Positions 1-64,000 of a stretch of 64,000 bases of DNA are shown here, one piece after another. This stretch comes from a virus. Lineage: Duplodnaviria; Caudoviricetes. Both the position numbers and the translations under genes were made by a program. Location of the stretch: positions 18,726 through 82,725 of IMG/VR virus record IMGVR_UViG_3300030060_002561. One strand, 5' to 3'. Position 1 is the stretch's first letter. Each line of letters opens with the position of its first letter. Under the pieces are notes generated by a model, which made no database searches, was not told the DNA's origin, and worked only from the letters and a program-made list of their open reading frames with translations.

Positions 1-1143
1 TCTTTCTCCTACCAACGCTACTCCGCTTCTTGGTGTGACACCACCAGTTGCATATCCACCTAGCCAACTTGGGGCAATGCTTCGATAACCATGGACTATT
101 GCCTTCCCTAGCCCTACTAGAGCCGCTATGATTATCTTACCCAATCCAAACAACGCACCTAGTAGTATATTCCAGAATCCTTTCAGAACCTTCGTAAATC
201 CTTTCCATATCTTACCAAAGTCTCCTTGGAATACACCTTGGAACATGGTGAATAAGCCACCAAGGACATCCTTCAATCCATTCCATATTTGGTCTAATTG
301 CGGTTTTAGCCCACCTAATTGGTCTAATGTAGCCGTAAACTTGGGCCATACCTTTCTAACTATCATGATAAAGAATGTAATTAGCAATAACCCCATAGTT
401 AGTTTTAGAAATATTGAAAGGCCCACATCCAAGAACCTACCAAGAGTAGTTAGTTTCTTTCTAAACCAGTCATTTACTTTCTCTGCTTTCTTTCTAAAAC
501 TACCTTGTAGAACTATTTCTTTAACCCATTTCATTTTCTTGAATGTGTTTCCTAGCATGTTTGCAGTAAATCCACCAATACCTGAATCTTTCATTTCTTG
601 ATTGATTGCTGTTAGTTTTCCATCCTTACCTCTTTCTGCTGATAATTCCTGTACCTTTCCATATTTTAGGAAGTCTCTCATTCCTGCTTTAGTAGTCATC
701 CTACCTTCTAAACCTCTTTGCACTTGAGCATATTGTTTTTGAATTTGGGACTTAGCAATTTCTTCTGCATCACTCTCCGTGTATCCCTTCAGTTGCAGTC
801 CTTTCTTCATCTGCTTGAAATAATCTGATTGACCTATCTCCTTGTACTCCTTCTTCAGTTTCATCATGGTCTTAGCCAAGTTCTGGTTGGCTTCCATCTG
901 CTTCATCTGATTCTCTAGAGCCTTGTTATTAGCCTCGTTGAAAACGTTGATTGTCTGCCCTACAGCACGAATCCTATTCTGTAGTTTCCACAATCCAGAA
1001 CCCGAAAGAATCCTAGATGCTATTGTCCATACTTTACTGCTATCTGAAATCTCACCGAACTTTACTACTAGGCTATCAGTCTCGGCGTTCAATTGTGAAA
1101 TAGCATCAGACAATGCGGAAGTGGATGATGCAACATCAACCAT
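1..1143 (-). CDS. Tail tape measure protein (runs off the left edge)
   Basis: Translated by hand at both ends from ATG 1143 (MVDVASSTSALSDAISQLNAE...). The same frame near position 1 reads GGYATGGVTPRSGVALVGE, the GG...VGE motif typical of tape-measure C-terminal regions. Follows tail tube and chaperone genes. Confidence 0.8.
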   Translation of the reverse strand, partial: MVDVASSTSALSDAISQLNAETDSLVVKFGEISDSSKVWTIASRILSGSGLWKLQNRIRAVGQTINVFNEANNKALENQMKQMEANQNLAKTMMKLKKEYKEIGQSDYFKQMKKGLQLKGYTESDAEEIAKSQIQKQYAQVQRGLEGRMTTKAGMRDFLKYGKVQELSAERGKDGKLTAINQEMKDSGIGGFTANMLGNTFKKMKWVKEIVLQGSFRKKAEKVNDWFRKKLTTLGRFLDVGLSIFLKLTMGLLLITFFIMIVRKVWPKFTATLDQLGGLKPQLDQIWNGLKDVLGGLFTMFQGVFQGDFGKIWKGFTKVLKGFWNILLGALFGLGKIIIAALVGLGKAIVHGYRSIAPSWLGGYATGGVTPRSGVALVGER

Positions 1144-1366
1144 TTTCTCTCATTCTCCTTGACTCTCTTTCTATCTCATCCGATTTGTATTTCTCTACTT
1201 CTCCGTGTATCAGTATCATCTCCATCATTAGGCTCAATGGAGTATGTTTCGCGTGGTGTGGGTCTATGCCGAATGTCTTGCAATATGTGTATAGAAGAAG
1301 AGAGAATGACACAGAAGCGTCACTCGCTCTTCCTTCTAATGCTTGACGTATCGCTAGACTTTTCCC
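1136..1366 (-). CDS. -1 frameshift extension (T part) of the tail assembly chaperone, giving a GT-type fusion
   Basis: Slippery heptamer G GGA AAA at 1366-1360, one codon before the chaperone stop. The -1 frame stays open for 76 codons (GKSLAIRQALEG...RRMRENG) and ends at TGA 1138-1136, overlapping the tape-measure start. Confidence 0.75.
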   Translation of the reverse strand, partial: GKSLAIRQALEGRASDASVSFSLLLYTYCKTFGIDPHHAKHTPLSLMMEMILIHGEVEKYKSDEIERESRRMRENG

Positions 1367-1707
1367 GTATCAGCCTCCATCAAATCGGTGAATGGGTTAG
1401 GGAGAATATCCTTTAGTTGTTCTCCGATGAAGGGGCTTAACCTAAGAATCTCCGTAGTCGATAGAGATGGCTCGGTCTTGTCGATAAATTCTTCAGCCAT
1501 GAATCTGTACATCTTATTCAAGTCTAGATTCATACTTTCCTCTGATAACTGCATAACAGAAGATAGGGCTTGTTCTACTTGTAGCCAAGTAGGTTCCTTT
1601 ACCCAGACTTTCAGAATCTGGTCTGAATCCGGGCTTACTTTCAATTCATGGCATTCGCTTTCTGTTCTTGCGAACAGCATATTCTTGTCATTTACTATTT
1701 CACTCAT
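1354..1707 (-). CDS. Tail assembly chaperone (lambda G-like)
   Basis: 117-aa acidic protein between tail tube and tape measure, with a slippery site at its 3' end. Confidence 0.75.
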   Translation of the reverse strand: MSEIVNDKNMLFARTESECHELKVSPDSDQILKVWVKEPTWLQVEQALSSVMQLSEESMNLDLNKMYRFMAEEFIDKTEPSLSTTEILRLSPFIGEQLKDILPNPFTDLMEADTGKV

Positions 1708-1772
1708 TTTTTATTCCACCTATAACACAAACCAACAAACAAACAATGTTGGTGGAACTTGATTAATGTTGC

Positions 1773-3338
1773 TTACTCGCTCGTAGCAACACCTCCGATT
1801 GACAATACATGCCATCTTCCTTTGTATTGGACTGTACCTAGGCTTCTAGCAGATACTGCCAACTCTACTTCAACTGCACCTTTGTCATCGGGTAGGGGAA
1901 CTGTTACGTTCTGTACCAAGTAATCATTGAGTTGCAACTTGAGAAGTTCTCCAGAATCCTTGACAAAGGAAACCTCGATTACTCCACCAGAATGCTCTGT
2001 CTCTGTTCTCAACTCATCCCATACCTTGGTGTCTGTGATTAATAGTGTGAATGATGCATCATAGTTTCTCTGTCCGGGTACGTGCATTGAGGTAACTTCC
2101 CGACTGTAATTACCTATGAATCTGTGAGGGGTTATGTTATTGTTGATGGTAATGTTACCATTCTTTACTCTGGCAAAGGTCTGCCCAAATATCTTGATTG
2201 CCCCAGATGAGAACATGAAGGGTTGGTTCTCTGCATCTGTACCGAAGTTAAACAACTCGCTTGCCTGTAGTTTCCCTCTGTTTGGTATGTGACCATCGAA
2301 GGTTGCACTTGCACTTGCACCGGGAACATCGAACGCTCTCCTAGTAACGAAGTCCACGGAAGCCTTGACTTCCTGCCCTTCCTCAAAGTTGATTGCAAGG
2401 GAGTTTACTTGGTTTCCTGTGAATACTCTTGCATACATGTTTGAGTTGTTGGTGTTATCATCAACGACCTCTGTTGCAGTTCTACCTTCCTTGGCGTAGC
2501 ACATCTCTATTGCGAATGATGGAAGAGCCGAACCGTTTGCCTCTGTGAATGTATATTCGTACAACTTGCTTTCTACCCCATCAGTAATGCTTGATGCGTG
2601 AACAAGATGAAAATCTGGGTCTGTGGTATCTGTGCTTTCTCTATATGCTGGAGTTAAACTAGTGTGTATGGGTGGATAGAAAGCCCCTCCTATTGCTCGG
2701 ACAATACTCTCATCGCCGTTATTGACGTATGTTCCTTCGTCAGTTGCATGTATGTGCGTAGCAGAAGTTTCCATTGTAGCGTCTATTGCATACTTACCTA
2801 ATGCGTAGTATAGCCAAGAACCATTGTTCAACGCGATGTCAAGAGAACCACCACTTACTGTCTCATTGCCTTTGAACTGGAATCCGAAGTTGCGTGTGCT
2901 TCCAGTTGCTAGATTCAATTGCTTCATCTCGACTTCTACCGAAGGCGGATTGAATGTATTGACTAGTCCTAGCCAATGGTCTGATAGTAGAGTTGTCTTA
3001 CTACTGTCCTTTGGTCCCGGTACTGGTGCGCCAAACGCTAGAATGACCAAGTTAGCATGGTTATTTCCATCCTTTACTAGAGTCTCATCGAATGTGATGG
3101 TCGTAGAAGAGTTATCCTTTATCACAAGATATTGGGTAGATGCCGCGGTACCATTGTGAATTTTAGCAACACATCCCTTGTATAGTCCGGGAACTAAAAG
3201 AAAATCTGCCGTTACACCGGCATCAAGTGTTGCTACTGCTCCAGAGATGTCACATTGATGTAGAAAAATGTCACACTCCGGGGCTAATGTAGTCATTGCA
3301 CCTGCGCCAATAAACACCTCATTACTCACTGAAATCAT
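1773..3338 (-). CDS. Major tail tube protein
   Basis: 521 aa, beta-rich and G/T/S-rich, directly upstream of chaperone and tape measure. No sheath gene is visible, consistent with a non-contractile tail. Confidence 0.7.
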   Translation of the reverse strand: MISVSNEVFIGAGAMTTLAPECDIFLHQCDISGAVATLDAGVTADFLLVPGLYKGCVAKIHNGTAASTQYLVIKDNSSTTITFDETLVKDGNNHANLVILAFGAPVPGPKDSSKTTLLSDHWLGLVNTFNPPSVEVEMKQLNLATGSTRNFGFQFKGNETVSGGSLDIALNNGSWLYYALGKYAIDATMETSATHIHATDEGTYVNNGDESIVRAIGGAFYPPIHTSLTPAYRESTDTTDPDFHLVHASSITDGVESKLYEYTFTEANGSALPSFAIEMCYAKEGRTATEVVDDNTNNSNMYARVFTGNQVNSLAINFEEGQEVKASVDFVTRRAFDVPGASASATFDGHIPNRGKLQASELFNFGTDAENQPFMFSSGAIKIFGQTFARVKNGNITINNNITPHRFIGNYSREVTSMHVPGQRNYDASFTLLITDTKVWDELRTETEHSGGVIEVSFVKDSGELLKLQLNDYLVQNVTVPLPDDKGAVEVELAVSARSLGTVQYKGRWHVLSIGGVATSE

Positions 3339-3343
3339 CCCAC

Positions 3344-3922
3344 CTATACTGTCCGAGCGAACCGCTTCATCTCAACCGCTAGTTTGTAGCCCAATAACCT
3401 TTTTCCACGGTCATTGGCTTCCGACCTGCTTTGAAGTTTGATGAGGTCTGCATTACCTTCCACGGTTCCCGAAGTCCCACCACCTACATAGACGGTTGGC
3501 CTCAATGAGTTATTTTCTAGGATATATCGTGCTATTTCGTATAATGCCTTGAGCCTATCTCTAGAGAAAACTAGGCCAGCCTCATAGTCTGAGATATCAC
3601 CCCCAGTCTCAGTAATAGGATAACCATCTGCGAAATCCCTACGATGTAGGACTCTAAGATGAAGTGTGAATGTGTATGTCTCGTTTCTCACGGCATAGTC
3701 TATCGTTGGATAATCTGTGGTGTTGGAATCTTCGTATACAATAAGTATCGCCTTCTGGTCAGCATCTACCCTTCTGCCCTCGTTTGGCTTGATAGAACGA
3801 ACATCAATGAATCTAGGAGTTTCAACGTGACTAGCAGTTATCTTGCCAGCACTAACTAACGCACTAGCGGCGGCAGACCACCTATCAGATAACAAACGTA
3901 GTACCAACGTCACCTCATCCAT
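3344..3922 (-). CDS. Putative tail terminator/completion protein
   Basis: 192 aa, immediately upstream of the tail tube; called by synteny only. Confidence 0.45.
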   Translation of the reverse strand: MDEVTLVLRLLSDRWSAAASALVSAGKITASHVETPRFIDVRSIKPNEGRRVDADQKAILIVYEDSNTTDYPTIDYAVRNETYTFTLHLRVLHRRDFADGYPITETGGDISDYEAGLVFSRDRLKALYEIARYILENNSLRPTVYVGGGTSGTVEGNADLIKLQSRSEANDRGKRLLGYKLAVEMKRFARTV

Positions 3923-4130
3923 CTGTCAAAGCCTCCGACATTTTTCTGGCAAACGCCTCATCTGCGGCCTTTAGAGCCTGTTCATTCAATGCGCTCTCAG
4001 ATAGAGAAAACTCCCCAAGTCCCAAATCAGCAAGCATGGCGTTTCGCTCTATCTCTCTCTCCGCCGCCTCTCTGCCTATCTTCAAGGCTTTGAGCAATTT
4101 TCTTCTTACTTCTTCTACCATTTGAATCAC
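3915..4130 (-). CDS. Hypothetical protein (neck region)
   Basis: 71-aa ORF overlapping both neighbours in the operon. Confidence 0.5.
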   Translation of the reverse strand: MIQMVEEVRRKLLKALKIGREAAEREIERNAMLADLGLGEFSLSESALNEQALKAADEAFARKMSEALTDG

Positions 4131-5233
4131 GATATGAAATGGATGATGTTCTTCTTACCATCAATAATCTTGTTCGCCTCTTCAATTAGTATATCGTGCT
4201 TGGTCTTCAAGTCGATGTTTGAACCTGTTTCAGCAACAAGGATAGAATTGTCATCATGCCTAATTACTTCGGCGGCTACTAGTTTCGTAGCGGCTTCGTG
4301 AATAGGTGCAGGTACTCTTCCATCACCTGCGACATATGTGACTCTAATGGAGTGATTCTTGATGAATGGATACTTACTATGAAAGAATATCTTACCTTCA
4401 TGGCTTATCTGCCAGAAGTCATCTAGCCTCCCTTGTGTCTCATGGTCTGTAAATCCAGATACACTTCCGACTCCTGCACTTCCATCCTGCGTATCCACAG
4501 AAGCAATGGTGCAACTAGAGCCATCATCACCCATCAACAACGATGAGATTGTTACCTTGTCACCATCCTTGGTAGCATAGAAGAAATCAGATATATTTAC
4601 TGATGTGTTTCCAACGGCAGTCACAGTCTTACGTGCAGTTTCTCCTGTAAACTTAGCCGTTTTCATTGGATATACTTCATTGATTGCATCTACCAATTGA
4701 CTGGCTGTTGTCTTCGGGCCAAAGGAGTCAAAGAAATGAGTTCCCTCTATTATCTCAAAGGTATACGTTCCTGCGGTAAGTGTAATCTTCCAAGTCTGTG
4801 AATTAGTAGTAGCAGAGGATGGCATTGTGATACTAGCAGTAGCAGAAGCCAAGTCCACCCAATCGCTTCCTTGCCATATCTCTAACCTCACAAGTTTCTG
4901 AACCTTCGGAAATTCCAGTTGAACGAAACCAATGTAATCCCTGTACATAGTTACAGGATACATAAGATGGCGATTTGCCTCAAACGAAGAAAACTCATCT
5001 TTGTAGATTAGTGGTCTGTATGAGTGCTTGGTTGCATCATCTATCTTTTCTTCTACTCTCTTGATGAGTTTACCTACCTCTGCTCTCGTTGGTGTAGAGA
5101 AGTCTGTAAAGGACTCTATTTGGAGTAAGTTAGAAACATCTGTATGAGTAGTGTAGAATCCATTTCCTATTGTGTAGTTTGGATTGATAGACGTAAAATC
5201 GCTTGGGGAACCTAGTTTAACCATTTTAACCAC
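4127..5233 (-). CDS. Putative head-tail adaptor/connector
   Basis: N-terminal YTTHTDVSNLL helix and C-terminal VTYVAG...VPAPIHEAATKLVA resemble gp6/gp15-type adaptors; position fits. Confidence 0.6.
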   Translation of the reverse strand: MVKMVKLGSPSDFTSINPNYTIGNGFYTTHTDVSNLLQIESFTDFSTPTRAEVGKLIKRVEEKIDDATKHSYRPLIYKDEFSSFEANRHLMYPVTMYRDYIGFVQLEFPKVQKLVRLEIWQGSDWVDLASATASITMPSSATTNSQTWKITLTAGTYTFEIIEGTHFFDSFGPKTTASQLVDAINEVYPMKTAKFTGETARKTVTAVGNTSVNISDFFYATKDGDKVTISSLLMGDDGSSCTIASVDTQDGSAGVGSVSGFTDHETQGRLDDFWQISHEGKIFFHSKYPFIKNHSIRVTYVAGDGRVPAPIHEAATKLVAAEVIRHDDNSILVAETGSNIDLKTKHDILIEEANKIIDGKKNIIHFIS

Positions 5234-8153
5234 CGCTATAGATTACTCTTCTTAAGTCTTGATAATTGTTCTTTATCTTCATGAGCGCATTCACATCCTG
5301 TGCTTTCTCTTTATCGAATATGTTCTTCTCACCTTTACGAGAGTCATATGTCGCTCTCCATTGTTTTCTCCCGGCCTTTACTTCTGGCTTGGTACGAATA
5401 AGTTGCCTTTGGTGTATGCTATCCTTGTTCTTGTCAACGGGCTTACCTAGCCACATTAGATTCATTTGGGGTTGTATGAATGGGTCTTCATCATCATCTA
5501 TCTGAACTCCCCCTGCATTTTCTAGAAGTTTCTTGAGGTAGTCCTTATGGTCATAATAAATTTCTATAAGACCTTGGCCCTTATTTCCTATACTTGTCAT
5601 AATTTCCTCATGTGCTGAGTCACCCGACATCGTGGTAAACAACTCCGATAGACTGTAACTAAGACCGACATCTCCCTTTGGCCTGTAAAAGAGACTTGTC
5701 TTTCCAGTTCCCAAACCATCTATGATAGCCTTGTCTTGTGGCTCCATCTTTGCTTTATCTACATCTGGTTTTGCCAGTTCGATGTTATCTATGTACATGA
5801 TAATCTTATTGATATCTTCAACCAATTTAGTTAGGTCTGCTACTGTTTTAGTTGTATATCCCTGTGTAAAATCATTTAAGTCAACCTTAGCAAATCTGAA
5901 CTTTCTAAATGGTGGAGTCTTGTCGTCTACTTCCATTCTCTGACTTTCAACTATTGGAGTGCCTTCTCTATTTTTACCTTCAACAAGACGGCCTTTTTCA
6001 TCAATGGTATCTGCTTCGTAGAATTTACCCGGTTCTGTCGGTTTTTCCTTGACCTTACCTGTCTCCATGTCTACCTCATCAGGTGCATCTGCAACTTTCT
6101 TTTTCCAAGCATTGAACAACTCTGTGTATTGTGGGTTCTCTACTGCTTTCTTCCAATCTGGGTGGTCTTTTATTGCAGGTATTTCCTCTTCTATTTCCTC
6201 ATATGCTTTGGTATCTGGATTGTATCTATTTGCTAGTCTAATTCCACCTTCTGGATTCTTCAATGCATATGCATCGTTAGTAATCAAAGCCGCATACGAT
6301 ACCAAATCTTGCACTAGTTCTTCTTCATCTGTATATCTGTCAAGCATCTTTGCAAGTTCAAACTTAGGCATACTTTGAATCAACTGATTGTATTTGAAAA
6401 GAATGAATGTCACTTTCAGCAACTCTGGTACATATGCCATAAACTGCGAATCTTCTTTTGTGTCCTTTCTCTGTAGTGACATTAGGAATTTATCATATCC
6501 CGCATCTCCTTGGAACGGAGCATAGTTGATTTTGAATTCAGTAGTCCCAATTGATATAGAGCCATTAGAAGGTGTTATGGTTGATAGAATCATTCTCCTT
6601 AATGCATGTACATCTCTACCGCTTTTAGGTGGCTTTGATAGTAGAGCGTTCTTAATGTCGGTTTCTGTCAACTCCGTCAATCTTGCATTGTACGCTTCTC
6701 TAGGTGTCAAGTTATCTAATTCTGTACCGTCAAATCTTTTCAAGGTATAATTTGCACTAGTAATTATCCTTTTATTGTCTTTGTCAGTTCCTTCGATTCC
6801 TTTAGGAGTAAGATATTCTACACTGTAGTTATCTACCTTCTTCAATTCTCTCCTTTGACCTACACTCGATTTGATGATATCCATCGCTTTCATCATCTTT
6901 TCAGCAACCTCATCCTCATCTGGACTTCCTGCCTCTAACACTTCAATCTCTTCTTGAGGTTCTTCTTCGATGTCACCTTCACCTGTCTCAGCATCAGCAC
7001 CAGTCTCAGCACCTCGCATATCCTTTATGCTTTGCTTAGTATCCGCAATCTTATCTTCTAGGTTCTGTAAATAGGTATCGACTTCCTCTGGTGTGAGAAA
7101 GTTCTCTTTCTCCAGTCTCTTGAGTTGTCTCTTGAATTTTCTATAGTCCTTCATATATCCCCTTAAACCCGAAGAACTTTCCGCAGGTTCATCCTCAAAC
7201 TTATCCATTCCCTCTAGGATTTTATCAAGCATGTTCTGCATTTCTTCTGTGTCTGCTCCTTCTGGAGCATCCTTCATCTCAAACTGCCATTCATCCTTCG
7301 CTGGGTCATAGTACCCATGAATAGCCATGATAGCCTTGATGTAATCCTCAGTTTGAATTTTAATCGTATCTCCTTCTATTGATATGTTATCCAAGAACAT
7401 CTGAAAGGTATCGCTGTTTCTACCTATGTCCACTATTGGTTCTCCCTTGTCAAACTTGGATAGTAGGGATATGGTTCTGTTTGGCTTGTCTGCCTCTTGG
7501 AAATCTGGTTTGGGTGCTTCGGGTTTTTCTTTGACCTTACCTGCTTCATACTGCTTCATATCATCTTCATATTTTTTCTGTTGCTCTGGTGTCACCGCAG
7601 TTATCTTACCACTAGGAGAAAGCCCTGTACCTGCTTCATAGCCTACTACCTTCTGAATGGTAGATTCGCTATCCAATCTCTCTAGAGTTAGATTCTCCCC
7701 TTCCTTGCCACCTAGACGTTTTATCGTGGCTTCGGAGAGATTCAACTCCTTTGCTAGAAAATCTTCCTTTTGAAGTATCTTTATCAATAGTGAAAGATTC
7801 TCCTTTCCTAGTTTTTTCATGAATGTATCGAAGTATCTCTTCTTCTTGGTATCAGTAAAACTACCGGGCTTGTTCTTCCTAGTGGATATGTTTGCATCTG
7901 CAAAATCACTCTCATCTACATCAGCAAGTAGTGGCATCACTTTCCTTGCTTTGTTCATCTTTGCAGTTTGATTCTTACCTAGATTTTTGAAAGGATAGGC
8001 CGTTAGATACTGGAATGCTATGTTTCTCAAGAATTCTTCAAAGTCTGCTGATGCAGAAAGATTGTCAAAAACCGCATTCTGATTTTCTAGGCGTATCAAC
8101 TGGCCCGGAATAATCATTTTTTCCTTGTATCTATCTTGTTTAATCAGAACCAT
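5226..8153 (-). CDS. Large acidic hypothetical virion-associated protein (975 aa)
   Basis: Long, highly charged ORF in the structural operon; no catalytic motif recognised. Confidence 0.5.
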   Translation of the reverse strand: MVLIKQDRYKEKMIIPGQLIRLENQNAVFDNLSASADFEEFLRNIAFQYLTAYPFKNLGKNQTAKMNKARKVMPLLADVDESDFADANISTRKNKPGSFTDTKKKRYFDTFMKKLGKENLSLLIKILQKEDFLAKELNLSEATIKRLGGKEGENLTLERLDSESTIQKVVGYEAGTGLSPSGKITAVTPEQQKKYEDDMKQYEAGKVKEKPEAPKPDFQEADKPNRTISLLSKFDKGEPIVDIGRNSDTFQMFLDNISIEGDTIKIQTEDYIKAIMAIHGYYDPAKDEWQFEMKDAPEGADTEEMQNMLDKILEGMDKFEDEPAESSSGLRGYMKDYRKFKRQLKRLEKENFLTPEEVDTYLQNLEDKIADTKQSIKDMRGAETGADAETGEGDIEEEPQEEIEVLEAGSPDEDEVAEKMMKAMDIIKSSVGQRRELKKVDNYSVEYLTPKGIEGTDKDNKRIITSANYTLKRFDGTELDNLTPREAYNARLTELTETDIKNALLSKPPKSGRDVHALRRMILSTITPSNGSISIGTTEFKINYAPFQGDAGYDKFLMSLQRKDTKEDSQFMAYVPELLKVTFILFKYNQLIQSMPKFELAKMLDRYTDEEELVQDLVSYAALITNDAYALKNPEGGIRLANRYNPDTKAYEEIEEEIPAIKDHPDWKKAVENPQYTELFNAWKKKVADAPDEVDMETGKVKEKPTEPGKFYEADTIDEKGRLVEGKNREGTPIVESQRMEVDDKTPPFRKFRFAKVDLNDFTQGYTTKTVADLTKLVEDINKIIMYIDNIELAKPDVDKAKMEPQDKAIIDGLGTGKTSLFYRPKGDVGLSYSLSELFTTMSGDSAHEEIMTSIGNKGQGLIEIYYDHKDYLKKLLENAGGVQIDDDEDPFIQPQMNLMWLGKPVDKNKDSIHQRQLIRTKPEVKAGRKQWRATYDSRKGEKNIFDKEKAQDVNALMKIKNNYQDLRRVIYSGG

Positions 8154-8162
8154 CTACCTCAC

Positions 8163-8885
8163 CTATGCAAGCCACTTGGCCCAAGCAATGCCCTTACTGA
8201 CGGCATTAGCAAGACCAAGCCCGCTTGCGGGCGGGGTGTATGTCATCTGACCGGATACAGGGTCTATCCAATATGGATTGTTCATATTGTCATATCCAGA
8301 AGGAGGTACGGGATATCCAGATTGGTTGTTGAATGCCATTTGTTGTTGCATCATCGTGTTGTTCATCTGGACAGAGGCGTTACCACCTTGTATCATTGAT
8401 GGGTCTATGCCACTAGGATTGGGCTGACCGGGCATACCACCCACCATTGCTTGCTGTTGTGTGACCTGCTGTTCTTGTGGCATAGCAAATCCTTGAGCCT
8501 CAAGGTATTGCGTCTTAGCCATTCTTCTCTGCATGATGACTTCGGAGTTTATCGCAGAAGCAAGGAGAGTCTGTATGTCTAATTCGATGTTTGCCTGTGT
8601 GATAGCATTGAGAGCATTGGTAGAATCTACAGATAGAGAAAGATTACCATTGTTGGAAGTCACGAAAGCGAGATTTGTCAATATCTCACTAACGGTCTTG
8701 TTAACCACATCACCCACTAGTTGTGCTAATGCAGATAGAAATGCCTCACCATGATACTGAAAGAAATCCTCTACGTGATTCTCCTGTAGAGTCAACAGAT
8801 TGTTCATTGTCTTGAACTGAGCCTGTTGATTACTTTGCATCTGATTATACAGGGAACTATTGCTTGTTCCGAAAAGCCCCATCAC
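8163..8885 (-). CDS. Q/N/P-rich protein with WW-like motif and C-terminal amphipathic helix
   Basis: 240 aa with a low-complexity QQQ/MPGQP tract, PVPPSGY...PYWIDPVSGQMTYTPP, and the C-terminus LANAVSKGIAWAKWLA. Confidence 0.55.
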   Translation of the reverse strand: MMGLFGTSNSSLYNQMQSNQQAQFKTMNNLLTLQENHVEDFFQYHGEAFLSALAQLVGDVVNKTVSEILTNLAFVTSNNGNLSLSVDSTNALNAITQANIELDIQTLLASAINSEVIMQRRMAKTQYLEAQGFAMPQEQQVTQQQAMVGGMPGQPNPSGIDPSMIQGGNASVQMNNTMMQQQMAFNNQSGYPVPPSGYDNMNNPYWIDPVSGQMTYTPPASGLGLANAVSKGIAWAKWLA

Positions 8886-9556
8886 GCATCACTCTCCTTA
8901 GTGGTGACCTTCGCACCCTCGGTCAATAACGTTTTCACTCGTTGGTTAATTGTATTTTGCTCTATTAGCAACCGAAACAATTCTTCTTCGATGTTTTCTT
9001 GTTCTGCCGTAGGTGGTTTAATTGTCCAACCGACAGAAGAAAGTGACATGATATCAGTTTCTTTCAAGGTAGTCAAAGGACCAGAGGACAATGGATTCAG
9101 AGTCTGCATGGATGGGGTCTTAGGTATGTATGCGCTGAATGACAATCCATGTTCCTCTGCTAGTACCTGTTGCTCTAGCATCTCGTATTGCCTGTGTATA
9201 CCTGCATGTTTCTCGCAGTAGGTTCCTCGCATTGGGTATCCCTTGCGAACCTTGTGTAGTGGTAGAGGTGGTCGAAGATTATCACTTGCATCCCAGACTT
9301 TGTGTGTACCACACACCACACATCTATCTTTGATGTTGTACTTGAATCTGTATGGTATCTTTAGGAATGTTTTCTTCTCAGGTGTTAGTACCTTGATTAT
9401 CTCTTTCAATTGTTTCTTTGGCTTGACGCTCTTGTATTCATATTGCATTATGGAACCCGCGCTTCTAGCATGTTCCATTCTATCCATGAATGCCGTATTG
9501 GTTACATTCGTTGTCGAAGAACCTATCAAACTTGGTGGTTGGAATGACATTGACAT
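8882..9556 (-). CDS. Zinc-finger protein with ArfGAP-like signature
   Basis: C79-V-V-C82 ... WDASDNL ... C114-E-K-H117-A-G-I-H-R122, compared with the ArfGAP consensus CxxC...WAS.NL...CxxCSGIHR. Confidence 0.55.
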   Translation of the reverse strand: MSMSFQPPSLIGSSTTNVTNTAFMDRMEHARSAGSIMQYEYKSVKPKKQLKEIIKVLTPEKKTFLKIPYRFKYNIKDRCVVCGTHKVWDASDNLRPPLPLHKVRKGYPMRGTYCEKHAGIHRQYEMLEQQVLAEEHGLSFSAYIPKTPSMQTLNPLSSGPLTTLKETDIMSLSSVGWTIKPPTAEQENIEEELFRLLIEQNTINQRVKTLLTEGAKVTTKESDA

Positions 9557-9568
9557 ATGTTCACCGAA

Positions 9569-10240
9569 CTAGTAGTCCTTTATCATGGTTAGGACACCTC
9601 TGTAGACCATCTCAGAGTCTGTCTTGGCACTTACTATGTATTTGTAACAAGGAATTCCCTTGTCGTTTAATCTTTGAATGCCATCTCTGAATGCAGAGAA
9701 AATAGGATGCTGTTCTATTGGCCCATCATGTTCATACTTGTCTTTCCACAAGTCATACTTGTTAGCCCATATTCCTACTGCTACTGGATAGTCTGATTCT
9801 CTTTTCTTCTTTCTCTTACCATTGATGTTCCATTCTGTACTGCAAATTGTATCCACTAGGAAAGTCCAACACAGTTGTTGTTCGATATCATAATGCTTGT
9901 CCATGTGTCTATCATCCATCATGAAGATGATGTACTTGACTCTTCGATTCCTCATATCGTTTAACCAGTCATTCCAGTATACCGTCTGTCCACCTACATC
10001 AGCAGTCTTCACAGTATGTGCATCCCCGTCTAGTTTGACGTACTTCCTACTTGCACGTTGCAATCCTTCTGTCCTATGTCGAATATCTGGAACATCACCT
10101 CTCGTTCTCAACTGGTGATTCATAGTGGTCTTACCTGCTCTGGTAGCACCATATATTCCGAAGTTGATTGCATGTACACGTTGGTATAGTTTGTTAAGTC
10201 CCTCGACTATCAATATGGCAAAACCTGCCATTACTGACAA
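9569..10240 (-). CDS. Ras-superfamily small GTPase, Arf/Sar-like
   Basis: All five G boxes are present: G1 GATRAGKT (31-38), G2 T57, G3 DVGGQ (81-85), G4 NKYD (160-163), G5 SAK (204-206). The N-terminus is a hydrophobic/amphipathic helix. Confidence 0.9.
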   Translation of the reverse strand: MSVMAGFAILIVEGLNKLYQRVHAINFGIYGATRAGKTTMNHQLRTRGDVPDIRHRTEGLQRASRKYVKLDGDAHTVKTADVGGQTVYWNDWLNDMRNRRVKYIIFMMDDRHMDKHYDIEQQLCWTFLVDTICSTEWNINGKRKKKRESDYPVAVGIWANKYDLWKDKYEHDGPIEQHPIFSAFRDGIQRLNDKGIPCYKYIVSAKTDSEMVYRGVLTMIKDY

Positions 10241-10244
10241 GATA

Positions 10245-10469
10245 TCACCACAGATGGTCCCAGAAGTCTACTAGGCCATTCCAAGCCATTGATAGGGTGT
10301 TGATTCCATAAACCGCTAGGAGTTGTCCAAGTGCAAAACTACTCAGACAGAAGATTCCGCCCCATAGGTAGAACCTAGCCCTAAGAAACCAGATATCAGC
10401 AGAGTGCGCTCTTTGTAGGTCATATGCAAGGGTTGACTCATCCATTCCAAATAGGATTTCGCTTACCAT
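10245..10469 (-). CDS. Small membrane protein
   Basis: 74 aa with hydrophobic segment FYLWGGIFCLSSFALGQLLAVYGI and a Trp-rich amphipathic C-terminus. Confidence 0.65.
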   Translation of the reverse strand: MVSEILFGMDESTLAYDLQRAHSADIWFLRARFYLWGGIFCLSSFALGQLLAVYGINTLSMAWNGLVDFWDHLW

Positions 10470-10484
10470 ACATATTCCTCACAT

Positions 10485-10892
10485 CTACTGGTTTTCAAGT
10501 GTTAAGAACGCAGGAGTCATTGTCTCTGGTTCTTCGGCCTTCACCGTTGGAAGAGTAGTATCCCCGTAGGGAGTGTAGTTCTGCTGGAAGCGAGCCATCG
10601 ACTCTCGCACTCTTCTCTTGTTTTGCTCTTCTCTTTCCTTCCTACCCCAGTAACCATCAATGGCTCTCCTAAGTAGACCTTCCTCAATCATATCGCTAAG
10701 GAACACATCAAATGCCACTTTGACAACAAGTATCCCACCTACCGTACTAATGCCAAATAAGATGGCATGTGCTTCTGGCCCGTATGGGAAGGATATCCCG
10801 TACTGTGAGTATGCGAATACATTCACACCACACATAGAACCTACGAACAGTATCGCCATAATCATGCGGGTGTCTGTTTCTAGGCTTGGCAT
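10485..10892 (-). CDS. Two-TM membrane protein (holin-like topology)
   Basis: Two hydrophobic segments (MIMAILFVGSMCGVNVFAY; AILFGISTVGGILVVKVAF) followed by a charged tail. Confidence 0.65.
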   Translation of the reverse strand: MPSLETDTRMIMAILFVGSMCGVNVFAYSQYGISFPYGPEAHAILFGISTVGGILVVKVAFDVFLSDMIEEGLLRRAIDGYWGRKEREEQNKRRVRESMARFQQNYTPYGDTTLPTVKAEEPETMTPAFLTLENQ

Positions 10893-10901
10893 ATTTTTTC
10901 C

Positions 10902-11213
10902 TCAACTATAGTTAACGGTGACTGCAACAGTAGCACCTGACGCAGTTACATCTACTAGTATTCCATCTGATAGCAAAGCCCCATGAAAGTCATGCTCTAA
11001 GTTCGTTACTGCGTTTGGTAGGTATATTCTTGCTATCTCGTCAGCACTAACCTTCGTTGTGTCGTGACTGTCATAGATGTTAACTGTCGCAGTAGAACCA
11101 CCATCAGAACTGATATGAATACTGTTTAATCTAACCTTCTGTGGAGACTTACCACCAACTACAACAACGTTGTCTGGACTAACTAACAGTTTGCTAGTTG
11201 CTACTGTGGTCAT
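10902..11213 (-). CDS. Small beta-rich structural protein
   Basis: 103 aa, V/T/S-rich, downstream of the capsid genes. Confidence 0.5.
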   Translation of the reverse strand: MTTVATSKLLVSPDNVVVVGGKSPQKVRLNSIHISSDGGSTATVNIYDSHDTTKVSADEIARIYLPNAVTNLEHDFHGALLSDGILVDVTASGATVAVTVNYS

Positions 11214-11737
11214 CCTTCTGCCTCCAATAGCGCATCAATTAGAATCGACTTCTTACCATCTGCCTTGATTCCTCTCTCATCGAGTAGAGCCTTGAGTTGC
11301 TTGTTGGTGAGTTTCTCTAGATTTGGTGGCAGAGGGGCAAGGACTTCCTTTTCTTCCTTGACTGGCTTCTCCATTTGAGGATGAATCTCTTCCTTAGCCT
11401 CTGGTAGTTTCTCCGGCTTGGGCTTGGCCTTACCACCGAAGAACGACTTGCTCTTTCCGAATATTTTCTCAACCATAGTCGGACCATCATCATCCTCGGT
11501 CAATTTATCATAGTGACCAACTAGATGGCTTCTCTTGTACTTTGACATAGTAGCCAAGTCCTTCTCATCGTTTGAGTCTAGGACTACTGTGTAGTTGTCA
11601 TCTCTAAGAAGCGAACTAGCATACCTCAAGGGTATGTCTACGTCTTGTTTGTATCCTACAACGTATCTGTCAGTACCGAAATTTATTCTCATTGCTCGAC
11701 CATTCAATGGTCTGTTCGTTAGTCTAACCTTAGCCAT
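11210..11737 (-). CDS. Protein with C-terminal SAP/HeH-like DNA-binding motif
   Basis: C-terminus LEKLTNKQLKALLDERGIKADGKKSILIDALL fits a SAP motif. Start reassigned to ATG 11737, which has a GGTGAG RBS; the longer ORF start lies inside a hairpin. Confidence 0.65.
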   Translation of the reverse strand: MAKVRLTNRPLNGRAMRINFGTDRYVVGYKQDVDIPLRYASSLLRDDNYTVVLDSNDEKDLATMSKYKRSHLVGHYDKLTEDDDGPTMVEKIFGKSKSFFGGKAKPKPEKLPEAKEEIHPQMEKPVKEEKEVLAPLPPNLEKLTNKQLKALLDERGIKADGKKSILIDALLEAEG

Positions 11738-11758
11738 ATTCTCACCTAGTAATAGAGG

Positions 11759-11800
11759 GTAGCGACCCCCTTCCTGATGTTCTAGGAAGAGGGCCACTAC
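11759..11800 (-). terminator. 17-bp stem-loop after the capsid/decoration genes (terminator or mRNA stabiliser)
   Basis: Minus strand GTAGTGGCCCTCTTCCT-agaacatc-AGGAAGGGGGTCGCTAC pairs fully only with G-U wobbles on the minus-strand transcript. Confidence 0.6.
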
Positions 11801-11812
11801 TTTATGTTTTAC

Positions 11813-12196
11813 TCAGAGAAGGCCGTAAACTCGACAGCGTACCGCACCGTAATCTGTGGTTCCGGTATGCTCTGCTATCTCGTTACTTACTTCGTGTAGA
11901 ACGTTCAGAACGAACGAGGTCGTAGAAGCAGATGCTCCGCTTCCTGTGTTCGTTGTGTACGAGCCTGTTGACAGTACCTCTGGTACAACTAGTGCAGTAA
12001 ATGTGTCCTGACCAGTCACCATTACTTGGTGTATGGTGCTTAGTCCACAATCTGCGGCATTAACCAGAAGCCCTACAGCATCCGTAGCCGGGTATGCACC
12101 CAAGTCTACTAGGATGTCCACGAAATACTCGTCACCTGATACTCTAGGCGATGTCATTCCCTTGTGGTCTTCAAGTATGGTTACTGCGGTTGCCAT
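11813..12196 (-). CDS. Putative capsid decoration/minor capsid protein
   Basis: 127 aa, directly downstream of the major capsid gene and upstream of the hairpin. Confidence 0.5.
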   Translation of the reverse strand: MATAVTILEDHKGMTSPRVSGDEYFVDILVDLGAYPATDAVGLLVNAADCGLSTIHQVMVTGQDTFTALVVPEVLSTGSYTTNTGSGASASTTSFVLNVLHEVSNEIAEHTGTTDYGAVRCRVYGLL

Positions 12197-12207
12197 TCAC
12201 AACCACC

Positions 12208-13629
12208 TCACGCAGACTTTAGGTTGGTTATCTTACCTTGTCCCTTGAAGAACGAGCAAGCAGTCTCGCCCATGGTTCTGTACAGACCTGTGTTACCAAG
12301 CCTGTCAACACCGAATGGGTTGCCGTTAGCGATACCATCCTCAAAGTATTGAGTAGGCTTCATCACACTCATCCACAGATGGTCTGTGTCCAGAAGAAGG
12401 ATGTCGCTCAATCCGTTGGTAACTGACGAAGCAGTTGTGGATGGCATGTCCTTTGCTGGTATGATGGGTATGTCGTAGTAGGTTGCTACACGGAAACCGA
12501 CTTCAGCACCTTTGGGTCCACGGACACCGTTGTGGGTAGGTACAATCTCCTTCCTGTCCATGAACCTCTCTTGGCTCTGTAGTAGGTCCGAGATGTGCTG
12601 GATAGTATCGTATCCAGTAATCATTACCTTCGGGTTTCCACCGTTCTGCCTTATCTTCCTAATCATGTCGTTAAGGATGGATAGAGTTAGAACCCTAGCA
12701 GATGCGTATGATGTACCGAAGTCAACCTCTGCATCTAGGTAAGTCCTGTCTCCAGTATTGTTTATCACAACATCGTCAACGCTTCCTGCGTCACCACCAT
12801 CGGCGGCAGACGTAACTTCTCTGTCTGTTCCGAAAATCTTCCTTACTGCAAGGGAGATGTCGGTTACACCAGTATCGTTCTCGCTCCTAGCCGTTATGTT
12901 GTCTAGGTACATCTGTCCGATTTCCTCGGCAGATGAGACAATCTTGTGGAGCGAAGTGTAGTTCTCCATAACTCCAGTCTTGTTGCTGTCTGTGATGTCA
13001 TCTCCGTTGACTGCGCCATCGACATCCGAGTATCGCTCTAGTGGCATCAGAAGCATAACGTTCTGAACCTCTGCGTGGTGCTTACCCATGTCCTCTCTAA
13101 CGATAGAACGAATGTCACCTACACCGTCATCAATAGCGGCCATCTCCATACCAACCTCTGAGAACTCAAACTTGTGAGCAATCGTCTTAGGGCTGATGTA
13201 GAGTTTGGTGTACTCTGGAGATAGAGCAGGGATGTCTGCTAGAGCCTCGTTCTCTGTGACTCCACCTAGTCTGTCTGCTCTAGGGGTTGCAGAACCTGCG
13301 GCTCCGCTTCCTACTCCGAAGGCGGCAGAAGCCCCACCGGATGGTCGGCTTCTTAGAACCCTCCAACCAGAGGAAGTGTAAGGTCGCTTTGCCATCATCG
13401 AAAGTGCGTTAACTTCCTGATTCAGCATTGACCAAACCTTCTGTCCGTATAGGACTCCGTATAGGTCGGACAATCCAGTGGCGGCAGTAAAGTCTCTGCC
13501 ACTTGCATCGTGTGGTGTTCCAAATCCTCCGACTACACCTGCGCTCTTTAGTAGTGCATTGCCCTGTGCGCCCCTCATTCCATAGGTTGCGGCTTCAAGG
13601 TCTTTCATTGTCTTAATATATCCAGTCAT
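12208..13629 (-). CDS. Major capsid protein (HK97 fold)
   Basis: 473 aa following the protease/scaffold gene. Segments such as KLYISPKTIAHKFEFSE, YYDIPIIPAKDMP and ILLLDTDHL, plus the terminal GKITNL, are typical of HK97-fold capsids. Confidence 0.85.
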   Translation of the reverse strand: MTGYIKTMKDLEAATYGMRGAQGNALLKSAGVVGGFGTPHDASGRDFTAATGLSDLYGVLYGQKVWSMLNQEVNALSMMAKRPYTSSGWRVLRSRPSGGASAAFGVGSGAAGSATPRADRLGGVTENEALADIPALSPEYTKLYISPKTIAHKFEFSEVGMEMAAIDDGVGDIRSIVREDMGKHHAEVQNVMLLMPLERYSDVDGAVNGDDITDSNKTGVMENYTSLHKIVSSAEEIGQMYLDNITARSENDTGVTDISLAVRKIFGTDREVTSAADGGDAGSVDDVVINNTGDRTYLDAEVDFGTSYASARVLTLSILNDMIRKIRQNGGNPKVMITGYDTIQHISDLLQSQERFMDRKEIVPTHNGVRGPKGAEVGFRVATYYDIPIIPAKDMPSTTASSVTNGLSDILLLDTDHLWMSVMKPTQYFEDGIANGNPFGVDRLGNTGLYRTMGETACSFFKGQGKITNLKSA

Positions 13630-13631
13630 AT

Positions 13632-14858
13632 TTAATCACCCCTCGCTAGGTTGTGTATATCTCCCCATGACAGACCGTGTGCATCCTCAACTGATGTTGG
13701 GAAGTTTTCGGGTAAGTCAAAGGCGACTTCCTGTGCCTTGCGAATTTCTTCATCCTTCTCAGTGAGAGACTTTCTCAACTCAGCAAACTCTGCCTTTAGT
13801 CCAGCAACGTCTGCGCGAGCATCGTACTCGCTTCTCTCTGCGGCGGATTTCTTCAAAGCAAGTTCCTCTTGGAACCTAGCACCGAAGGTTTTGCTTAGGT
13901 TGTCGTAAGCAAGTTTCTCCAATTGCTCTGCTTTGAAAGCCTCGTAAGCCTTCTCTACGTTCTCGGCACTGAGGTCCAAAGTAGAGAAATCAGTCGATTC
14001 TAGACCCTTAGAGACTGTGAGTGGTGGAGGTGTTGCTTTGGGTGAACCACCGCTAACAACTTCCTCTCCCGCCTCACCATGTTCTCTTGTGGTGTCCTCA
14101 TCGAGTGCCTTCTCTTCCTTGTCCTCGTCATCATCCTCTTTGTATGACATGTCGCCCATCAGTTCTTCTTCCATGTCATCGCCTTCATCGGCTTTCATTT
14201 CGGATGTTGCCATCTTTTCATCTTCTTCTTCTTCCTTGTTAAGTTGCTCAACCTGCTTCATTAGGCTGTTCAACTCTTCAAGTGCTTTTTCCAGTTTTTC
14301 ACTCATATTGTTTTTCACCTCCGACTCTTGTTTCAAGATGTCGAATTTCGCTTCCGGGTTGATTCCTTTCTCGCAGATTGTGACTTCATGTAATTCCAAC
14401 TTATCTATTTCGTTGTATTCTCCATACTCGTCAGATGTTCTCTGCTTCTTAGAAATCGCTTGCCCTCCTATACTAAATGACCTAAGTGTTCCTTTTCGGA
14501 TGTTTCTAGAGATTTCCTTCGCTTTTTCTATGTCATCTCTCATTTTGATAACGACATAGAATCCAACGTCATCCACACTTGTTTTGTGTAAGATTCCGTT
14601 TTTATCACGATATTTCTCTACTACCTCCCCGACTTGAACATTTGAATGGTTTGACATTACATTTCTGTACTTCTTCTCTCCCATGTATTTCTTGACTGCT
14701 TCATCCAATGCATCTAGTGTGATAAGGTCGTTTTGCTTGTCAACGATTTCTATTGATGCATATCCTCCTATTACTAATCCGTCAGACTTCAGTATACTAA
14801 ATTCTCTTTCCTCATTTGCCTTTAGTAGCAGTTCTCCTGATGCTAACACTTTCGACAC
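13632..14858 (-). CDS. Prohead maturation protease fused to an acidic scaffold domain
   Basis: GYASIEIVDKQNDLI, MSNH, SFSIGG and LHEVTIC..GINP motifs of HK97-type prohead serine proteases, then an acidic coiled-coil C-terminal half. Confidence 0.85.
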   Translation of the reverse strand: MSKVLASGELLLKANEEREFSILKSDGLVIGGYASIEIVDKQNDLITLDALDEAVKKYMGEKKYRNVMSNHSNVQVGEVVEKYRDKNGILHKTSVDDVGFYVVIKMRDDIEKAKEISRNIRKGTLRSFSIGGQAISKKQRTSDEYGEYNEIDKLELHEVTICEKGINPEAKFDILKQESEVKNNMSEKLEKALEELNSLMKQVEQLNKEEEEDEKMATSEMKADEGDDMEEELMGDMSYKEDDDEDKEEKALDEDTTREHGEAGEEVVSGGSPKATPPPLTVSKGLESTDFSTLDLSAENVEKAYEAFKAEQLEKLAYDNLSKTFGARFQEELALKKSAAERSEYDARADVAGLKAEFAELRKSLTEKDEEIRKAQEVAFDLPENFPTSVEDAHGLSWGDIHNLARGD

Positions 14859-14879
14859 CTTTTTTTCTTTCTATTTAAG

Positions 14880-17474
14880 TTAATCTGATTTTTTAGTTGG
14901 AAATGACAAATCTGCGTATTTATCTTCTGTAATATCCCAGAGTTTTGTATCATCCTTCATATCCAACATCTCTTGTTTCTTACCTGTCCAGACAATCCAA
15001 GTCTTCTTCTCATCTAGAGGTACAACTCTAACGTGGAATCTAGTATCGAACTTGTCACCTTCTAGTTTGTATTCATGGTATCCTTCTTTCTGTACACCTA
15101 GTATTAACTTACCAGAATCTATCTCCTTCTTATGTTGACCTAACCGTTTTCCTACAATAGCAGGGAACTTCCCAGACTTACCAAACAAGTCGTATATGTC
15201 CTCACTGTTTTCTATATCAATCTCCCAGAAGTTTCTCTTGTCATTAACATCCATGATGAAATCCAAGTTGCCATCTTCTCTCAAGATGATGCTAAACGAA
15301 CCTGTTTCTCTTTTTTTTAATTCCTCGACATCCTTCTCTAGTACATCTGGTATGGCAGTAAACTTGTTGGGATGATGATATCTCAGACTATCCTGCTTCT
15401 TCATCCAAGTCATCAGATTCTCATCGCTACTCTGGAAAACCTCTTCGTATGTCTCTGGGAACTCCTTCTTTACGAAATCAACTATCTTAGGAAAGGCAGT
15501 TGGTTTGTTCTTGTATATGTCTATTATCTCATTCTTGATTGCGATTCTTAATTCTGACCTTCTGGTTTTCAACATCCTCTCTAGTTCAGACTTCCACATG
15601 TCTAGATTGTACAATGCGTTCTTCTGCATAAGTGAATCACCTTCAAATCCATATATGGTGAAACCATCAAAGTCGCTCTTCAAGATTATCTCAGCAGTAC
15701 CATGTATGTCATCAGTTATCATATACGACTTCTTTTCATTGGTCTTGTCCTTTATTCCAGTTGTGATATTGAACGGGCTGAGTTGTCGAACCCCAATCAT
15801 AGCATCTGAAGTCAATGATTTCTTGGTCTTGGTAGATAACTTCTCCAATGTGGATAGTTTGTCTGACTGAGTTACTTCTGGTATCTCTATCACTTTAGCA
15901 GAGTAGAGATTGAATCCCTTCTTATTCTTCTTGACTTCATCCACCTTGACTCTAACTATGTCTCCGACACTTACCTTTACCTTGGTGTTGAGTGCCTTAC
16001 CAACTGAAACATATGCCTTGTCATCCATCTCCGTAGTTGTATAAGTCCTAGCCTCTTCCGCAGTAATCGGGCCTACTCCCATAGTGTAAGTATGCATTCC
16101 ATTGTTAGTGGATTTCTTATCTAGTACAATAACATCCAAGTCAACGAACTTTTTCCACTTAATCCACTTCGGATTCTTCTTCTTTGTAATTGGATATGTT
16201 GACTCCATATCCTTGATTACCACTCCCTCCGATGCAGGTAGTTCCATGATATCCTTCGCATACTCTCCTACTTCCTTGATTGAGTCTGCGACTCTGGTAT
16301 CTTTCTTCGATGGGAATGCGAGAGAATCAGATGAGTGTTGACTGAATTGGTATAGAAGGATGTTATGTCTCTCTCTCAATGGTTCATCATGAATGTCCTT
16401 GCCCTCATGTTGCATTATGTCAAACACATGCGCTCTTAGTTCTCCACCTTTCTTGTTCTTGAAAACATGAGCAATGGTAGAAGCCCGATGTAGTGGTTCA
16501 TCATCCTCAAACAGAACCAACTCTCCATCTAGTATACAATCCCCGAACTGCTTCTTCCTTAGTTGCTCGACTTGCTTCTCACATTTGTCAGTAATATCCT
16601 TCTTGTTGTATGAGTATACCTTGATGTTATCCTTCTTCTTGTGAAGTTGTATTCTCATGCCGTCATACTTCTCTTGAACCAACCACTCTCCAGTAAATCC
16701 CTTCAACTCCTTCAAGTCATCTAACTCAAATATCCTGTACATCGGTTTGTTTGGTATGATGAAATCTATTTCCGATTTCTCATCTACACTCTTCTCGTCT
16801 TCGCTCTTCTCTAGGTCTAACTCAACTAGATTGTCCCATTGTTCATCTTCGTATACGCCATTGAACATCTTGTCGAGTCGCTTCAATGCTCCCTTGAACT
16901 TTGACTTGATTCTGCTTTGGTCTTCATCTTCTGCCCCATAGTGTTCTATGATGTAGAGAGGTATGTCATCCATCTCTAAATCCAATCCCATTGCACCTTG
17001 AGTGACATTATCTCCCTCCATGTCGTGTTCTTCCCATATTTTATCGGGAAGTGCATTGGAATGGGAACGTAGTGCATAGTGAATAAATGCAATGAAGAGT
17101 CTGTCACTCTCCAATAGGGTGTTTATCACATCCCCTTCAAACTTCTTGGAGAACGGGTCGCTAACTTTCTTGGACTGGAACCTCATGTCCTTGACGGCTT
17201 CGTATACCTTCTTGGCTTCTAGAGTGGTTGGGTCTTTAGCAGACTTGTCGAATAGAACCTTCTCTTCTAGATACTTCTTCAATTCCTCAGACAGTTTGTT
17301 TAGTGAGTCGAAGTCATCTCTGATTTTATCTATGACTTCGTGCCATTCCTTCTCATACTCTGCTTTGTCCTCTCTGGCTGAAAGATAGGCGTATCGTGTC
17401 TTCTCAAAGAAATCAAGAATTGCTCTAGTCAAATCCTCAGTTTCTTTCTCAAACATCAATCCTGTTTCAACCAC
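14880..17474 (-). CDS. ATP-dependent DNA ligase with N- and C-terminal extensions (head module)
   Basis: Motifs I QEKYDGMR, III ILDGEL, IIIa VFDIM, IV EGVVIK and V WIKWK, plus an OB-fold region; 864 aa. Confidence 0.85.
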   Translation of the reverse strand: MVETGLMFEKETEDLTRAILDFFEKTRYAYLSAREDKAEYEKEWHEVIDKIRDDFDSLNKLSEELKKYLEEKVLFDKSAKDPTTLEAKKVYEAVKDMRFQSKKVSDPFSKKFEGDVINTLLESDRLFIAFIHYALRSHSNALPDKIWEEHDMEGDNVTQGAMGLDLEMDDIPLYIIEHYGAEDEDQSRIKSKFKGALKRLDKMFNGVYEDEQWDNLVELDLEKSEDEKSVDEKSEIDFIIPNKPMYRIFELDDLKELKGFTGEWLVQEKYDGMRIQLHKKKDNIKVYSYNKKDITDKCEKQVEQLRKKQFGDCILDGELVLFEDDEPLHRASTIAHVFKNKKGGELRAHVFDIMQHEGKDIHDEPLRERHNILLYQFSQHSSDSLAFPSKKDTRVADSIKEVGEYAKDIMELPASEGVVIKDMESTYPITKKKNPKWIKWKKFVDLDVIVLDKKSTNNGMHTYTMGVGPITAEEARTYTTTEMDDKAYVSVGKALNTKVKVSVGDIVRVKVDEVKKNKKGFNLYSAKVIEIPEVTQSDKLSTLEKLSTKTKKSLTSDAMIGVRQLSPFNITTGIKDKTNEKKSYMITDDIHGTAEIILKSDFDGFTIYGFEGDSLMQKNALYNLDMWKSELERMLKTRRSELRIAIKNEIIDIYKNKPTAFPKIVDFVKKEFPETYEEVFQSSDENLMTWMKKQDSLRYHHPNKFTAIPDVLEKDVEELKKRETGSFSIILREDGNLDFIMDVNDKRNFWEIDIENSEDIYDLFGKSGKFPAIVGKRLGQHKKEIDSGKLILGVQKEGYHEYKLEGDKFDTRFHVRVVPLDEKKTWIVWTGKKQEMLDMKDDTKLWDITEDKYADLSFPTKKSD

Positions 17475-17486
17475 ACAGAACCCACC

Positions 17487-18284
17487 TTATGCTTGAGTCG
17501 GGGCTGGGCCAGTATTGTCACTCATCCTTCTATTGTGTTCCTCTTGACTATGTTGACGCGCCCTAAGTTTGCTTACTTTTCCTAACCCGCGACATAAATC
17601 ACATGTCTGCATTCCCGGATTCTTACCACCTTTAGCATCACCAAGATACATCTTAACTGGCCGTCCTCCTAAACTTCCACTACCACCGCATTTGGGACAG
17701 GCTACCATTTCACCCATGGTTTTCGGATTCATCGGTTCTTCTATTCTATATTTCAAAAGAGTCTTCCATCCCTCAACTGACTTATCGAGATAGATTTTTT
17801 CTTCTTCTTCCTCATCTTCTTTATCTAATCTCTCATCTATGTCTGCTTCACTTCTAAACTCGCTATCCATCGAAGGTGCGGAACTTAATACTCTAGGACT
17901 ACCCTTGATGTCTCTTAGAATCTCATGCATCTTTTCCTCTAGTTCTCTCTTATCTTTTCCTTGCACTCTTTGTATTGCTTGAGTCAATTCATCTAGAAGT
18001 CCTTCCAACTGTGGGGACAACTTCTCAAGTGAGTCCAGTCCCTTGCCGAAGTATTCCTTGCTTCCGACATGACCGTATCCAGAGTTGATGTCATCCGTGG
18101 ATACCGGGTTGTCTACCTTCTCTTCTGCTGGCTTCTTCTTTGGTCTTTTGACCTTGATTTCCTCTCCTATAAGTGGGTCTTTGTTCTCAATGATTCCTAG
18201 GTGTTCGGCTTCCTGTATGCTTTCCTTTGCTTTGATTATAGCGGTTCTTACCAGCATCTCGTCTTTGCTTACTCTATCTGGCAT
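17487..18284 (-). CDS. Hypothetical protein with DnaJ-type CxxCxGxG zinc finger
   Basis: CPKCGGSG and CDLCRGLG in the C-terminal part, preceded by GWKTLLKY. Confidence 0.6.
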   Translation of the reverse strand: MPDRVSKDEMLVRTAIIKAKESIQEAEHLGIIENKDPLIGEEIKVKRPKKKPAEEKVDNPVSTDDINSGYGHVGSKEYFGKGLDSLEKLSPQLEGLLDELTQAIQRVQGKDKRELEEKMHEILRDIKGSPRVLSSAPSMDSEFRSEADIDERLDKEDEEEEEKIYLDKSVEGWKTLLKYRIEEPMNPKTMGEMVACPKCGGSGSLGGRPVKMYLGDAKGGKNPGMQTCDLCRGLGKVSKLRARQHSQEEHNRRMSDNTGPAPTQA

Positions 18285-18512
18285 CTAACTCATCCTCTCT
18301 ACCATAGTGTGAATGTCATCCCAATCCATCTTCGCAATTGTATCTCCTGTAGGCAACTCTCCACCTTGAGCCATTGCGGGAGTTGGAGTGTCAACCACAA
18401 CCATTCCACTCTTCATCAATAGATTATCCTTGTGATAAACTGCATCTTCTAAATTCTTTACCTTGTTTACTAATTCTTTCAATAGTAGCATCATTTCATT
18501 GTCTTCTGTCAT
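18285..18512 (-). CDS. Hypothetical protein
   Basis: 75 aa in the operon. Its C-terminal MDWDDIHTM resembles the scaffold C-terminus LSWGDIHNL. Confidence 0.55.
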   Translation of the reverse strand: MTEDNEMMLLLKELVNKVKNLEDAVYHKDNLLMKSGMVVVDTPTPAMAQGGELPTGDTIAKMDWDDIHTMVERMS

Positions 18513-18838
18513 TTCTTCCCATCTCCTTTCTTCTTTGGATAAATCATATTTCTAATCTGACCGTAGAGAACCTCGTAGTCCTTCCTTAGTTCTGCGGCAG
18601 AGGCAACTATTTCTAGGTTCTTCTCATCGAACGATTCTATTTTCTTGTTCAGACTCTCATCGCCCTTCATCATATCCAGTGATTTCATCTCTGTAATCAA
18701 GTCACCTAGTTGTGTCATGTCCTTTCCGAAGAACTCAGTAGGTTGAGATGATTGCAATAGTTTCTTGACTCTCTTCTTTTCCTTCGGGTCTAGTTTCTCC
18801 AGTATCGGACTAGCCTTTAGAATAGATTGCCAACTCAT
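18509..18838 (-). CDS. Hypothetical protein with N-terminal MSWQSILKA tag
   Basis: 109-aa helical ORF in the operon. Confidence 0.6.
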   Translation of the reverse strand: MSWQSILKASPILEKLDPKEKKRVKKLLQSSQPTEFFGKDMTQLGDLITEMKSLDMMKGDESLNKKIESFDEKNLEIVASAAELRKDYEVLYGQIRNMIYPKKKGDGKK

Positions 18839-18845
18839 TTTTTAA

Positions 18846-19256
18846 TTACCTCGGTAGATATGGTTGTCCAAAGACCTCTTCCCTTTGTTTGCTTCTTTCC
18901 TCATAAGTTGGTTTAGGTTTGATTTTCTTACGTTCATGTGACATACCTTGCTTTTTGAGTGCTTTCAAATCTTTTATGAATTGAGAAAATGTCTCGTATA
19001 ATTTGTTATTCTGGTCAACATCATACTTGTATGATTCTAGACCAGACATATTCATGTACGGATTGTCATCATAATATCCTTCTTTCTCTTTCCTTTCTAC
19101 ACGTTTTTGCGCCTGTGTTAATACCTTCTTGTACATAGGCTCTATCGAATCTATCATTTCATTTATTGCATTGAAATCTTCCATATCTTTAGGTGCATAC
19201 TCTTCTGCTATCTCTCTTTCAAGAGGTGAAACTTTGATTATATCTTCCCAACTCAT
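18846..19256 (-). CDS. Hypothetical protein with N-terminal MSWEDIIKV tag
   Basis: 136-aa ORF with a GGTGA RBS. Confidence 0.6.
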   Translation of the reverse strand: MSWEDIIKVSPLEREIAEEYAPKDMEDFNAINEMIDSIEPMYKKVLTQAQKRVERKEKEGYYDDNPYMNMSGLESYKYDVDQNNKLYETFSQFIKDLKALKKQGMSHERKKIKPKPTYEERSKQREEVFGQPYLPR

Positions 19257-19264
19257 AACGTCAC

Positions 19265-21427
19265 CTACTCTTCTTCTTTACTAGGCGGAGAGAGAGGCGG
19301 TAAATCAAACTCTCTATCGGTGTCGAATGGTATCTCTTCTGTAGTGGCGATATCTTCTACACGTTCTAATGCGACATCAGATATTCTCCTACTCTTCCCT
19401 ATGTGTCGTAGGACAGCATATAGGAATTCTATCATTTCAATATCAGATGCTAATTCATCTGTCTTACCATCATCATAGTCATTACGCAATTTCTCTATTA
19501 CCTTGAATAGTAATTTTCTGTAAGTGTTACCTGCGCTACCTCGTAGTGGAAGTTGCTTATCTTCCCCAGATATGAATTGCTTTACTTCCTTCATCATCTC
19601 GGACAACGTGTATTCCTTTCTTCTAGGCTTACCCCCTTCTTGGTCGAACCTAGTTAACTTGAAGTCTGGAGTTGAGAATTCTTCTAACTCAGAAAGTATC
19701 TGCCCTTGTGTCCTTCTATCGGGAAGTATTCTCTTTTTGTTCTTGTTGAGTATCTCTGGAATTAACTCAAGCGTACTCCTACCTGCGTATGTCTTGTATG
19801 CAGGTTCGCCTGTTTTCTTGTTTACCCACCTTTTCGTCTTAGCATCCCACTTGCTATCATTGTAATTTTCTATCAATGCATCTCTTGCTGTTCGGGCCAA
19901 CTTCTTATTTCCTCTAGTGAGAAACTTTTGTATAAGAATCAGATTGTCTGCGCTTATTTTTGAAAGTGCTTCACCTGCTGTTTTTTCATTGCCTTCTGCA
20001 TGGTTCTTGAGAATTCTTGCTAGTGTTCTACCAAGTTGGTCTTGTCGCTCTCTCTTTTCCTTGGCTGCTTTCTTTCCCTTTACACCAATTCCAGCAGTAA
20101 CATCCAAAACCTCGCTCTCCAAGGTAGGTGCTTGTTCGACAGATAGGATGTTGAATACTTCATCGAAGAAGTTCTTTACTCTTTGATAGAGTTCTGAGAC
20201 TTTCCCGGCAACTGGGCCAGTTCTTCTAGTGACCTTGCTACCAATCTTCTGCTTGGGTTGGTCTTTACCCGGTTCTGGAGCATCTCTCAACATAGCCTCT
20301 CTGATGTCCTCTCTTTCCTTTGGTGTCTCACCAAGCATCTCAAGCAGTTTCTTATCCGCATTCAATTTGTTGAAAGTCCAAGTCCTTTCGACTATGGTTC
20401 CTTCTTCTGTAGTGTTGTGTGTATCAGATACTTCCTTTGTTTCTTCCTCAGAAGACAGTCCTAGGTCACTTGCATATTTCTTGAGTCTTCTTGTGCTGAT
20501 GCCGGGTACTCGGAAATCATCTCCAGTAGGTGCTTGAACGGTTATCTCCCTAGTTGGGGTTTTCTCTTCATCATCACCTTCTATCGTCATCGTGTGTGGT
20601 TCTCTCTTTCTTTGGAATAGGAGAATCTCTGGAATCTTTCCTCCTGCCTCATCGAACTTGTCAAGGAGCGTTCTCATTACTGACATGTCTTCCTGTGTAT
20701 ATTTCTCGGAAGTCTTAGGCATCTGCATGGGAATTGGTTTTCCTTCCTCATCTGTTCCCCTTTCCTCTCTCTGTCTTGCAGATTCTCGTTCTTGCTCGGA
20801 TACCTCTGCGTCTGTGAGTTCTCTTGGTTCTTGGTAACCAACCCCCTTCAATGCCTCAGATACTGCCTTGTCATAATCCTTGACAACTGCTTGGAATTGT
20901 CTTCGATGTTGACTTCTAAGTTTACCTCGACCACCAGCCTCCTTGAATTCCTTTCCAGTTGGTCGCATTCGTTGAGAAGTTGGCCCACCAGTTACCATGA
21001 TGTTTCTAGTGAATGGGTTCTTGATACCTAATTCAACTGCAATTCCATCAGCACTCTCTTCTGCCGTAAACAGATTTCTTGTCCAAGAATCTAATCCGCC
21101 CATGATATCGTCTGAATACCAAACCCAAACTTGTAGCCACGAATCATCTATGTCCTTTCCTAAACTATCATAGGCACTTTCTATCTCACGCTGACTGATT
21201 CTTTCTCTTTCCTTATCCTTTTGTTTGTATCCAACTTGACCGAATAACACTCTTGTTTCTGGTGGTTTAACCTTCTTCTTCGGTTTCTCTTCTGGTTTCT
21301 TTTCTTCGGGTCGTTCGGCTCTTTGCTCATATGTACCATCATCCTTGATACCTAACATTTCTCTCAAACGTGCCGCATCATCTTCCGCGTCTTTCCTTAG
21401 AATATCCATGAAAGACAACTTGCTCAC
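19265..21427 (-). CDS. Large charged hypothetical protein (possible internal virion protein)
   Basis: Probable start GTG 21427, just after the upstream stop; begins SKLSFMDILRKD. Confidence 0.55.
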   Translation of the reverse strand: MSKLSFMDILRKDAEDDAARLREMLGIKDDGTYEQRAERPEEKKPEEKPKKKVKPPETRVLFGQVGYKQKDKERERISQREIESAYDSLGKDIDDSWLQVWVWYSDDIMGGLDSWTRNLFTAEESADGIAVELGIKNPFTRNIMVTGGPTSQRMRPTGKEFKEAGGRGKLRSQHRRQFQAVVKDYDKAVSEALKGVGYQEPRELTDAEVSEQERESARQREERGTDEEGKPIPMQMPKTSEKYTQEDMSVMRTLLDKFDEAGGKIPEILLFQRKREPHTMTIEGDDEEKTPTREITVQAPTGDDFRVPGISTRRLKKYASDLGLSSEEETKEVSDTHNTTEEGTIVERTWTFNKLNADKKLLEMLGETPKEREDIREAMLRDAPEPGKDQPKQKIGSKVTRRTGPVAGKVSELYQRVKNFFDEVFNILSVEQAPTLESEVLDVTAGIGVKGKKAAKEKRERQDQLGRTLARILKNHAEGNEKTAGEALSKISADNLILIQKFLTRGNKKLARTARDALIENYNDSKWDAKTKRWVNKKTGEPAYKTYAGRSTLELIPEILNKNKKRILPDRRTQGQILSELEEFSTPDFKLTRFDQEGGKPRRKEYTLSEMMKEVKQFISGEDKQLPLRGSAGNTYRKLLFKVIEKLRNDYDDGKTDELASDIEMIEFLYAVLRHIGKSRRISDVALERVEDIATTEEIPFDTDREFDLPPLSPPSKEEE

Positions 21428-21428
21428 C

Positions 21429-21674
21429 TCAGAATGGTATGTTTTCCTTTCTTCCCTTGCTTTTCTTAGGTAGTATAACGACATCTGGAATCTCGGAAGC
21501 ATTAGGTATCTTCTTCTCGACAGTAGAATCCTTGTCGATGCCTACACCAAGAGAGTAGTCTCTACTCTTGTTCTTCTCGATGCGAGCATCATGCTCGTTC
21601 TTCTGCGCTATCCTTGCTTGCTTCAGTTCTCTTTCCAGTTCCCTTACTCCTTTTTCTTCACTCATCTTTCTCAC
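21429..21674 (-). CDS. Hypothetical protein
   Basis: 81-aa ORF in the operon. Confidence 0.5.
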   Translation of the reverse strand: MRKMSEEKGVRELERELKQARIAQKNEHDARIEKNKSRDYSLGVGIDKDSTVEKKIPNASEIPDVVILPKKSKGRKENIPF

Positions 21675-21780
21675 CTTTGTCCTTAACTGCGTCTTTCATT
21701 GATTCTTTCTTGTCGCCGTCATCATCTATGTCAATGTAATCAGGCTTGATATTCTTTCTTAGTATTTCTTTCCATTCCAT
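21658..21780 (-). CDS. 40-aa microprotein with W-tag and DxDxDG loop (not in ORF track)
   Basis: Translated by hand: MEWKEILRKNIKPDYIDIDDDGDKKESMKDAVKDKGEKDE, with a GGAGG RBS upstream. Confidence 0.6.
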   Translation of the reverse strand: MEWKEILRKNIKPDYIDIDDDGDKKESMKDAVKDKGEKDE

Positions 21781-21877
21781 ATTCCTTCCTCCACAAATAA
21801 TCTAATTCTTTCATCTGTCTCTTCATTTAGTTTGTCAATTTCTTCTTTCCATTTTCTTGCGACTTCAAGCAATCTGC

Positions 21878-23527
21878 TCAACCGACTCGCCTCTCTGTCC
21901 TTTTATCCACGTTTTCATTACCTGCTTCTCTAGGTAATCCGCTAAATCTCTTGTCTGGACCTTTGTTCATAGATGGCTTGTTTCTCGATTTTACCTCTGC
22001 GGGTTGACCTGCCTCTGCCATTGTTGGCTTGTTTCCAGACTCCATCATCTGTCCTAGTTGTGATTGGTCAATGTTAGTACCTGCGTATGGGTCTAGTTCT
22101 ATTGGTGCATCTCCATCACCCTTAGCACCTTCTTGTTCTTTTGGCTCTGGCTTGAAGTAGTTGAATCTACCTTCATCATCCATGTCAACCTCAAATCCTA
22201 GATTCTTAATTGCCGCCGCAACGTTAACCTCAATCTCCCTCTTCCTCAACTTAGCAATTTCATCCTCTTCTTCGGAAGGTGGTAACTTGAGAGTCCAGTC
22301 TGTAATTCCAAACTGCTTGACCATGAAGGGAAACACATAGTTGTTCCAGATAGTTTGAGCCATCTCTACTGCTCGATTGGTAACTAGTATCTGCATACCC
22401 TCGTTGTTCAATCCACCACTTGCGGAATTGTCTGCCATGAAGATTTTACTCACACCGTAGAATGCTGAGATTCTATCACGTAGTTCGTCTTTGACGGCAA
22501 TGTAATCCATCTCCTTCAAACTGTCCATGAATTTGACCCACTCTACAGAGCCTTTGCCGTTCTCTGCTTCTACGCCCATGACTGGAATAAAGTGAGGGTC
22601 AACTTCCATCTTCTCCTTTACACTACGCCAGAACGACTTCATCGAATCTATGTTTCTGGTTTGTACTGCCAACAATCCTCTTGGCATTCTAGCCTTGGTG
22701 TATGATGAGTTAACGTAGTTCTCCATTGCCATCAAGGTCGTTACCATGTTCCAGAGAGTAAGAATCGGTGAGACACCATACAGCCTAGATGGTGAATACT
22801 TGCTGAAGTGTACAACCTCTCCTTCTATGAAATACTGCTCTTCACCATTTGCCCTGTTAACATAATGAACAGGATGTAAAGCAGAATTACAGTGTTCGCA
22901 AAGGTCGGATGCTTCTTCGGAAATGTGATTCCTGTGTTTTAGACATGTGAATCCCTTTACTCCCCTTTCACCAACCTCATTTGAATAGATGTGCATAGTT
23001 ACAGGGTCACCTCGATACAATTCCTTTATTCTGTGCATCTTGATACAATTTGTGTTATCCATGTAGTATTCCTTTACTAGCACTAAGTATGCATCATCCA
23101 TTATGTTCAAGTCATCCTCTAGTTCTTTCAGAACGTCAATGAATAATTGTTCGGACTTGTTGACATATCCTTCTAGAAATTTATGAGCATAATCTAATTG
23201 TGCTTTGTCTGGCTTCTGTAAGTTTGCAGAACCACATGACTTACATTCCTTGACTGGACTCTCATGCTTCTCACCACAATCACCACACTTGAGAACAAAT
23301 GCTTCTTCCCACTTGTATCCCCTTCGGAATATCTCTTGCTTTAGTTGGGTGATGCAAGTCCTAACTATTGTGGATTGCTTTGCTAGTGAGTATATGACTG
23401 GACTCGTTAGAAAATAAGATGTGTCTTTTTCTTGAATTCCCGGATTGTATATTGTCCTGTCCTGTGGTTTAGGTGTTGATTGCCTAAACAAATTGAATAT
23501 GCTGAATCTTCTCTTTTCTTCTGTCAT
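21878..23527 (-). CDS. Portal protein
   Basis: 549 aa with VVHF...LYGVSPI, MDY...RDRISAFYGV portal-like segments, located between terminase and protease. Contains Cys/His zinc-finger insertions. Confidence 0.85.
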   Translation of the reverse strand: MTEEKRRFSIFNLFRQSTPKPQDRTIYNPGIQEKDTSYFLTSPVIYSLAKQSTIVRTCITQLKQEIFRRGYKWEEAFVLKCGDCGEKHESPVKECKSCGSANLQKPDKAQLDYAHKFLEGYVNKSEQLFIDVLKELEDDLNIMDDAYLVLVKEYYMDNTNCIKMHRIKELYRGDPVTMHIYSNEVGERGVKGFTCLKHRNHISEEASDLCEHCNSALHPVHYVNRANGEEQYFIEGEVVHFSKYSPSRLYGVSPILTLWNMVTTLMAMENYVNSSYTKARMPRGLLAVQTRNIDSMKSFWRSVKEKMEVDPHFIPVMGVEAENGKGSVEWVKFMDSLKEMDYIAVKDELRDRISAFYGVSKIFMADNSASGGLNNEGMQILVTNRAVEMAQTIWNNYVFPFMVKQFGITDWTLKLPPSEEEDEIAKLRKREIEVNVAAAIKNLGFEVDMDDEGRFNYFKPEPKEQEGAKGDGDAPIELDPYAGTNIDQSQLGQMMESGNKPTMAEAGQPAEVKSRNKPSMNKGPDKRFSGLPREAGNENVDKRTERRVG

Positions 23528-23528
23528 G

Positions 23529-24995
23529 TCACTCCTTCTCCATTACTTTGTGTTCAAACAGATAATCCGATGCATCATCTACTGAACTCCATTCATCTTC
23601 GGATAAATCATGCTCTTCAGCAATCTCTTCCAAGTCGTCTATGGCATCATCCACATCAGACGACTTCAAGATACCTTCTATCTTATCCATTTCGTTCATC
23701 TTAGAATTGCCATAGAGTTTCTCTATGCTATTGACATCAATATCAAACTCTGACCAGTTAAAGCCAACGTGGTCTTTGTGGTTCTCGTACTTCATCAACT
23801 TGAATAGTTCCTCTTTTCTTGCCTTGTACCAATCAGCCTTCTTGTGAGACTTCTTCATTCTTACTAACTCAAGAAGTATCTCCGCATTGCCCTTCTTCAT
23901 CTTGAAGTGTGGAAGACACTTTGTTAGCAACTCTGTGACATCAGCCGCAGAGTAGAAGTTCAGCCTGTTCACTGGTCTGGTATTCTGTGGTGATTTCTGG
24001 TCTAGATGTAATCTACCGCACCCAAGGGATTTATGCATCTCCATCATGAATGCCTTTCCCCTATCTCCTGTAGCAACCAATCCAACTCTAGGATTGAAGT
24101 TCCTATCCATTGTAATGTATCCATCCGAATCTATGAAAGCGGCAGTATAGGCATAGATGTCTTTCTTGATATCATCTGATAACTTGTAGAATGCACCATC
24201 CACCTGTGTTATGTTATTGACCTTCGCTATCTTTGAGATGATAGTTGGACTAGATTTCTTGAATAGATTCTTAGGGAGTCTCTCATGTATTTGTCTAGAA
24301 GAAATACCGGGTTCCTCTGAAACCGACTTTACTATGTGGTCTGCTAGAACATCCTTCTGATTCTCACGATGAATATGATTCTTGATAATCTGCTTGAACT
24401 CTCTCTTGGATGCAGTCATCGACTTGCTTAACTCTCCATATCCCTTCTGATATTCTACCATGTTGAAGTCTTGCCTGTCTTCCCAATACTTACAAAGAAC
24501 ATCTACCAATTTTCTTCTAGTAGTAACATCTTGAATCTTTGATAGTTTCAAGAGATTGTCCTCACTACAGTTCATCTCCTTGAGTACGGGCTTGTACTTT
24601 GCTATCCAATAGATTTCATCTATTGATTTGTCTAAGTGGTCTGAATACGCTTCAATCAAACCATCAATTGATTTTGTGATAGCCAGCCTTGGTTCTCCTT
24701 TCAATGACCTTCTGTACTTTCTGAGACTCTTAATCATCTGAGGAATGTCCTGTCCCTCTATCTCATACTTGTTAACTGAATTCTTCAGCATCTTCTTTGC
24801 ATCTGTTAGTGATATCTCAAACTCCCTAGCAAAATTTTTCTCGATGGAGAAGTGGTCATCTAGTGAAACTGTGAGAAGCCATTGCTTCTGAGTTCCATCC
24901 AAGTCGTCAATTAGAGTCTGTTGCTCTTGCTCCAACTCTTCTTGCTCATCAGCGAGTTGTGCCGCTTCTCTGAATTTATCACCTTTAACACCCAT
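23529..24995 (-). CDS. LAGLIDADG endonuclease-domain protein
   Basis: YTAAFIDSDGYI motif with downstream LGCGRL and LPHFKMKK. The long N-terminal region contains the HTH-like PGISSRQIHERL. Confidence 0.75.
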   Translation of the reverse strand: MGVKGDKFREAAQLADEQEELEQEQQTLIDDLDGTQKQWLLTVSLDDHFSIEKNFAREFEISLTDAKKMLKNSVNKYEIEGQDIPQMIKSLRKYRRSLKGEPRLAITKSIDGLIEAYSDHLDKSIDEIYWIAKYKPVLKEMNCSEDNLLKLSKIQDVTTRRKLVDVLCKYWEDRQDFNMVEYQKGYGELSKSMTASKREFKQIIKNHIHRENQKDVLADHIVKSVSEEPGISSRQIHERLPKNLFKKSSPTIISKIAKVNNITQVDGAFYKLSDDIKKDIYAYTAAFIDSDGYITMDRNFNPRVGLVATGDRGKAFMMEMHKSLGCGRLHLDQKSPQNTRPVNRLNFYSAADVTELLTKCLPHFKMKKGNAEILLELVRMKKSHKKADWYKARKEELFKLMKYENHKDHVGFNWSEFDIDVNSIEKLYGNSKMNEMDKIEGILKSSDVDDAIDDLEEIAEEHDLSEDEWSSVDDASDYLFEHKVMEKE

Positions 24996-25006
24996 TTTTT
25001 CACCCC

Positions 25007-26446
25007 CTAGAAGTTCAACCCAAGTATTCCGTTACGGGGATTGTTAATTGTTGTTGTGGGGTCTTCAAAGATGTCCATGTCATCTAATAGCATGAAAACC
25101 TCACCTTGATGTTGTGATGCGGCATTGGCTAGAGCGAGGCTCATAACCAAGTCATCGTGCGCTCCCACACCTTCAAACTTACCAGAGTGAGTAATGGAGA
25201 ACATAGACAGTTCCTCTACTATCATGTTGCTAATCCGTCTACTTGCGGCATCAGCATACGGTAAATGCAACTTTTCATTTTCTATATTCATCTGCAATGC
25301 AAGAATTATCTCTTGCTTGTTCTTTCTAGTTGTATTGAAATCTCTTATGTTCAAGTCGGAGATGCTTCTCAACTCCTGCGTAAATGCTTTGGCAAATGTA
25401 TTCGTTTCATAGAGAATCTCTTCTGGTTGGAATATCTGTCCAATCAATCTTATCTTCTCTATGTTCTCTCTGAACTCAACGTTCTTCGCTCTGTCAACAT
25501 GAACGATTATCTTGTTCTTATTCTCATCGACCTCTAGAACTGTGATGACGTTATAATCACCATCTGTTGATATTGCAGGGTCAACACCAACGTAATACTT
25601 GTAGCCTTTGTCTTTCCTATTTCCTAGTTTTAACACGTAGTCCTTGTTCTTACATTTCTCTACAAATTCGGGATTGAATAATGCAGTTCCAGTGGAAATG
25701 GGGACACAAAGGTACTCCCTTGTAAATTTCAAAGAACCTATCTCAGCCTTCCTTTGCATAAGAGCATCATAGTCCCAACGCTCCGGCCACAATGGTTCAT
25801 TCAAGGAATTCAAACACGGATACTTTCTAACAGTGTATGCTTCATTATCCTCTAACTGTGCAAAGATATCTGTGTATGTGAAAGGCGTACCAATCATTCT
25901 GAGATTAGAAGTATGGTGTAGTGTAGGTATCATGTCACCGAAGAACCAATCAGTTACTCTTTGGATAGCAGATAGGCTGAACTCCTTCAAGGGGTCGTCA
26001 ATGATGATTTCCTGTGGGTGAAGACCACGAATCTGAGAACCAACGGAACGCTCTAGAATCGCGTTGCCATTGGTTAGTTGAATGTTACCAATAGCCCATC
26101 CTCTACTCGGTCTAAATTTCTTAAGTGATGGATGATTGAAGTATCTGTCAATCTCCCTCATGTGAACTAGAGTCTGCTTCTGGTTCGATGAGATGTATAG
26201 CATCTGATATGGCGGCTCTTGGAAGACTAGATTCCATACCACCCAACAATGCATGAAGACAGACTTGCCGTGGTCACGACTACATACAATGACTGTTCTA
26301 TCTGTACCTTGCATGGTTTCCAACCACTCTTCCATGTACTTCGGAAACATCATTCCCAAAACATTCTGGAAGAAGTAGGGAAACGATGTCTTGGATATCT
26401 CCATATCCATCTCTGAAACGAAATCTAAACCTTCCATATCAGACAT
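25007..26446 (-). CDS. terL: Terminase large subunit
   Basis: Walker A SRDHGKS, Walker B IIIDD, coupling motif IGTP, nuclease motifs GVDPA and HDDLVMSLALA. Confidence 0.92.
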   Translation of the reverse strand: MSDMEGLDFVSEMDMEISKTSFPYFFQNVLGMMFPKYMEEWLETMQGTDRTVIVCSRDHGKSVFMHCWVVWNLVFQEPPYQMLYISSNQKQTLVHMREIDRYFNHPSLKKFRPSRGWAIGNIQLTNGNAILERSVGSQIRGLHPQEIIIDDPLKEFSLSAIQRVTDWFFGDMIPTLHHTSNLRMIGTPFTYTDIFAQLEDNEAYTVRKYPCLNSLNEPLWPERWDYDALMQRKAEIGSLKFTREYLCVPISTGTALFNPEFVEKCKNKDYVLKLGNRKDKGYKYYVGVDPAISTDGDYNVITVLEVDENKNKIIVHVDRAKNVEFRENIEKIRLIGQIFQPEEILYETNTFAKAFTQELRSISDLNIRDFNTTRKNKQEIILALQMNIENEKLHLPYADAASRRISNMIVEELSMFSITHSGKFEGVGAHDDLVMSLALANAASQHQGEVFMLLDDMDIFEDPTTTINNPRNGILGLNF

Positions 26447-26978
26447 GTCTTCTCAACACCTGCATCCACTTTGACACACCCCAATCATCTACGTTATCTA
26501 GATGCGCGATTCGCTCATTCATGAACGCCAAGACATCATCTGGAATTACCTCATCAGTTTCTGGCTTGTCCAATGTAAGTCCAGATTTTTGTCTCATGGT
26601 AGAGAAACCTGCGATTCTTGGCATTCCACGAATTCCTTCTAATGCCTTCTCTCGTATACCTCTCATTAATCCCCTACCTCGATAGTCGGGATGTGTCTTT
26701 GCCCCACCGAAGTATGCGTATGGTTTACCTTCCTTCCCCTCTCTAACTGCATGACCTATTACAGATACGAGTCTGCTCTTGTCACCTTCTCTCACGATTG
26801 TCCCAAACCAGTTTTCTACTGGATACTTCCACTTGTCATTAGAACGCATCTCATGTTGCATGTCTGGATTACTTGCATCCCACAATTCCTTCATGTCTTC
26901 CTCTGAGCCAATCTGAACATCTACCTGTTCTTGTCCTTGGGACAAATCTCTCAGTCTTGGATGGAACTTTCTAATCAA
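26439..26978 (-). CDS. GNAT-family acetyltransferase
   Basis: Acetyl-CoA-binding motif A: THPDYRGRGLMR. Confidence 0.75.
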   Translation of the reverse strand: MIRKFHPRLRDLSQGQEQVDVQIGSEEDMKELWDASNPDMQHEMRSNDKWKYPVENWFGTIVREGDKSRLVSVIGHAVREGKEGKPYAYFGGAKTHPDYRGRGLMRGIREKALEGIRGMPRIAGFSTMRQKSGLTLDKPETDEVIPDDVLAFMNERIAHLDNVDDWGVSKWMQVLRRHV

Positions 26979-26982
26979 CTAA

Positions 26983-29900
26983 TCACCTGAAATTCGCTTT
27001 GAGATAATAGACACTATCAGAAGGAACTCCATATTTCTTAGCAAGTGACTCCATAGAATCAAATTCATTGACAATGTTCTCAATCTCTACTGCTGAGATG
27101 TCTACATTGTAAGACTTCACTAGCGTATCTTGTGCCTTGGCTATATGTCCGAAGTCATCTAGATTGGATGTTCCATAGTAAATTGGCTTACCTAGCATCT
27201 TTCTTATCCCATCATGTGCGGCAAGAACCCTCATCTCTTCAATGCTCTTCGTAATGTTGAATCTCTCTCTGATTTCATTGAAGACCTGTAGTGCCTCTCT
27301 AAGTTCCGAGTCATCACTACCTCTTCCCTTTTCTCTCAAGTATCTACCCTTGTCACTACCAGTGCCACTCTTGGAACCCTTGCCAGAACCTCCGGCATTT
27401 CTCCTAACATGGTTAACAAATGAGATGAAGGGTGCGGCGGCTTTCCTTGGATTCTCCTTGTGTCTATCCTTCCATACTCTTGCAGGGGTATTCCAGAGAA
27501 GTATGTCCTCATAGCCATCGACATTGTTTCTCTTTGCCATATGGAAGAAGTACGAACCTAACTCTTCTTTCATTCTCTCCCCTAATGTCGATTTAGGACT
27601 TTGACCGAATACTCTAATCATTACATCCTTTTGTAAGTCTACTATTATACTCTTGAAGCCTTTCGCGTTTTCTGCGAAACTTGGTTCGGATAGGGTCTTC
27701 AAGACATCAGCGAAATCAATGATGTCTTCTCTATCAACGAACGTTCCATCTTCCTTCTCCTTCGCCATGACTGCGAACAGTCCATCATCTACCATTCCCT
27801 TCGTCAATGCACCAAACACACCCCCACTTGTTTGCTCACTAATGAATGAACTGTCATCATCGAAAGGCATGTACATTCCCTCAATGGGTATGACATAATA
27901 ATCAATGACTGCATCTAGCAAGTCATCGAATTCTCTTCTCACGGTTTGTATGTCGTTGAGATAGGATTCGTCATTGCTTCTGGCTGGGAAGATGGAGTCT
28001 ATTCCCATTGGGTCTGTAGTAATTGCTTGTTGACTGGTCTTCGTTCTAACGCTACTTGATGGCCCAGACCTTCTATCTCCCTTCTCCACGAACGATGCCA
28101 TGAGTTCCAAGAATTGGCTAATGTTCTTCTTGTTAGTTTCCAGTCTTCTAGGAGATACTGCTTCTATGATTCTGAACAGAGCCTTGCCCTTTGATTCCCT
28201 GCTCTTTCCTAGTATTATTTCTTCTAGGGTAGCAGATAGTGGAAGGTAGTATATCTGTCTAGTATCTCCTTGTGTAGCGACCTTGGAAAGAGACTCTATC
28301 CAATCGGTAATCCTTTCATCGTAATCCAAGTCCAAACCGAAGATGTTGGTTTCCAATCCTATCTTGAGTTTGTTTAGTTCGCGCTCTAAGATGGCGGTGT
28401 TCTTGAACGCGCTACCATCCTTGGAGAATGCATATGCGAATAATGGGTCAACATCTTCTGCCAATGCGTCAAAGTCAAACTTTTCTTTGGCTTCTATCAA
28501 CTCATCTATTTCTCTAACTGTTTCCCCTATACTCTCAAGGTATCTTGCTTTCTCAGACTGTCTTGCCAACCTGTACTGTGCGCCCGCGTCTTCGATAGGT
28601 CTTTTGCCGTCAGTACCTATCTCGGTTCTTGCTGATGCAGAAGTAGTCTCATCTTCTCCTTGTCCTCTCTGAGTCACAGTAGTTCTTGTTTCATCTCTCT
28701 CTACCGCACCTATTTCCAGAAGTCTCTCTCGTAGAGTCTCCATGTCCAACTCGGTCTTTGACCCTGTATCTACTAGATTCATCTCTCGTAGGAATGTATC
28801 GAAGAGAGTCCTCACCTTATCAGATGAATCTTTAGCGGCGGCTTGCATAGGTGATGCCTTGAATGGCAAGACGTAATTCATACCATCATCATATGCAGAT
28901 TCAAATTTAGCATCAAACTCAAGGTACTCATCTATCAGTTCACTCAGAGGCTCATTCAGATTCTCCCCTTCGCCAATGAGGATATCCTTGTGCTTGAGGA
29001 AAGCCTTTCTCAAATCATCATACTTGGTTTGAAGATTCTTGAAGTCCTTGGTGGCTACTCCTTCCCAATACTTGTAAATCTCATCTCTGCTCTCAAGGTC
29101 TGCTAGGTTCAAGTCACCAATGAGATATTCACCAGATATACTTGCTCTGGTAATTTTGATATCTGCTTCCTCATCCTCTTCTATGAATTGTCTAATCTGA
29201 TTTGTCAGGGGTTCCAACTGAGATGAAGTCTGGTCTTCCATAACTCGTAGATGTTGCCTTGCCTGTGTCTTGTCCTCTGGTCTGTATACAAAACCACTAG
29301 CATCCCTCTCACCTTGCATTACCTGCTTTCTTTCTGAAACGCTCATTGGTTTGCTAGAAACCAAATTGATGAACCTACCAAGAACTCTTGTGACTGCTTG
29401 TACATCTCCCTCAAATGAACTTGTCAAATCTCCTGCCTTCATTCCCTTTTCGCCAGATAACTGAGTAACTGCATATCTCAGTTGTTCTTCAAAGAGGCTC
29501 TTACCAATATTCGTTCCACGTAAGGTAGTTTTCAAAAGTGGCCTAATCGCATCTTTGAAGTCATCGAACAAAAGTCCCTTTGATTGTATATCTCTCACAG
29601 TTTCTCCAATATGTGGCTGAACGGTGTAATCCCCATCAACAGAGAGAATCAGTTTGCTCTCATCCTTCTTCGTGGAAGTAAAGCCATTGCTATCATCTAT
29701 AAGATATCTGTAAAGTAGGTCTTTTTCCCTCTTATATTCCCTTTTCTTATTCTCCATGAGAACATCTAGTTCACCGTCTATCTGTTCACCAATCTGGGCT
29801 TGGAATACTGAATCTAGATTGTCACCAGTCAACTCTTGTCCTTTTGGCAAATCTTGCTTGATGTTCCTAGGATTATACTTGCTACCGCCTTCCAGATACT

Positions 29901-30012
29901 CCTTCCCTATCTGAGCGAGATAAAAATCCTCAATTTCATCCATTGAGGACTTCAACCACATAGCAAACTCTGATTCATCAACCGTCATACTGCCACCTGC
30001 GTCTTCAGCCAA
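26983..30012 (-). CDS. Large hypothetical protein (1009 aa), possible internal virion protein
   Basis: Long acidic helical ORF with NITKSIE before a C-terminal domain ending in the HTH-like SLAKKYGVPSDSVY. Confidence 0.55.
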   Translation of the reverse strand: MAEDAGGSMTVDESEFAMWLKSSMDEIEDFYLAQIGKEYLEGGSKYNPRNIKQDLPKGQELTGDNLDSVFQAQIGEQIDGELDVLMENKKREYKREKDLLYRYLIDDSNGFTSTKKDESKLILSVDGDYTVQPHIGETVRDIQSKGLLFDDFKDAIRPLLKTTLRGTNIGKSLFEEQLRYAVTQLSGEKGMKAGDLTSSFEGDVQAVTRVLGRFINLVSSKPMSVSERKQVMQGERDASGFVYRPEDKTQARQHLRVMEDQTSSQLEPLTNQIRQFIEEDEEADIKITRASISGEYLIGDLNLADLESRDEIYKYWEGVATKDFKNLQTKYDDLRKAFLKHKDILIGEGENLNEPLSELIDEYLEFDAKFESAYDDGMNYVLPFKASPMQAAAKDSSDKVRTLFDTFLREMNLVDTGSKTELDMETLRERLLEIGAVERDETRTTVTQRGQGEDETTSASARTEIGTDGKRPIEDAGAQYRLARQSEKARYLESIGETVREIDELIEAKEKFDFDALAEDVDPLFAYAFSKDGSAFKNTAILERELNKLKIGLETNIFGLDLDYDERITDWIESLSKVATQGDTRQIYYLPLSATLEEIILGKSRESKGKALFRIIEAVSPRRLETNKKNISQFLELMASFVEKGDRRSGPSSSVRTKTSQQAITTDPMGIDSIFPARSNDESYLNDIQTVRREFDDLLDAVIDYYVIPIEGMYMPFDDDSSFISEQTSGGVFGALTKGMVDDGLFAVMAKEKEDGTFVDREDIIDFADVLKTLSEPSFAENAKGFKSIIVDLQKDVMIRVFGQSPKSTLGERMKEELGSYFFHMAKRNNVDGYEDILLWNTPARVWKDRHKENPRKAAAPFISFVNHVRRNAGGSGKGSKSGTGSDKGRYLREKGRGSDDSELREALQVFNEIRERFNITKSIEEMRVLAAHDGIRKMLGKPIYYGTSNLDDFGHIAKAQDTLVKSYNVDISAVEIENIVNEFDSMESLAKKYGVPSDSVYYLKANFR

Positions 30013-31889
30013 CTAGCCATGTTAAATTGTCCTTTTGTTGGATATTTTTGTGGATTTGCCAAAATTCTATTCATCTTTATGCGAAGCATTTCTAAAAATT
30101 TGCTTCTGATGGTCGAATACTTGCTACTTAATGCAGTCTCAAGTGCTTCCTTCTTCTCTTCCACTTCTTTCCTGTTCTGTTCGATGATTTCCGCATTGGT
30201 ATCTTCATCATCACCTTCGTCTGCTACGAATTGCAAGAATCCAAAGTAATCCTTAGCGGCTTGCTCGACTTCCTTGCTTTGTAGGGTTGCCTTCTCCAAA
30301 GTAGATAGAACTACGATAATCTTACCAAGACTCAGACTCGTTGGGTCACTCTCCTTGATATTCCTCTTTATCTTCTTCCAGTACCTAGTTGGAACCGTGG
30401 TTGTTCCCTCAAAAGTTCTTGCGCCCCTTGAACCAGTCTTATCTAGTAAGTTCAATGCCTCTTGAGCCATTTTTTCTCTCTGAGACTCGACTGATTCAGA
30501 AAAAAGAGCAGAAATTGCGTCTTTGTCTTCTTCGATGGTGTTTGCTTCTGGATTTAGAACGTATCTTCCGCCCTCTCCGCTTTTTTCCATCTTTTTCAGT
30601 GCTTTTTGCATTGGAGAAAGGAACTCAAACACCTCATCTCTCGATTTACCTTCCAAAACATGTGAAAATTCAGAATTTTTCAATTTTCGCAGGGAAGAAC
30701 GGCTAATGGACTCGGTATCTATCTCACTTTCATCTAAAATCAGTGCTTCGTAGTCATTTTCTGGTATCGAGAACCTCTGAGACTCGACCATTGCTTTGAA
30801 TTCATTCAAACGAGGCGTATTTTTACTCAATTGCTGTAAAAACTTCTTTTTATCGGTGATATTTTCTCCGAAGAGCCTTGCAAGAGCCGAAAGTCCCTCT
30901 CCTTCTGGGTTGTTCTCATATTCTCTCTTCAAATTGGCAAAAACATTGTTCTCTGCCCTACTTTTCCTACCGATATTGTCAATATTACCTAGTTGCTCAT
31001 TCTCTAGGATGTAAATCATACCCGGAGACAGGATTTTGTCTCTAATGAATATGTCATTGAAGAAATCATCCTTACCTGCTAATGACAACCCCTTCCTAAA
31101 TGGCAAAAACTCAGTTCTACCTGCAAATTTGGAACTTCTACCAGAAGAGCCTACCTTGTTGCCTACTTCCTCCAAGTATCGTACTGCGAACTGTCCTGTG
31201 ATGTCACCAACCTGCTGACTCTCTGCTTGCATCGCTTCTGAGAAACCCGCTTTCTCAAACAGGGCAGTTATTTCCTCGTTCGCTAGTTCCTCTACCTTAT
31301 CCAACAGTTCGTCATTCTTGTTCTCCCATGCTCTTAGGTCTTTCAAGAATCGGTGATACTTTTGTTGTCCAGTATCTAGTTTCTCTTCAAGTGCTTGCTT
31401 CATTCTATCTACAAGAGGTTGAGTGTCTCCATTGACGAACTTCCTAGCAAGTTGGGATACCTCTGGAGATATCGTTCTACCACCACTAGTTAGACTCTTT
31501 ATCGCATCCATCGCCTGTTTGTAGTTGGCTCTCCACTCATCATCCATCAGCATATCTTCATCGTTATACTCTAAGAATTCCTCATCGCTCATGTCGTTGA
31601 ACTTGCTCATCTCTCCTACCAAGACTCTCTTTACAGAACGAAGGTCAAGCATCCTGTCCTTTATTGCTTGAATGAATTGTGCATCATCTAGTAACTTGAC
31701 ATCACGCTTTTCCTTTGGGTCTTCTTGTGGCCCATATCTGAAAGACCTACGTTCAAGGCCACTAAGCACACTGAAGATTTTGGCTTTCGTGGAACTCTTT
31801 CTCCAACTGTTAACTGATTTGGCAGGGTCAACCTTCTTGGGGGTTTTCTCAGATTCTATATCTGCCCTAAGTAGGTCTTGCCATGACAT
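29985..31889 (-). CDS. Large hypothetical protein with N-terminal MSWQDLLRA tag
   Basis: 634-aa helical charged ORF. Confidence 0.55.
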   Translation of the reverse strand: MSWQDLLRADIESEKTPKKVDPAKSVNSWRKSSTKAKIFSVLSGLERRSFRYGPQEDPKEKRDVKLLDDAQFIQAIKDRMLDLRSVKRVLVGEMSKFNDMSDEEFLEYNDEDMLMDDEWRANYKQAMDAIKSLTSGGRTISPEVSQLARKFVNGDTQPLVDRMKQALEEKLDTGQQKYHRFLKDLRAWENKNDELLDKVEELANEEITALFEKAGFSEAMQAESQQVGDITGQFAVRYLEEVGNKVGSSGRSSKFAGRTEFLPFRKGLSLAGKDDFFNDIFIRDKILSPGMIYILENEQLGNIDNIGRKSRAENNVFANLKREYENNPEGEGLSALARLFGENITDKKKFLQQLSKNTPRLNEFKAMVESQRFSIPENDYEALILDESEIDTESISRSSLRKLKNSEFSHVLEGKSRDEVFEFLSPMQKALKKMEKSGEGGRYVLNPEANTIEEDKDAISALFSESVESQREKMAQEALNLLDKTGSRGARTFEGTTTVPTRYWKKIKRNIKESDPTSLSLGKIIVVLSTLEKATLQSKEVEQAAKDYFGFLQFVADEGDDEDTNAEIIEQNRKEVEEKKEALETALSSKYSTIRSKFLEMLRIKMNRILANPQKYPTKGQFNMASWLKTQVAV

Positions 31890-31891
31890 AT

Positions 31892-32188
31892 CTATTCCTG
31901 CCTTGACTTCTTATTCCTTTCTTTTATTCTAGCCAGAAGTTCCGCTTCATTCTCTTTGGTTCTCTTGGCGGCTTCTTCATCTTGACCTGTAGATGGCGTT
32001 GTAGATACTCTCTCCTGTGGTGTCTTAGACTCCCCCATGACATGTCTCACGTATTGTTGAATTTCATCCTCAGTTAACGGTTCTGGTCGCACAGCAATCC
32101 CTAATCTCTTTGCATCTTCCCTAAAGTTACCACTAGGTACGAAATCCTTTGGCAATTCTTTTTTCTTTATCACTTCTTTCCATTTCAT
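31892..32188 (-). CDS. Hypothetical protein with MKWKEVIKK tag
   Basis: 98-aa ORF in the operon. Confidence 0.55.
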   Translation of the reverse strand: MKWKEVIKKKELPKDFVPSGNFREDAKRLGIAVRPEPLTEDEIQQYVRHVMGESKTPQERVSTTPSTGQDEEAAKRTKENEAELLARIKERNKKSRQE

Positions 32189-32243
32189 CTGTATATCTCT
32201 CCTTGGTTATACCATGTCTCAAAATCTATCTTAGTTGTAAATA

Positions 32244-32600
32244 TCATTCTATGTACTCACCTTTGACTTTCTCATATACTCTACGAACCTCTTCCTCATT
32301 CTCATACTCACCGTTAGGATACATAGTTACGGGGTTAATAGCGTAATCTGCTACTTCTTCGTCTGACATCGTTCTCCACGTATCTTCTATCTCCTTGGCA
32401 TCCTTAACAGGGTCCAATTTTTCCATATACTCTATGAATTCATAGAATTCCTTTGCCTCTTCTGCTCTACTACCGTCTTCAACAGGACTTTCATACCTTC
32501 TAGCAAACACATACAAGTCGTATATGAAAGCCTTGTATATCTCTCTGAGCATTTCATTTAGTGAAATTTCCTCCGCTTTCAGAATATCTTTCCAACTCAT
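32244..32600 (-). CDS. Hypothetical protein with MSWKDILKA tag
   Basis: 118-aa acidic ORF overlapping the upstream stop. Confidence 0.6.
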   Translation of the reverse strand: MSWKDILKAEEISLNEMLREIYKAFIYDLYVFARRYESPVEDGSRAEEAKEFYEFIEYMEKLDPVKDAKEIEDTWRTMSDEEVADYAINPVTMYPNGEYENEEEVRRVYEKVKGEYIE

Positions 32601-33253
32601 TGTAACTTATCCTCCATCTGCTTCCTCACATCCAACCATACATCTGGATGGTTCTGTGCTAGAACCTCCTTGATTACTTGCATCTGGTGAACGATAACTG
32701 TGTCTTGCCTCTTGTGAACCAACTTGCCCTTGAACTCCATGAGGTACTTGAGGCTCTCACGAATCTCCTTTGCCAACTTGGTTAGAGAGTCAATGTACTT
32801 CGGGTCAAGTGCATCCTGTGCGAACAACTCATCCACCTTGGCCTCAAGCCTGTTGATGTTGTTGCTTAGAGTATCTATCTCATTGACTTCCTTCTGTGCA
32901 ATTAGGTTCGCCGCAGATTGTTGTACCAATGGTTGTAGGTGATGTGTCATGTGCCTGAACACTTGGTCGTCTGTGCAACCTAGGAAATCAGCAACCTCAG
33001 ACGGTGATATTTCGCCAGAGTGAATTCTCGTTTCCAACTCAGAGCGACTCTCGGAAGTGCATAGTACACACTTTGGATTCGCAGACTTGGTGTATCCTGT
33101 CATGTGGTTCCTCTGGTGTTTGGCAGATGTCCCACTAGGCCAGTTCTCCAATCTATCTAACTCATCAGCAGTAATTACCATGTCATCTAGGTCTGCCTCA
33201 AGTTGGTCACGATTCTCATGTTGGCAGAGTTGACATCGCTTTCTGGTAATCAT
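32597..33253 (-). CDS. Tandem zinc-finger/HTH protein, candidate terminase small subunit
   Basis: Two repeats of CxxC...HxxxH (CQLC...HQRNH; CVLC...HMTHH) followed by a coiled coil, upstream of terL. The TerS role is inference. Confidence 0.5.
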   Translation of the reverse strand: MITRKRCQLCQHENRDQLEADLDDMVITADELDRLENWPSGTSAKHQRNHMTGYTKSANPKCVLCTSESRSELETRIHSGEISPSEVADFLGCTDDQVFRHMTHHLQPLVQQSAANLIAQKEVNEIDTLSNNINRLEAKVDELFAQDALDPKYIDSLTKLAKEIRESLKYLMEFKGKLVHKRQDTVIVHQMQVIKEVLAQNHPDVWLDVRKQMEDKLQ

Positions 33254-33257
33254 GTAA

Positions 33258-34490
33258 TCACTCTGTCTTCAATGTATTGAACCACTCACTCTTGTTCATG
33301 CTAGTTTCCATTTCGTCATCGGCTTCCTCTTCTGGGTCAACCGTGAATTCCTTTCCTCTTGTTCTGGGTTCTCCAGTCTCTGGGTCTGGTGGCCCTTGTG
33401 ACATGTTAGGTGCAGGTGCGGGTGTCTGTGGAATCATTGGCATTCCTATTCCCATTGAAGCAGGGTCCATTCCAGACATGTCCATTGGAGGTGGCGCACC
33501 CGGAGGTTCTGCTAGTGGTGGAACAGGCGGTTGCTTGTTCACTCGGTAGTGGTCGTTCTCTTGGTCTGGGTCTACTCCTTTTCTCATTTCTTGTTCCTCC
33601 GTGTTAGATGGATTATATCTATCTCCGTACATTAATCGGCTAAACCAATTACTTGCGGCAGATGACTTTCTTCCTCTCTTTGTTGGCATGGGAAGTGCCT
33701 TACCTGTCTTTAGGTCGTTAATTCCTCCACTATACAGGTTCTCTATTTGATTCTCAATGGCTCTAATCTGACCATCGCTTAAGCCTTCCAATTTGTCTGG
33801 GTTGCTTAGTGTAGCCTCTAATTCTTGAATCTGTGATATAACTTTCTCATCTTCAGCAGTTATGTTCATCTTATCCTTGTCTTTCTTAGAACCGTCTGGA
33901 TTGATGTTTCTAGTTAGGAAACTCCTTGCTCTAGCATCCGTAGCATAATCTCCCATCTCTGATTGTATCCTAGATTGTTTAGCCTGATTTTCTTCGCTGA
34001 GTTGTTGACCACTTGCTAATCTAGTCGCAGGGTCTGCTACTCTCTGTCCTATCGCACTAGCATATCTTGCCGCCTGTTCTCTCCCCGGTTTAGTAATCCT
34101 ATCTGCCGCACCGCCAGTTACTGTGTTTACTGTCGAAGCAATATTACTAGGGCGCATAGCATCCATGGCACTCCCGATTGCTGGAATTACCTTGCCGGGT
34201 AAACTTGCGACATTTGATACTGTTTGCATGTTTGGTAGTGAAGGTTCACCTAGTAACCGAGAGGCTTGTTGTCCTATCTTGGCCTTAGCACCTTCCATTA
34301 ATTTACGTTTATTAGCCGCTTCAATCTCTTTCTGTCTTGCTAGTTCTACTTGTTTCTTTTGTTTCGCGGCCTCGGCTTTTGCTCTAGCCGCTTCTGTCTG
34401 GGCTTGTTGTTGTGCAAAGAACGCGAAGTTGTCATCTTGCATTTTACCTCGTTCCTCATCAGTTTGCTTTAACACAGCCGTCCAACTCAT
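33258..34490 (-). CDS. Low-complexity protein with W-tags at both ends
   Basis: Starts MSWTAVLKQ and ends SEWFNTLKTE; A/Q/P-rich. Confidence 0.55.
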   Translation of the reverse strand: MSWTAVLKQTDEERGKMQDDNFAFFAQQQAQTEAARAKAEAAKQKKQVELARQKEIEAANKRKLMEGAKAKIGQQASRLLGEPSLPNMQTVSNVASLPGKVIPAIGSAMDAMRPSNIASTVNTVTGGAADRITKPGREQAARYASAIGQRVADPATRLASGQQLSEENQAKQSRIQSEMGDYATDARARSFLTRNINPDGSKKDKDKMNITAEDEKVISQIQELEATLSNPDKLEGLSDGQIRAIENQIENLYSGGINDLKTGKALPMPTKRGRKSSAASNWFSRLMYGDRYNPSNTEEQEMRKGVDPDQENDHYRVNKQPPVPPLAEPPGAPPPMDMSGMDPASMGIGMPMIPQTPAPAPNMSQGPPDPETGEPRTRGKEFTVDPEEEADDEMETSMNKSEWFNTLKTE

Positions 34491-34566
34491 TTTCTACCAC
34501 CGCCACCACAGTATGGACATACGGTGATTGCAAGATTCTCTCTTGATATCTTCATATCACAGCAAG

Positions 34567-35913
34567 TTAACATTTGAGAATTTCCTCCCATGACTTCTTC
34601 ATGTTCTTCTCCCCATCCTTCTTCTGCTTGTATTCCTCTGCTCTCTGTCGAGATGCTTGTTGCGCTCTCTCCTGCTTCAAGGATACGAACAGGTATAGCG
34701 TGTCTGCACCTGTACCTAGTTTCGGCAAGTCGTTATCTAGAACCAGATTCGCCTTCTTCATGAAATGGAACATCAGTCTGTTGACCTGCTTCCTAGCAGG
34801 GAATGATATCCAGATAAAATCTAATTCTATGTTCTCCCTCAGACCTGCTAGTTCTTGCGCTTCGTCACTCTCACCATCTGTGGGTATGGGGTTTCTCTCA
34901 AACTCGCTTGCTACCTCAGACCAGTTCAAGGTTCCAGACCTGCGAACGTACTTGCTCTGTCTCTTCTGGGATTTGATGTCGTCAATTATCTCGTTGGCTA
35001 TGTCCTCTACGCCATCTAGTTTGACTGCTTTCTGCCAACTGCCCTTACCTGCCGTTGACTGAATCTTGATTCTGTTCTGCTTGGGTATTCCACCACCCGC
35101 ACCTGTTGACTTGCCCCATGACTCCCTTAGTTCCTTGACAATTGTATACAGGCTTTCACTCTTGAATTCACCAGTACCATCACCATACATGGCTTGCCAC
35201 ATAGGAGGCTTTGCTTGCCCTTTGGTGGGTTTGTACCAATCTTCTGGCGCGGCCTTTCCCCAATTTCTTCCCTCAAACTGGTCACCAAGAGCATCTGCCC
35301 TCGTATCTATCCTATCCACATACTCCGGGGTAACGTAGTGTCCGTAAACTGGCTCGGTGTCTATGGTAATTCCAGCATCATTGAAATCTGTGGGATTACT
35401 GAACATCACGTTCTGTGGATTGAGATTGCTTTCTGACCTATCTACCTCTTTCATCAATGCTTCCAGTTTCTTCAGCGCGGTAAGGTTCTGTCCGGGCAGA
35501 CTCTTACCCGGTTTTGACAGTTTATCCAGAACATCGAGCATGGCACTACCGCTTCTCTCACCAGTACCTTGGGGGCCGCCTCCCTTCGTTCTACCTGTGA
35601 TTCCATGAGCCTCTATTATCTTCAGGAGATTGTCTCCACTTGCTACGAATAACTTGTCACCGGAGAGACTCTTTGCGGCATTCTTCCACTTCTTCAACCG
35701 CTTGGCTAAATCGTTCAATCCGCCGGGTAGCGGAACCATCACTATTTGCCCGCTTGCATCAGTTATGGGGATTAACTCAGCCTTCCTTATCTCGCCGTTT
35801 CCTGCGCTTCTTTTTCTTGTTCGCAATTGAGTAGCCCCCCGTTTTATTGTTGAATAATGCACTTGTTCCAGAAGAGGTGCTTGTGACAGCACCCGCCATT
35901 CTGAGTATGTCAA
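34567..35913 (-). CDS. Hypothetical protein with C-terminal SWEEILKC tag
   Basis: Long ORF. The true start is probably near 35739, because the 5' part overlaps the next gene. Confidence 0.55.
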   Translation of the reverse strand: MTYSEWRVLSQAPLLEQVHYSTIKRGATQLRTRKRSAGNGEIRKAELIPITDASGQIVMVPLPGGLNDLAKRLKKWKNAAKSLSGDKLFVASGDNLLKIIEAHGITGRTKGGGPQGTGERSGSAMLDVLDKLSKPGKSLPGQNLTALKKLEALMKEVDRSESNLNPQNVMFSNPTDFNDAGITIDTEPVYGHYVTPEYVDRIDTRADALGDQFEGRNWGKAAPEDWYKPTKGQAKPPMWQAMYGDGTGEFKSESLYTIVKELRESWGKSTGAGGGIPKQNRIKIQSTAGKGSWQKAVKLDGVEDIANEIIDDIKSQKRQSKYVRRSGTLNWSEVASEFERNPIPTDGESDEAQELAGLRENIELDFIWISFPARKQVNRLMFHFMKKANLVLDNDLPKLGTGADTLYLFVSLKQERAQQASRQRAEEYKQKKDGEKNMKKSWEEILKC

Positions 35914-35932
35914 ACCATGCCTCGTTATTCAT
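35777..35932 (-). CDS. Small basic protein with W-tag
   Basis: MNNEAWFDILRMAGAVTSTSSG...KKKKRRKRRDKEG; the start at 35932 is inferred. Confidence 0.5.
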   Translation of the reverse strand: MNNEAWFDILRMAGAVTSTSSGTSALFNNKTGGYSIANKKKKRRKRRDKEG

Positions 35933-36090
35933 TCTTGTCTTTGAGGGTGCTTTTGACATCTTATCACCTGTTAGTTGGTAGAGCAAACAAAGATTCTCAA
36001 AAATTGGGCCGTAATTTTTGTGCCACTAGCGAAATTTTACCTTCCTACCTTGCCCCATTCCCAAGATAAGGTTCACCTTCTAGGTAGAAA

Positions 36091-36333
36091 TTAATATTCA
36101 CCTAGTTTAGTTTGCTTCAAGTTACCTCCTTCTTCTACTCCCTTCGCGGGAACTACCTTTGGATTGCGTCTTTTTATCTCTTTTACCTGTTCTTCCGATA
36201 ACGCAGTATCTAGGAGTTCTTGGGGCAAGGTAGTTTGTTCTTTTGTATGGGTAGCCCGTTTTTTATTGCTACCTTTTTTACCCGCTTCATCATCTTGCTT
36301 GATAATGTTAAACCAAGATGAGTTAGATACCAT
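36091..36333 (-). CDS. Hypothetical protein with SWFNIIKQ tag
   Basis: 80-aa ORF. Confidence 0.5.
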   Translation of the reverse strand: MVSNSSWFNIIKQDDEAGKKGSNKKRATHTKEQTTLPQELLDTALSEEQVKEIKRRNPKVVPAKGVEEGGNLKQTKLGEY

Positions 36334-36410
36334 TGGTAGGCCCGAAACTTACCAATTAGATTAACCTTGGCCCACCATTTTCTATCTACCTAAGAAAAAA
36401 ATTTGAACTG

Positions 36411-36438
36411 CAAAGCCATATGGTTGTAGGATACTTTG
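36411..36438. promoter_or_regulatory. Palindromic element, copy 1
   Basis: CAAAG-CCATATGGT-tgtaggat-ACTTTG; the left spacer is shortened. Confidence 0.6.
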
Positions 36439-36478
36439 TTAGGATAATCATACCTGATGGGAGGGGAGAGAAGATTAC

Positions 36479-36844
36479 CTATCTTCCCTCCGCCTCCTTT
36501 GCGAGTCTCTCTGCTTCCCTGTCCAGTAATACTTGGTGCTTCTCTGAAATGGGCCAGTGAGGATACTGTGATGCGAGCCTTTGAGCAAACCAGAGGTTAA
36601 CCTTGGACTCTTGGACCTTGCCTCTTTTGTCCTCAAAGCGGGTTCTCCAAGAAGCATACCTGTTCCAGTACGCCCTTTGTCCTTGTTTCCTACTGATGGT
36701 GTCTCCTGCCTTACCTTCAACTACTTCCTTGTGTCTGTTAGACCAAGTGTTAGTGTTTCTGCCTTTGATGGTAGGTTTATCTTCTGCGTAGTCAAACTCA
36801 GGATTGTAAGTCATCAGGGTTGACCTCCCTTTGAGAACTGCCAA
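36479..36844 (-). CDS. Hypothetical protein
   Basis: 121-aa basic ORF overlapping the upstream gene end. Confidence 0.5.
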   Translation of the reverse strand: MAVLKGRSTLMTYNPEFDYAEDKPTIKGRNTNTWSNRHKEVVEGKAGDTISRKQGQRAYWNRYASWRTRFEDKRGKVQESKVNLWFAQRLASQYPHWPISEKHQVLLDREAERLAKEAEGR

Positions 36845-37068
36845 CCGTTTCCTATCCTCTCTTCTAAGTCTTCCATCTTAGTTTCCATCCAGATAAGACT
36901 CTCAATCCATCCACAGTGAATGTAGTAATCGTTAGGCAACGGGTTTCGTGTTGTACCTGTCTTTATCCTATGCTCGATTATACTATCCATCATCATTCGG
37001 ATGTCACTCTTAGCAATCTCTATTTCATCACACATTATTTCTAGATTAGTTCTCCTAGTTTTGTTCAT
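36814..37068 (-). CDS. Hypothetical protein
   Basis: Start reassigned to ATG 37068 (MNKTRRTN), downstream of palindrome copy 2. Confidence 0.5.
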   Translation of the reverse strand: MNKTRRTNLEIMCDEIEIAKSDIRMMMDSIIEHRIKTGTTRNPLPNDYYIHCGWIESLIWMETKMEDLEERIGNGWQFSKGGQP

Positions 37069-37106
37069 GTCTGTATCTGGCAATGCGAGATGATAAGGTG
37101 AGTTGA

Positions 37107-37139
37107 CAAAGTTACTACCATATGGTATTGTACACTTTG
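37107..37139. promoter_or_regulatory. Palindromic element, copy 2
   Basis: CAAAGT-tact-ACCATATGGT-attgtac-ACTTTG. Confidence 0.7.
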
Positions 37140-37485
37140 CTCTGGACAAGCACCTGAAGTTTGTCGGGGGAAGGAGTTTAATTGCTGAATTTGCGAGTTA
37201 ATTCAATGTTCAAGGACAGCAATCTCCAACCCCCGACTAGGAGTTTATCTATAGGACATCCGGAAGGTAGAGGTTCACCTAGAATGTGTTAAGCAGGAAT
37301 TTCGGAATCACGCTTTTCGCGTACCTTAGTCTTACCATCGAATACTTCTCTCAACCCAACTAATTGCCTAGGGTAAGTTGGTTGTTAGCGAGGGCTATGG
37401 AGTTTCGCGTTGCTACCCATTTGTCATAACATGCGTATTCATCATGGGTGTGGAAACTTATCCTTCCTTCAGTCCTATAGGAGTG

Positions 37486-37677
37486 TTATTTGTGGAACTC
37501 TTCAACAGAATCGTTGAAACTGCGAAGAGCCGCGTATATTTCTTGTAGGGCCGTGTTCAAGTCATCACTTCTAACCTTGAGTGACTTCAACACTACTACA
37601 TGATTAGAGCCAGACTTAGAATGTCCGACATCTATCTCATATTGATACTGTTTCAAATCTACTTGTCCAGTATTCAT
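37486..37677 (-). CDS. Hypothetical protein
   Basis: 63 aa with an ATGA overlap with the upstream gene. Confidence 0.55.
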   Translation of the reverse strand: MNTGQVDLKQYQYEIDVGHSKSGSNHVVVLKSLKVRSDDLNTALQEIYAALRSFNDSVEEFHK

Positions 37678-37940
37678 CTATCCACCCCATCCAGTTGAAA
37701 GAGATGTTTACCGTCTGCATCTATTGTGAAGACACCAAGTAGCCTGTTACCTGTTCGTGCGTTAGAACCACCAGTTGACCATACTATGAACCAGTCTTTG
37801 TTTGATTCTGCGTCAAAGTATGCTCTTACCTTGATTCCAGACTCCCAACCGTTGCTAGTCATTGTTAAGCCGCTTGATTTAGTACCAAGTCTTGACGCTT
37901 CGCCTCTGTTACCTTGTATTGTGCCTCTGTATTGTGCCAT
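37674..37940 (-). CDS. Hypothetical protein
   Basis: 88 aa, Gly-rich and beta-like; starts about 40 nt from palindrome copy 3. Confidence 0.6.
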   Translation of the reverse strand: MAQYRGTIQGNRGEASRLGTKSSGLTMTSNGWESGIKVRAYFDAESNKDWFIVWSTGGSNARTGNRLLGVFTIDADGKHLFQLDGVDR

Positions 37941-37979
37941 GGTTCCCTATGGCCTATCGGGGTTAAGGTAATTAGCGAG

Positions 37980-38015
37980 CAAAGTGCTACTACCATATGG
38001 TTTGTAATTACTTTG
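37980..38015. promoter_or_regulatory. Palindromic element, copy 3
   Basis: CAAAGT-gctact-ACCATATGGT-ttgtaatt-ACTTTG. Confidence 0.7.
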
Positions 38016-38108
38016 CTATCGGAAAATTCCTCAAGTTGGCCCACAGTGGGGAGGTCGGTGTTCTGACCCCCCCTCTGGGGTTATGTGGTTCCTCGGTACT
38101 CGGTTCGC

Positions 38109-38708
38109 CTACTTAGAGGACTTCTTGGCCTTCTTCTTAGGTTTCTCCGGCCTATCCGCGAGCGGGATTTGGGTGAAGGCGACTGTCCAAGACCAATCCT
38201 CGCTCTCTGGCTCGTAGGTGCCATCCCAACAGCGACCATATGCATCCCCGGTCCTAGGTTCTGCATTGTGACCCCTAAACTGAGCATTCAGAGCGTTTCT
38301 GATTGCCGTTTCATCTCTCTGGGAGAATTGTGAGCCACTAATGAACCATCCACCATCGGAACGGCCCGAAGCAGTCTCAACAATCTTCACGGAGACATTA
38401 TTCTCCCAAGACCGGGTTCTCTCTGCCTTGATATCGGTAATAATTGCCTCTCGGCTCACTATCATCTCGGCAGTTAGACCAACTGGTATCTTCACGGTGA
38501 CGAAGGGTGAGTCTGGAAGGTCTTCAAAGACCTCCTTGATTGATGTACTTAGCCTACCTCGCCTTGTTGACATCTTGTCTCCCTTGTCCAACCACTTGTG
38601 TACGACCTTCAACTCTGCTTTCTGCTCTTTGTTAAGGTCTGGGTGGTCTTTCTCCCAATCTTCCACTTTCTTTCTTGTTTCTTTCCATTCTTCATCGCTT
38701 ATTGCCAT
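38109..38708 (-). CDS. Hypothetical protein (probable paralog of 39259-39729)
   Basis: 199 aa with a GGTGAT RBS and TATATA at 38732-38737. Confidence 0.65.
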   Translation of the reverse strand: MAISDEEWKETRKKVEDWEKDHPDLNKEQKAELKVVHKWLDKGDKMSTRRGRLSTSIKEVFEDLPDSPFVTVKIPVGLTAEMIVSREAIITDIKAERTRSWENNVSVKIVETASGRSDGGWFISGSQFSQRDETAIRNALNAQFRGHNAEPRTGDAYGRCWDGTYEPESEDWSWTVAFTQIPLADRPEKPKKKAKKSSK

Positions 38709-38747
38709 GTATCACCTAATACCGACATGGGTATATAGGGTAATGAA

Positions 38748-38782
38748 CAAAAGTAACAACCATATGGTTTGTACATACTTTG
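38748..38782. promoter_or_regulatory. Palindromic element, copy 4
   Basis: CAAAAGT-aaca-ACCATATGGT-ttgtacat-ACTTTG, about 10 bp from a TATATA box. Confidence 0.7.
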
Positions 38783-38805
38783 TTCGGTAAACTACCTCGA
38801 TTTGG

Positions 38806-38836
38806 TGAGGGGGGGATGGAGGTATTCCCCCCCTCA
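38806..38836. terminator. Perfect 11-bp hairpin downstream of 38847-39107
   Basis: TGAGGGGGGGA-tggaggtat-TCCCCCCCTCA. Confidence 0.55.
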
Positions 38837-38846
38837 GTATGCGAGG

Positions 38847-39107
38847 CTAGGTTTCCACTATCCTCTCTATGATTGTCCATACTCCGGTGGTAATTTCGTG
38901 CTGGATTCTCTGGGCCTCAAAATAGTCCTTGCTGTTTTTACCAGTCCCGGACAATTTATGATATGCTCTGAATAATCTGTTGTTCGATATAGCATTCATT
39001 TCTCTGAGATGTTTCTTTGCATCTTCATGGTTCAGAAAGACCTCTATTCCATAATGCGTTCTCTTTTCGGGCTTTGTTTTGCATACTTCGTATATCACTA
39101 ATGACAT
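38847..39107 (-). CDS. Hypothetical protein
   Basis: 86 aa; starts about 38 nt from palindrome copy 5. Confidence 0.55.
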   Translation of the reverse strand: MSLVIYEVCKTKPEKRTHYGIEVFLNHEDAKKHLREMNAISNNRLFRAYHKLSGTGKNSKDYFEAQRIQHEITTGVWTIIERIVET

Positions 39108-39144
39108 AGTATCCCCTGACCATCTGGGTACATAGGGTACAGTT

Positions 39145-39175
39145 CAAAGTGTGCAACCATATGGTAGTCACTTTG
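39145..39175. promoter_or_regulatory. Palindromic element, copy 5 (between divergent genes)
   Basis: CAAAGT-gtgca-ACCATATGGT-agtc-ACTTTG. Confidence 0.7.
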
Positions 39176-39258
39176 CTCGACTCGCCTTATGTATCCGAAG
39201 GGCCAAAAGTAATTGTTCAGAGGGTAAAGAACCCCACAACAAAGAAAAGGTGAATAAA

Positions 39259-39729
39259 ATGACGGCAATGGATAATTGGACAGAATTTAGTAAAACGATG
39301 AATGACTTTGCAAACAAAGGCACGATGGATGAAGTCGATGCTGAGTATGTGAAGAGACAGATAGCGAAGGGAACGGACAACCCAGAAAGGCAAAGCCGAA
39401 TCGCTACTGCTGTTAGGGAAACCGTGAGAGATTACGATGATAGCCCTGTCAACAGTAGAGGTTTCTCTCTGCCCGCTGTGGCACAGGCTGTTGTAGACCT
39501 AGCAATCGCGGCTGTTGTAGCAATGGGTCAAGCATTCGACTCGGCTCCATCAGTACGCGCACTATGGATTCCACACGGCAAGTGCAAGTTCGACCACTTT
39601 GAGAATGGTGAGCATTGGGCCACCTATCACAGTGCGAAGATACAGGAGGCCGCCGAGGAAATGTACAAGGCGGGCGAATGGGATGGCTCTGAGAAGAGTC
39701 TTCTAGCCACAATCGGAGGTTCTCTCTGA
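39259..39729 (+). CDS. Hypothetical protein (probable paralog of 38109-38708)
   Basis: Start reassigned to ATG 39259, which has an AGGTGA RBS. Confidence 0.65.
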   Translation: MTAMDNWTEFSKTMNDFANKGTMDEVDAEYVKRQIAKGTDNPERQSRIATAVRETVRDYDDSPVNSRGFSLPAVAQAVVDLAIAAVVAMGQAFDSAPSVRALWIPHGKCKFDHFENGEHWATYHSAKIQEAAEEMYKAGEWDGSEKSLLATIGGSL

Positions 39730-39764
39730 TTGTGGAACGTTCGGACCCTTCTGAACACTCCTTC

Positions 39765-39796
39765 GGGGGGGCAGGTGTTAATTCACCTGCTCTCCC
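39765..39796 (+). terminator. Hairpin after 39259-39729
   Basis: GGGGGGGCAGGTG-ttaatt-CACCTGCTCTCCC, with G-U pairs on the plus strand. Confidence 0.5.
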
Positions 39797-39822
39797 ACCC
39801 CCAGATAGTCAGGTCGAGGCGA

Positions 39823-39858
39823 CAAAGTGCCTAACCATATGGTTGTATGGCAGATTTC
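39823..39858. promoter_or_regulatory. Palindromic element, copy 6 (right arm degenerate)
   Basis: CAAAGT-gccta-ACCATATGGT-tgtatggcagatttc. Confidence 0.55.
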
Positions 39859-40136
39859 TAGGTAGAATCGGATTACCGGGATATGGGCGGGAGTATATAT
39901 ATCGAGGGGGCCAAGAGGGAATTGTCCGATGACCTAGGGATTCCGACATCGAATGCGCTCACCTAACCAGAGCAATATATCAAAGTCGAAACCTACCTGT
40001 TAGATTTTTCAACTAACAAAAAAGAATAGGTTCACACAAGGTCCATCTAGTTCTTACATATAGTATAATACTAATACAATATATACAGTACAAGTATCTA
40101 TACTACAATACTCAATATTAGTTAGATTTCGTATTA

Positions 40137-40319
<183 letters not shown>

Positions 40320-41642
40320 AAGTGGTGCGTTCCCATCGAATACGCACGATTCAGGATTATCACAACCGATAATTATCTGATAATTATAAATTCGATACAT
40401 TACATTCGATACACCAAACCTTGACGGTTGATTGAAAGGTGACATGAGGCATCGTTGAACAGTTTAGCGACTTAGTAAACCTCGTCTTTGTCATATGGGT
40501 AATACCATGCTTGTCCCATGAATGAAGTAGTGGGACATAGATGAGTAAATCACAAGGGTCGAAACGGGGAGTTCTACGGAACATCTTCGGATGAAACAAG
40601 TAAAGATACAGGGGTTGACTCCACTCTTTCCTATGACCACTTAGCCGTGGCTCTGAACGGGTGTAGTAACTGACTTGGTAGGGATGGCTTCTCTACCAAC
40701 TGTGCGCTATAAAGGAGAAATCCAACAGTAGTCGTCAGCGTCATAAAACAAATCGCTCAACAAGCCCGTTAGTTGAGAAGCCCATTTTCCCTGCGTAGCA
40801 ACGGCATAGCACGTTCTTGTTCTCTCCCCATAACTATTCACACCTTTTCTTGGGGCTTTACCCAAGACCGGGGGGATATCCACATTGCCGCGATATCCTC
40901 CCACCATCTCAAAATAATCGAAATGATTATCATACTCCTACCCCCGATTAGTAGGACGTAGTTTGCTAAGTAATACGGAGAAAAACACATTTTCTACTGT
41001 CGTGTTCTTTGTTTAGCGGGTTCTCTCCCCAAAGAGTTCCTCTCCGTCCTACACCTACTTTTACTACGGGGGCTAGTGATTATATTCAGTCCTATACTGA
41101 ATGTCAGACATACAAGGGCGATGTTGAATTGGGCCACCTTTAACATGATTGCACTACTTAGTAGACTTTCGTGGGTGTTCGTACCTGTTGTTTTACTCGC
41201 AAGAGCGAGTTTGTATGCAATAACAAACAACGAAACTTTCACACTCAAGACTCACTTATGTGGGTTTAACGCTTGGACGCAACTCTCTGTTCAGAGAATG
41301 AGATAGAGAACATATTGGGAAATGTGGTTGCTTCTGAGTTAGAGCGAGGTTTAGCAGTAATGCAGAGAATATCTTCTGAGATAAGTTATGAACGAAGGAT
41401 ACCAGAGTCGGAAGAGAAAGGGTATTAGAAATGTAATTTTATCAAAACATAATTTCTAAGTAAAATTTGAGTAAAATTTTGTTTAGTAGGGTGGTATCAT
41501 GCCACTCAACTTCATGTTACCGAGACTAACTAACGGTACGCTCTCAGGCTATCAGCGTAGAGATTCCTACGCACTAGTCTTAGGCATATGCTTGATGACT
41601 CTGCCCCTCGCTACAATATTACACTCCAAAGGAGAACTAAAA

Positions 41643-43091
41643 ATGACAATAGTAGGAACAAAAGAACAAGAAGAAATATGGAATGAAATGGAGAATGGCG
41701 ATAGTCACATGGTCGTTAAGGCTGGTGCAGGAACGGGTAAAACGTTCACTATCGTAGAAGGCGCGAAGAGGATTCGTGGTGGCAAGAAGGGATTCTTGGC
41801 ATTCAACAAATCAATTGCGACTGAACTTGGTAAGAAACTACCACTTGATTGTAAGGCTATGACCTTTCACAGTCTTGGGTTGTCTTCTATCAAGAGGTAC
41901 AGGAAAGATGCAAAAGTGGACACCAAGAAAGTCTACAACATCATTCGGAACATCTTCGGCCCAGAGTACAAATCAGCACCTGCTCTCAACAAACTAGTCA
42001 GCCTGTTGAAGTCTTCACTAGCAGATTGGGAATCCATCTCGGATATCAGAGCAATCATCGACCAGTATAACATTGAGTTCGATGGCATCAAGGATGAGAA
42101 GATGGCAATCGACATGCTTCCAACAATAAGGAACATGTGTGAGGATATCTCTGTGGTTGATTTCGATGACATGATATGGCTACCTGTGGTTCTAGAACTA
42201 CCAGTAGAACACTATGATACTGTCTTCGTTGATGAAGCACAGGACTTCAATGAGTCTCAGAGACAACTAATACTACGCGCATGTAATGGTGGTAGGATGA
42301 TAGTTGTCGGAGATACCAAGCAAGCAATCTATGGTTTTCGTGGAGCAGACTCTGCTAGTATGGATATATTCAGGGAGGAACTGGTGAACAAGTCTACTCG
42401 CGGAGTCAAGGACTACACTCTCAGTATCACATGGAGATGTCCAAAGTCTATCGTAGCAGAAGCCAACCGATTCTTCTCAGATTACACATGCAGGGAAGAT
42501 GCACCAGAAGGTGAGGTGAATGTCAATGCGGCATTCGTGCCAAAGGGCGGTGACTTGGTTCTATGCAGAGTAAACGCACCTCTGGTTTCAGAGTGCTTTT
42601 CTCTGATTACCCAAGGCATACCTGCCTACGTTCTAGGTAGAGACATCGGCTATTCACTACAGGTTCTAGTCAAGAAGGTGACAGATGATTCGTCAATGAC
42701 TCTTGAGAGATTCTTACCTGCACTAGCAGACCATGTTGACAAGAGAATCAACGCTCTGAAACTACAGGAGAAGGACAAGCAGATTCAGTCCTTGACTGAT
42801 AAGCACGATTGCATTCTGGCTCTTGCTGGAAATGTGAACACAGTCGGTGGTCTTCTAGATAACATCAAGGAGATATTCGGTGAGCAAGGAAAGAAAGCAG
42901 GAGTTGTCTTCTCCACTATCCACAAGGCCAAGGGTCTTGAAGCAGAGAACGTATGGATTCTGGAACCACAACTCATGCCACATCCTATGGCAACTACTCC
43001 TGCTGATAGACAACAGGAAACCAATCTGTGTTACGTTGCTATCACTAGAGCAATGAAGACTCTCAACTACGTTGGTGATAGAGTTGGTTGA
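41643..43091 (+). CDS. UvrD/Rep-like superfamily 1 helicase
   Basis: AGAGTGKT, VDEAQD, VGDTKQAIYGFRGA, STIHKAKGLE and YVAITRA. Start reassigned to ATG 41643 (GGAG RBS). Confidence 0.92.
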   Translation: MTIVGTKEQEEIWNEMENGDSHMVVKAGAGTGKTFTIVEGAKRIRGGKKGFLAFNKSIATELGKKLPLDCKAMTFHSLGLSSIKRYRKDAKVDTKKVYNIIRNIFGPEYKSAPALNKLVSLLKSSLADWESISDIRAIIDQYNIEFDGIKDEKMAIDMLPTIRNMCEDISVVDFDDMIWLPVVLELPVEHYDTVFVDEAQDFNESQRQLILRACNGGRMIVVGDTKQAIYGFRGADSASMDIFREELVNKSTRGVKDYTLSITWRCPKSIVAEANRFFSDYTCREDAPEGEVNVNAAFVPKGGDLVLCRVNAPLVSECFSLITQGIPAYVLGRDIGYSLQVLVKKVTDDSSMTLERFLPALADHVDKRINALKLQEKDKQIQSLTDKHDCILALAGNVNTVGGLLDNIKEIFGEQGKKAGVVFSTIHKAKGLEAENVWILEPQLMPHPMATTPADRQQETNLCYVAITRAMKTLNYVGDRVG

Positions 43092-43278
43092 ACACTTAAT
43101 ATACTCTCAACACGATTGTAAGTTATGTGGGGGCAAGGGAGTTGTACTCGTTAACAACTACGCAAATGGTGAGCGCGATGATGTGCCATCATTGGAAGAA
43201 TGCGAAGATTGTGCCGAGTATGACTTTCTTGCAACTCACGCACCAGAGATGAATAACCTAGGAGATGATGAAGAATGA
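43072..43278 (+). CDS. Small zinc-finger protein
   Basis: CKLCGGKG...CEDC. Confidence 0.5.
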   Translation: MVIELVEHLIYSQHDCKLCGGKGVVLVNNYANGERDDVPSLEECEDCAEYDFLATHAPEMNNLGDDEE

Positions 43279-44186
43279 GATATTGGGCAATAAGATTTAC
43301 AGATGGAACAGAGAAGACCTTTCGTGCTGATGAAGTAGACCAAATAGAACTACTCAACACGGAGTCGGTTCTGTTCAGTAGAGATACTAGTATCCTCCAA
43401 CCAGAAGACATGCCTACTCAACAGTTGGATAATCCAGTGAGTAACATGAGTAGGACATTGGTATCTAGCGTAGGTAAAACCGGAAATCCACTACACTTCC
43501 ATGAGAGACTAAAGTTTGCTCTTGAAAGAGAAGCAGTAGTTGGAAGTCTAGTCACAATGCCAGATGGTAATGAGTGGCTAGTAGTGAGATGGGTTGATGG
43601 TGTGTTGTACGTTGTTCAGAAAGCAGACGACATCAAGGTGTTTGCACCTGCCGTCTGGTTGAAGAGCAAGAACGTATGGAAGTGGTTTGAGAACAGACCC
43701 AAGAGGGAGAAGCGGAAAGTAAGGTATGCTTCTAACCGAACAACCACTATCATTGATGACTCAACAAGCGACTATCCTTATCCTGTGAAGGGTGAAACAG
43801 ATAGGTCTGGTTGTTGCGCTACACCAAACGCACACATTTGTAAAGACTCTGAGACAATTATGGAACATGGTTTCTGTAAGGGTTGCAAGGTTGAAAATGA
43901 ACGTGGGGAATTAGACGTAGAACTTACTCTTGACAACAGAGACAAGATAAGAATGTCACGCGGATTGAATCCAATAGCACCCGGAACCTATCCGGTATTT
44001 GCAGAGGAACAACTTCTGAGTGTAACACCAGTCTTCAATGAGAACCAATTGGAGTTAGCCGATTCTGCTATCGGTGAGTTGCTAAAGCGAAACTCAAACA
44101 ATGCAGATGAATGGAAGTCTGCTTTCAATGAAGCATATGAAAGTGGAAAGGACATAACGTGGAGAGAAGAAGATGGAACGAATTGA
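43275..44186 (+). CDS. Hypothetical protein
   Basis: 303 aa with an ATGA overlap and a small Cys cluster. Confidence 0.55.
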   Translation: MRYWAIRFTDGTEKTFRADEVDQIELLNTESVLFSRDTSILQPEDMPTQQLDNPVSNMSRTLVSSVGKTGNPLHFHERLKFALEREAVVGSLVTMPDGNEWLVVRWVDGVLYVVQKADDIKVFAPAVWLKSKNVWKWFENRPKREKRKVRYASNRTTTIIDDSTSDYPYPVKGETDRSGCCATPNAHICKDSETIMEHGFCKGCKVENERGELDVELTLDNRDKIRMSRGLNPIAPGTYPVFAEEQLLSVTPVFNENQLELADSAIGELLKRNSNNADEWKSAFNEAYESGKDITWREEDGTN

Positions 44187-44373
44187 GAACCATATGGTCG
44201 TAGGGCCAGATGAATTTGATGAAGTAATAACATATGATTGTGAAGTCTGTGGAGATTTAACAGACACGTTTCACAGTTATGAAGGATATTGTAGCATAGG
44301 TTGCTACGAAGAAGGACTAGCAGAGGAAAGAAGACTGCTAGAGAAATATGAAACTTTAATGGAAGAGGAATGA
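44173..44373 (+). CDS. Small Cys-rich protein
   Basis: CEVC...YCSIGC (TRASH/MYM-like spacing). Confidence 0.5.
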   Translation: MERIENHMVVGPDEFDEVITYDCEVCGDLTDTFHSYEGYCSIGCYEEGLAEERRLLEKYETLMEEE

Positions 44374-44376
44374 AAG

Positions 44377-44616
44377 ATGAATGAAAATGGAAAAACAGTT
44401 GAATTCAGGTTGGTCAACGATGAAGAGTTGCCACCTGTTGTAATAACAATGAATGACGATGATGAGCCAAAGGTAGTAATCAATGCTTATCACAAGATAT
44501 GGTTGTCACTACATCGCAAGACTATCGGTGGATGTGGACAACCACTGTTCGATAAGATAGATGCTATACTAGCAGGATTCCTGACAGAGCAGAGAGACAA
44601 TGAGAGGATGGCTTAG
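44377..44616 (+). CDS. Hypothetical protein
   Basis: 79-aa ORF in the operon. Confidence 0.55.
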   Translation: MNENGKTVEFRLVNDEELPPVVITMNDDDEPKVVINAYHKIWLSLHRKTIGGCGQPLFDKIDAILAGFLTEQRDNERMA

Positions 44617-44722
44617 ATGCTTTTCTTATTCACGGCAATATGCAATGTGCTTATCGTGATAGGAATGTTCTTTTTGTATGTTGTAATTATGCCACTATTA
44701 CCAGTCATAGGAGGTTGATATC

Positions 44723-46039
44723 ATGGATGTAGTATATACTAGAGATGACATCGAAGACGGTGCTACAGAGAAGATAGAAGCCAAGCGTGACTTAGGTGAA
44801 GGTAGATGGGACAGAGTTCTCAAGCAAAAGATGGTTGAGTTGTCTGTTGCCGATAACTATGAAGACGCTAAGAAAGAATGGAAAGCAACTGGTAATGTAT
44901 GGTGGTCATCTAGGTACAACGTTACTGACCCCTATGGGAGAAACGAGGATGCCCCAGATTGGGTTAACAACTCTACCAATGGATGTAATCAATGTCTATG
45001 TGGACACAACATCGTGTATCACTTTGAGATAGCGAATACTGAGAATGGTAACGTAGAGTGTGTTGGTTCAGACCACATCACTTCTTACTTGATTCTGAGA
45101 GAGATATCAGAGTCTACTGGTGTTGACATGGATGCAATTACCGAGAGAATGATTCAGGATTGGATTAACGTTCGTGTGAAGTCTATGATTCAAGATGCAT
45201 GGTGGGCAGAGAACGGAGAAGAGTTTGAAGAGATGTTCGATGAGGTCAAGGAAGCAGACTTGAGAATCAATGTTAGATACCATCCTACCAAGCACTATTG
45301 GGATAGTACACTCAGACAACACAAGCGCGTTAGATATCTTAGGAAGAGAGCAGAGGGTTCTGGCCCTGCGCGAAGAAGAGAAATGGCTTCGATTGTATGG
45401 AGATGGAACCATCCAGAGAATGCTAGGAATCAACAGACTACCAGAGGATATCCTAACGAGAGACTATGGTTGGACATGAACAGGTTCTCTTCTCTGATTG
45501 AGGAACATCTTGAGGACATAGAGAAGAAGGACATGACCAAGCAACAGAGAATCGAATGGTTGGAGAACTTCGATGCTGAGTTTGATGCCAAGATGGAAGC
45601 ACAGGGAATGGTGGAAACAAGATTCACTACTAACTGTAAGCGATTTGGTATCCCACTATTCAGTTGGCAAGATGCTCCGACTGCTTGGGACAAGTCCTTC
45701 TTGAAGAAGATGTACTATGCTATCCGAGATAGTGGCGATGAACCTAAACTCGGAAAGTCAGACATCGACAGATTGGAGAAGACATTGGATATGATGTCCA
45801 ATCTAGCAACCAAAGAGCAGAAGGATGTGATTAGTAACTATAGGTCACAACTAGTCGAGGCTAGAAGAACCGACTACGTTCCTAAGTTTCCATACCAGAT
45901 GAAACCGGACATGACATCCGATGAAGCAGAACAACAAATCTCCACTTTGAGGGACATCTTGGATAGCGTTAGGGCTATGCAAGAGATAAAACTTGAAAGG
46001 GAGATAGAGAGTCGTCAACTTACTGACGGAGGCGAATGA
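44723..46039 (+). CDS. Hypothetical protein with CLCGH...VGSDH metal-binding motif
   Basis: 438 aa with a GGAGGT RBS. Confidence 0.6.
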   Translation: MDVVYTRDDIEDGATEKIEAKRDLGEGRWDRVLKQKMVELSVADNYEDAKKEWKATGNVWWSSRYNVTDPYGRNEDAPDWVNNSTNGCNQCLCGHNIVYHFEIANTENGNVECVGSDHITSYLILREISESTGVDMDAITERMIQDWINVRVKSMIQDAWWAENGEEFEEMFDEVKEADLRINVRYHPTKHYWDSTLRQHKRVRYLRKRAEGSGPARRREMASIVWRWNHPENARNQQTTRGYPNERLWLDMNRFSSLIEEHLEDIEKKDMTKQQRIEWLENFDAEFDAKMEAQGMVETRFTTNCKRFGIPLFSWQDAPTAWDKSFLKKMYYAIRDSGDEPKLGKSDIDRLEKTLDMMSNLATKEQKDVISNYRSQLVEARRTDYVPKFPYQMKPDMTSDEAEQQISTLRDILDSVRAMQEIKLEREIESRQLTDGGE

Positions 46040-46287
46040 AAATGAGCAAGAAAAACGAAAAGAAAAATGAAGATAAGAAGGCCGAAGACGAGACTGAGAT
46101 GGCATTGCAACAGATGGCCGCGAACAACCAACAACTACAGGGGACCGCGCAGAATCTAGCAAACCAACTACAACAGTACATGGCACTCTGCTCGCATTAT
46201 GAGCAGACCATTAACGTCTTAACCGGAAGAGTCCAAGAACTGAAGGGACAGATAGCGAACATGTCCCAACAGGGACAACAAGAATGA
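46036..46287 (+). CDS. Coiled-coil protein
   Basis: 83 aa with a Q-rich heptad pattern. Confidence 0.55.
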   Translation: MKMSKKNEKKNEDKKAEDETEMALQQMAANNQQLQGTAQNLANQLQQYMALCSHYEQTINVLTGRVQELKGQIANMSQQGQQE

Positions 46288-46309
46288 AAATGAAAGGAGG
46301 TAATGAATT

Positions 46310-46516
46310 ATGGTAAAATTGACTATAATGAATGAAACCGGACATACCGAGATGGTTGCATCAGCCGCCGAGGTCATCGAACAGATAACGGACCACCCAA
46401 CACACTGGGTATTCGTTGACGGTGAGATGGTCACGCGCGAAACTGTTGATACCGTCAATTGGGAGAGCGTAGAGAACGTCACGCTTGCACCTGCGGTTGT
46501 CGGTGGAATTCGCTGA
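46310..46516 (+). CDS. Ubiquitin-like (ThiS/SAMP beta-grasp) protein ending GG-IR
   Basis: 68 aa: MVKLTIMN...WVFVDGEMV...VENVTLAPAVVGG-IR, resembling the ThiS/MoaD pattern V.VNG...D.V.I.P.V.GG. Strong GGAGGT RBS. Confidence 0.7.
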   Translation: MVKLTIMNETGHTEMVASAAEVIEQITDHPTHWVFVDGEMVTRETVDTVNWESVENVTLAPAVVGGIR

Positions 46517-46694
46517 ACAAGGTAGGTTAAGCCCTACAATCAAGAGTAATCTTGGTCGGAAAAACGCAAGCCGCTTCTGGGTATTATATTCATTAGCGGT
46601 AATTACTAAGTAGTGCATTTCGCACCCTTAGTCTCCCAGCAACGAGTGGTTGCCGTGTAGGTGGAATGCCTACTACTTAAGGGGGTTTTAGATA

Positions 46695-48587
46695 ATGCAA
46701 AATAAATTAGAAATAGAACAACAAATGATGAGCGATTTGATTGTACCTACAAAATATGCTAGGTATGATTGGGAGTTGGGAAGGAGAGAGACACTCGATG
46801 AAATAATCACAAGGAACATGAACATGCACCTTGACAAATTCAAAGGGAACGAAACTGTCTGTACCAAGATTGTAAAGGTATACAATGACTATGTGAAGAC
46901 GTTGAAGGTATCACCTTCTATGCGTTCCTACCAATTTGCAGGAGATGCTATTCTACGTTCACCTAACAGAATCTACAACTGTTCATTCATGAACATTACA
47001 GATATTAGGTGCTTCGGGGAAGCAATGTTCCTACTACTAGGTGGGACTGGTGTAGGCTATTCAGTGCAGAAGCATCACATAGCACAACTACCACAAGTCA
47101 TGAAGCCTAACCCAGATAGAACCTACAGACATCTGATAGGTGATTCACAAGAAGGATGGGCAGAAGCAATCAACGTACTCTTTGAGTCTTATACTGGTAA
47201 GAGAAGCACTACACCTCGCTTCGACTACTCAGATATCAGACCGAAGGGAGCGTTACTCAAGACTAGTGGTGGCAAGGCTCCCGGCCCGACACCATTGAGA
47301 AACTGCCTCACTATCATAGAAGGCATGTTGATTGACAAGGAGAATTTCACACAACTCAGACCAATAGAAGTACATGACATGCTATGCAGAATTGCAGAGG
47401 CCGTACTATCTGGTGGTATCAGAAGGTCAGCGATGATTTCACTATTCAGTGCAGATGACAGAGAGATGTTGACTGCGAAGACGGTGACTACATACGAGAG
47501 CCATCCATATAGGAAACATGCTAACAACTCTGCGGTTCTAGTTAGGAACAGAGTAACCAAGAAATTCTATGATTCCTTGTGGGAGATAATACAGGCAAAT
47601 GGTGGACATGAGCCGGGTTTCTACTTCACTAACGATAAGGAATGGGGGACCAATCCTTGTGCAGAAATTGGATTACGGGACATGCAGTTCTGTAACTTGA
47701 CTACCTGTAACGTATCAGATGTAGAATCACAAGAGGAATTGAATGCTAGAGTAGAAGCGGCGGCGTTCCTAGGAACATTGCAAGCGACCTACACAGACTT
47801 TCACTTCCTACGTCAAGGATGGAAGAAGACTACTGAGAAGGATGCACTACTTGGTGTATCTATGACTGGTATTGCCAATGGTAAGTTGGATGACTTAGAC
47901 TTGAATGAAGCAGTCGATGTCGTCAAGATGGTGAACAGGGATTGGGCAGAGAAACTAGGCATCAATCCTGCCGCCAGACTTACCTGTGTCAAACCAGAAG
48001 GAACTGCTAGTCTGGTATTCGGAACATCATCGGGGATTCACCCTTGGTGGTCTGACTACTTCATTAGGACTATCAGATATAACAAAGAGGAACCTATCGC
48101 CCAATATCTAATGGAGAACATTCCAGATTTGATAGAAGACGATAGATGGGAAGAAGGCAACATAGTAGTCTTCGTTCCTCAGAAAGCACCAGAAGGTGCA
48201 GTCACTCGCTCGGAGTCTGCTATAGACTTCTTAGAGAGAGTGAAGCATGTGACAGAGAATTGGGTGAAGCCCGGTCACATAGACGGAATGAATACTCACA
48301 ACGTTTCAGCAACAGTTAACGTTCGTGAGAATGAATGGGATTTGGTGAGAGATTGGATGTGGATAAACAGAGATTCCTACAATGGGCTTTCTCTACTACC
48401 TTTCAGTTTCGATGTTGAGGATGGTATAGAAATGCAGATGCCCAACACGGCATGTGACAAGGAGACTTTTGAGAAGTACCTACCACTACTAAAGAAGTTA
48501 GACACCTCGCAGATAATGGAGGATGACGACAACACTCAACTTCAAGGTGAACTCGCATGTTCTGGGGGAACGTGTGAGATACTGTGA
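46695..48587 (+). CDS. nrdJ: Class II (AdoCbl-dependent) ribonucleotide reductase
   Basis: YNCSF, GGIRRSA, TNPCAEI, KPEGT and the C-terminal ACSGGTCEI of monomeric RTPR type. Confidence 0.92.
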   Translation: MQNKLEIEQQMMSDLIVPTKYARYDWELGRRETLDEIITRNMNMHLDKFKGNETVCTKIVKVYNDYVKTLKVSPSMRSYQFAGDAILRSPNRIYNCSFMNITDIRCFGEAMFLLLGGTGVGYSVQKHHIAQLPQVMKPNPDRTYRHLIGDSQEGWAEAINVLFESYTGKRSTTPRFDYSDIRPKGALLKTSGGKAPGPTPLRNCLTIIEGMLIDKENFTQLRPIEVHDMLCRIAEAVLSGGIRRSAMISLFSADDREMLTAKTVTTYESHPYRKHANNSAVLVRNRVTKKFYDSLWEIIQANGGHEPGFYFTNDKEWGTNPCAEIGLRDMQFCNLTTCNVSDVESQEELNARVEAAAFLGTLQATYTDFHFLRQGWKKTTEKDALLGVSMTGIANGKLDDLDLNEAVDVVKMVNRDWAEKLGINPAARLTCVKPEGTASLVFGTSSGIHPWWSDYFIRTIRYNKEEPIAQYLMENIPDLIEDDRWEEGNIVVFVPQKAPEGAVTRSESAIDFLERVKHVTENWVKPGHIDGMNTHNVSATVNVRENEWDLVRDWMWINRDSYNGLSLLPFSFDVEDGIEMQMPNTACDKETFEKYLPLLKKLDTSQIMEDDDNTQLQGELACSGGTCEIL

Positions 48588-48913
48588 GATTCCAAATCAC
48601 CCGTAAGTTAGGTCATTACTTTGACGTAAACGAGATTGATTTCATCAGAGATGAGATAATCCGTATATGTCCAGACAATGCGAGTAAGGCTTACGTTGAC
48701 CAAGCGATAGAAGTTGCCAAGAGTGGTAACATGTCTAAAGCAAGGTTGAACAGAATACTAGGACATCAATTACATCGTAGTTGTAAGAAGATGTTCGACA
48801 CCTATCCGGGTGAAGCAATAAAGGAATTATACAATAGAAAACAATACTACATTAAAAATTATGGAGAGAATGAATATGAAAATAAAATTAGGAATACCCT
48901 CGATTGGAGATAG
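48584..48913 (+). CDS. Hypothetical protein
   Basis: 109 aa with a GTGA overlap with the RNR stop. Confidence 0.5.
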   Translation: MRFQITRKLGHYFDVNEIDFIRDEIIRICPDNASKAYVDQAIEVAKSGNMSKARLNRILGHQLHRSCKKMFDTYPGEAIKELYNRKQYYIKNYGENEYENKIRNTLDWR

Positions 48914-50552
48914 AAGAGCAGGTCGCGGCACAGAATACATGCACACATCGTTCTTGTTCAACACGAACAACAAGTTACTGATGAAGCAGTTGTATGGCTC
49001 TAACCGCAACAGAATATTTTTGTCACATGACGGTTCATGGTTTGAAGAAAGAATAAAGAAACTTGACATATCTATGTCAGTCTTTGAAGAAGACATGCCA
49101 GTAATATATGTTAAAGGAAGGAAAGAGTATCTTCGCCAAGATAATGAGAAAGACTGGTACTACTATTCACCTAATTCTTTCACAAAGAGCATGAACAAGT
49201 TTGGTGAGAGAGAGATTAACGTACCGAGAGTCCTTGGTATAGGTCAGCACCACAGTGAAGACCCACTATTGTTTGAAGTGGCGAAGACTGTTGAGCAATA
49301 TCTGTTTGGTCCGACTAAGAAGCAGTACAATCTGCTTGGTGCTGATGATAAGAACTACAGGCACTATCTGGGTTGGAAGTTTCCAGATGGAGAAGTCACA
49401 CTTACTATTCAGAGGAAGAAGTCTTCGTTCTACGTTGACCACACTAGGATGTTAAAGAAGGATGCAATCTATGCAGTAGCCAAGATTCTGATGAGAGCAG
49501 TCTATTGCAGAAGTGCAGAGGTCTTGGAAGAATACATCATCAAGGTCACAGAGACACCACACAATGTTCTCTATGCTATTGAGAACAGGAGTCCTTACTT
49601 CTTCTATGAGATGGGCAGGAAGCAGGAAGTGATGCTCAATACCAAGAGCATTGGTTTGAAAGAAGTAGCCATTGAGATATCAGAAGATATCTGGGCAGGA
49701 ATAACCACGAAGGAATGGAACCAATTCTTGAATGTGTATAGGCATGGTGCTAAGAGAAGCAAGAGATGGCTAGGTATTACTCCTAGAGATTTGTGGATTG
49801 AGTTATTCACAGAAGACAAGAGTAAGGATTCGGAAGGTAAGTATCTATTCCCATCAGAGCCTACATCTGGGCAAGAGAAGATGATGCTCGCATGGCTAAA
49901 GCAGAACAGGAAACATGCTATGGTAGAAGACAGAGCAACTCAACTACTGAGAGGACTAGATGCAGAGTACCCACAACTAACCTATGTCAACTGGCCCGGT
50001 ATCGAAGACCAAGCAATTCATGTCAAGGGAAGAGTAAGAGATTGGGTCATTACTGGTAGAGGTGGTATGAAGGTAGGTCATCAGAACGTTTCGACATACT
50101 GTATAAATTCTAACGAGAAGAACATGTCAAGTTCAAGATTGAAGTTCCGAGGTAGGGAGATTAGCCATAGCATTTGCATAGATAACCTACACAACAACTC
50201 AAGCGTAGGTGACCAGATTGCGGCTAGGGCAATGGTGCTTCTGAATGACGAGTCTGCTTCTCACAGAGTATACACGATTCACGGATATGTCAGAGATAGA
50301 GCAACCGATGAGGTATTGGTTAATCAGCCTAGGATACCTGCTAACGAGTTGATGTCTATTCACTATAGCAAGCAGAAGAAGCGAAGGCAAACCAAGGAAG
50401 CGAATGAGGCTCAGAAGAAGGCCAAAGCAGAGAAGGAAGCCGCAGAACAACTTCAACGGGACTTAGAGGAAAGGAGACTACAACGCGAACGTGAAGATGC
50501 TAGGAGAGCCAGAAGGAGAGAAAGGCGAGCGAGAAGGAGGGCGGTACAATGA
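48861..50552 (+). CDS. Large protein with putative C-terminal E2 (UBC)-like domain
   Basis: HQNV (res. 407-410) ... SICID (C439) followed by the helix GDQIAARAMVLLND, echoing the E2 pattern HPNV...ICLD. Ends in a basic coiled-coil tail. Confidence 0.4.
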   Translation: MERMNMKIKLGIPSIGDRRAGRGTEYMHTSFLFNTNNKLLMKQLYGSNRNRIFLSHDGSWFEERIKKLDISMSVFEEDMPVIYVKGRKEYLRQDNEKDWYYYSPNSFTKSMNKFGEREINVPRVLGIGQHHSEDPLLFEVAKTVEQYLFGPTKKQYNLLGADDKNYRHYLGWKFPDGEVTLTIQRKKSSFYVDHTRMLKKDAIYAVAKILMRAVYCRSAEVLEEYIIKVTETPHNVLYAIENRSPYFFYEMGRKQEVMLNTKSIGLKEVAIEISEDIWAGITTKEWNQFLNVYRHGAKRSKRWLGITPRDLWIELFTEDKSKDSEGKYLFPSEPTSGQEKMMLAWLKQNRKHAMVEDRATQLLRGLDAEYPQLTYVNWPGIEDQAIHVKGRVRDWVITGRGGMKVGHQNVSTYCINSNEKNMSSSRLKFRGREISHSICIDNLHNNSSVGDQIAARAMVLLNDESASHRVYTIHGYVRDRATDEVLVNQPRIPANELMSIHYSKQKKRRQTKEANEAQKKAKAEKEAAEQLQRDLEERRLQREREDARRARRRERRARRRAVQ

Positions 50553-51523
50553 AGTGTGAACTGTGTAAGTCTCGCAACCTAGTATTCAACGAAGCACTTG
50601 GCGAGAATGTATGCTCAGAGTGTGGGTATGTCAACGTGACTGCTCCCTTTGAGAAGCACGTTCTCGTCAAGTGGGATGATAGTGGTCAACCTAACAAGAG
50701 TCCAGACAAAGGACATCTAGGTTCTTTCATCGCTAAGAGTGAGGCGTTTGTAAACAAGAAGTTTCACCTTTGGCAACAGAATGTAAGAACAGAGACTTGG
50801 GCGGCACACAAAAGAAAAGCCGCAACGAAAGAAGTTGATACCAAGATGATGATGTATCTATCTGAGTATGGTGCGTCTAAGGATTTGAAGGAAAGCGCGA
50901 AGGCGTATTATCTGGCTATGTTCAAAGACGACTATCTCAGAGGATACTCAAACGAACGTAAAGCGGCAGGTGTGACTTTCTTTGTATTGAAAGAGGCAGG
51001 TATCATAACTAGCCTAGACAAACATGCTAGGATTACTAGAGTGGACAAGAGATATCTCTCTAAGATTGCTAAGAAAATAGCAAAATATGCAAGGAAGTCA
51101 TACGTGTTTGCTAAAGAAACACCACAAGAATCAGTAGATTCTTTGCTTGGAAACATGAAAAACGTAACAGAATCGCAGAGAAATGCGGCTTTTTTGTTCA
51201 TAGAATATGTTTCTAGGGTCTATGAAGACCTAAATATGCGACTATCTAACAATAGAATAGGAGCAGGTGTTTGGATTGCTACTAAAATGATAAGCGAACC
51301 AATTACACAAACAGACATAGTGAAGTATTGGCTATGTTCTGATTACGGCATTAGGAATAATGCTAAGGAAATGTGCGAATTATTGTCAATAGACAAAGCA
51401 AGTTTATCTTGTTATGACATAGAAGACGTAGTTAAAGGAATAAGAGTGAGGAATGAAAATGAAAATGGAAAGAAAAACAGTGAAAGAAACAAGAACGAGG
51501 TGCTTCTGAATGAGGCATCGTAA
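50549..51523 (+). CDS. tfb: Transcription factor B (TFIIB/TFB) homolog
   Basis: N-terminal Zn ribbon CELC...GENVCSECGYV and two cyclin-like repeats (LRGYSNERKAAG; ITQTDIVK). Confidence 0.8.
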   Translation: MKCELCKSRNLVFNEALGENVCSECGYVNVTAPFEKHVLVKWDDSGQPNKSPDKGHLGSFIAKSEAFVNKKFHLWQQNVRTETWAAHKRKAATKEVDTKMMMYLSEYGASKDLKESAKAYYLAMFKDDYLRGYSNERKAAGVTFFVLKEAGIITSLDKHARITRVDKRYLSKIAKKIAKYARKSYVFAKETPQESVDSLLGNMKNVTESQRNAAFLFIEYVSRVYEDLNMRLSNNRIGAGVWIATKMISEPITQTDIVKYWLCSDYGIRNNAKEMCELLSIDKASLSCYDIEDVVKGIRVRNENENGKKNSERNKNEVLLNEAS

Positions 51524-52094
51524 GGTACTATTGATTGGGGCAGGTGGAATAGGTAGTTATCTAATTCCAATACTGAACAGACTTGGTGTGTATCAGGTTA
51601 CTGCCTTTGACGATGATAAGGTTGAGCAGAAGAATCTGCGGTATCAGAACTTTAGCGCAGATGACCTAGGGGAACTCAAGGTCTATTGCTTCTCTTCTGA
51701 TATGGGTGGTATGTATGAAGCACAACCATATCTTGTTCTAACAGAGAAGCAGTTGAAGGGATATGACTTGGTTATCTGTTGTGCAGATAATCTAGCAGTA
51801 AGAAGAATGCTATATCGTCAAGGCCACGGCGATGATGCTAAAGTCAAGTGGCTTGATTTGAGAGCGCAAGGTCGCAATGCGGCTTTGATTTCTTACAAGG
51901 TGGATAAGAACTTCCAAGATACATTGTTGAATGGGCCAGAGGGTTCTTTCTCCTGCCAAGGCGGAGATTGGGATGGTACTGGTAAGGAAGTAAACTGTAT
52001 GCACATGCTGATTGCAGGATATGCCGCACAATGGATTCAGAAGTGGTTCAATGACCACGATGATGTTGTTGACAAGGTGGTGCTAAATGTATGA
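51510..52094 (+). CDS. ThiF/E1-like adenylyltransferase
   Basis: LLIGAGGIGS, DDDKVEQKNLRYQNF and CCADNLAVR motifs; candidate catalytic Cys in GSFSCQ. Confidence 0.88.
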   Translation: MRHRKVLLIGAGGIGSYLIPILNRLGVYQVTAFDDDKVEQKNLRYQNFSADDLGELKVYCFSSDMGGMYEAQPYLVLTEKQLKGYDLVICCADNLAVRRMLYRQGHGDDAKVKWLDLRAQGRNAALISYKVDKNFQDTLLNGPEGSFSCQGGDWDGTGKEVNCMHMLIAGYAAQWIQKWFNDHDDVVDKVVLNV

Positions 52095-52333
52095 AGTTCG
52101 CAAGTGATTATTGGACATGCAAGTGTGGTGACCCTATGGTATGGACACTAGACATCGGAACACCAATTGCATTGGTACAGAACCAACCACGGATACCCGT
52201 ACTGTATGTTTATGGGTGTCAGTCTTGTGGCTACCAAAAGAATGTACGATTGATGATAATCAATCCTGCTACGCAGAATGTAGTAGATGAGATATCAATG
52301 ATAGAAGACACTATGAAAACAGGAGATGAATGA
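52091..52333 (+). CDS. Small zinc-ribbon protein
   Basis: CKCG...CQSCG. Confidence 0.55.
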   Translation: MKFASDYWTCKCGDPMVWTLDIGTPIALVQNQPRIPVLYVYGCQSCGYQKNVRLMIINPATQNVVDEISMIEDTMKTGDE

Positions 52334-52573
52334 ATGAGTGATGCAGAGAAAATAGAGGATTTAACAGAGGAAGACATTGATAATATTGTGGATATACTAT
52401 CGACAGATGGATACTATCCACAAGCGCAGATTGTGAAAGTTACATGTCCCGCATGTGGTGAAGCGTTTCTAGGAACGAAGAGACATGCAGGTGGTTTCAT
52501 TGCAGGTCATAAAGCGTATCACGAATTTGAGAATCAGATGGATGTCATGATTAAAGAAATGGGCGGAGCATAA
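52334..52573 (+). CDS. Small C2H2-like zinc-finger protein
   Basis: CPACG...HKAYH; TAATG overlap with the JAB gene. Confidence 0.6.
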   Translation: MSDAEKIEDLTEEDIDNIVDILSTDGYYPQAQIVKVTCPACGEAFLGTKRHAGGFIAGHKAYHEFENQMDVMIKEMGGA

Positions 52574-53055
52574 TGGAGATTAAGAATGAGAATTGGAAGA
52601 GAGATATTGTTGATGCGTTTGTATCCTGTATATCACATACCACAGGGCCAGTACCATACAACAATCCAAACAACGAATTAGAGGCTTTTCTCTCAGTTAT
52701 CTGGGAGAAGTCGATGAAGGCTTTCGACAAACCTAGAGAAGTACAGGTAGTCGTTGACGCGAAGAACACAGTCTTCATCAATGTTGGAACACCTAGTTTC
52801 GTTTCGTTTGATGGTGCAGACGAAGAAGAATTGGAAGGTATGAAATTGCCATTCAAGTGTTGGATTCACACCCATCCATTTGGTCAAGCGTACTTTAGTG
52901 GAACTGATTGGAAGACGCTGAACACATGGAAGCCAATGCTCGCCAATGCAATAGTATTGGGTGATAACGAGTATTGGGCATATGACGTAAAGAGGGAGAT
53001 AGTAAAGCAAGTAAAGTATGGACTGCTTCAAAGTCCGAAAATAGAAGAGGAATAA
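52573..53055 (+). CDS. JAB/MPN+ (JAMM) metalloprotease
   Basis: E56 plus an exact H-x-H-x7-S-x2-D motif, HTHPFGQAYFSGTD (99-112). Confidence 0.85.
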   Translation: MEIKNENWKRDIVDAFVSCISHTTGPVPYNNPNNELEAFLSVIWEKSMKAFDKPREVQVVVDAKNTVFINVGTPSFVSFDGADEEELEGMKLPFKCWIHTHPFGQAYFSGTDWKTLNTWKPMLANAIVLGDNEYWAYDVKREIVKQVKYGLLQSPKIEEE

Positions 53056-53057
53056 AA

Positions 53058-53303
53058 ATGATAGGAAAAGAATTGGATAATATAAAGAAGAAAGTAAACA
53101 AGATAGAGAAGGAGCGAAAGCAATACCTAGACCTACTTGTATATTGTAGAACTGAACTGGAGAAACTAGGATGGTGCGAGGATATACAATGGGACAACAA
53201 GAAGATGCAGAAGTCGTATGAGATTATGATGGACACGCTTCATGGTCAAGAGACAGACGATGAAATCGAAGGTAGTCAAGCAACATTAGAAGAGGGATTC
53301 TGA
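53058..53303 (+). CDS. Hypothetical protein
   Basis: 81-aa ORF in the operon. Confidence 0.5.
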   Translation: MIGKELDNIKKKVNKIEKERKQYLDLLVYCRTELEKLGWCEDIQWDNKKMQKSYEIMMDTLHGQETDDEIEGSQATLEEGF

Positions 53304-53454
53304 TGCGTAAAGAGATGCTATACAGATTGTATCAAGACTGGACTAGAGATGATTTAGTGAATGTTGTTGTAGAACTCCAACAGAGACTAATCAAGTTAGA
53401 AGGTAGAGTCGCAGTAGTAGAGAAGACTATTAAGAAATTCACAGAGGAATCACA

Positions 53455-53835
53455 ATGATGAGAGTCTTACTGGCATTGCTTCTACTGTCTTCATCATTGG
53501 CGGGTTGTGCGGAGATGATACCTGACCCTCCATTAGAAGAAGACAAACCACTCTGGGTCACAGAGTATCATAACTTCACCTACGAGAATAACACCACACT
53601 TCCAATGATATCATTCGGTGACAACACCACATTGTTTGAGGTGTTTTCAGCGAGTGTGGTTATGTACAATGAAACGGTCAATCAAACAATAGAGATGAAA
53701 CCATACTTTCTGATTGACGATACAAGATTCAAACAACAACATGCACCTGCTATGGGAGAAGTATCCTTGGTGTTAATAGACTTGGAAGGATATCAGTACA
53801 ATTGCACAGTTGTGTATAGGTTGTGGAAACTATGA
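53455..53835 (+). CDS. Predicted lipoprotein
   Basis: Signal MMRVLLALLLLSSSLAGC with an LAGC lipobox and several N-x-S/T sequons. Confidence 0.7.
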   Translation: MMRVLLALLLLSSSLAGCAEMIPDPPLEEDKPLWVTEYHNFTYENNTTLPMISFGDNTTLFEVFSASVVMYNETVNQTIEMKPYFLIDDTRFKQQHAPAMGEVSLVLIDLEGYQYNCTVVYRLWKL

Positions 53836-54020
53836 GTGACCAATTCAATCCAGATTCAAATATGTATTCAGGTGATTTGGAAGACTATCTAGTTTCTTTG
53901 TATCGCTTAGGTAGACAACATATGCGCCTAACTGACAATAACGAACATGATAAAGCGGCTGAAATAGACCGTGACGCTGATGAACTGATTAGAATGATTG
54001 TAGGTGAGGTATTCGGATGA
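53823..54020 (+). CDS. Hypothetical protein
   Basis: 65-aa ORF overlapping its neighbours. Confidence 0.5.
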   Translation: METMSDQFNPDSNMYSGDLEDYLVSLYRLGRQHMRLTDNNEHDKAAEIDRDADELIRMIVGEVFG

Positions 54021-54412
54021 AACGAGCGATTTCTATCAACTTCCCTGCTCCTATTGGAGCGCAGATATCATGCCCCATTTGTGAAGGCAACAAGTGTAAG
54101 GTATGTGACATGACGGGTAAGATAGAAGTCAATGTCGGTGCAAAGGTTCCCATTCAGCAACACTTGATTGTGAAGTACGTTGCTGAGAATCTAGAAGAAG
54201 TATCATCTGAGTTGTCAAAGCATTTCGGTCTTGTTCCTATGGTACAGACAGAAGACATGTTCAACGTAGGTGAGAAGACGTATGAGTTGGTGAAGATAAG
54301 TAGTGTTGGTGGAGTAGTTTGGGTTGCTCATAGAGTTGATGAGTTGGAGTCCCCAAGGTACTTCACTTCCGTACTTCATCTTTCAAATTTCAAAAGGGGG
54401 ATGAGCGATTGA
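54017..54412 (+). CDS. Zinc-finger protein
   Basis: CPICEGNKCKVCDMTG. Confidence 0.55.
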   Translation: MKRAISINFPAPIGAQISCPICEGNKCKVCDMTGKIEVNVGAKVPIQQHLIVKYVAENLEEVSSELSKHFGLVPMVQTEDMFNVGEKTYELVKISSVGGVVWVAHRVDELESPRYFTSVLHLSNFKRGMSD

Positions 54413-54642
54413 GTAATGATAAGATGAAGATAGTGGCTAGGTTTCCTAGAAGCGCAACAACGGAGTTGGTGGTGCAAGAAGGAGAGTATTGGAACATCGA
54501 GGTAATTGACGTTAGATGGTTCAATGAAGGAAAGCCCACAAGGAAGGGCATAAGAATAAACAAAGACGAGTTAGGGAATCTCTTGAAAATTCTCAATAAA
54601 ATTGGTGATAAAAATGTGGATAAGAATGGCGAGGATGCTTGA
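54409..54642 (+). CDS. PC4-like ssDNA-binding protein
   Basis: IDVRWF...KPTRKGIRI matches the PC4/YdbC signature. Confidence 0.75.
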   Translation: MSNDKMKIVARFPRSATTELVVQEGEYWNIEVIDVRWFNEGKPTRKGIRINKDELGNLLKILNKIGDKNVDKNGEDA

Positions 54643-56161
54643 AGTAATAGAGAATGTAAATAGCACTAATGCTAAGGTCGAAGCAATAGAGAGAAATTTC
54701 AGTTCTTTCAACCCCGGTTGGGCCGGGATGATGACTGTACTCTTGGGTGATTATGGGCCTAGCAATATAGGAGAGAAGAGAGCAATCTCTTGGTTGGCTT
54801 CTATACTAGGAGTGCATGAAGAAGAGATAAAGTCGTATGCGGAGTCATATGGTGACTTGGGTGAAGGTGTGTACATGTTCGGTGGTGTTTCAGAAACGCC
54901 TTCTGACATCACCATAACAACCGTATTGAGATTGTTCAATATGGATTGTTCTTCTATAAATGGTCAAGCGTATTCCATGTACGAAGAAATTCTCAGACAG
55001 ATGGATTCTTTGGAGTTGAAGTGGTTTGTTAGATATTGGTTGAAGACACCTAGGAATGGTGTTAGTACATCAACAGTAACGAAAGCCATGGCACAACGAC
55101 ATGGTTCTAGGTTCGTTTCAAGGTTGAGAGACTTCGATATGATTACGTTATTGTCATATGCGGAAGCAAATCCAGATGATTGGGAAAAGCATCTACCAGA
55201 AGTAAGTCACATTGGTAGGTACATCAAGCCCATGCTTGCTAAGAAGTTAGAAGACAACCAACCACTACCAGAAGAATACGTGATTGATATCAAGTATGAT
55301 GGTAACAGGTATCAGATACACCATTCTCCAGATACTACTATGATATTCAACAGAGCAGGTAAGTTAGTCACAGAACAGTATCCAGATGTAGTCAGTATAT
55401 TGGAAGACTGTAATGATACCTTCATTGTTGACGGAGAGATTTATCCAGTTAACCATGATGGCTCTCCCGCAGAACACAAGAAACTAGGAACAAGAGTACA
55501 CTCTAAAGATAAGGCTCAGGCCGTAGCAGATTGCCCAGTAAAACTGGTCGTCTTCGACATAATGTATGATGGATTTGAGTCTCTTCTTGATATGCCATAT
55601 AAAACAAGACTAGAGCAACTGGAGAAGTTTGTTGTTCTAAGGCCATACAATGCAAGGCTTCTATCGCTAGACCGTGTTGCTTCCTACAACTACGCAATCA
55701 ATGAAGGATACGAAGGTATCATGATTAAGGATTTGAATGCGCCATACGAATCTAAGAGAAGTAAGGCTTTGTTGAAGCACAAGCCACCAAGGATAGATTT
55801 CGATGTCGTGATATTATCAGCCAAGTATGGTGGGGGGAAGAGAAGTGATGTCTTTGGCACATATGAGATGGGAGTGGTTAGTGATGATGGTTATACATCC
55901 GTGGGTTCTGTTGGTTCAGGTCTTAGTGATGAAGACCTTTTGTCATTGACTACACAACTAAAGAGGATAGTCGAAAGATATGACAACAAGACAGACACGT
56001 TTCACGTACTACCGAGGATTGTACTACAGGTGACTGCTGATTTAGTATCAAGAGATGCCAATGGAAACTACGGTCTGAGGTTCCCTAGAGTACAGAGAAT
56101 CCGACATGACAAGTATCCTGCTGATTGCAATACCTTAGATGACGTAAGAGGTGAGGCATGA
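54602..56161 (+). CDS. lig: ATP-dependent DNA ligase (replication module)
   Basis: IKPMLAKK, DIKYDGNR, IVDGEI, VFDIM, EGIMIK, VGSGLSDE and LRFPRVQRIRHDK. Confidence 0.93.
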   Translation: MVIKMWIRMARMLEVIENVNSTNAKVEAIERNFSSFNPGWAGMMTVLLGDYGPSNIGEKRAISWLASILGVHEEEIKSYAESYGDLGEGVYMFGGVSETPSDITITTVLRLFNMDCSSINGQAYSMYEEILRQMDSLELKWFVRYWLKTPRNGVSTSTVTKAMAQRHGSRFVSRLRDFDMITLLSYAEANPDDWEKHLPEVSHIGRYIKPMLAKKLEDNQPLPEEYVIDIKYDGNRYQIHHSPDTTMIFNRAGKLVTEQYPDVVSILEDCNDTFIVDGEIYPVNHDGSPAEHKKLGTRVHSKDKAQAVADCPVKLVVFDIMYDGFESLLDMPYKTRLEQLEKFVVLRPYNARLLSLDRVASYNYAINEGYEGIMIKDLNAPYESKRSKALLKHKPPRIDFDVVILSAKYGGGKRSDVFGTYEMGVVSDDGYTSVGSVGSGLSDEDLLSLTTQLKRIVERYDNKTDTFHVLPRIVLQVTADLVSRDANGNYGLRFPRVQRIRHDKYPADCNTLDDVRGEA

Positions 56162-56580
56162 TGTTCAGTAGGGACTATCTTGCGGGAATGCTCTACGCAA
56201 AGGCGCAACCCGTAATCAGAGTATCCAAGAATGCAGACTCTGCTTTGGGATATAGAGTAACCATGATGGTGAATTTCAAGTTAAGAGGTAAGATAGATGA
56301 GCATCACTCTGCCTTATTGAAAGGTATGCAACGAACATTGCTTCAATATAGAATTGAGTCAACTATCAACAAGAAGGGTCTTACTATTGCCAGAATTGAT
56401 TCGATTGACAGTTTGATGGATTTGATGTTACTCGCACCCAACTGTGGAAACAAACTGCCTCTAGAGTATAGCCTGAAAGGAAGATGGGACAAATTCGTAA
56501 GGGTGTGGGCGGTTTACTCTGTAGGAGAACACCTCACCCAAGATGGACTAAATCAGATTATTGAAATACTAGGAGTCTAA
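56158..56580 (+). CDS. Degenerate LAGLIDADG-like protein
   Basis: YLAGMLYAKA lacks the catalytic acidic residue; the C-terminal HLTQDGLNQIIEI is typical of the family. Confidence 0.55.
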   Translation: MMFSRDYLAGMLYAKAQPVIRVSKNADSALGYRVTMMVNFKLRGKIDEHHSALLKGMQRTLLQYRIESTINKKGLTIARIDSIDSLMDLMLLAPNCGNKLPLEYSLKGRWDKFVRVWAVYSVGEHLTQDGLNQIIEILGV

Positions 56581-56590
56581 GACGATTCCT

Positions 56591-56971
56591 GTGAAGAGGA
56601 CCGAGATTAAGGGCATCAATCTATGCCCTAGATGTGAACTCCGACCAACGGGGTTCCAGAAAAGACATTGTTCCCCATGTCAATTGAGAATATCAATGTC
56701 ACCTACGTTCCCACCTATCTCTGATGATGAGATAATCGACCACTATGTGTTTGAGATGTTGAAGAAGGGATGTAGGGAATGTGGGGAGAACAGAGAAGGA
56801 CACTTCTACTTTGAAGCGGGTGTCCAAGATGAAGATGAAAATGGAATAAAGAATGGATTGAAGTGGTACATGGCGCAAGTAGAATGCCATTCATGTAATT
56901 GCCACTACGATGAACTCTTTGAAGTAAGAGGCGAATTGAATGAGTTTAATAAAAACGATAAAGAAACATAA
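56591..56971 (+). CDS. Zinc-finger protein
   Basis: CPRC, CSPC, CREC and CHSC pairs. Confidence 0.55.
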   Translation: MKRTEIKGINLCPRCELRPTGFQKRHCSPCQLRISMSPTFPPISDDEIIDHYVFEMLKKGCRECGENREGHFYFEAGVQDEDENGIKNGLKWYMAQVECHSCNCHYDELFEVRGELNEFNKNDKET

Positions 56972-57794
56972 TGATAGCAAACCAATAATAATTGTAGGAA
57001 AACCCGGAAGCAAGAAGATAGACAAAGCGATGTCTTTCGTATCAGATACTCCGATTGTCACATACGCTAATGAGTATGACATCGAGGATATTTGGAGCAT
57101 CCCATTAGAGAGGGGTATCATAATCCAAGAGGCGAATTTCAAACCCAAGAAGGATTTGATAATGAGAACCCTATCTGGATACAATGGTCAAGTGGTCTTG
57201 ACTTCTGATAATCAGAAGGATGTACCGAAGCCAATCTTCGACATGTGTATGTTGAAGCGGTCTAGGGTACTACGTGATGAGTTGAAGGAGAAAGCACCAC
57301 ATGCCGAGGAACCAGTCAATTACGAGATTGACATCTATTCCTTGGTGATGGACTATCTAAAGAATGCAGATAGAGATGATGTTGCTACCAAGTTGAAACT
57401 GAATGCCCCACCGGATGTTCAGTTTGTTTCTTGGTTATCTCCTAATGTACATCCTAACAAGTTATCATTTGCAGATTGTATAGTAAAGCGTAGGTGGTCT
57501 AACGATTACTTCTACGAGTTACTTGCGTATGCACATGATGGTAGGATGTATAGGAAGATACAGATGCCGAAGAGAATGAAGAGAAATAACTTGGAGAAGA
57601 TTTGCTACAAGTTAGGACTCAAGGGTACAGAGAGATACCTTCTCGCTGACCTGATGAAAGATGAAGGTTTCAAAGCCTACATGAAGAACGAATTAGATGG
57701 TACTGAAACTAGAATGTTGAAGTTAGGTGCTAAGACAAGAAAGAAGAAGTTAGATGTAACTTACGCTAACAATGACCTAAGAAGGTGGATATAA
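56940..57794 (+). CDS. Degenerate RFC large-subunit-like clamp-loader protein
   Basis: IIIVGKPGSKK (degenerate Walker A) with an AAA+-like strand order, near the RFC small subunit. Inference. Confidence 0.45.
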   Translation: MSLIKTIKKHNDSKPIIIVGKPGSKKIDKAMSFVSDTPIVTYANEYDIEDIWSIPLERGIIIQEANFKPKKDLIMRTLSGYNGQVVLTSDNQKDVPKPIFDMCMLKRSRVLRDELKEKAPHAEEPVNYEIDIYSLVMDYLKNADRDDVATKLKLNAPPDVQFVSWLSPNVHPNKLSFADCIVKRRWSNDYFYELLAYAHDGRMYRKIQMPKRMKRNNLEKICYKLGLKGTERYLLADLMKDEGFKAYMKNELDGTETRMLKLGAKTRKKKLDVTYANNDLRRWI

Positions 57795-57930
57795 AAATGA
57801 AAGAAGAAATAGATGAAAGAATAGAAATGATATGGCTACAAACATCTGGAACGGGAACGCAAGCGTTTCCTATGAGATGGGTGAACACCAGTAAGCCAAT
57901 GAGTGCGAAGGAGTATTTCCACAGTATAAC

Positions 57931-58140
57931 GTGGAACAATCAAGGGAATGTGAAACAATGAGTGAGATAGAAGACAATGTGATAATAAAGATAGCAAGAA
58001 GAAGCATAGCAGGGCAGAAAAAATACGGCACTACTATGGAACGTAAAGACCTAACACGCAAGGAATGGTTAATCCATGCTCAAGAAGAAGCGATGGACCT
58101 AGCAGTTTACCTAGAGAGATTGATACAGGAGGAAGAGTGA
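57931..58140 (+). CDS. Small all-alpha NTP pyrophosphatase-like protein
   Basis: GQKKYG...WLIHAQEEAMDLAVYL, a MazG-like EExxD motif. Confidence 0.5.
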   Translation: MEQSRECETMSEIEDNVIIKIARRSIAGQKKYGTTMERKDLTRKEWLIHAQEEAMDLAVYLERLIQEEE

Positions 58141-58656
58141 ATGAATATATTTTGTACAGATAAGTCGCCAGTTGTTTCAGCAAACAACGTAATCGACAAG
58201 CACGTAGTAAAGATGCCTTTGGAAAGTTTGCAGATGATGTCAACCATTGCTGACCACTTAGGTTTTGATAGTCCTTACAGGCCAGTAATGTTGAATCATC
58301 CTTGCACTATATGGGCAAGAGAAAGCAAGCAGAACTTCCTGTGGCTATGGGAACACGCAGGTTCCCTTTGTGAAGAGTATACCTCTAGGTATGGTAAGAC
58401 TCACAAGTGCGAACTAACAATGAATGACTACAACCACATTTGGATGGATGTAGTCGAAGCACTACCAGACATAGGATTGACTCCCTTTGCCATTGCTATT
58501 TCAGAGAACATGAAATGCAGACAGATTAAGGGATTCGATGATATGTCTGAGATAGATAAATACAGACAATACTACATCCAAGACAAAGCAAGGATTGCTT
58601 CTTGGAAGAAGAACAAACCTTGGTGGTATACATCATGGTACGGGGTGAATGCATAA
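58141..58656 (+). CDS. Pyrimidine-dimer DNA glycosylase (DenV-like family)
   Basis: MNIF..D.SP..SA...DKHVVKMPLES.QM...HPCTIW...YRQYY. Confidence 0.7.
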   Translation: MNIFCTDKSPVVSANNVIDKHVVKMPLESLQMMSTIADHLGFDSPYRPVMLNHPCTIWARESKQNFLWLWEHAGSLCEEYTSRYGKTHKCELTMNDYNHIWMDVVEALPDIGLTPFAIAISENMKCRQIKGFDDMSEIDKYRQYYIQDKARIASWKKNKPWWYTSWYGVNA

Positions 58657-59573
58657 TGTTGTGGACAGAGAAATACAGACCAGATAGATTGAGCAAGATA
58701 GTTGGACAACCGGGGTTCGTCATGGATGCTGAGAGATGGGTGAAGAATCCAGATGACATGATGAACATCTTGTTGTATGGTGTAGCAGGTGTAGGTAAGA
58801 CTGCGGCGGCTACTGCTTTATCCAATGAGATACTAGGTGAATTCAAGTCTGGTAACTTCTTTGAGATTAACGCATCAGACGACAGAAGGTTAGATACGGT
58901 TAGAAACAAAATCAAGGAGATTGCTTCTACCCAAGTCATCGGTGATGCACCATTCAAGATTATCCTATTGGATGAGATGGATGGTATGACCAAGGATTCG
59001 CAGAATGCTCTCAAGAGAATCATGGAGAGGTATGCTGATAATTGCAGATTCATCATGACTGCCAATGAGAAGTTCAGGATTATCTATCCACTACAATCTA
59101 GATGTGCAAACTATGGCTTCGGCAGGATTAGTGATGACCACATCATGGATGTTCTATGTGACATTCTTGACCAAGAAGGACACAAGAATCGGTACACCAT
59201 AGAGGACTTGACAACTTTTATTAGTCACTTACATGGTGATTTGAGAAGGGGGATAGGCGAGTTACAGGCATCTGTAAATAGTGATTCGACACTCTCAAGC
59301 CAGATAGACAAATCCCTTCAACCATATACAACACTAGTATCTAATCTAAATTCTAATGACTATGACAATTCTATATCGGGTGTGCATAAATTGATTCAAG
59401 ACTCTGCGACAATGAAGGAGATTTGCATTAATCTCCATGATGTTGTTATTAAGTCTGATATGGATTCCGATAGAAAATTCAAAATGTTGAGGGTCATCGG
59501 AGAGGCAGAATGGAGAAGCAGTAATATGACTCCAAAGGTTCTGGCTTCTTGGATGATAGGACAGTTGATTTAA
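58656..59573 (+). CDS. rfcS: Replication factor C small subunit
   Basis: WTEKYRP, GVAGVGKT, EINASDDR, LDEMD, LQSRC and GDLR; start reassigned to ATG 58656. Confidence 0.93.
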   Translation: MLWTEKYRPDRLSKIVGQPGFVMDAERWVKNPDDMMNILLYGVAGVGKTAAATALSNEILGEFKSGNFFEINASDDRRLDTVRNKIKEIASTQVIGDAPFKIILLDEMDGMTKDSQNALKRIMERYADNCRFIMTANEKFRIIYPLQSRCANYGFGRISDDHIMDVLCDILDQEGHKNRYTIEDLTTFISHLHGDLRRGIGELQASVNSDSTLSSQIDKSLQPYTTLVSNLNSNDYDNSISGVHKLIQDSATMKEICINLHDVVIKSDMDSDRKFKMLRVIGEAEWRSSNMTPKVLASWMIGQLI

Positions 59574-59664
59574 TGGATGGTTTGACGGTTCTATTGATAT
59601 TTGTTGTATGGAGATTTATTTACAAACTAATGGATAATGGGCCGAGAGGAAGATGGTAATATGA

Positions 59665-59916
59665 ATGGTGATAATAATGGTAAAGAAAATATTAGATTTG
59701 AATGAAGACGGCGAAGTTAACTTTGACGACTTCAAACATCTCATGCTAAGGTATGAGATAATACTAGTTGGGGGGTTACTCCTAACTATACTTCCCTTGC
59801 TAAAACTAGCAGGGGTATTAACATTAGATTCCGATTGGTTTTGGATATTGGCCGGAGTGGTCATAAGTGCCGAAGCCGTATTGGAAATTCTAAAAACAAA
59901 AAAAGAAAAAAAATAG
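59665..59916 (+). CDS. EF-hand-loop membrane protein
   Basis: DLNEDGEVNFDD loop followed by two hydrophobic segments and a Lys-rich tail. Confidence 0.6.
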   Translation: MVIIMVKKILDLNEDGEVNFDDFKHLMLRYEIILVGGLLLTILPLLKLAGVLTLDSDWFWILAGVVISAEAVLEILKTKKEKK

Positions 59917-61236
59917 GTGAAAAAAATGGAAATAAGTAAAAAAATGGAAACAGAAATAGGAAATGCCGCGAAGCATCTAGGAATGGATGAAGAAGAAGCA
60001 TTGGAGAAGTTTACGTCAATCTGTGAAAAGAATAACGTAGACCCCTCCGAGAATGAGCAGTTGGCTCTGTCGTTATGGCGACAGTATTTCGTCAACTTGA
60101 GGTCAATGCAAGCAAAACCTGCACCTGCCGGAAAAAGTAACTCCGGTGGAAGCAATGCGTTTTACAAGCAAGCATCTGGCTTCTTTGCAACTGCTGATGA
60201 CCCGTTTGATATGATGGCGATTCAGAGAGACAAAGCAGTTGCTGAGTACGAGAGAGATGGTAGTAATGCCTACAACACAGGTATTGTTGCTATCGCTACT
60301 GCTACGTCTGACGGAACGTATGATGTGAAGCAGACATACCGAGGTAAGGAAGTAGAGAAGAACCTACCACACCTACCTGAGAACCACGTTGAGGTAAGTG
60401 AGGGAACCTTTGTGATTCCCCTAGACACACTTGACCAAGACTGGAACAAGGCTCGGTATGGGAAACCTCTACCAAAGGAGGAATGGAGAATGCAAGGTGT
60501 ATTCTTCGGAATGGTAGACGGTAAGATGGGTAAGTGGTTCTTCCACTACCGAGGTCCATCTGCTGAAGAGTTCACACCAGATACCTTCAGGCTTCTGCAC
60601 TTCTCCTGTGTCTTGAATAGCAACGACCCAAGCAAGATACATGGTGCTAAGGCAACGACCCTAGGTTCAATGGAGTATGATGATGACCTAAGTACCGACC
60701 ATGAGTTGAAGATGGACTTTGATGATGAGGATGTGAGTGAATTCCAAGATGCACTCATGGAGCATTCGTCTGCTAACTACAGTCCTCTAATCGACCTTGA
60801 AGCGTACCACGCTACTGTCGAAGAGAAGGCTTACACAGATAGGTTCGTCTTCACTGATGGTACTGTGAATAGCATCAACATGAATGTATCAGAGAAGACT
60901 GGAAACAGGATAATCAACCTAGATGACATCACTACCTTCGGAGCAGGTGACTTCGACTATGGTGGGGAGCAACAGTCGCTAGGTGTGACATGTTGGATTC
61001 CAGAGAAGATACCAATCAACTTCGGTATCGGTTCTGAGGTCGTAGTAGTAGGAAGGACAACCCAAGGTACAGACCAAGAGACTGGTGAGTTAAGACCAGT
61101 ATCAATCAATGTACTAGGTCTACTACCTACCAGTATCACAGGCTCGGTTCCAGATGCAATCACTAGCGATGGTGATGATGATGACTGGATTCTACCCGAT
61201 GCTGATGACCTAGGCTTTAGTGAGGGAGACAAGTGA
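59917..61236 (+). CDS. RPA/SSB-like OB-fold protein
   Basis: C-terminal OB-like segment (FTDGTV...LDD...CW...FGIGSEVVVVG...INVLG) and an acidic tail, in a replication context. Confidence 0.55.
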   Translation: MKKMEISKKMETEIGNAAKHLGMDEEEALEKFTSICEKNNVDPSENEQLALSLWRQYFVNLRSMQAKPAPAGKSNSGGSNAFYKQASGFFATADDPFDMMAIQRDKAVAEYERDGSNAYNTGIVAIATATSDGTYDVKQTYRGKEVEKNLPHLPENHVEVSEGTFVIPLDTLDQDWNKARYGKPLPKEEWRMQGVFFGMVDGKMGKWFFHYRGPSAEEFTPDTFRLLHFSCVLNSNDPSKIHGAKATTLGSMEYDDDLSTDHELKMDFDDEDVSEFQDALMEHSSANYSPLIDLEAYHATVEEKAYTDRFVFTDGTVNSINMNVSEKTGNRIINLDDITTFGAGDFDYGGEQQSLGVTCWIPEKIPINFGIGSEVVVVGRTTQGTDQETGELRPVSINVLGLLPTSITGSVPDAITSDGDDDDWILPDADDLGFSEGDK

Positions 61237-61529
61237 GTAAGGGATATTATCCCTCATTCACAATCTCATCAATGGGAAGCGGTGACCACGTAATTCATGG
61301 GGGCAGTTATTCTGTCCCTGTGAACCACGTTGACTTCACTACTTGGAAGAAGAACCACGAAACTGGTGAGTTCTGGGTTAAACTCCATACCATGTCTGGT
61401 AAGGAGATAAGGCTCAGAGTGTCCTATGAAGGACTAAATCAAATCCTAAAGATAACAGGAAATGACAACGTACAATATGAAAATGGTGATAATGATGGCA
61501 TGGAATACAACGAACAAGAAAGAAGATAG
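61233..61529 (+). CDS. Hypothetical protein
   Basis: 98 aa with a GTGA overlap. Confidence 0.5.
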   Translation: MSKGYYPSFTISSMGSGDHVIHGGSYSVPVNHVDFTTWKKNHETGEFWVKLHTMSGKEIRLRVSYEGLNQILKITGNDNVQYENGDNDGMEYNEQERR

Positions 61530-62373
61530 GATATCCTATGAAGAACGAAGAGAAGCGATAAGGCAACAGAGACTTGCCAGACAAAGAAGAGACAATGAGT
61601 TTCTTCTCTGTGCAGTCCTTGGACATCCCAAGACTACCAAGACAGGTATCGTTCTAGATTGCAGAAGCGAACAGGAGAAGAAAGATGGGTACACGGTTCG
61701 TGTACTTGACTTCGATGACGGTGCTTTGGCTACATGGGATTCTGCTCATGATAGAGATGAAGGAATAGACATCTACGTTCCTAATGTTCTGAGAACAGAT
61801 GGAACGTATGATTGGAATGAAACCTTTGAGAATGCTCTAGCATGGCTAGATGAAACCAAGGAAGAGATTGAGAAAGGTAAGGTAAAGGCAGTTGCGATAG
61901 ATGGTATGGATAAGGTGTACGATGGTTCTGGAGACATAATGCGAGAAGCATTGGTGAACATGAACCAAGACAGACAGGACATCATTAGAGATACAATCAA
62001 TCTGACTGTGAAACCTTTCCAATGGAAGGTAAGGAATGATATCTACAAGAGAATACAAGATACGTTCATGAACCTAGATACACATAGGTTCATCATCACA
62101 CACCTGAAGCCTATCTATGGTAGTGCCAACCTAAGCGAAGGCCCAACACATTGGGAAGCAGATTGGCACAAGAACACACCACAGAGAATGCTACAGACTG
62201 TATGGTGCGAGAAGGTAACTCTTGGAAACGATGTGTCCTACAAGGCTATCTTGAGAGATTGCAAGACCAATCCTTCAGCAGTTGGTAAGACTTGGGAAAC
62301 CTTCAAGGTAAACTCTGGGGAGAAGGAAAACGAATGGTTCGGGTTCCCTCCGTTTGTGGAAGGTAGGTTCTGA
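61462..62373 (+). CDS. RecA/Sak4-like P-loop ATPase
   Basis: Variant Walker A GHPKTTKT, LDFDDG, Walker B AVAIDG and IITH, located between the SSB-like and Cas4-like genes. Confidence 0.6.
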   Translation: MTTYNMKMVIMMAWNTTNKKEDRISYEERREAIRQQRLARQRRDNEFLLCAVLGHPKTTKTGIVLDCRSEQEKKDGYTVRVLDFDDGALATWDSAHDRDEGIDIYVPNVLRTDGTYDWNETFENALAWLDETKEEIEKGKVKAVAIDGMDKVYDGSGDIMREALVNMNQDRQDIIRDTINLTVKPFQWKVRNDIYKRIQDTFMNLDTHRFIITHLKPIYGSANLSEGPTHWEADWHKNTPQRMLQTVWCEKVTLGNDVSYKAILRDCKTNPSAVGKTWETFKVNSGEKENEWFGFPPFVEGRF

Positions 62374-62552
62374 TGTCAGTCAAGAGATATCATTACGAAA
62401 CGGATGAGGAATACTACAAGGCCAAGGACAAGGAAGCCAATGACTTAGTTATGTGGATGCACAACTTCCACATCAAAAGAGAGGGTTTCTGGAAGACTGC
62501 ATGTTGGATTTCTATATTGGTGAATGTCATACTGCTCTACGAGGTGCTTTAG

Positions 62553-62816
62553 ATGAAGTATGGAAGGGCAGACCCAACAGGTGCTAAGGTAATCATAGGT
62601 CTTTCAAAAAGTAAGTTGGCTGAATTCAGACATCGAGAAGTGTTTACTTGTGCGTTGTGCGATGAACCTGCTACCTTCTACGTTGAAGATACGCCTGTAG
62701 GTATCAGAGGTTTCTGCACAGAGAAGCACTATGCTGAGTATATGGGTCTGCCCTTCGTAACAGAAGGGTGGTATGGAATGAAGAACAAGAATCCCATAGG
62801 AGAGTTGAAAGAATGA
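62553..62816 (+). CDS. Small zinc-binding protein
   Basis: CALC...FCTEKH. Confidence 0.5.
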   Translation: MKYGRADPTGAKVIIGLSKSKLAEFRHREVFTCALCDEPATFYVEDTPVGIRGFCTEKHYAEYMGLPFVTEGWYGMKNKNPIGELKE

Positions 62817-63679
62817 TGAGAGAATTTACATATGATTGGAAGGTAGATGAGTATCCAGATGGACCTATATTAAAGATAACAAAATCTTCGCAAGGCTCAT
62901 ACAACTGGTGTCCACAGAAATATCACTTCAACTATCGAGAGAGACTGCCACAGGATACTACTGAGGCCATGACCAAAGGGACTATCATACACAATGCCAG
63001 AGAGGATTACTTCAACATTTACGACTTGAAGAAGGCAGAGAGTATGGAGACACTAGAGGAATTGATAGCATACAACTACAGTCTCTATCCGATAGATGAC
63101 TACACAGATGTCTACTATTCGATGGCATGTTTCGATGCTAATCGTTTGATGGATGCTAAGGATGAAGGTAGCACAGATGATTTCCTACCAGTCCTAAATG
63201 AAGTGAAGTTGGATGCAGAGTTTCTAGTTAGGGCTAATGCCTTTGACCACGTTGAGTTAAGAAGAAACTATCTGGTTCACCTGCAAGGTATAATTGACAG
63301 GTTGTATTTCAGCGAGGGTGGCTATATACCCATGGAGTTGAAGACAGGTGCATGGGGCAAACACAAGGCTACAGGTATGAGAAAGGAAATGGCATTCTAC
63401 AAGTTGTTATTCGATGAATCAAGTGATGCCCACCTTAGAGAGAATGGTATCGACCCACAATATGAGATGACCCATTGGGGTTGGTACTTCCCTGTAGCGA
63501 ACCACATTCAAGTGGAGAAGGTGAAGAAGATTAGCGAGAGTGCTATGTTGAAGGGCATTGCCAACTTGCTACATGCTTACGAGAACAATGACTTTGAAGG
63601 TAAGTACAACGAAAGGTCTTGTGCTAGTTGCAGTTATTTCAGCATATGTCCTACTGCTAGTATGGCGGGATGGGTATGA
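62813..63679 (+). CDS. Cas4-like PD-(D/E)xK exonuclease
   Basis: WCPQKY, GTIIH, GIIDRL, ELKTG and the C-terminal CASCSYFSIC (four-Cys Fe-S pattern). Start probably 62813. Confidence 0.85.
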   Translation: MMREFTYDWKVDEYPDGPILKITKSSQGSYNWCPQKYHFNYRERLPQDTTEAMTKGTIIHNAREDYFNIYDLKKAESMETLEELIAYNYSLYPIDDYTDVYYSMACFDANRLMDAKDEGSTDDFLPVLNEVKLDAEFLVRANAFDHVELRRNYLVHLQGIIDRLYFSEGGYIPMELKTGAWGKHKATGMRKEMAFYKLLFDESSDAHLRENGIDPQYEMTHWGWYFPVANHIQVEKVKKISESAMLKGIANLLHAYENNDFEGKYNERSCASCSYFSICPTASMAGWV

Positions 63680-63957
63680 GTGAGGAAGTTATACAGTGCG
63701 TTCTTTGCAAGAAGGACATAGAACACAGAAGCCATAATGGTAAGGTGTATTGGACACATGGAAACAATGCTCAACCTGTTGCTGATGGTAGGTGTTGTGA
63801 TGCATGTGACTGTTTGATAGTCATACCCTACAGAATGGCAAGCATGTTCGGAGATGTGAAGTTTGAGACATCTCTACGGTCTGTGATAGAGTTCGGCAAG
63901 TTTGAGTTAGAACAACGACTTGAAAGATATGAGGCGATGAATCATGGGGAAGAATAG
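63670..63957 (+). CDS. Small Cys-rich hypothetical protein
   Basis: CVLC...GNNAQPV..GRCCDAC. Confidence 0.55.
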   Translation: MGMSEEVIQCVLCKKDIEHRSHNGKVYWTHGNNAQPVADGRCCDACDCLIVIPYRMASMFGDVKFETSLRSVIEFGKFELEQRLERYEAMNHGEE

Positions 63958-64000
63958 ACACGCAGTTGAATGTACGGTTTGCCATGAGAACCTGTGCTAT

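Follow-up and report, generated by a model that had tools for sequence, protein, structure and literature searches.

What is a small GTPase doing beside the capsid gene of a tailed archaeal virus? The window, by which we mean the whole stretch of 64,000 nucleotides analysed here, covers positions 18,726 to 82,725 of IMG/VR record IMGVR_UViG_3300030060_002561, a record of 82,725 bases that is 88% complete. Five genes at positions 8163-10892 of the window were described in an initial annotation as an Arf-like GTPase, ArfGAP-like and membrane-protein module within the virion operon of an archaeal virus, and were interpreted as a GTP-switched membrane-remodelling system used for lysis, egress or vesicle formation. 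As a whole, this interpretation is partly supported by the analysis reported below.

The virus in the window belongs to the magroviruses, which are tailed viruses of Poseidoniales (Marine Group II archaea); capsid matches and gene content agree with the earlier assignment to archaeal head-tail viruses. Among 50,697 phage records, the capsid protein found 11 matches, all archaeal tailed viruses, and the only three with a match over 87% of the query are Haloarcula viruses of the HCTV-1 type. Protease, portal and TerL genes were detected in the window together with a DNA-ligase-domain gene inside the structural block, with a second ligase in the replicative half, and with a ribonucleotide reductase. 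According to Philosof et al. (2017; PMC5434244), magrovirus genomes measure 65-100 kb and encode a capsid protein, portal and protease of halovirus type, one DNA ligase within the structural block and a further one, and a ribonucleotide reductase (group B). The halovirus-like capsid, portal and protease, the two ligases and the ribonucleotide reductase were all found here. A LAGLIDADG gene is named in that paper as well; the window gene at 23529-24995 matched no Pfam family. Furthermore, in a single-cell genome of Poseidoniales a related GTPase (clade 2, see below) lies on the same 106-kb contig as a TerL with 40% identity and a capsid gene with 44-46% identity.

The five genes were said to be tightly packed and co-oriented, and this was confirmed, all of them lying on the minus strand. 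Open reading frames and hydropathy define a 135-aa protein with two transmembrane segments (2-TM, 10485-10892) and a 74-aa protein with one (1-TM, 10245-10469). They are followed by the small GTPase of 223 aa (9569-10240), recognized by its open reading frame, motifs, AF2 model and profile matches, which starts at a TTG at 10240 (codon 1) or an ATG at 10231 (codon 4). Next come a Cys/His (zinc-type) protein of 224 aa (8882-9556), identified by its open reading frame and conserved Cys/His ligands, and a Gln/Asn/Met/Gly-rich protein whose open reading frame spans 8163-8885 (240 aa). The probable true start of the latter is the ATG at 8882 (8163-8882, 239 aa), because its Atlas entry begins at residue 2. 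Successive genes are separated by 15, 4 and 12 nt, the last two overlap, and the flanking genes are 9 nt away on either side. Strong purifying selection acts on all five (dN/dS 0.06-0.11 in the usable pairs; pN 0.12-0.27 versus a saturated pS of 0.74-0.81), so that all of them are real genes. None of their proteins belongs to a Pfam family above noise in a scan at E<=1. The cassette had been placed between capsid and neck genes. The capsid side of this statement stands, and the neck side is only partly shown: the 368-aa product of 4127-5233 resembles that of HVTV-1 gene 125 (E 3.5e-15), a gene with no annotated function that is located between the capsid and tail-tube genes of HVTV-1. Small contigs from the RNA libraries of one metatranscriptome study overlap 10287-10815; some of them may stem from DNA, and their depth is no basis for ranking genes.

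Joint conservation of the five genes in relatives was set beforehand as the test on which the initial proposal could fail, and it was found across three deep clades. In clade 1, the cassette is colinear in all 80 relatives found via the GTPase; 71 of these loci hold all five genes, and the missing ones fall at contig ends. When loci were instead selected by the capsid gene, with at least 3.3 kb of DNA downstream of it (n=51), the GTPase was present downstream in 51/51. It always comes directly after the two small membrane proteins and directly before the Cys/His and Gln-rich proteins, and it is the most conserved of the 14 genes compared, with a median identity of 78% versus 68% for the capsid protein. 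Two deeper clades, whose GTPases are ~30% identical, retain the identical gene order at other genomic locations. The cassette is placed after the capsid gene in clade 1 and after a thermosome gene in clade 3; in clade 2 no capsid match lies within 8 kb in any of 80 loci, and on the single-cell contig of this clade the cassette lies ~9 kb upstream of TerL. Clade-to-clade profile matches link the GTPases (E 8.9e-37), the Cys/His proteins encoded at the same position in clade 2 (hhalign E 6.5e-10) and also in clade 3, and the conserved core of the Gln-rich proteins in clade 2 (hhalign E 1.8e-7) and clade 3 (4e-10). HVTV-1 has counterparts of the flanking genes and of none of the five cassette genes. 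Because the deeper clades keep the order at other places, the cassette is self-contained and stands outside the inherited head-neck-tail order. That it is a real, conserved cassette is nearly certain, and no description of it was found in the searchable literature.

All five G boxes claimed for the GTPase were borne out in 125 distinct family members. The GxxxxGKTT of G1, the switch-I Arg-Thr, the DxGG of G3 and the NKxD of G4 are invariant or nearly so, while G5 is SAK or ATR. In the window, G1 (P-loop) reads GATRAGKTT (residues 31-39; 10124-10150, minus strand), with G31, G36, K37, T38 and T39 invariant among the 125 members, and G4 reads NKYD (residues 160-163; 9752-9763, minus strand), with N, K and D invariant. 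G3 is DVGGQ (residues 81-85; 9986-10000, minus strand) and precedes Trp92; D81, G84 and W92 are invariant. The catalytic Gln of the Arf family sits in this DVGGQ motif. The Arf-type G3 noted earlier is thus present in the window's own GTPase, but the Gln is not conserved in the family, where position 85 is Q in 66 members, E in 49, D in 9 and H in 1. With Gln replaced by Glu or Asp in 58/125, it is doubtful that a GAP would stimulate fast hydrolysis as in Arf proteins. An N-terminal helix is predicted at residues 3-22 (10175-10234, minus strand; AF2 local pLDDT 56-67). It is hydrophobic, as had been stated (mean hydrophobicity 0.26-0.29), and its amphipathicity is not significant (muH 0.29-0.42, z 0.9-1.5 versus shuffles).

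By its predicted structure (AF2 pLDDT 88.3, pTM 0.85), the protein is a small GTPase that falls, though very divergent, into the Arf/Sar1/SR-beta structural type. The neighbours of the model are Arf6, Arl, ArfR, SR-beta and Sar1, and a wide independent structure search ordered them as Arf6 (18.3), SR-beta (17.7), Sar1 (17.3), Rab (<=16.4) and Ras-like proteins (<=15.4); a plain Foldseek ranking put Rabs first. Arf-family members are its closest structural neighbours in the wide search, and the model groups with the membrane-associated branch and not with non-membrane families. Judged by sequence, family placement is ambiguous. The best PDB profile match is 8oun_A (Asgard GerdArfR1, E 6.6e-9), and Pfam searches over 20 members matched MMR_HSR1 in 14, Roc in 13, SRPRB in 12, Ras in 10 and Arf in 6 (E<=0.1, best E 3.1e-6). 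It is not a textbook Arf: its score for the Pfam Arf family (PF00025) is 16.6 bits (E 0.0055), below the cut-off of 22.3, and the catalytic Gln is variable.

The membrane proteins agree in hydropathy with the 2-TM and 1-TM proteins expected at this locus. According to a Kyte-Doolittle scan, the 135-aa protein has hydrophobic segments at ~residues 8-29 and 39-70, followed by a highly charged Lys/Arg/Glu-rich C-terminal tail, and two segments are seen in 57/58 clade-1 copies. It is present in 78/80 loci (median identity 54%; dN/dS 0.05-0.12 in two usable pairs; pN 0.27 versus pS 0.81) and has no family in Pfam, PHROG or NCBIfam. The Trp-rich 74-aa protein has a single segment at ~residues 33-57, found in 55/59 copies, and is present in 79/80 loci (median identity 69%, median dN/dS 0.11). 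Between clades 1 and 2, homology of these two proteins is not demonstrable (hhalign E 0.008 and 0.013). The same genome contains further small membrane ORFs elsewhere. The last protein of the cassette had been called Q/P-rich, which its composition contradicts, being Gln/Asn/Met/Gly-rich (Q 11%, N 10%). It begins with MGLFG, has a conserved core of ~80 aa (~residues 49-128; 8499-8738, minus strand; delimited by the profile-profile match region and alignment) and ends in a Trp-rich hydrophobic tail. The C-terminus had been called amphipathic; this tail is so only weakly (muH 0.26-0.27), and proteins of the deeper clades lack it. The protein occurs in 73/80 loci (median identity 65%) and has no Pfam or PDB match. 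The Kyte-Doolittle scan called no hydrophobic segments in it or in the Cys/His protein.

These observations suggest a possible mechanism. The GTPase would act as a switch under nucleotide control, attaching to the host cytoplasmic membrane via its helix and the two membrane partners. The cassette would be made together with the virion genes, operon position being the one basis for late expression, and the GTPase would control or perform a membrane change late in infection, most probably the release of finished virions. The two membrane proteins may be hole-forming or anchoring parts, and the orphan Cys/His and Gln-rich proteins a putative regulator and effector. No lytic enzyme adjoins the cassette, and no enzyme family was seen in the five genes or their neighbours. 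We regard a GTP switch acting at a membrane as about evenly balanced between right and wrong. The statement as a whole, that the magrovirus cassette is a GTP-switched membrane system made with the virion genes and probably serving virion exit, stands somewhat short of an even chance, and the egress role that we infer is more tentative still.

The same cassette could serve virion assembly and aid heads, tails or DNA packaging, either as a platform anchored in the membrane and controlled by GTP or through a condensate that the Gln-rich protein seeds. We consider this unlikely, though several features point to it. The cassette is always on the virion-gene strand, among or beside virion genes (the capsid gene in clade 1, TerL at ~9 kb in clade 2, the chaperonin in clade 3), its GTPase is as well conserved as the core proteins of the virion, and its last gene has kept a low-complexity Q/N/M/G region. 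On the other hand, the cultured relative HVTV-1 has the same head, connector and tail genes and assembles without all five proteins, and the position of the cassette is not fixed relative to any virion gene. Nor is the assembly of tailed viruses known to require a membrane.

Nor do we find it likely that the cassette does another membrane job, whether vesicle making in the manner of ArvABC, a block to superinfection, or a membrane opening at entry by proteins carried in the virion. Vesicle formation driven by ArvA, ArvB and ArvC in Haloferax, as reported in PMC10927574, provides a precedent for the first version. OapC/ArvC (PF09845) was found in 0/61 Poseidoniales genomes, with a positive control matched in Haloferax and Methanosarcina, so the host may be without an ArvABC-like system, which also favours this reading. 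However, the sequences of the five proteins do not connect them with OapC or, above noise, with any Pfam family, and a search of 151 Poseidoniales genomes with the viral GTPase profile yielded no cellular GTPase. The entry version has no obvious need for a GTPase, and a virion location of the five proteins is without support.

A narrower proposal, implied by the "ArfGAP-like" label, is that the Cys/His protein is an ArfGAP-kind GAP of the neighbouring GTPase. The two genes are immediately adjacent in every locus, and for ArvC, a Zn-ribbon protein, a GAP role is proposed by analogy in PMC10927574. The Cys/His core (C79, C82 ... C114, H117; 9206-9322, minus strand) was defined in an alignment of 26 sequences from two clades (14 clade-1 and 12 clade-2 rows). 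C79, G83, C114 and H117 are invariant in it, and C82 is shifted in part of clade 2. The invariant ligands C79, C114 and H117 fit a GAP, as does an Arg four residues past the last ligand (R122 in 14/14 clade-1 rows), but this position is His in 12/12 clade-2 rows. The ArfGAP zinc finger is CxxC-x16-CxxC, whereas the window has CxxC-x31-CxxH, with a spacing of 31 and a last ligand that is His; clade 2 adds an insert of ~22 residues. No Pfam ArfGap or OapC match was obtained at E<=1, the protein has no PDB or Atlas relative, and the catalytic Gln that an ArfGAP would assist is not conserved. The label is not supported, and we consider such a pairing very improbable. The Cys/His protein, present in 78/80 loci at a median identity of 72%, has no match in Pfam, PHROG, PDB or Atlas: the sole Pfam row at E<=1 is DUF4279 (E 0.13), its profile returned only a chance GPN-loop row from the PDB at E<=10 (E 0.54), and none of its 533 relatives is named. 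Its AF2 model (mean pLDDT 53.4, pTM 0.37) is too poor for a structure search.

Finally, it is very unlikely that the five genes just travel together, with a GTPase engaged in a cytosolic task such as aiding translation or replication: ribosome-associated MMR_HSR1 matches in 14/20 GTPase members and the lack of any sign of physical interaction among the five proteins speak for it, but the order has survived three relocations and a fall in GTPase identity to ~30%, the genes overlap or are a few bases apart, and in structure the GTPase is close to Arf, SR-beta and Sar1, which are membrane-bound, and not to Era- or Obg-type proteins.

Carried to its full extent, the exit reading holds that magroviruses have their own Arf/Sar-like GTPase machine that remodels or ruptures the host membrane for virion release: the switch docks on the membrane, two further subunits reside in it, a zinc-type protein acts as regulator and a Gln-rich one as effector. 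This fuller version is doubtful, but if true, it would be the first GTPase-driven exit system in any prokaryotic virus. An Arf-like membrane switch would then have arisen, or survived, in neither Asgard archaea nor eukaryotes but with a host order apparently without ArfR-like and ArvABC-like systems. The range of Arf/Sar-like membrane GTPases would be widened beyond eukaryotes, Asgard archaea and the ArvA family, which bears on the evolution of such switches. Magroviruses, which count among the most abundant viruses in surface seawater, are ranked the third most abundant marine virus group in PMC5434244, and their mode of killing therefore affects ocean carbon flow. A virus-specific GTPase cassette more conserved than the capsid protein is a concrete candidate for exit.

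How, then, does the cassette compare with systems already described? For archaeal head-tail viruses, the exit mechanism is not established, and only hypothetical hole-formers have been proposed, according to the review PMC10791045. The holin/antiholin cassettes of tailed phages likewise have two small membrane proteins on the late strand, one of which combines two segments with a C-terminal tail rich in charge. The 135-aa protein has the membrane segment and charged C-terminal tail of the holin type, a loose criterion that many proteins satisfy, and the membrane proteins show no similarity to any PHROG family. Unlike holin systems, the cassette has no adjoining endolysin-like enzyme, and its fixed GTPase with two orphan partners occurs in no described holin system.

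The closest prokaryotic parallel is the ArvA-ArvB-ArvC (OapABC) operon of Haloferax volcanii, described as a small Arf-like GTPase with an N-terminal helix and two partners, one a Zn-ribbon protein, with a shown role in membrane vesiculation (PMC10927574). Both are prokaryotic operons in which an Arf-like GTPase with an N-terminal helix is followed by partners including a zinc-type protein, ArvA being likened here by that description and not by sequence. The Haloferax operon is cellular and not viral, and has neither membrane-protein genes nor a Gln-rich protein; neither OapC (PF09845) nor the DUF2073 ArvB is among the Pfam matches of the five proteins at E<=1.

[quoted passage not shown] Its Trp, seven residues past the Gln position after DxGG, aligns with a Trp of GerdArfR1, and it likewise has a predicted ~24-residue helix before strand 1. 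Yet it is only 14-24% identical to chains of these proteins, has a longer switch I and a basic hairpin insert at ~residues 134-152, alternates the catalytic Gln with Glu or Asp, and has a helix that is hydrophobic but not clearly amphipathic. ArfR is described as nearly confined to Asgard archaea in a preprint (10.1101/2024.02.28.582541). The viral protein is encoded by the virus, with no homologue found in the 151 genomes of the host order. Among the 50 BFVD matches listed, there was no prokaryotic-virus protein. The GTPases of giant eukaryotic viruses, such as the mimivirus Rab (PDB 5XC5), derive from Rab, Ras or Ran genes that were recently taken from the host; the magrovirus GTPase instead represents an orphan family in a tailed archaeal virus, accompanied by membrane partners of its own.

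Five co-oriented genes on the minus strand of the window (8163-10892) form a compact cassette. ORF calls and hydropathy give a 135-aa membrane protein with two segments (10485-10892) and a 74-aa membrane protein with one (10245-10469); these are followed by ORFs for a 223-aa small GTPase (9569-10240), a 224-aa Cys/His protein (8882-9556) and a Q-rich protein of 240 aa as called (8163-8885), all on the minus strand. Spacing inside the block is 15, 4 and 12 nt, the final two genes overlap, and the gap to the flanking gene is 9 nt on either side. The tight packing and common orientation described in the initial annotation are borne out by these calls, with no gap exceeding 15 nt, as are its two-segment and one-segment membrane proteins; hydropathy places no membrane segment in the Cys/His and Q-rich proteins. 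For the Q-rich gene the likeliest start is the ATG at the second codon of the called ORF (giving 8163-8882), because the Atlas entry begins at residue 2 and the relatives begin with MGLFG. For all five genes (56-59 relatives per gene), pN was 0.12-0.27 vs a saturated pS of 0.74-0.81, and dN/dS was 0.06-0.11 among the pairs that could be used (2, 26, 20, 11 and 19 per gene, in order, the remaining pairs being saturated). This indicates strong purifying selection on all five and marks the small ORFs as real genes.

The cassette is conserved as a unit. Among 80 IMG/VR loci selected by the GTPase (72-100% identical), the five genes were colinear and co-oriented in every one, and the set was complete in 71, the missing genes falling at contig ends. 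Selection by the capsid gene gave the same picture: 51 of the 80 loci so chosen had at least 3.3 kb downstream, and the GTPase was present in all 51, 1.4-2.2 kb after the capsid gene. With two loci holding an identical GTPase set aside, the GTPase was the best conserved of these, at a median of 78% identity to the window, followed by the Cys/His protein (72%), the 74-aa protein (69%), the capsid protein (68%), the Q-rich protein (65%) and the 135-aa protein (54%). The genes immediately flanking the block are much more variable, at 25-40% identity. Directly after the cassette, and outside the cassette proper, lies a 975-aa acidic, apparently coiled-coil-rich protein (5226-8153, minus strand), the region's least conserved gene: of the 80 loci, 19 gave a match, at 19-34% identity except in the near-identical L002 and L003 (95%), and elsewhere the gene is absent or replaced.

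Two deeper groups keep the same gene order, so that the synteny proposed as a check on the initial annotation extends beyond the window's close relatives (clade 1). In clade 2, with 80 loci listed of 288 confirmed, the GTPase is 25-34% identical to the window's; tblastn recovered it in all 80 loci listed and the Cys/His protein in 5 of them. Judged by gene length and features, the order there is two membrane proteins (~188 and then ~82 aa), the GTPase, a Cys protein (~326 aa) and a Q-rich protein (~214 aa) with an MGLFG start; an additional two-segment protein of ~84 aa comes next. Profile-profile comparison of clades 1 and 2 linked the GTPases (E 8.9e-37), the Cys/His proteins (6.5e-10) and the Q-rich proteins (1.8e-7), and gave only E 0.008 and 0.013 for the two membrane proteins. 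Clade 3, comprising four loci in IMG/VR and a contig of one archaeal MAG, shows this gene order as well; its membrane proteins match those of clade 2 by profile (1e-12 to 1e-15, and 2e-5), and its Cys/His and Q-rich proteins are linked by profile to clades 2 and 1. A complete clade-1 cassette also occurs on a 28.9-kb contig of a Maricaulis sp. MAG (L162), and a complete clade-2 cassette on an 8.2-kb contig of a Parvibaculum sp. MAG (L164). Since each carries all of the cassette, these are most likely mis-binned viral contigs. The most divergent GTPase representatives (P0152, P0148 and P0132) had no loci among the viral contigs searched, and the GTPase, Cys/His and Q-rich proteins had no tblastn match in 50,697 phage records.

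The window covers bases 18726-82725 of an IMG/VR record that comprises 82,725 bases and was judged 88% complete. Around the block lie genes for a prohead protease, portal, large terminase, major capsid protein, tail tube and tail assembly chaperone, while the opposite half of the window encodes a UvrD-type helicase, ribonucleotide reductase (RNR) and a second ATP-dependent ligase. The first ligase, an 864-aa ATP-dependent DNA-ligase-domain protein (14880-17474, minus strand), sits within the head-assembly block; the second, of 519 aa with N- and C-terminal ligase domains (54602-56161, plus strand), sits in the replicative half. This split of two ligases between structural and replicative blocks has been described for magrovirus groups A and B (Philosof et al., 2017, PMC5434244), and the published signature of these viruses of Poseidoniales combines halovirus-like structural genes, two ligases so placed and, in group B, RNR (PMC5434244). 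The capsid protein matched 11 records among the 50,697, all of archaeal tailed viruses, and the three matches spanning 87% of the query were Haloarcula viruses of the HCTV-1 type. These matches and the gene content agree with that signature and identify the window as a magrovirus. Assignment of the host to Poseidoniales is supported by a contig of a Poseidoniales single-cell genome (G001:C2, 106,262 bases, a full magrovirus size), because it holds a related GTPase, a TerL 40% identical and a capsid gene 44-46% identical to those of the window, with cassette, TerL and capsid gene sharing a strand. The contig is probably a virus trapped in an infected cell, and would then provide a direct host link.

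The position of the block differs among the clades. In clade 1 it comes after the capsid and decoration genes; in the window, a 195-aa protein with a C-terminal SAP domain (11210-11797, minus strand; Pfam E 1.8e-7), a motif that binds DNA and is unusual within a head-gene block, stands between capsid gene and cassette. In clade 2, none of the 80 loci listed had a capsid match within 8 kb, and in the single-cell contig, which belongs to this clade, TerL lies ~9 kb downstream of the block and the capsid gene ~21 kb away from it. Upstream of one clade-2 cassette (L092), five unrelated proteins (1191-1577, 2055-2372, 3736-4050, 4038-4988 and 6068-7093) share an N-terminal motif of the type D-x-A-W-x-I-L-K, which recalls the W-x-x-[ILV]-[IL]-[KR] tag noted elsewhere in the initial annotation of the window's genome; the motif was not seen by eye in the window's five cassette proteins. 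In clade 3, a thermosome subunit gene lies upstream of the block. This group II chaperonin (Cpn60_TCP1, E 1e-133 to 1e-140) immediately precedes the cassette in L179 (3820-5481) and is separated from it by one 71-aa ORF in L176 (4250-5785). The halovirus HVTV-1 carries, between capsid and tail tube, a homologue of window 4127-5233 (E 3.5e-15), together with a tube homologue (E 2.2e-10), and no counterpart of any cassette protein (all E >0.07, 10-protein set). Because the position differs among clades, and HVTV-1 has the flanking homologues without the five genes, the block is an insertion into, and no part of, the inherited head-connector-tail order, and it moves as a unit. Just before the homologue of 4127-5233, and roughly in the slot of the clade-1 cassette, HVTV-1 gene 124 (L175 15650-15982) encodes a 110-aa protein whose N-terminal segment is hydrophobic and which has no significant likeness to cassette proteins (best E 0.12).

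The G-box motifs of the GTPase are largely conserved. In a 20-member alignment, G31, G36, K37, T38, T39, D81, G84, W92, D109 and R111 are invariant and N160, K161 and D163 nearly so; G1, the switch-I Arg-Thr, DxGG and NKxD are kept throughout 125 distinct members. All five G boxes and an Arf-type DVGGQ had been claimed for this protein. G1, DxGG and NKxD hold, but the glutamine does not hold across the family, the catalytic position after DxGG being Gln in 66 of the 125, Glu in 49, Asp in 9 and His in 1. Placement by sequence is weak and mixed: in Pfam the window GTPase reached 16.6 bits for Arf (cut-off 22.3), with further matches to G-alpha and SRPRB, and the 20 members matched MMR_HSR1 (14), Roc (13), SRPRB (12), Ras (10) and Arf (6). 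Against PDB sequences, the family profile ranked the Asgard ArfR GerdArfR1 first (8oun_A, E 6.6e-9), ahead of Ras and Rab chains (~4e-6 to 3e-5); part of this lead is due to the N-terminal helix, because the N-terminally truncated form of the same protein (8oum_A; 10.1101/2024.02.28.582541) scored only 8.8e-6. The hydrophobic N-terminal helix noted initially is upheld, the 24-residue extension being predicted helical and hydrophobic, with amphipathicity below significance.

Structural comparison used an AF2 model of the GTPase (pLDDT 88.3, pTM 0.85). Plain Foldseek returned Rabs and Arl3 together, with Rabs above Arl3. An independent search of 48,161 cluster representatives placed Arf6 (18.3), SR-beta (17.7), Sar1 (17.3) and an Asgard RagA-like protein (17.2) above G-alpha-i (16.6), a mimivirus Rab (16.4) and Ras-like chains (at most 15.4). 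Two VIA-align rankings were weighted above plain Foldseek, the gap between families being small. On modelled structure, the Arf/Sar/SR-beta branch of membrane-bound GTPases is nearest, leading by 1-3 Z units. The grouping expected initially is thus supported by structure, with Arf, SR-beta and Sar1 first, but not by sequence, where placement is mixed and Arf falls below its cut-off.

No cellular source of the GTPase was found in the collections searched. There were 318 relatives at E<=0.001 in a 90%-clustered collection, all marine-metagenomic, and only 57 among 1.84 billion 50%-representatives, none of them a standard cellular GTPase. Across 151 Poseidoniales genomes, the family profile gave no cellular GTPase match at E<=0.01; besides the viral contig, it matched only the P-loop of two ORFs (551 and 594 aa). 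A scan of 185,579 species genomes, using one short pattern too narrow to show cellular homologues absent, returned four loci, each with the viral cassette or part of it. The 50 BFVD matches listed were all giant-virus proteins, mostly Ras-superfamily GTPases, with no protein from a virus of prokaryotes among them.

The Cys/His and Q-rich partners are orphans. The Cys/His protein has 533 relatives, all unnamed, and no relative in Pfam, PHROG, NCBIfam, PDB or Atlas; its AF2 model is poor (pLDDT 53.4), and a PDB match of its alignment to GPN-loop GTPase 3 (E 0.54) was rejected as chance-level. Over 26 sequences of two clades, C79, G83, C114, H117, Y73, N74 and P59 are invariant, and the second Cys is displaced in part of clade 2. 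The proposal of an ArfGAP-like protein with an arginine finger is not supported at the finger itself, the position being His in all 12 clade-2 alignment rows. Complex prediction for the GTPase (with GTP and Mg) and this protein gave an ipSAE of 0.00 in two uncontrolled runs, which count neither for nor against a contact. The Q-rich protein combines a conserved core of ~80 residues with a low-complexity Q/N/M/G stretch, which lies C-terminal of the core in clade 1 and N-terminal in clade 2 (alignment A4 of these proteins); the Trp-rich tail AWAKWLA is restricted to clade 1. A Pfam scan of 26 Q-rich proteins gave scattered weak matches and no known relative, the ESM Atlas held no usable relative, and a PDB match to OspC3 (E 0.05) was rejected as chance-level. 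The MGLFG start resembles the N-termini of ESCRT-III proteins; an ESCRT-III identity was dropped, as no search result spoke in its favour.

Parts of the region occur in four marine metatranscriptome runs of one study, representing at most two samples, with contigs placed at >=90% likeness. Long contigs cover the capsid and protease genes (at 11.4-14.3 kb), and short ones cover the two membrane-protein genes (10287-10583 and 10570-10815 in run X1, 10628-10796 in run X2). Depth is far higher over the capsid gene, but neither this nor the uncovered parts of the block can rank expression, as contigs reveal no levels, strands or ends. These contigs are weak evidence for transcription of the block's first part in nature.

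Taken together, these data show that a very abundant group of archaeal viruses has a real, deeply conserved, relocatable cassette, in which an Arf/Sar/SR-beta-like GTPase is joined to small membrane proteins and a pair of orphans. We favour its reading as a candidate device under GTP control that would act on the host membrane late in infection, most likely in release, because the nearest structural kin of the GTPase all act on membranes, the GTPase has a hydrophobic helix at its N-terminus, membrane proteins (one of loose holin outline) are its fixed neighbours, the block shares its strand with the virion genes, cultured relatives build virions without the cassette, and the way in which archaeal tailed viruses leave the cell is not known (PMC10791045). 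On the other hand, the catalytic Gln is not conserved in the GTPase family, the N-terminal helix is weakly amphipathic, no lytic enzyme lies near the block, and further small membrane ORFs occur elsewhere in the genome. Three of the latter are on the replicative (plus) strand: a 126-aa protein with a signal peptide and a lipobox-like LAGC (53455-53835), an 83-aa protein with two hydrophobic segments (59665-59916) and a 59-aa protein with a C-terminal hydrophobic segment (62373-62552). Any of them could bear on lysis or exclusion.

In the literature searched, we found no publication on a GTPase of magroviruses or, judging by titles and abstracts, of other Poseidoniales viruses, or on a virus-encoded Arf-like protein in archaea; papers that concern small GTPases and archaeal Caudoviricetes did not deal with this cassette. 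GTP, Ras and Arf are absent as words from the main texts of PMC5434244, PMC10160649 and PMC11706807, whose supplementary tables may list the genes, for instance as hypothetical; word-start matches to "Ras" or "Sar1" there belong to unrelated words such as SAR11 and SAR116. In the Haloferax ArvA-ArvB-ArvC operon, which is needed for normal vesicle formation (PMC10927574), a GTPase that has an N-terminal helix is encoded with a SepF-like and a Zn-ribbon protein. OapC/ArvC was found in none of 61 Poseidoniales genomes searched, with positive controls in Haloferax and Methanosarcina, and none of the five cassette proteins showed a sequence link to the operon in a Pfam scan. Both systems join a GTPase bearing an N-terminal helix to a zinc-type partner, and the Arv operon is the nearest described counterpart, by analogy, of the cassette arrangement as a whole.

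Follow-up and report, generated by a model that had tools for sequence, protein, structure and literature searches.

A candidate ubiquitin-like protein modification kit in a tailed virus of probable magrovirus type, with counterparts in operons of its probable Poseidoniales hosts

Does a tailed virus whose genome holds, scattered between other genes, a small protein with a diglycine end, a ThiF-family enzyme, a protein with an E2-like motif and a JAMM protease run a protein-tagging pathway of its own, or are these genes no more than neighbours? The question is raised by IMG/VR record IMGVR_UViG_3300030060_002561, an ocean virus (Duplodnaviria; Caudoviricetes), of which a stretch of 64,000 nt (record positions 18,726-82,725; hereafter the window) was analysed. 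A first-pass annotation had read the dispersed genes, together with two zinc-finger genes, as a single ubiquitin-like conjugation system, and had proposed co-occurrence across related viruses as a check. The positions that it gave for the ORFs of the ubiquitin-like protein (Ubl), E1, JAMM, the 563-aa protein and the zinc fingers, all on the + strand, are exact (Table 1). We conclude, with moderate confidence, that the virus encodes a complete Ubl protein-modification kit and that a homologous four-gene operon exists in its probable hosts, the Poseidoniales.

Table 1. Features of the viral locus (positions within the window)
Feature	Position	Strand	Basis
Ubl (68 aa, ending VVGG-IR)	46310-46516	+	ORF
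RNR, interleaved with kit genes	46695-48587	+	ORF
563-aa protein	48861-50552	+	ORF
E2-like (UBC-like) domain, residues ~349-493 of the 563-aa protein	49905-50339	+	predicted fold
TFB, interleaved with kit genes	50549-51523	+	ORF
E1-like ThiF-family enzyme (194 aa)	51510-52094	+	ORF, Pfam ThiF
80-aa zinc-finger protein	52091-52333	+	ORF
79-aa zinc-finger protein, ending MGG+1 residue	52334-52573	+	ORF
JAMM/MPN+ metalloprotease (160 aa)	52573-53055	+	ORF, conserved motif

Magroviruses are tailed viruses of Marine Group II archaea with genomes of about 65-100 kb and archaeal-type replication genes, and they count among the most abundant archaeal viruses in the surface ocean. The window also encodes TFB, RFC, an ATP-dependent ligase, RNR and tailed-virus structural genes. 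The nearest major capsid proteins are those of haloarchaeal tailed viruses, the relatives of the virus are marine contigs of 90-100 kb, and RNR is assigned to magrovirus group B (according to PMC5434244). Gene content and relatives suggest a tailed archaeal virus of the magrovirus type, and its host probably belongs to the Poseidoniales (Marine Group II archaea).

The 68-aa protein had been described as beta-grasp-like with a capped GG end, and on both points the predicted fold and the alignment agree. Its AF2 model (pLDDT 88.4) is a beta-grasp, and fold searches with this model match ubiquitin, MoaD and a bacterial Ubl, with modest scores in both searches; no curated model of the Ub/ThiS/MoaD type in Pfam, NCBIfam, PADLOC or PHROGs matches the protein. 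The conserved end is PA[IV]VGG, followed in this virus by the two-residue cap IR, and in 106 of 114 homologues the C-terminus consists of GG plus 0-2 variable, non-conserved residues. Because G65 and G66 are invariant (43 aligned sequences) and such ends are rare in the window (only 8 of the 394 ORFs of at least 40 aa), the GG end is not there by chance.

The ThiF/E1 assignment is borne out by Pfam, in which PF00899 (ThiF) matches the 194-aa protein with an E value of 6.3e-17 and scores 61.9 bits where the cut-off is 28.1. An alignment of 16 sequences shows no variation in the motif GAGGIGS or at D93, N94 and R98; Cys149, within S-x-S-C-Q, is also invariant, and its spacing suggests that it may correspond to the crossover-loop Cys of ThiF/MoeB. 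The protein contains no CxxC zinc motifs, no rhodanese domain and no UFD or other E2-recruiting domain. Cap2 is the best PDB match of its profile (6.6e-10), in an alignment confined to the nucleotide-binding half of the viral enzyme, followed by MccB (8.8e-9), Uba4 and MoeB. PADLOC (2023) matches only the ThiF domain, and its matches are all of the Cap2 type (best 8.7e-10). Membership of the described equivalog families was rejected: NCBIfam scores for the MoeB and ThiF equivalogs fall far under the cut-offs, the best NCBIfam match, to the PRTRC ThiF equivalog, reaches 54 bits versus a cut-off of 144.75, and the model of UbaA, the SAMP E1, gives 37.2 bits versus 450. Judged by its sequence, the protein is a minimal E1-like adenylating enzyme of the small ThiF/MoeB type.

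Membership of this enzyme among the MoeB/ThiF activators of sulfur carriers was also considered and found no support, given its low equivalog scores and the lack of CxxC pairs, a rhodanese domain and pathway genes. Searches that did find matches in control genomes detected no Rhodanese, MoaE, ATP_bind_3 (TtuA/NcsA-type) or ThiG anywhere in the 82.7-kb record. This agrees with the absence of thiamine, molybdopterin and tRNA-thiolation genes noted earlier for the window.

The JAMM protein had been credited with an intact E...HxHx7SxxD zinc-site motif; the motif is present, and none of its five residues (E56, H99, H101, S109 and D112) varies across 17 aligned sequences. The protein has a conserved acidic C-terminus, GEEE, and it misses the Prok-JAB threshold of Pfam (20.8 bits versus a cut-off of 25). 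Its profile matches AMSH-LP, AMSH, Sst2 and an archaeal Rpn11-like protein (6fjv, 1.1e-3) across the motif, and the best match (E 7.6e-5) aligns the zinc-site residues to the active-site segment of AMSH-LP. Of 151 genomes sampled from the host order, 89 carry this JAMM type.

The 563-aa protein consists of N-terminal beta-rich domains, a C-terminal Cys domain and a charged helix confined to this lineage. It has no match in Pfam, the PDB or the Atlas. Its AF2 model has a pLDDT of 83.4. For the C-terminal domain, 32 of the 50 structure matches listed are E2 chains, spanning nearly the whole UBC core. Cys439 (codon 50175-50177) is invariant in 44 sequences of the family as well as in a 16-sequence alignment of viruses plus hosts, and its signature reads I-C-I-D ... 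G-D ... D ... T. In the AF2 model, Cys439 lies 10 residues ahead of helix 449-460. The HPN motif is a hallmark sought in E2/UBC enzymes; the family alignment holds no conserved HPN-like triplet. None of the 44 members matches Pfam families of the UQ_con or Prok-E2 type at E <= 1, and a PDB sequence search with the E2-like family gave no matches. Earlier, an E2-like motif had been attributed to this protein without being specified. The stretch HQNVSTYC, tried as such a motif, is not conserved in the family and was discarded; the part of the claim that stands is the UBC-like predicted fold with its invariant Cys439. The C-terminal domain is probably a carrier (E2-like) enzyme.

The four genes travel together in related viruses. 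All 21 IMG/VR loci picked via ThiF hold the Ubl and a 563-aa homologue, and 20 hold JAMM, the single miss being a contig that ends before the JAMM position. Among 75 loci picked via the Ubl, each with at least 8 kb downstream, the 563-aa homologue and ThiF occur in 75 and JAMM in 74. In the proposed co-occurrence check, each of the four parts is therefore kept in 74-75 of the 75 loci. Within the viral group, this is shared synteny and not independent evidence.

The strongest evidence comes from outside the virus group, from host operons and fused ORFs. In 12 MAG loci with this ThiF type (L024-L032, L042, L044 and L086), JAMM adjoins in 11 and a Ubl lies directly upstream in 5; in the same 5 the Ubl is preceded by an ORF that resembles the 563-aa family in its Cys motif (E 1.5e-5 to 9e-4), giving the compact order E2-like–Ubl–E1–JAMM. 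In L032 and L024 the surrounding genes are cellular, namely enolase, aminotransferase and GDP-mannose dehydratase. A further 20 host loci were chosen by JAMM match and searched for neighbours within 6 kb: ThiF adjoins JAMM or shares its ORF in all 20, a Ubl is nearby in 6 and an E2-like gene in 2. E1-JAMM forms a single ORF in L180 and L181, and so does Ubl-Ubl-E1 in L192 and L196. The latter precursors must be cut after GG to free a Ubl, which is the role that the first-pass annotation had given to the JAMM protease. Identity between the viral proteins and those of the hosts is only about 30-40%; the viral Ubl is homologous to the host Ubl that adjoins a host E1-JAMM ORF (hhalign 98.4%, E 5.5e-15), and an HMM built from host Ubls only finds it with E 2.8e-14. 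The idea that the dispersed Ubl, E1 and JAMM genes form one system is supported by these comparisons, as their diverged homologues adjoin or fuse in Poseidoniales-type genomes. It now rests on host operons and fusions in addition to the GG cap.

Based on these observations, we suggest that the kit most likely tags proteins; we infer conjugation in preference to sulfur transfer. The JAMM protease would trim the 68-aa Ubl back to its conserved GG by taking off the 0-2 residues that follow, a step strongly implied by the host Ubl-Ubl-E1 ORFs. The minimal E1 would then adenylate the exposed Gly and probably form a thioester on Cys149. The Ubl may subsequently pass to Cys439 of the UBC-like domain of the 563-aa protein and from there to viral or host lysines, which is the weakest step of the scheme. 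The same JAMM protease probably reverses the tagging. Control of the interleaved TFB or RNR by the kit, suggested in the first-pass annotation, found no support.

The rarity of E2-like genes and Ubls in the 20 further host loci suggests that an E2 may not be needed for the enzymes to work, much as in sampylation in archaea. The lack of zinc motifs and of an E2-recruiting domain in the E1 also speaks against the preferred scheme, as do the modest scores of the Ubl in the fold searches. It is conceivable, if rather unlikely, that the viral kit is itself an E2-independent system of the SAMP/Urm1 type, in which the E1 alone activates the Ubl for direct modification, for service as a thiocarboxylate sulfur carrier, or for both, JAMM both matures and removes the Ubl, and the 563-aa protein is either a target or a conserved neighbour with no part in the system. 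A small MoeB/ThiF-type E1 fits this reading, yet the viral one has no rhodanese domain and its score against the UbaA model is far under the cut-off. JAMM-dependent maturation of sulfur carriers is known from QbsE/QbsD and CysO/Mec, which counts for this alternative, whereas the record lacks rhodanese, MoaE, ThiG and TtuA/NcsA-type genes. In 18 of the 20 host loci, E1-JAMM has no detectable E2-like gene nearby, but in viral loci the Ubl always has the Cys-domain protein with it (75 of 75), and in 5 host operons the Cys motif occurs in the ORF just before the Ubl.

A further proposal, which we consider improbable, is that the main task of the kit is to oppose or replace the homologous host system, for counter-defence or for takeover. 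Viral proteins tagged with host Ubl might be freed of it by the viral JAMM; alternatively, a host pathway might be displaced or diverted by the viral Ubl, E1 and E2. That pathway might itself be antiviral, as are the bacterial Bil operons. Diverged homologues, about 30-40% identical to the viral proteins, are indeed widespread in the host order, as the distribution of the JAMM type indicates, and the parts of the host operon are those of BilABCD, which is anti-phage according to PMC10557695. On the other hand, the housekeeping genes around the L032 and L024 operons give no sign of a defence role, PADLOC recognises only the ThiF domain, and JAMM alone would suffice for such a purpose, yet all four parts are kept in nearly every viral locus. 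This proposal concerns biological role rather than mechanism and is compatible with the tagging kit that we prefer.

The two zinc-finger genes lie between E1 and JAMM, as had been claimed, but do not behave as core parts of the kit: the 80-aa protein is strain-specific, occurring outside the window only in L001, a near-identical relative (1 of 21 loci), and the 79-aa protein, possibly an accessory or a second substrate, is found in 32 of 75 related loci only. That the ThiF enzyme acts on another substrate, such as the C-terminus of the 79-aa protein, by MccB- or RiPP-like chemistry, with the 68-aa protein unrelated, is very improbable: the gene position, the [ML]GG+1 end in 119 of 120 close homologues listed and the place of MccB among the best PDB matches speak for it, but the protein is patchily distributed, 18 of the 32 loci lack GG plus up to 3 residues at its end, host operons have no homologue of it, and the host Ubl of the 68-aa type adjoins the E1 or shares its ORF.

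Returning to the kit of Ubl, E1, E2-like protein and JAMM, we offer only tentatively the broader idea that magroviruses run a complete, self-encoded E1-E2-Ubl-deubiquitinase cascade, built around a new E2 family, which tags specific host or viral proteins in infection. Such a cascade could serve takeover or counter an antiviral host homologue, an archaeal counterpart of Bil. If this is true, few prokaryotic viruses would be comparable in carrying the whole cascade.

No published description of this kit was found in the literature searched, although several known systems resemble it in part. CBASS Cap2/Cap3 consists of an E1-E2 fusion plus a JAMM protease. Among solved structures, the viral E1 profile matches Cap2 best, and a JAMM partner is present here too; unlike in CBASS, there is no CD-NTase, E1 and E2 are unfused, and the substrate is a free Ubl. 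Sampylation is not known to need an E2. Like the viral kit, the sampylation system of Haloferax volcanii (SAMP1-3, UbaA and HvJAMM1) combines archaeal GG-ending beta-grasp modifiers with a small MoeB/ThiF-type E1 and a JAMM protease that removes the modifier (as described in PMC4443979 and PMC4895103). In contrast, the viral Ubl is capped, its E1 fits the UbaA model poorly, and the kit is accompanied by a Cys-domain protein whose predicted fold is UBC-like. The ubiquitin operons of Caldiarchaeum and Asgard archaea also contain an archaeal set of Ubl, E1, E2 and Rpn11-like JAMM, but theirs, according to PMC6043591 and PMC4327156, comprises true ubiquitin, canonical UBC E2s and RING E3s by sequence; in the viral kit none of these three is recognisable by sequence, and no RING was detected.

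The comparison with BilABCD is instructive at the level of architecture only. The Bil operons are bacterial, whereas the present system is archaeal and viral, with its viral genes dispersed over 6.7 kb amid replication and transcription genes. The E1 here is of the 194-aa minimal ThiF type, in which a separate CYS domain is not evident, the E2-like domain lies at the end of a 360-560-aa protein and matches no known E2 by sequence, and no defence role is indicated. Both systems nevertheless are made up of a Ubl, an E1, an E2 and a JAMM protease, and in both the conserved Gly of the Ubl is followed by a short variable tail that JAMM must remove, as PMC10557695 reports for the type II BilA Ubls, whose short, non-conserved tail after Gly is pre-processed by the BilC JAMM protease.

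The view that the viral Ubl, E1 and JAMM protease work as one system is, on comparative sequence grounds, well supported. Each ORF named in the first-pass annotation was found where it had been placed (see table).

Features of the viral window and of related loci
Feature	Sequence	Position	Strand	Remark
975-aa protein	window	5226-8153	-	tail gene region
195-aa protein	window	11210-11797	-	structural arm
864-aa protein	window	14880-17474	-	structural arm
Skew sign change	window	~38000-42000		junction of the two arms
438-aa protein	window	44723-46039	+	upstream of Ubl
Ubl, 68 aa	window	46310-46516	+	end VVGG-IR
RNR	window	46695-48587	+	
563-aa protein	window	48861-50552	+	candidate E2-like domain ~349-493
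TFB	window	50549-51523	+	
E1 (ThiF), 194 aa	window	51510-52094	+	
Zinc ribbon, 80 aa	window	52091-52333		between E1 and JAMM
Zinc finger, 79 aa	window	52334-52573	+	between E1 and JAMM
JAMM protease, 160 aa	window	52573-53055	+	
DNA ligase	window	54602-56161	+	replication arm
NrdJ, first copy	L026	1054-4842	+	flanks host operon
NrdJ, second copy	L026	9119-12928	-	flanks host operon
Region with 195-aa ThiF	L037	5833-9140		
Virus-type JAMM match	G106:C1	176194-176682		
Host-type JAMM match	G106:C1	197241-197471		

The 194-aa protein is a member of the ThiF/E1 family, as had been proposed (Pfam E 6.3e-17, over the cut-off). Its Gly-rich loop, D93-N94...R98 and Cys149 in S-x-S-C-Q are invariant among 16 aligned sequences, and it bears no CxxC zinc motifs, no additional domains and no rhodanese domain. 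All NCBIfam equivalogs, including PRTRC ThiF, ThiF, MoeB and the SAMP E1 UbaA, scored far under cut-off, and the viral E1 therefore lies outside these subfamilies.

The 68-aa protein gave no family match in Pfam, NCBIfam, PADLOC or PHROGs. Its predicted structure is a confident beta-grasp (pLDDT 88.4), which agrees with its earlier designation as a Ubl. Among 114 homologues the C-terminus is GG in 6, GG plus one residue in 34, GG plus two residues in 66 and GG with a longer tail in 4, while the 4 without any GG appear truncated or frameshifted. In the alignment G65 and G66 are invariant and the residues beyond them vary freely.

The 160-aa protein scores under the Pfam Prok-JAB cut-off, and PADLOC and PHROGs returned no match for it, for the Ubl or for the 563-aa protein. 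The JAMM motif is nevertheless intact, as first described: E56, H99, H101, S109 and D112 are all invariant, and the profile aligns the motif segment with AMSH-LP, AMSH and Sst2 as well as with an Rpn11-like protein of archaea. The viral JAMM proteins share a conserved acidic C-terminus, G-E-E-E, and the E2-like proteins of the host-type loci (ORFs in L032, L027 and L086) end in E/D runs; these acidic ends may represent a shared docking tail.

The expected co-occurrence of the four genes across related viruses was observed. The Ubl and a homologue of the 563-aa protein accompany all 21 loci found via ThiF, and JAMM accompanies 20, the sole miss being a contig that ends before that gene. Among 75 loci found via the Ubl and having at least 8 kb downstream, the 563-aa homologue and ThiF are present in 75/75 and JAMM in 74/75. 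Such co-occurrence reflects the shared synteny of related genomes and therefore, taken alone, proves little.

The gene two places upstream of the Ubl invariably encodes the 438-aa protein, with a conserved Cys/His cluster and also a W-R-W-N-H-P-x-N stretch. Family searches gave no match for this protein, and the ESM Atlas only unnamed viral clusters; it is possibly a further partner or target of the kit.

The decisive evidence was obtained from cellular genomes, which were scanned with the E1 profile. The scan yielded 12 MAG contigs with an E1 30-33% identical (L024-L032, L042, L044 and L086), labelled Poseidoniales, Poseidoniaceae, Thalassarchaeum or euryarchaeote. JAMM adjoins E1 in 11 of these loci, and the exception, L086, ends 77 bases past the E1 gene. 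In five loci the Ubl is directly upstream of E1, and the ORF preceding it matches the 563-aa family exactly at the Cys motif (E 1.5e-5 to 9e-4). The neighbouring genes are cellular in L032 (enolase, aminotransferase, GNATs, NrdJ) and in L024 (GDP-mannose dehydratase, a FadB-like gene). Homology between the viral and host Ubls spans their full length, the GG included (hhalign 98.4%, E 5.5e-15), and a host-only Ubl HMM scores the viral Ubl at E 2.8e-14. Of 151 genomes sampled from the likely host order, 89 carry the JAMM type.

Twenty further host loci were selected by JAMM match and their neighbours sought within 6 kb. E1 stands beside JAMM, or is fused with it in one ORF, in all 20; the Ubl was detected in six and an E2-like ORF in two. 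In the host loci L192 and L196, E1 follows a tandem pair of Ubl domains, both with a GG end, within a single ORF; in L180 and L181 a single ORF encodes E1 together with JAMM, and a capped Ubl gene, i.e. one with residues after the GG, is found just upstream. These single-ORF forms are strong evidence that Ubl, E1 and JAMM act together, and with the gene order in the host lineage they substantiate the earlier idea of one system. Release of the Ubl from Ubl-Ubl-E1 precursors would be possible only via cleavage after GG.

Two contigs of the host lineage deserve separate mention. In a host-order genome (G106:C1) a virus-type JAMM match (E 4.8e-58) and a host-type match, the latter in a 420-aa open frame, lie ~20 kb apart on the same contig, which could indicate either that a magrovirus-like element has integrated or that the bin is chimeric. 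In the host locus L026, near-identical inverted NrdJ genes flank the operon; the contig has many ambiguous bases and the pair is probably an assembly artefact.

The 563-aa protein is more difficult to classify. No sequence match, and no E2, was found in Pfam or in PDB sequence and profile searches; the ESM Atlas held nothing usable, and BFVD contained three viral homologues without names. Its model is confident (pLDDT 83.4), and fold searches with the whole model were uninformative: in a wide VIA search every match was a coiled coil aligned with the C-terminal helix 511-563. E2 chains do occur among the fold matches of its C-terminal domain. In the model this domain consists of one helix, four strands, a loop bearing the invariant Cys439 and then helices, an order which we take to be that of UBC. 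Invariance across both the viral and the host homologues is limited to G, I-C-x-D, D, D and T, and the family alignment contains no HPN-like motif. As to the E2-like motif of the first-pass annotation, HQNVSTYC, the stretch that may have been meant, is not conserved.

The Cys-domain family comprises 262 clusters at E <= 1e-3, none of which carries an E2 annotation. The domain is almost always C-terminal, in proteins of 360-480 aa, and Pfam was empty for 14 of the 16 representatives examined (of 150 listed). No second copy was detected in the window at E < 0.1 among ORFs of at least 60 aa. One member of the family, P0346, has an N-terminal SAP (DNA-binding) domain; a SAP domain also occurs at the C-terminus of the 195-aa protein. 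The hint from the fold, the invariance of Cys439 and the place in the operon make an E2 role for the 563-aa protein, on balance, the likelier reading, and its family is a candidate new E2 family.

The lack of sulfur-pathway partner genes, noted at first for the window, extends to the whole virus record, in which no rhodanese, MoaE, ThiG or TtuA/NcsA-type genes were found; control genomes gave matches. As there are no such genes, no rhodanese domain on the E1, and a Cys-domain partner, protein tagging is favoured over sulfur transfer, and we consider an E2 step and protein conjugation probable. An E2-independent, SAMP-like mode is still a real rival, because most host loci show E1-JAMM with no E2-like gene nearby. 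Against it stand the presence of the Cys-domain partner and the same absence of sulfur-transfer genes from the record.

The two zinc fingers, earlier counted among the kit parts, do not appear to belong to it. The 80-aa zinc ribbon is confined to the window and one near-identical relative, and the 79-aa zinc finger, not found in host operons, was detected in 32 of the 75 related loci. Of 120 close homologues of the latter among the matches listed, 119 have a [ML]GG end followed by a single residue, which varies (Q 46, I 33, A 21, V 15, T 2, M 2). Distant orthologues differ, 18 of the 32 detected having no end in GG plus up to three residues; because of this and of the 43/75 loci without a detected gene, the idea of a second GG modifier was demoted to a lead. 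The protein could be a lineage-specific second substrate of JAMM or E1, or a tail mimic.

No tie was found for the suggested control of TFB and RNR by the kit. The viral RNR matches no ORF of the host loci, and a cellular NrdJ lies beside the operon only in L026, L031 and L032, mutually close host loci, without forming a pattern. A Methanoperedens contig (L037) was likewise set aside. Flanked there by SNF2 and UvrD helicase genes is a minimal ThiF of 195 aa, which matches the viral E1 profile at E 7e-30; the 712-aa ORF before it has a Cys-motif-like terminal stretch and the 166-aa ORF after it an exact GG end. These resemblances of the neighbouring ORFs did not reach significance, and no JAMM was detected.

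The virus record, 82.7 kb long and enclosing the 64-kb window, is 88% complete by CheckV estimate. Its minus-strand arm holds structural genes of a tailed virus (tail tube, SU10-type major capsid protein, prohead protease, portal, terminase), and its plus-strand arm archaeal-type replication and transcription genes (TFB, RFC, ATP-dependent DNA ligase, PC4-like protein, UvrD helicase, B12-dependent RNR). The nearest matches to the major capsid protein are those of haloarchaeal tailed viruses (24% identity, E 5e-20), the virus's close relatives, marine contigs in IMG/VR, reach ~100 kb, and RNR is given as a mark of group B magroviruses in an excerpt of PMC5434244. Based on these features of gene content, we read the virus as magrovirus-type, presumably infecting Marine Group II archaea.

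GC and AT skew both switch sign where the two arms meet and diverge. Besides the DNA ligase of the replication arm, the window encodes a ligase/nucleotidyltransferase domain of the ATP-dependent kind in the 864-aa protein (Pfam DNA_ligase_A_M, E 5.6e-29). The C-terminus of the 975-aa protein is exactly GG. In two marine metatranscriptome runs of one study there are contigs that match parts of the region at 95-99%; a claim of expression was dropped, contigs from RNA libraries being no proof of transcription.

Literature searches found no paper combining 'magroviruses' and 'ubiquitin', and nothing specific that links Ubl terms to archaeal viruses or to Poseidoniales. In the paper that founded the magroviruses, the main text contains no ubiquitin, ThiF, JAB or MoeB, and a magrovirus diversity paper contains no ubiquitin, JAB, adenylyltransferase or ThiF. 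An excerpt of PMC8276007 counts a MoeB/ThiF gene among the prevalent auxiliary genes of archaeal viruses and refers to ubiquitination. The genes may be listed in supplements of these papers.

An entire lineage of archaeal viruses abundant in the ocean retains the full kit as core genes, and the likely hosts widely carry a diverged copy. The four proteins are small enough to be reconstituted and could reveal Ubl transfer from a minimal E1 to an E2. The kit also offers a route into the conflict of an uncultured virus-host pair: does the viral copy serve takeover, or is it an answer to a host system?

Prokaryotic ubiquitin-like conjugation has been proven real only recently, in Bil, CBASS and sampylation, and in those cases it is cellular. 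The best match for the viral E1 profile is the E1 domain of Cap2 of CBASS, followed by MccB, Uba4 and MoeB. The capped GG end of the viral Ubl matches the bacterial Type II Bil systems, where, according to an excerpt of PMC10557695, the BilA Ubls show the same signature of GG plus a variable tail, which is taken off by the JAMM partner BilC.
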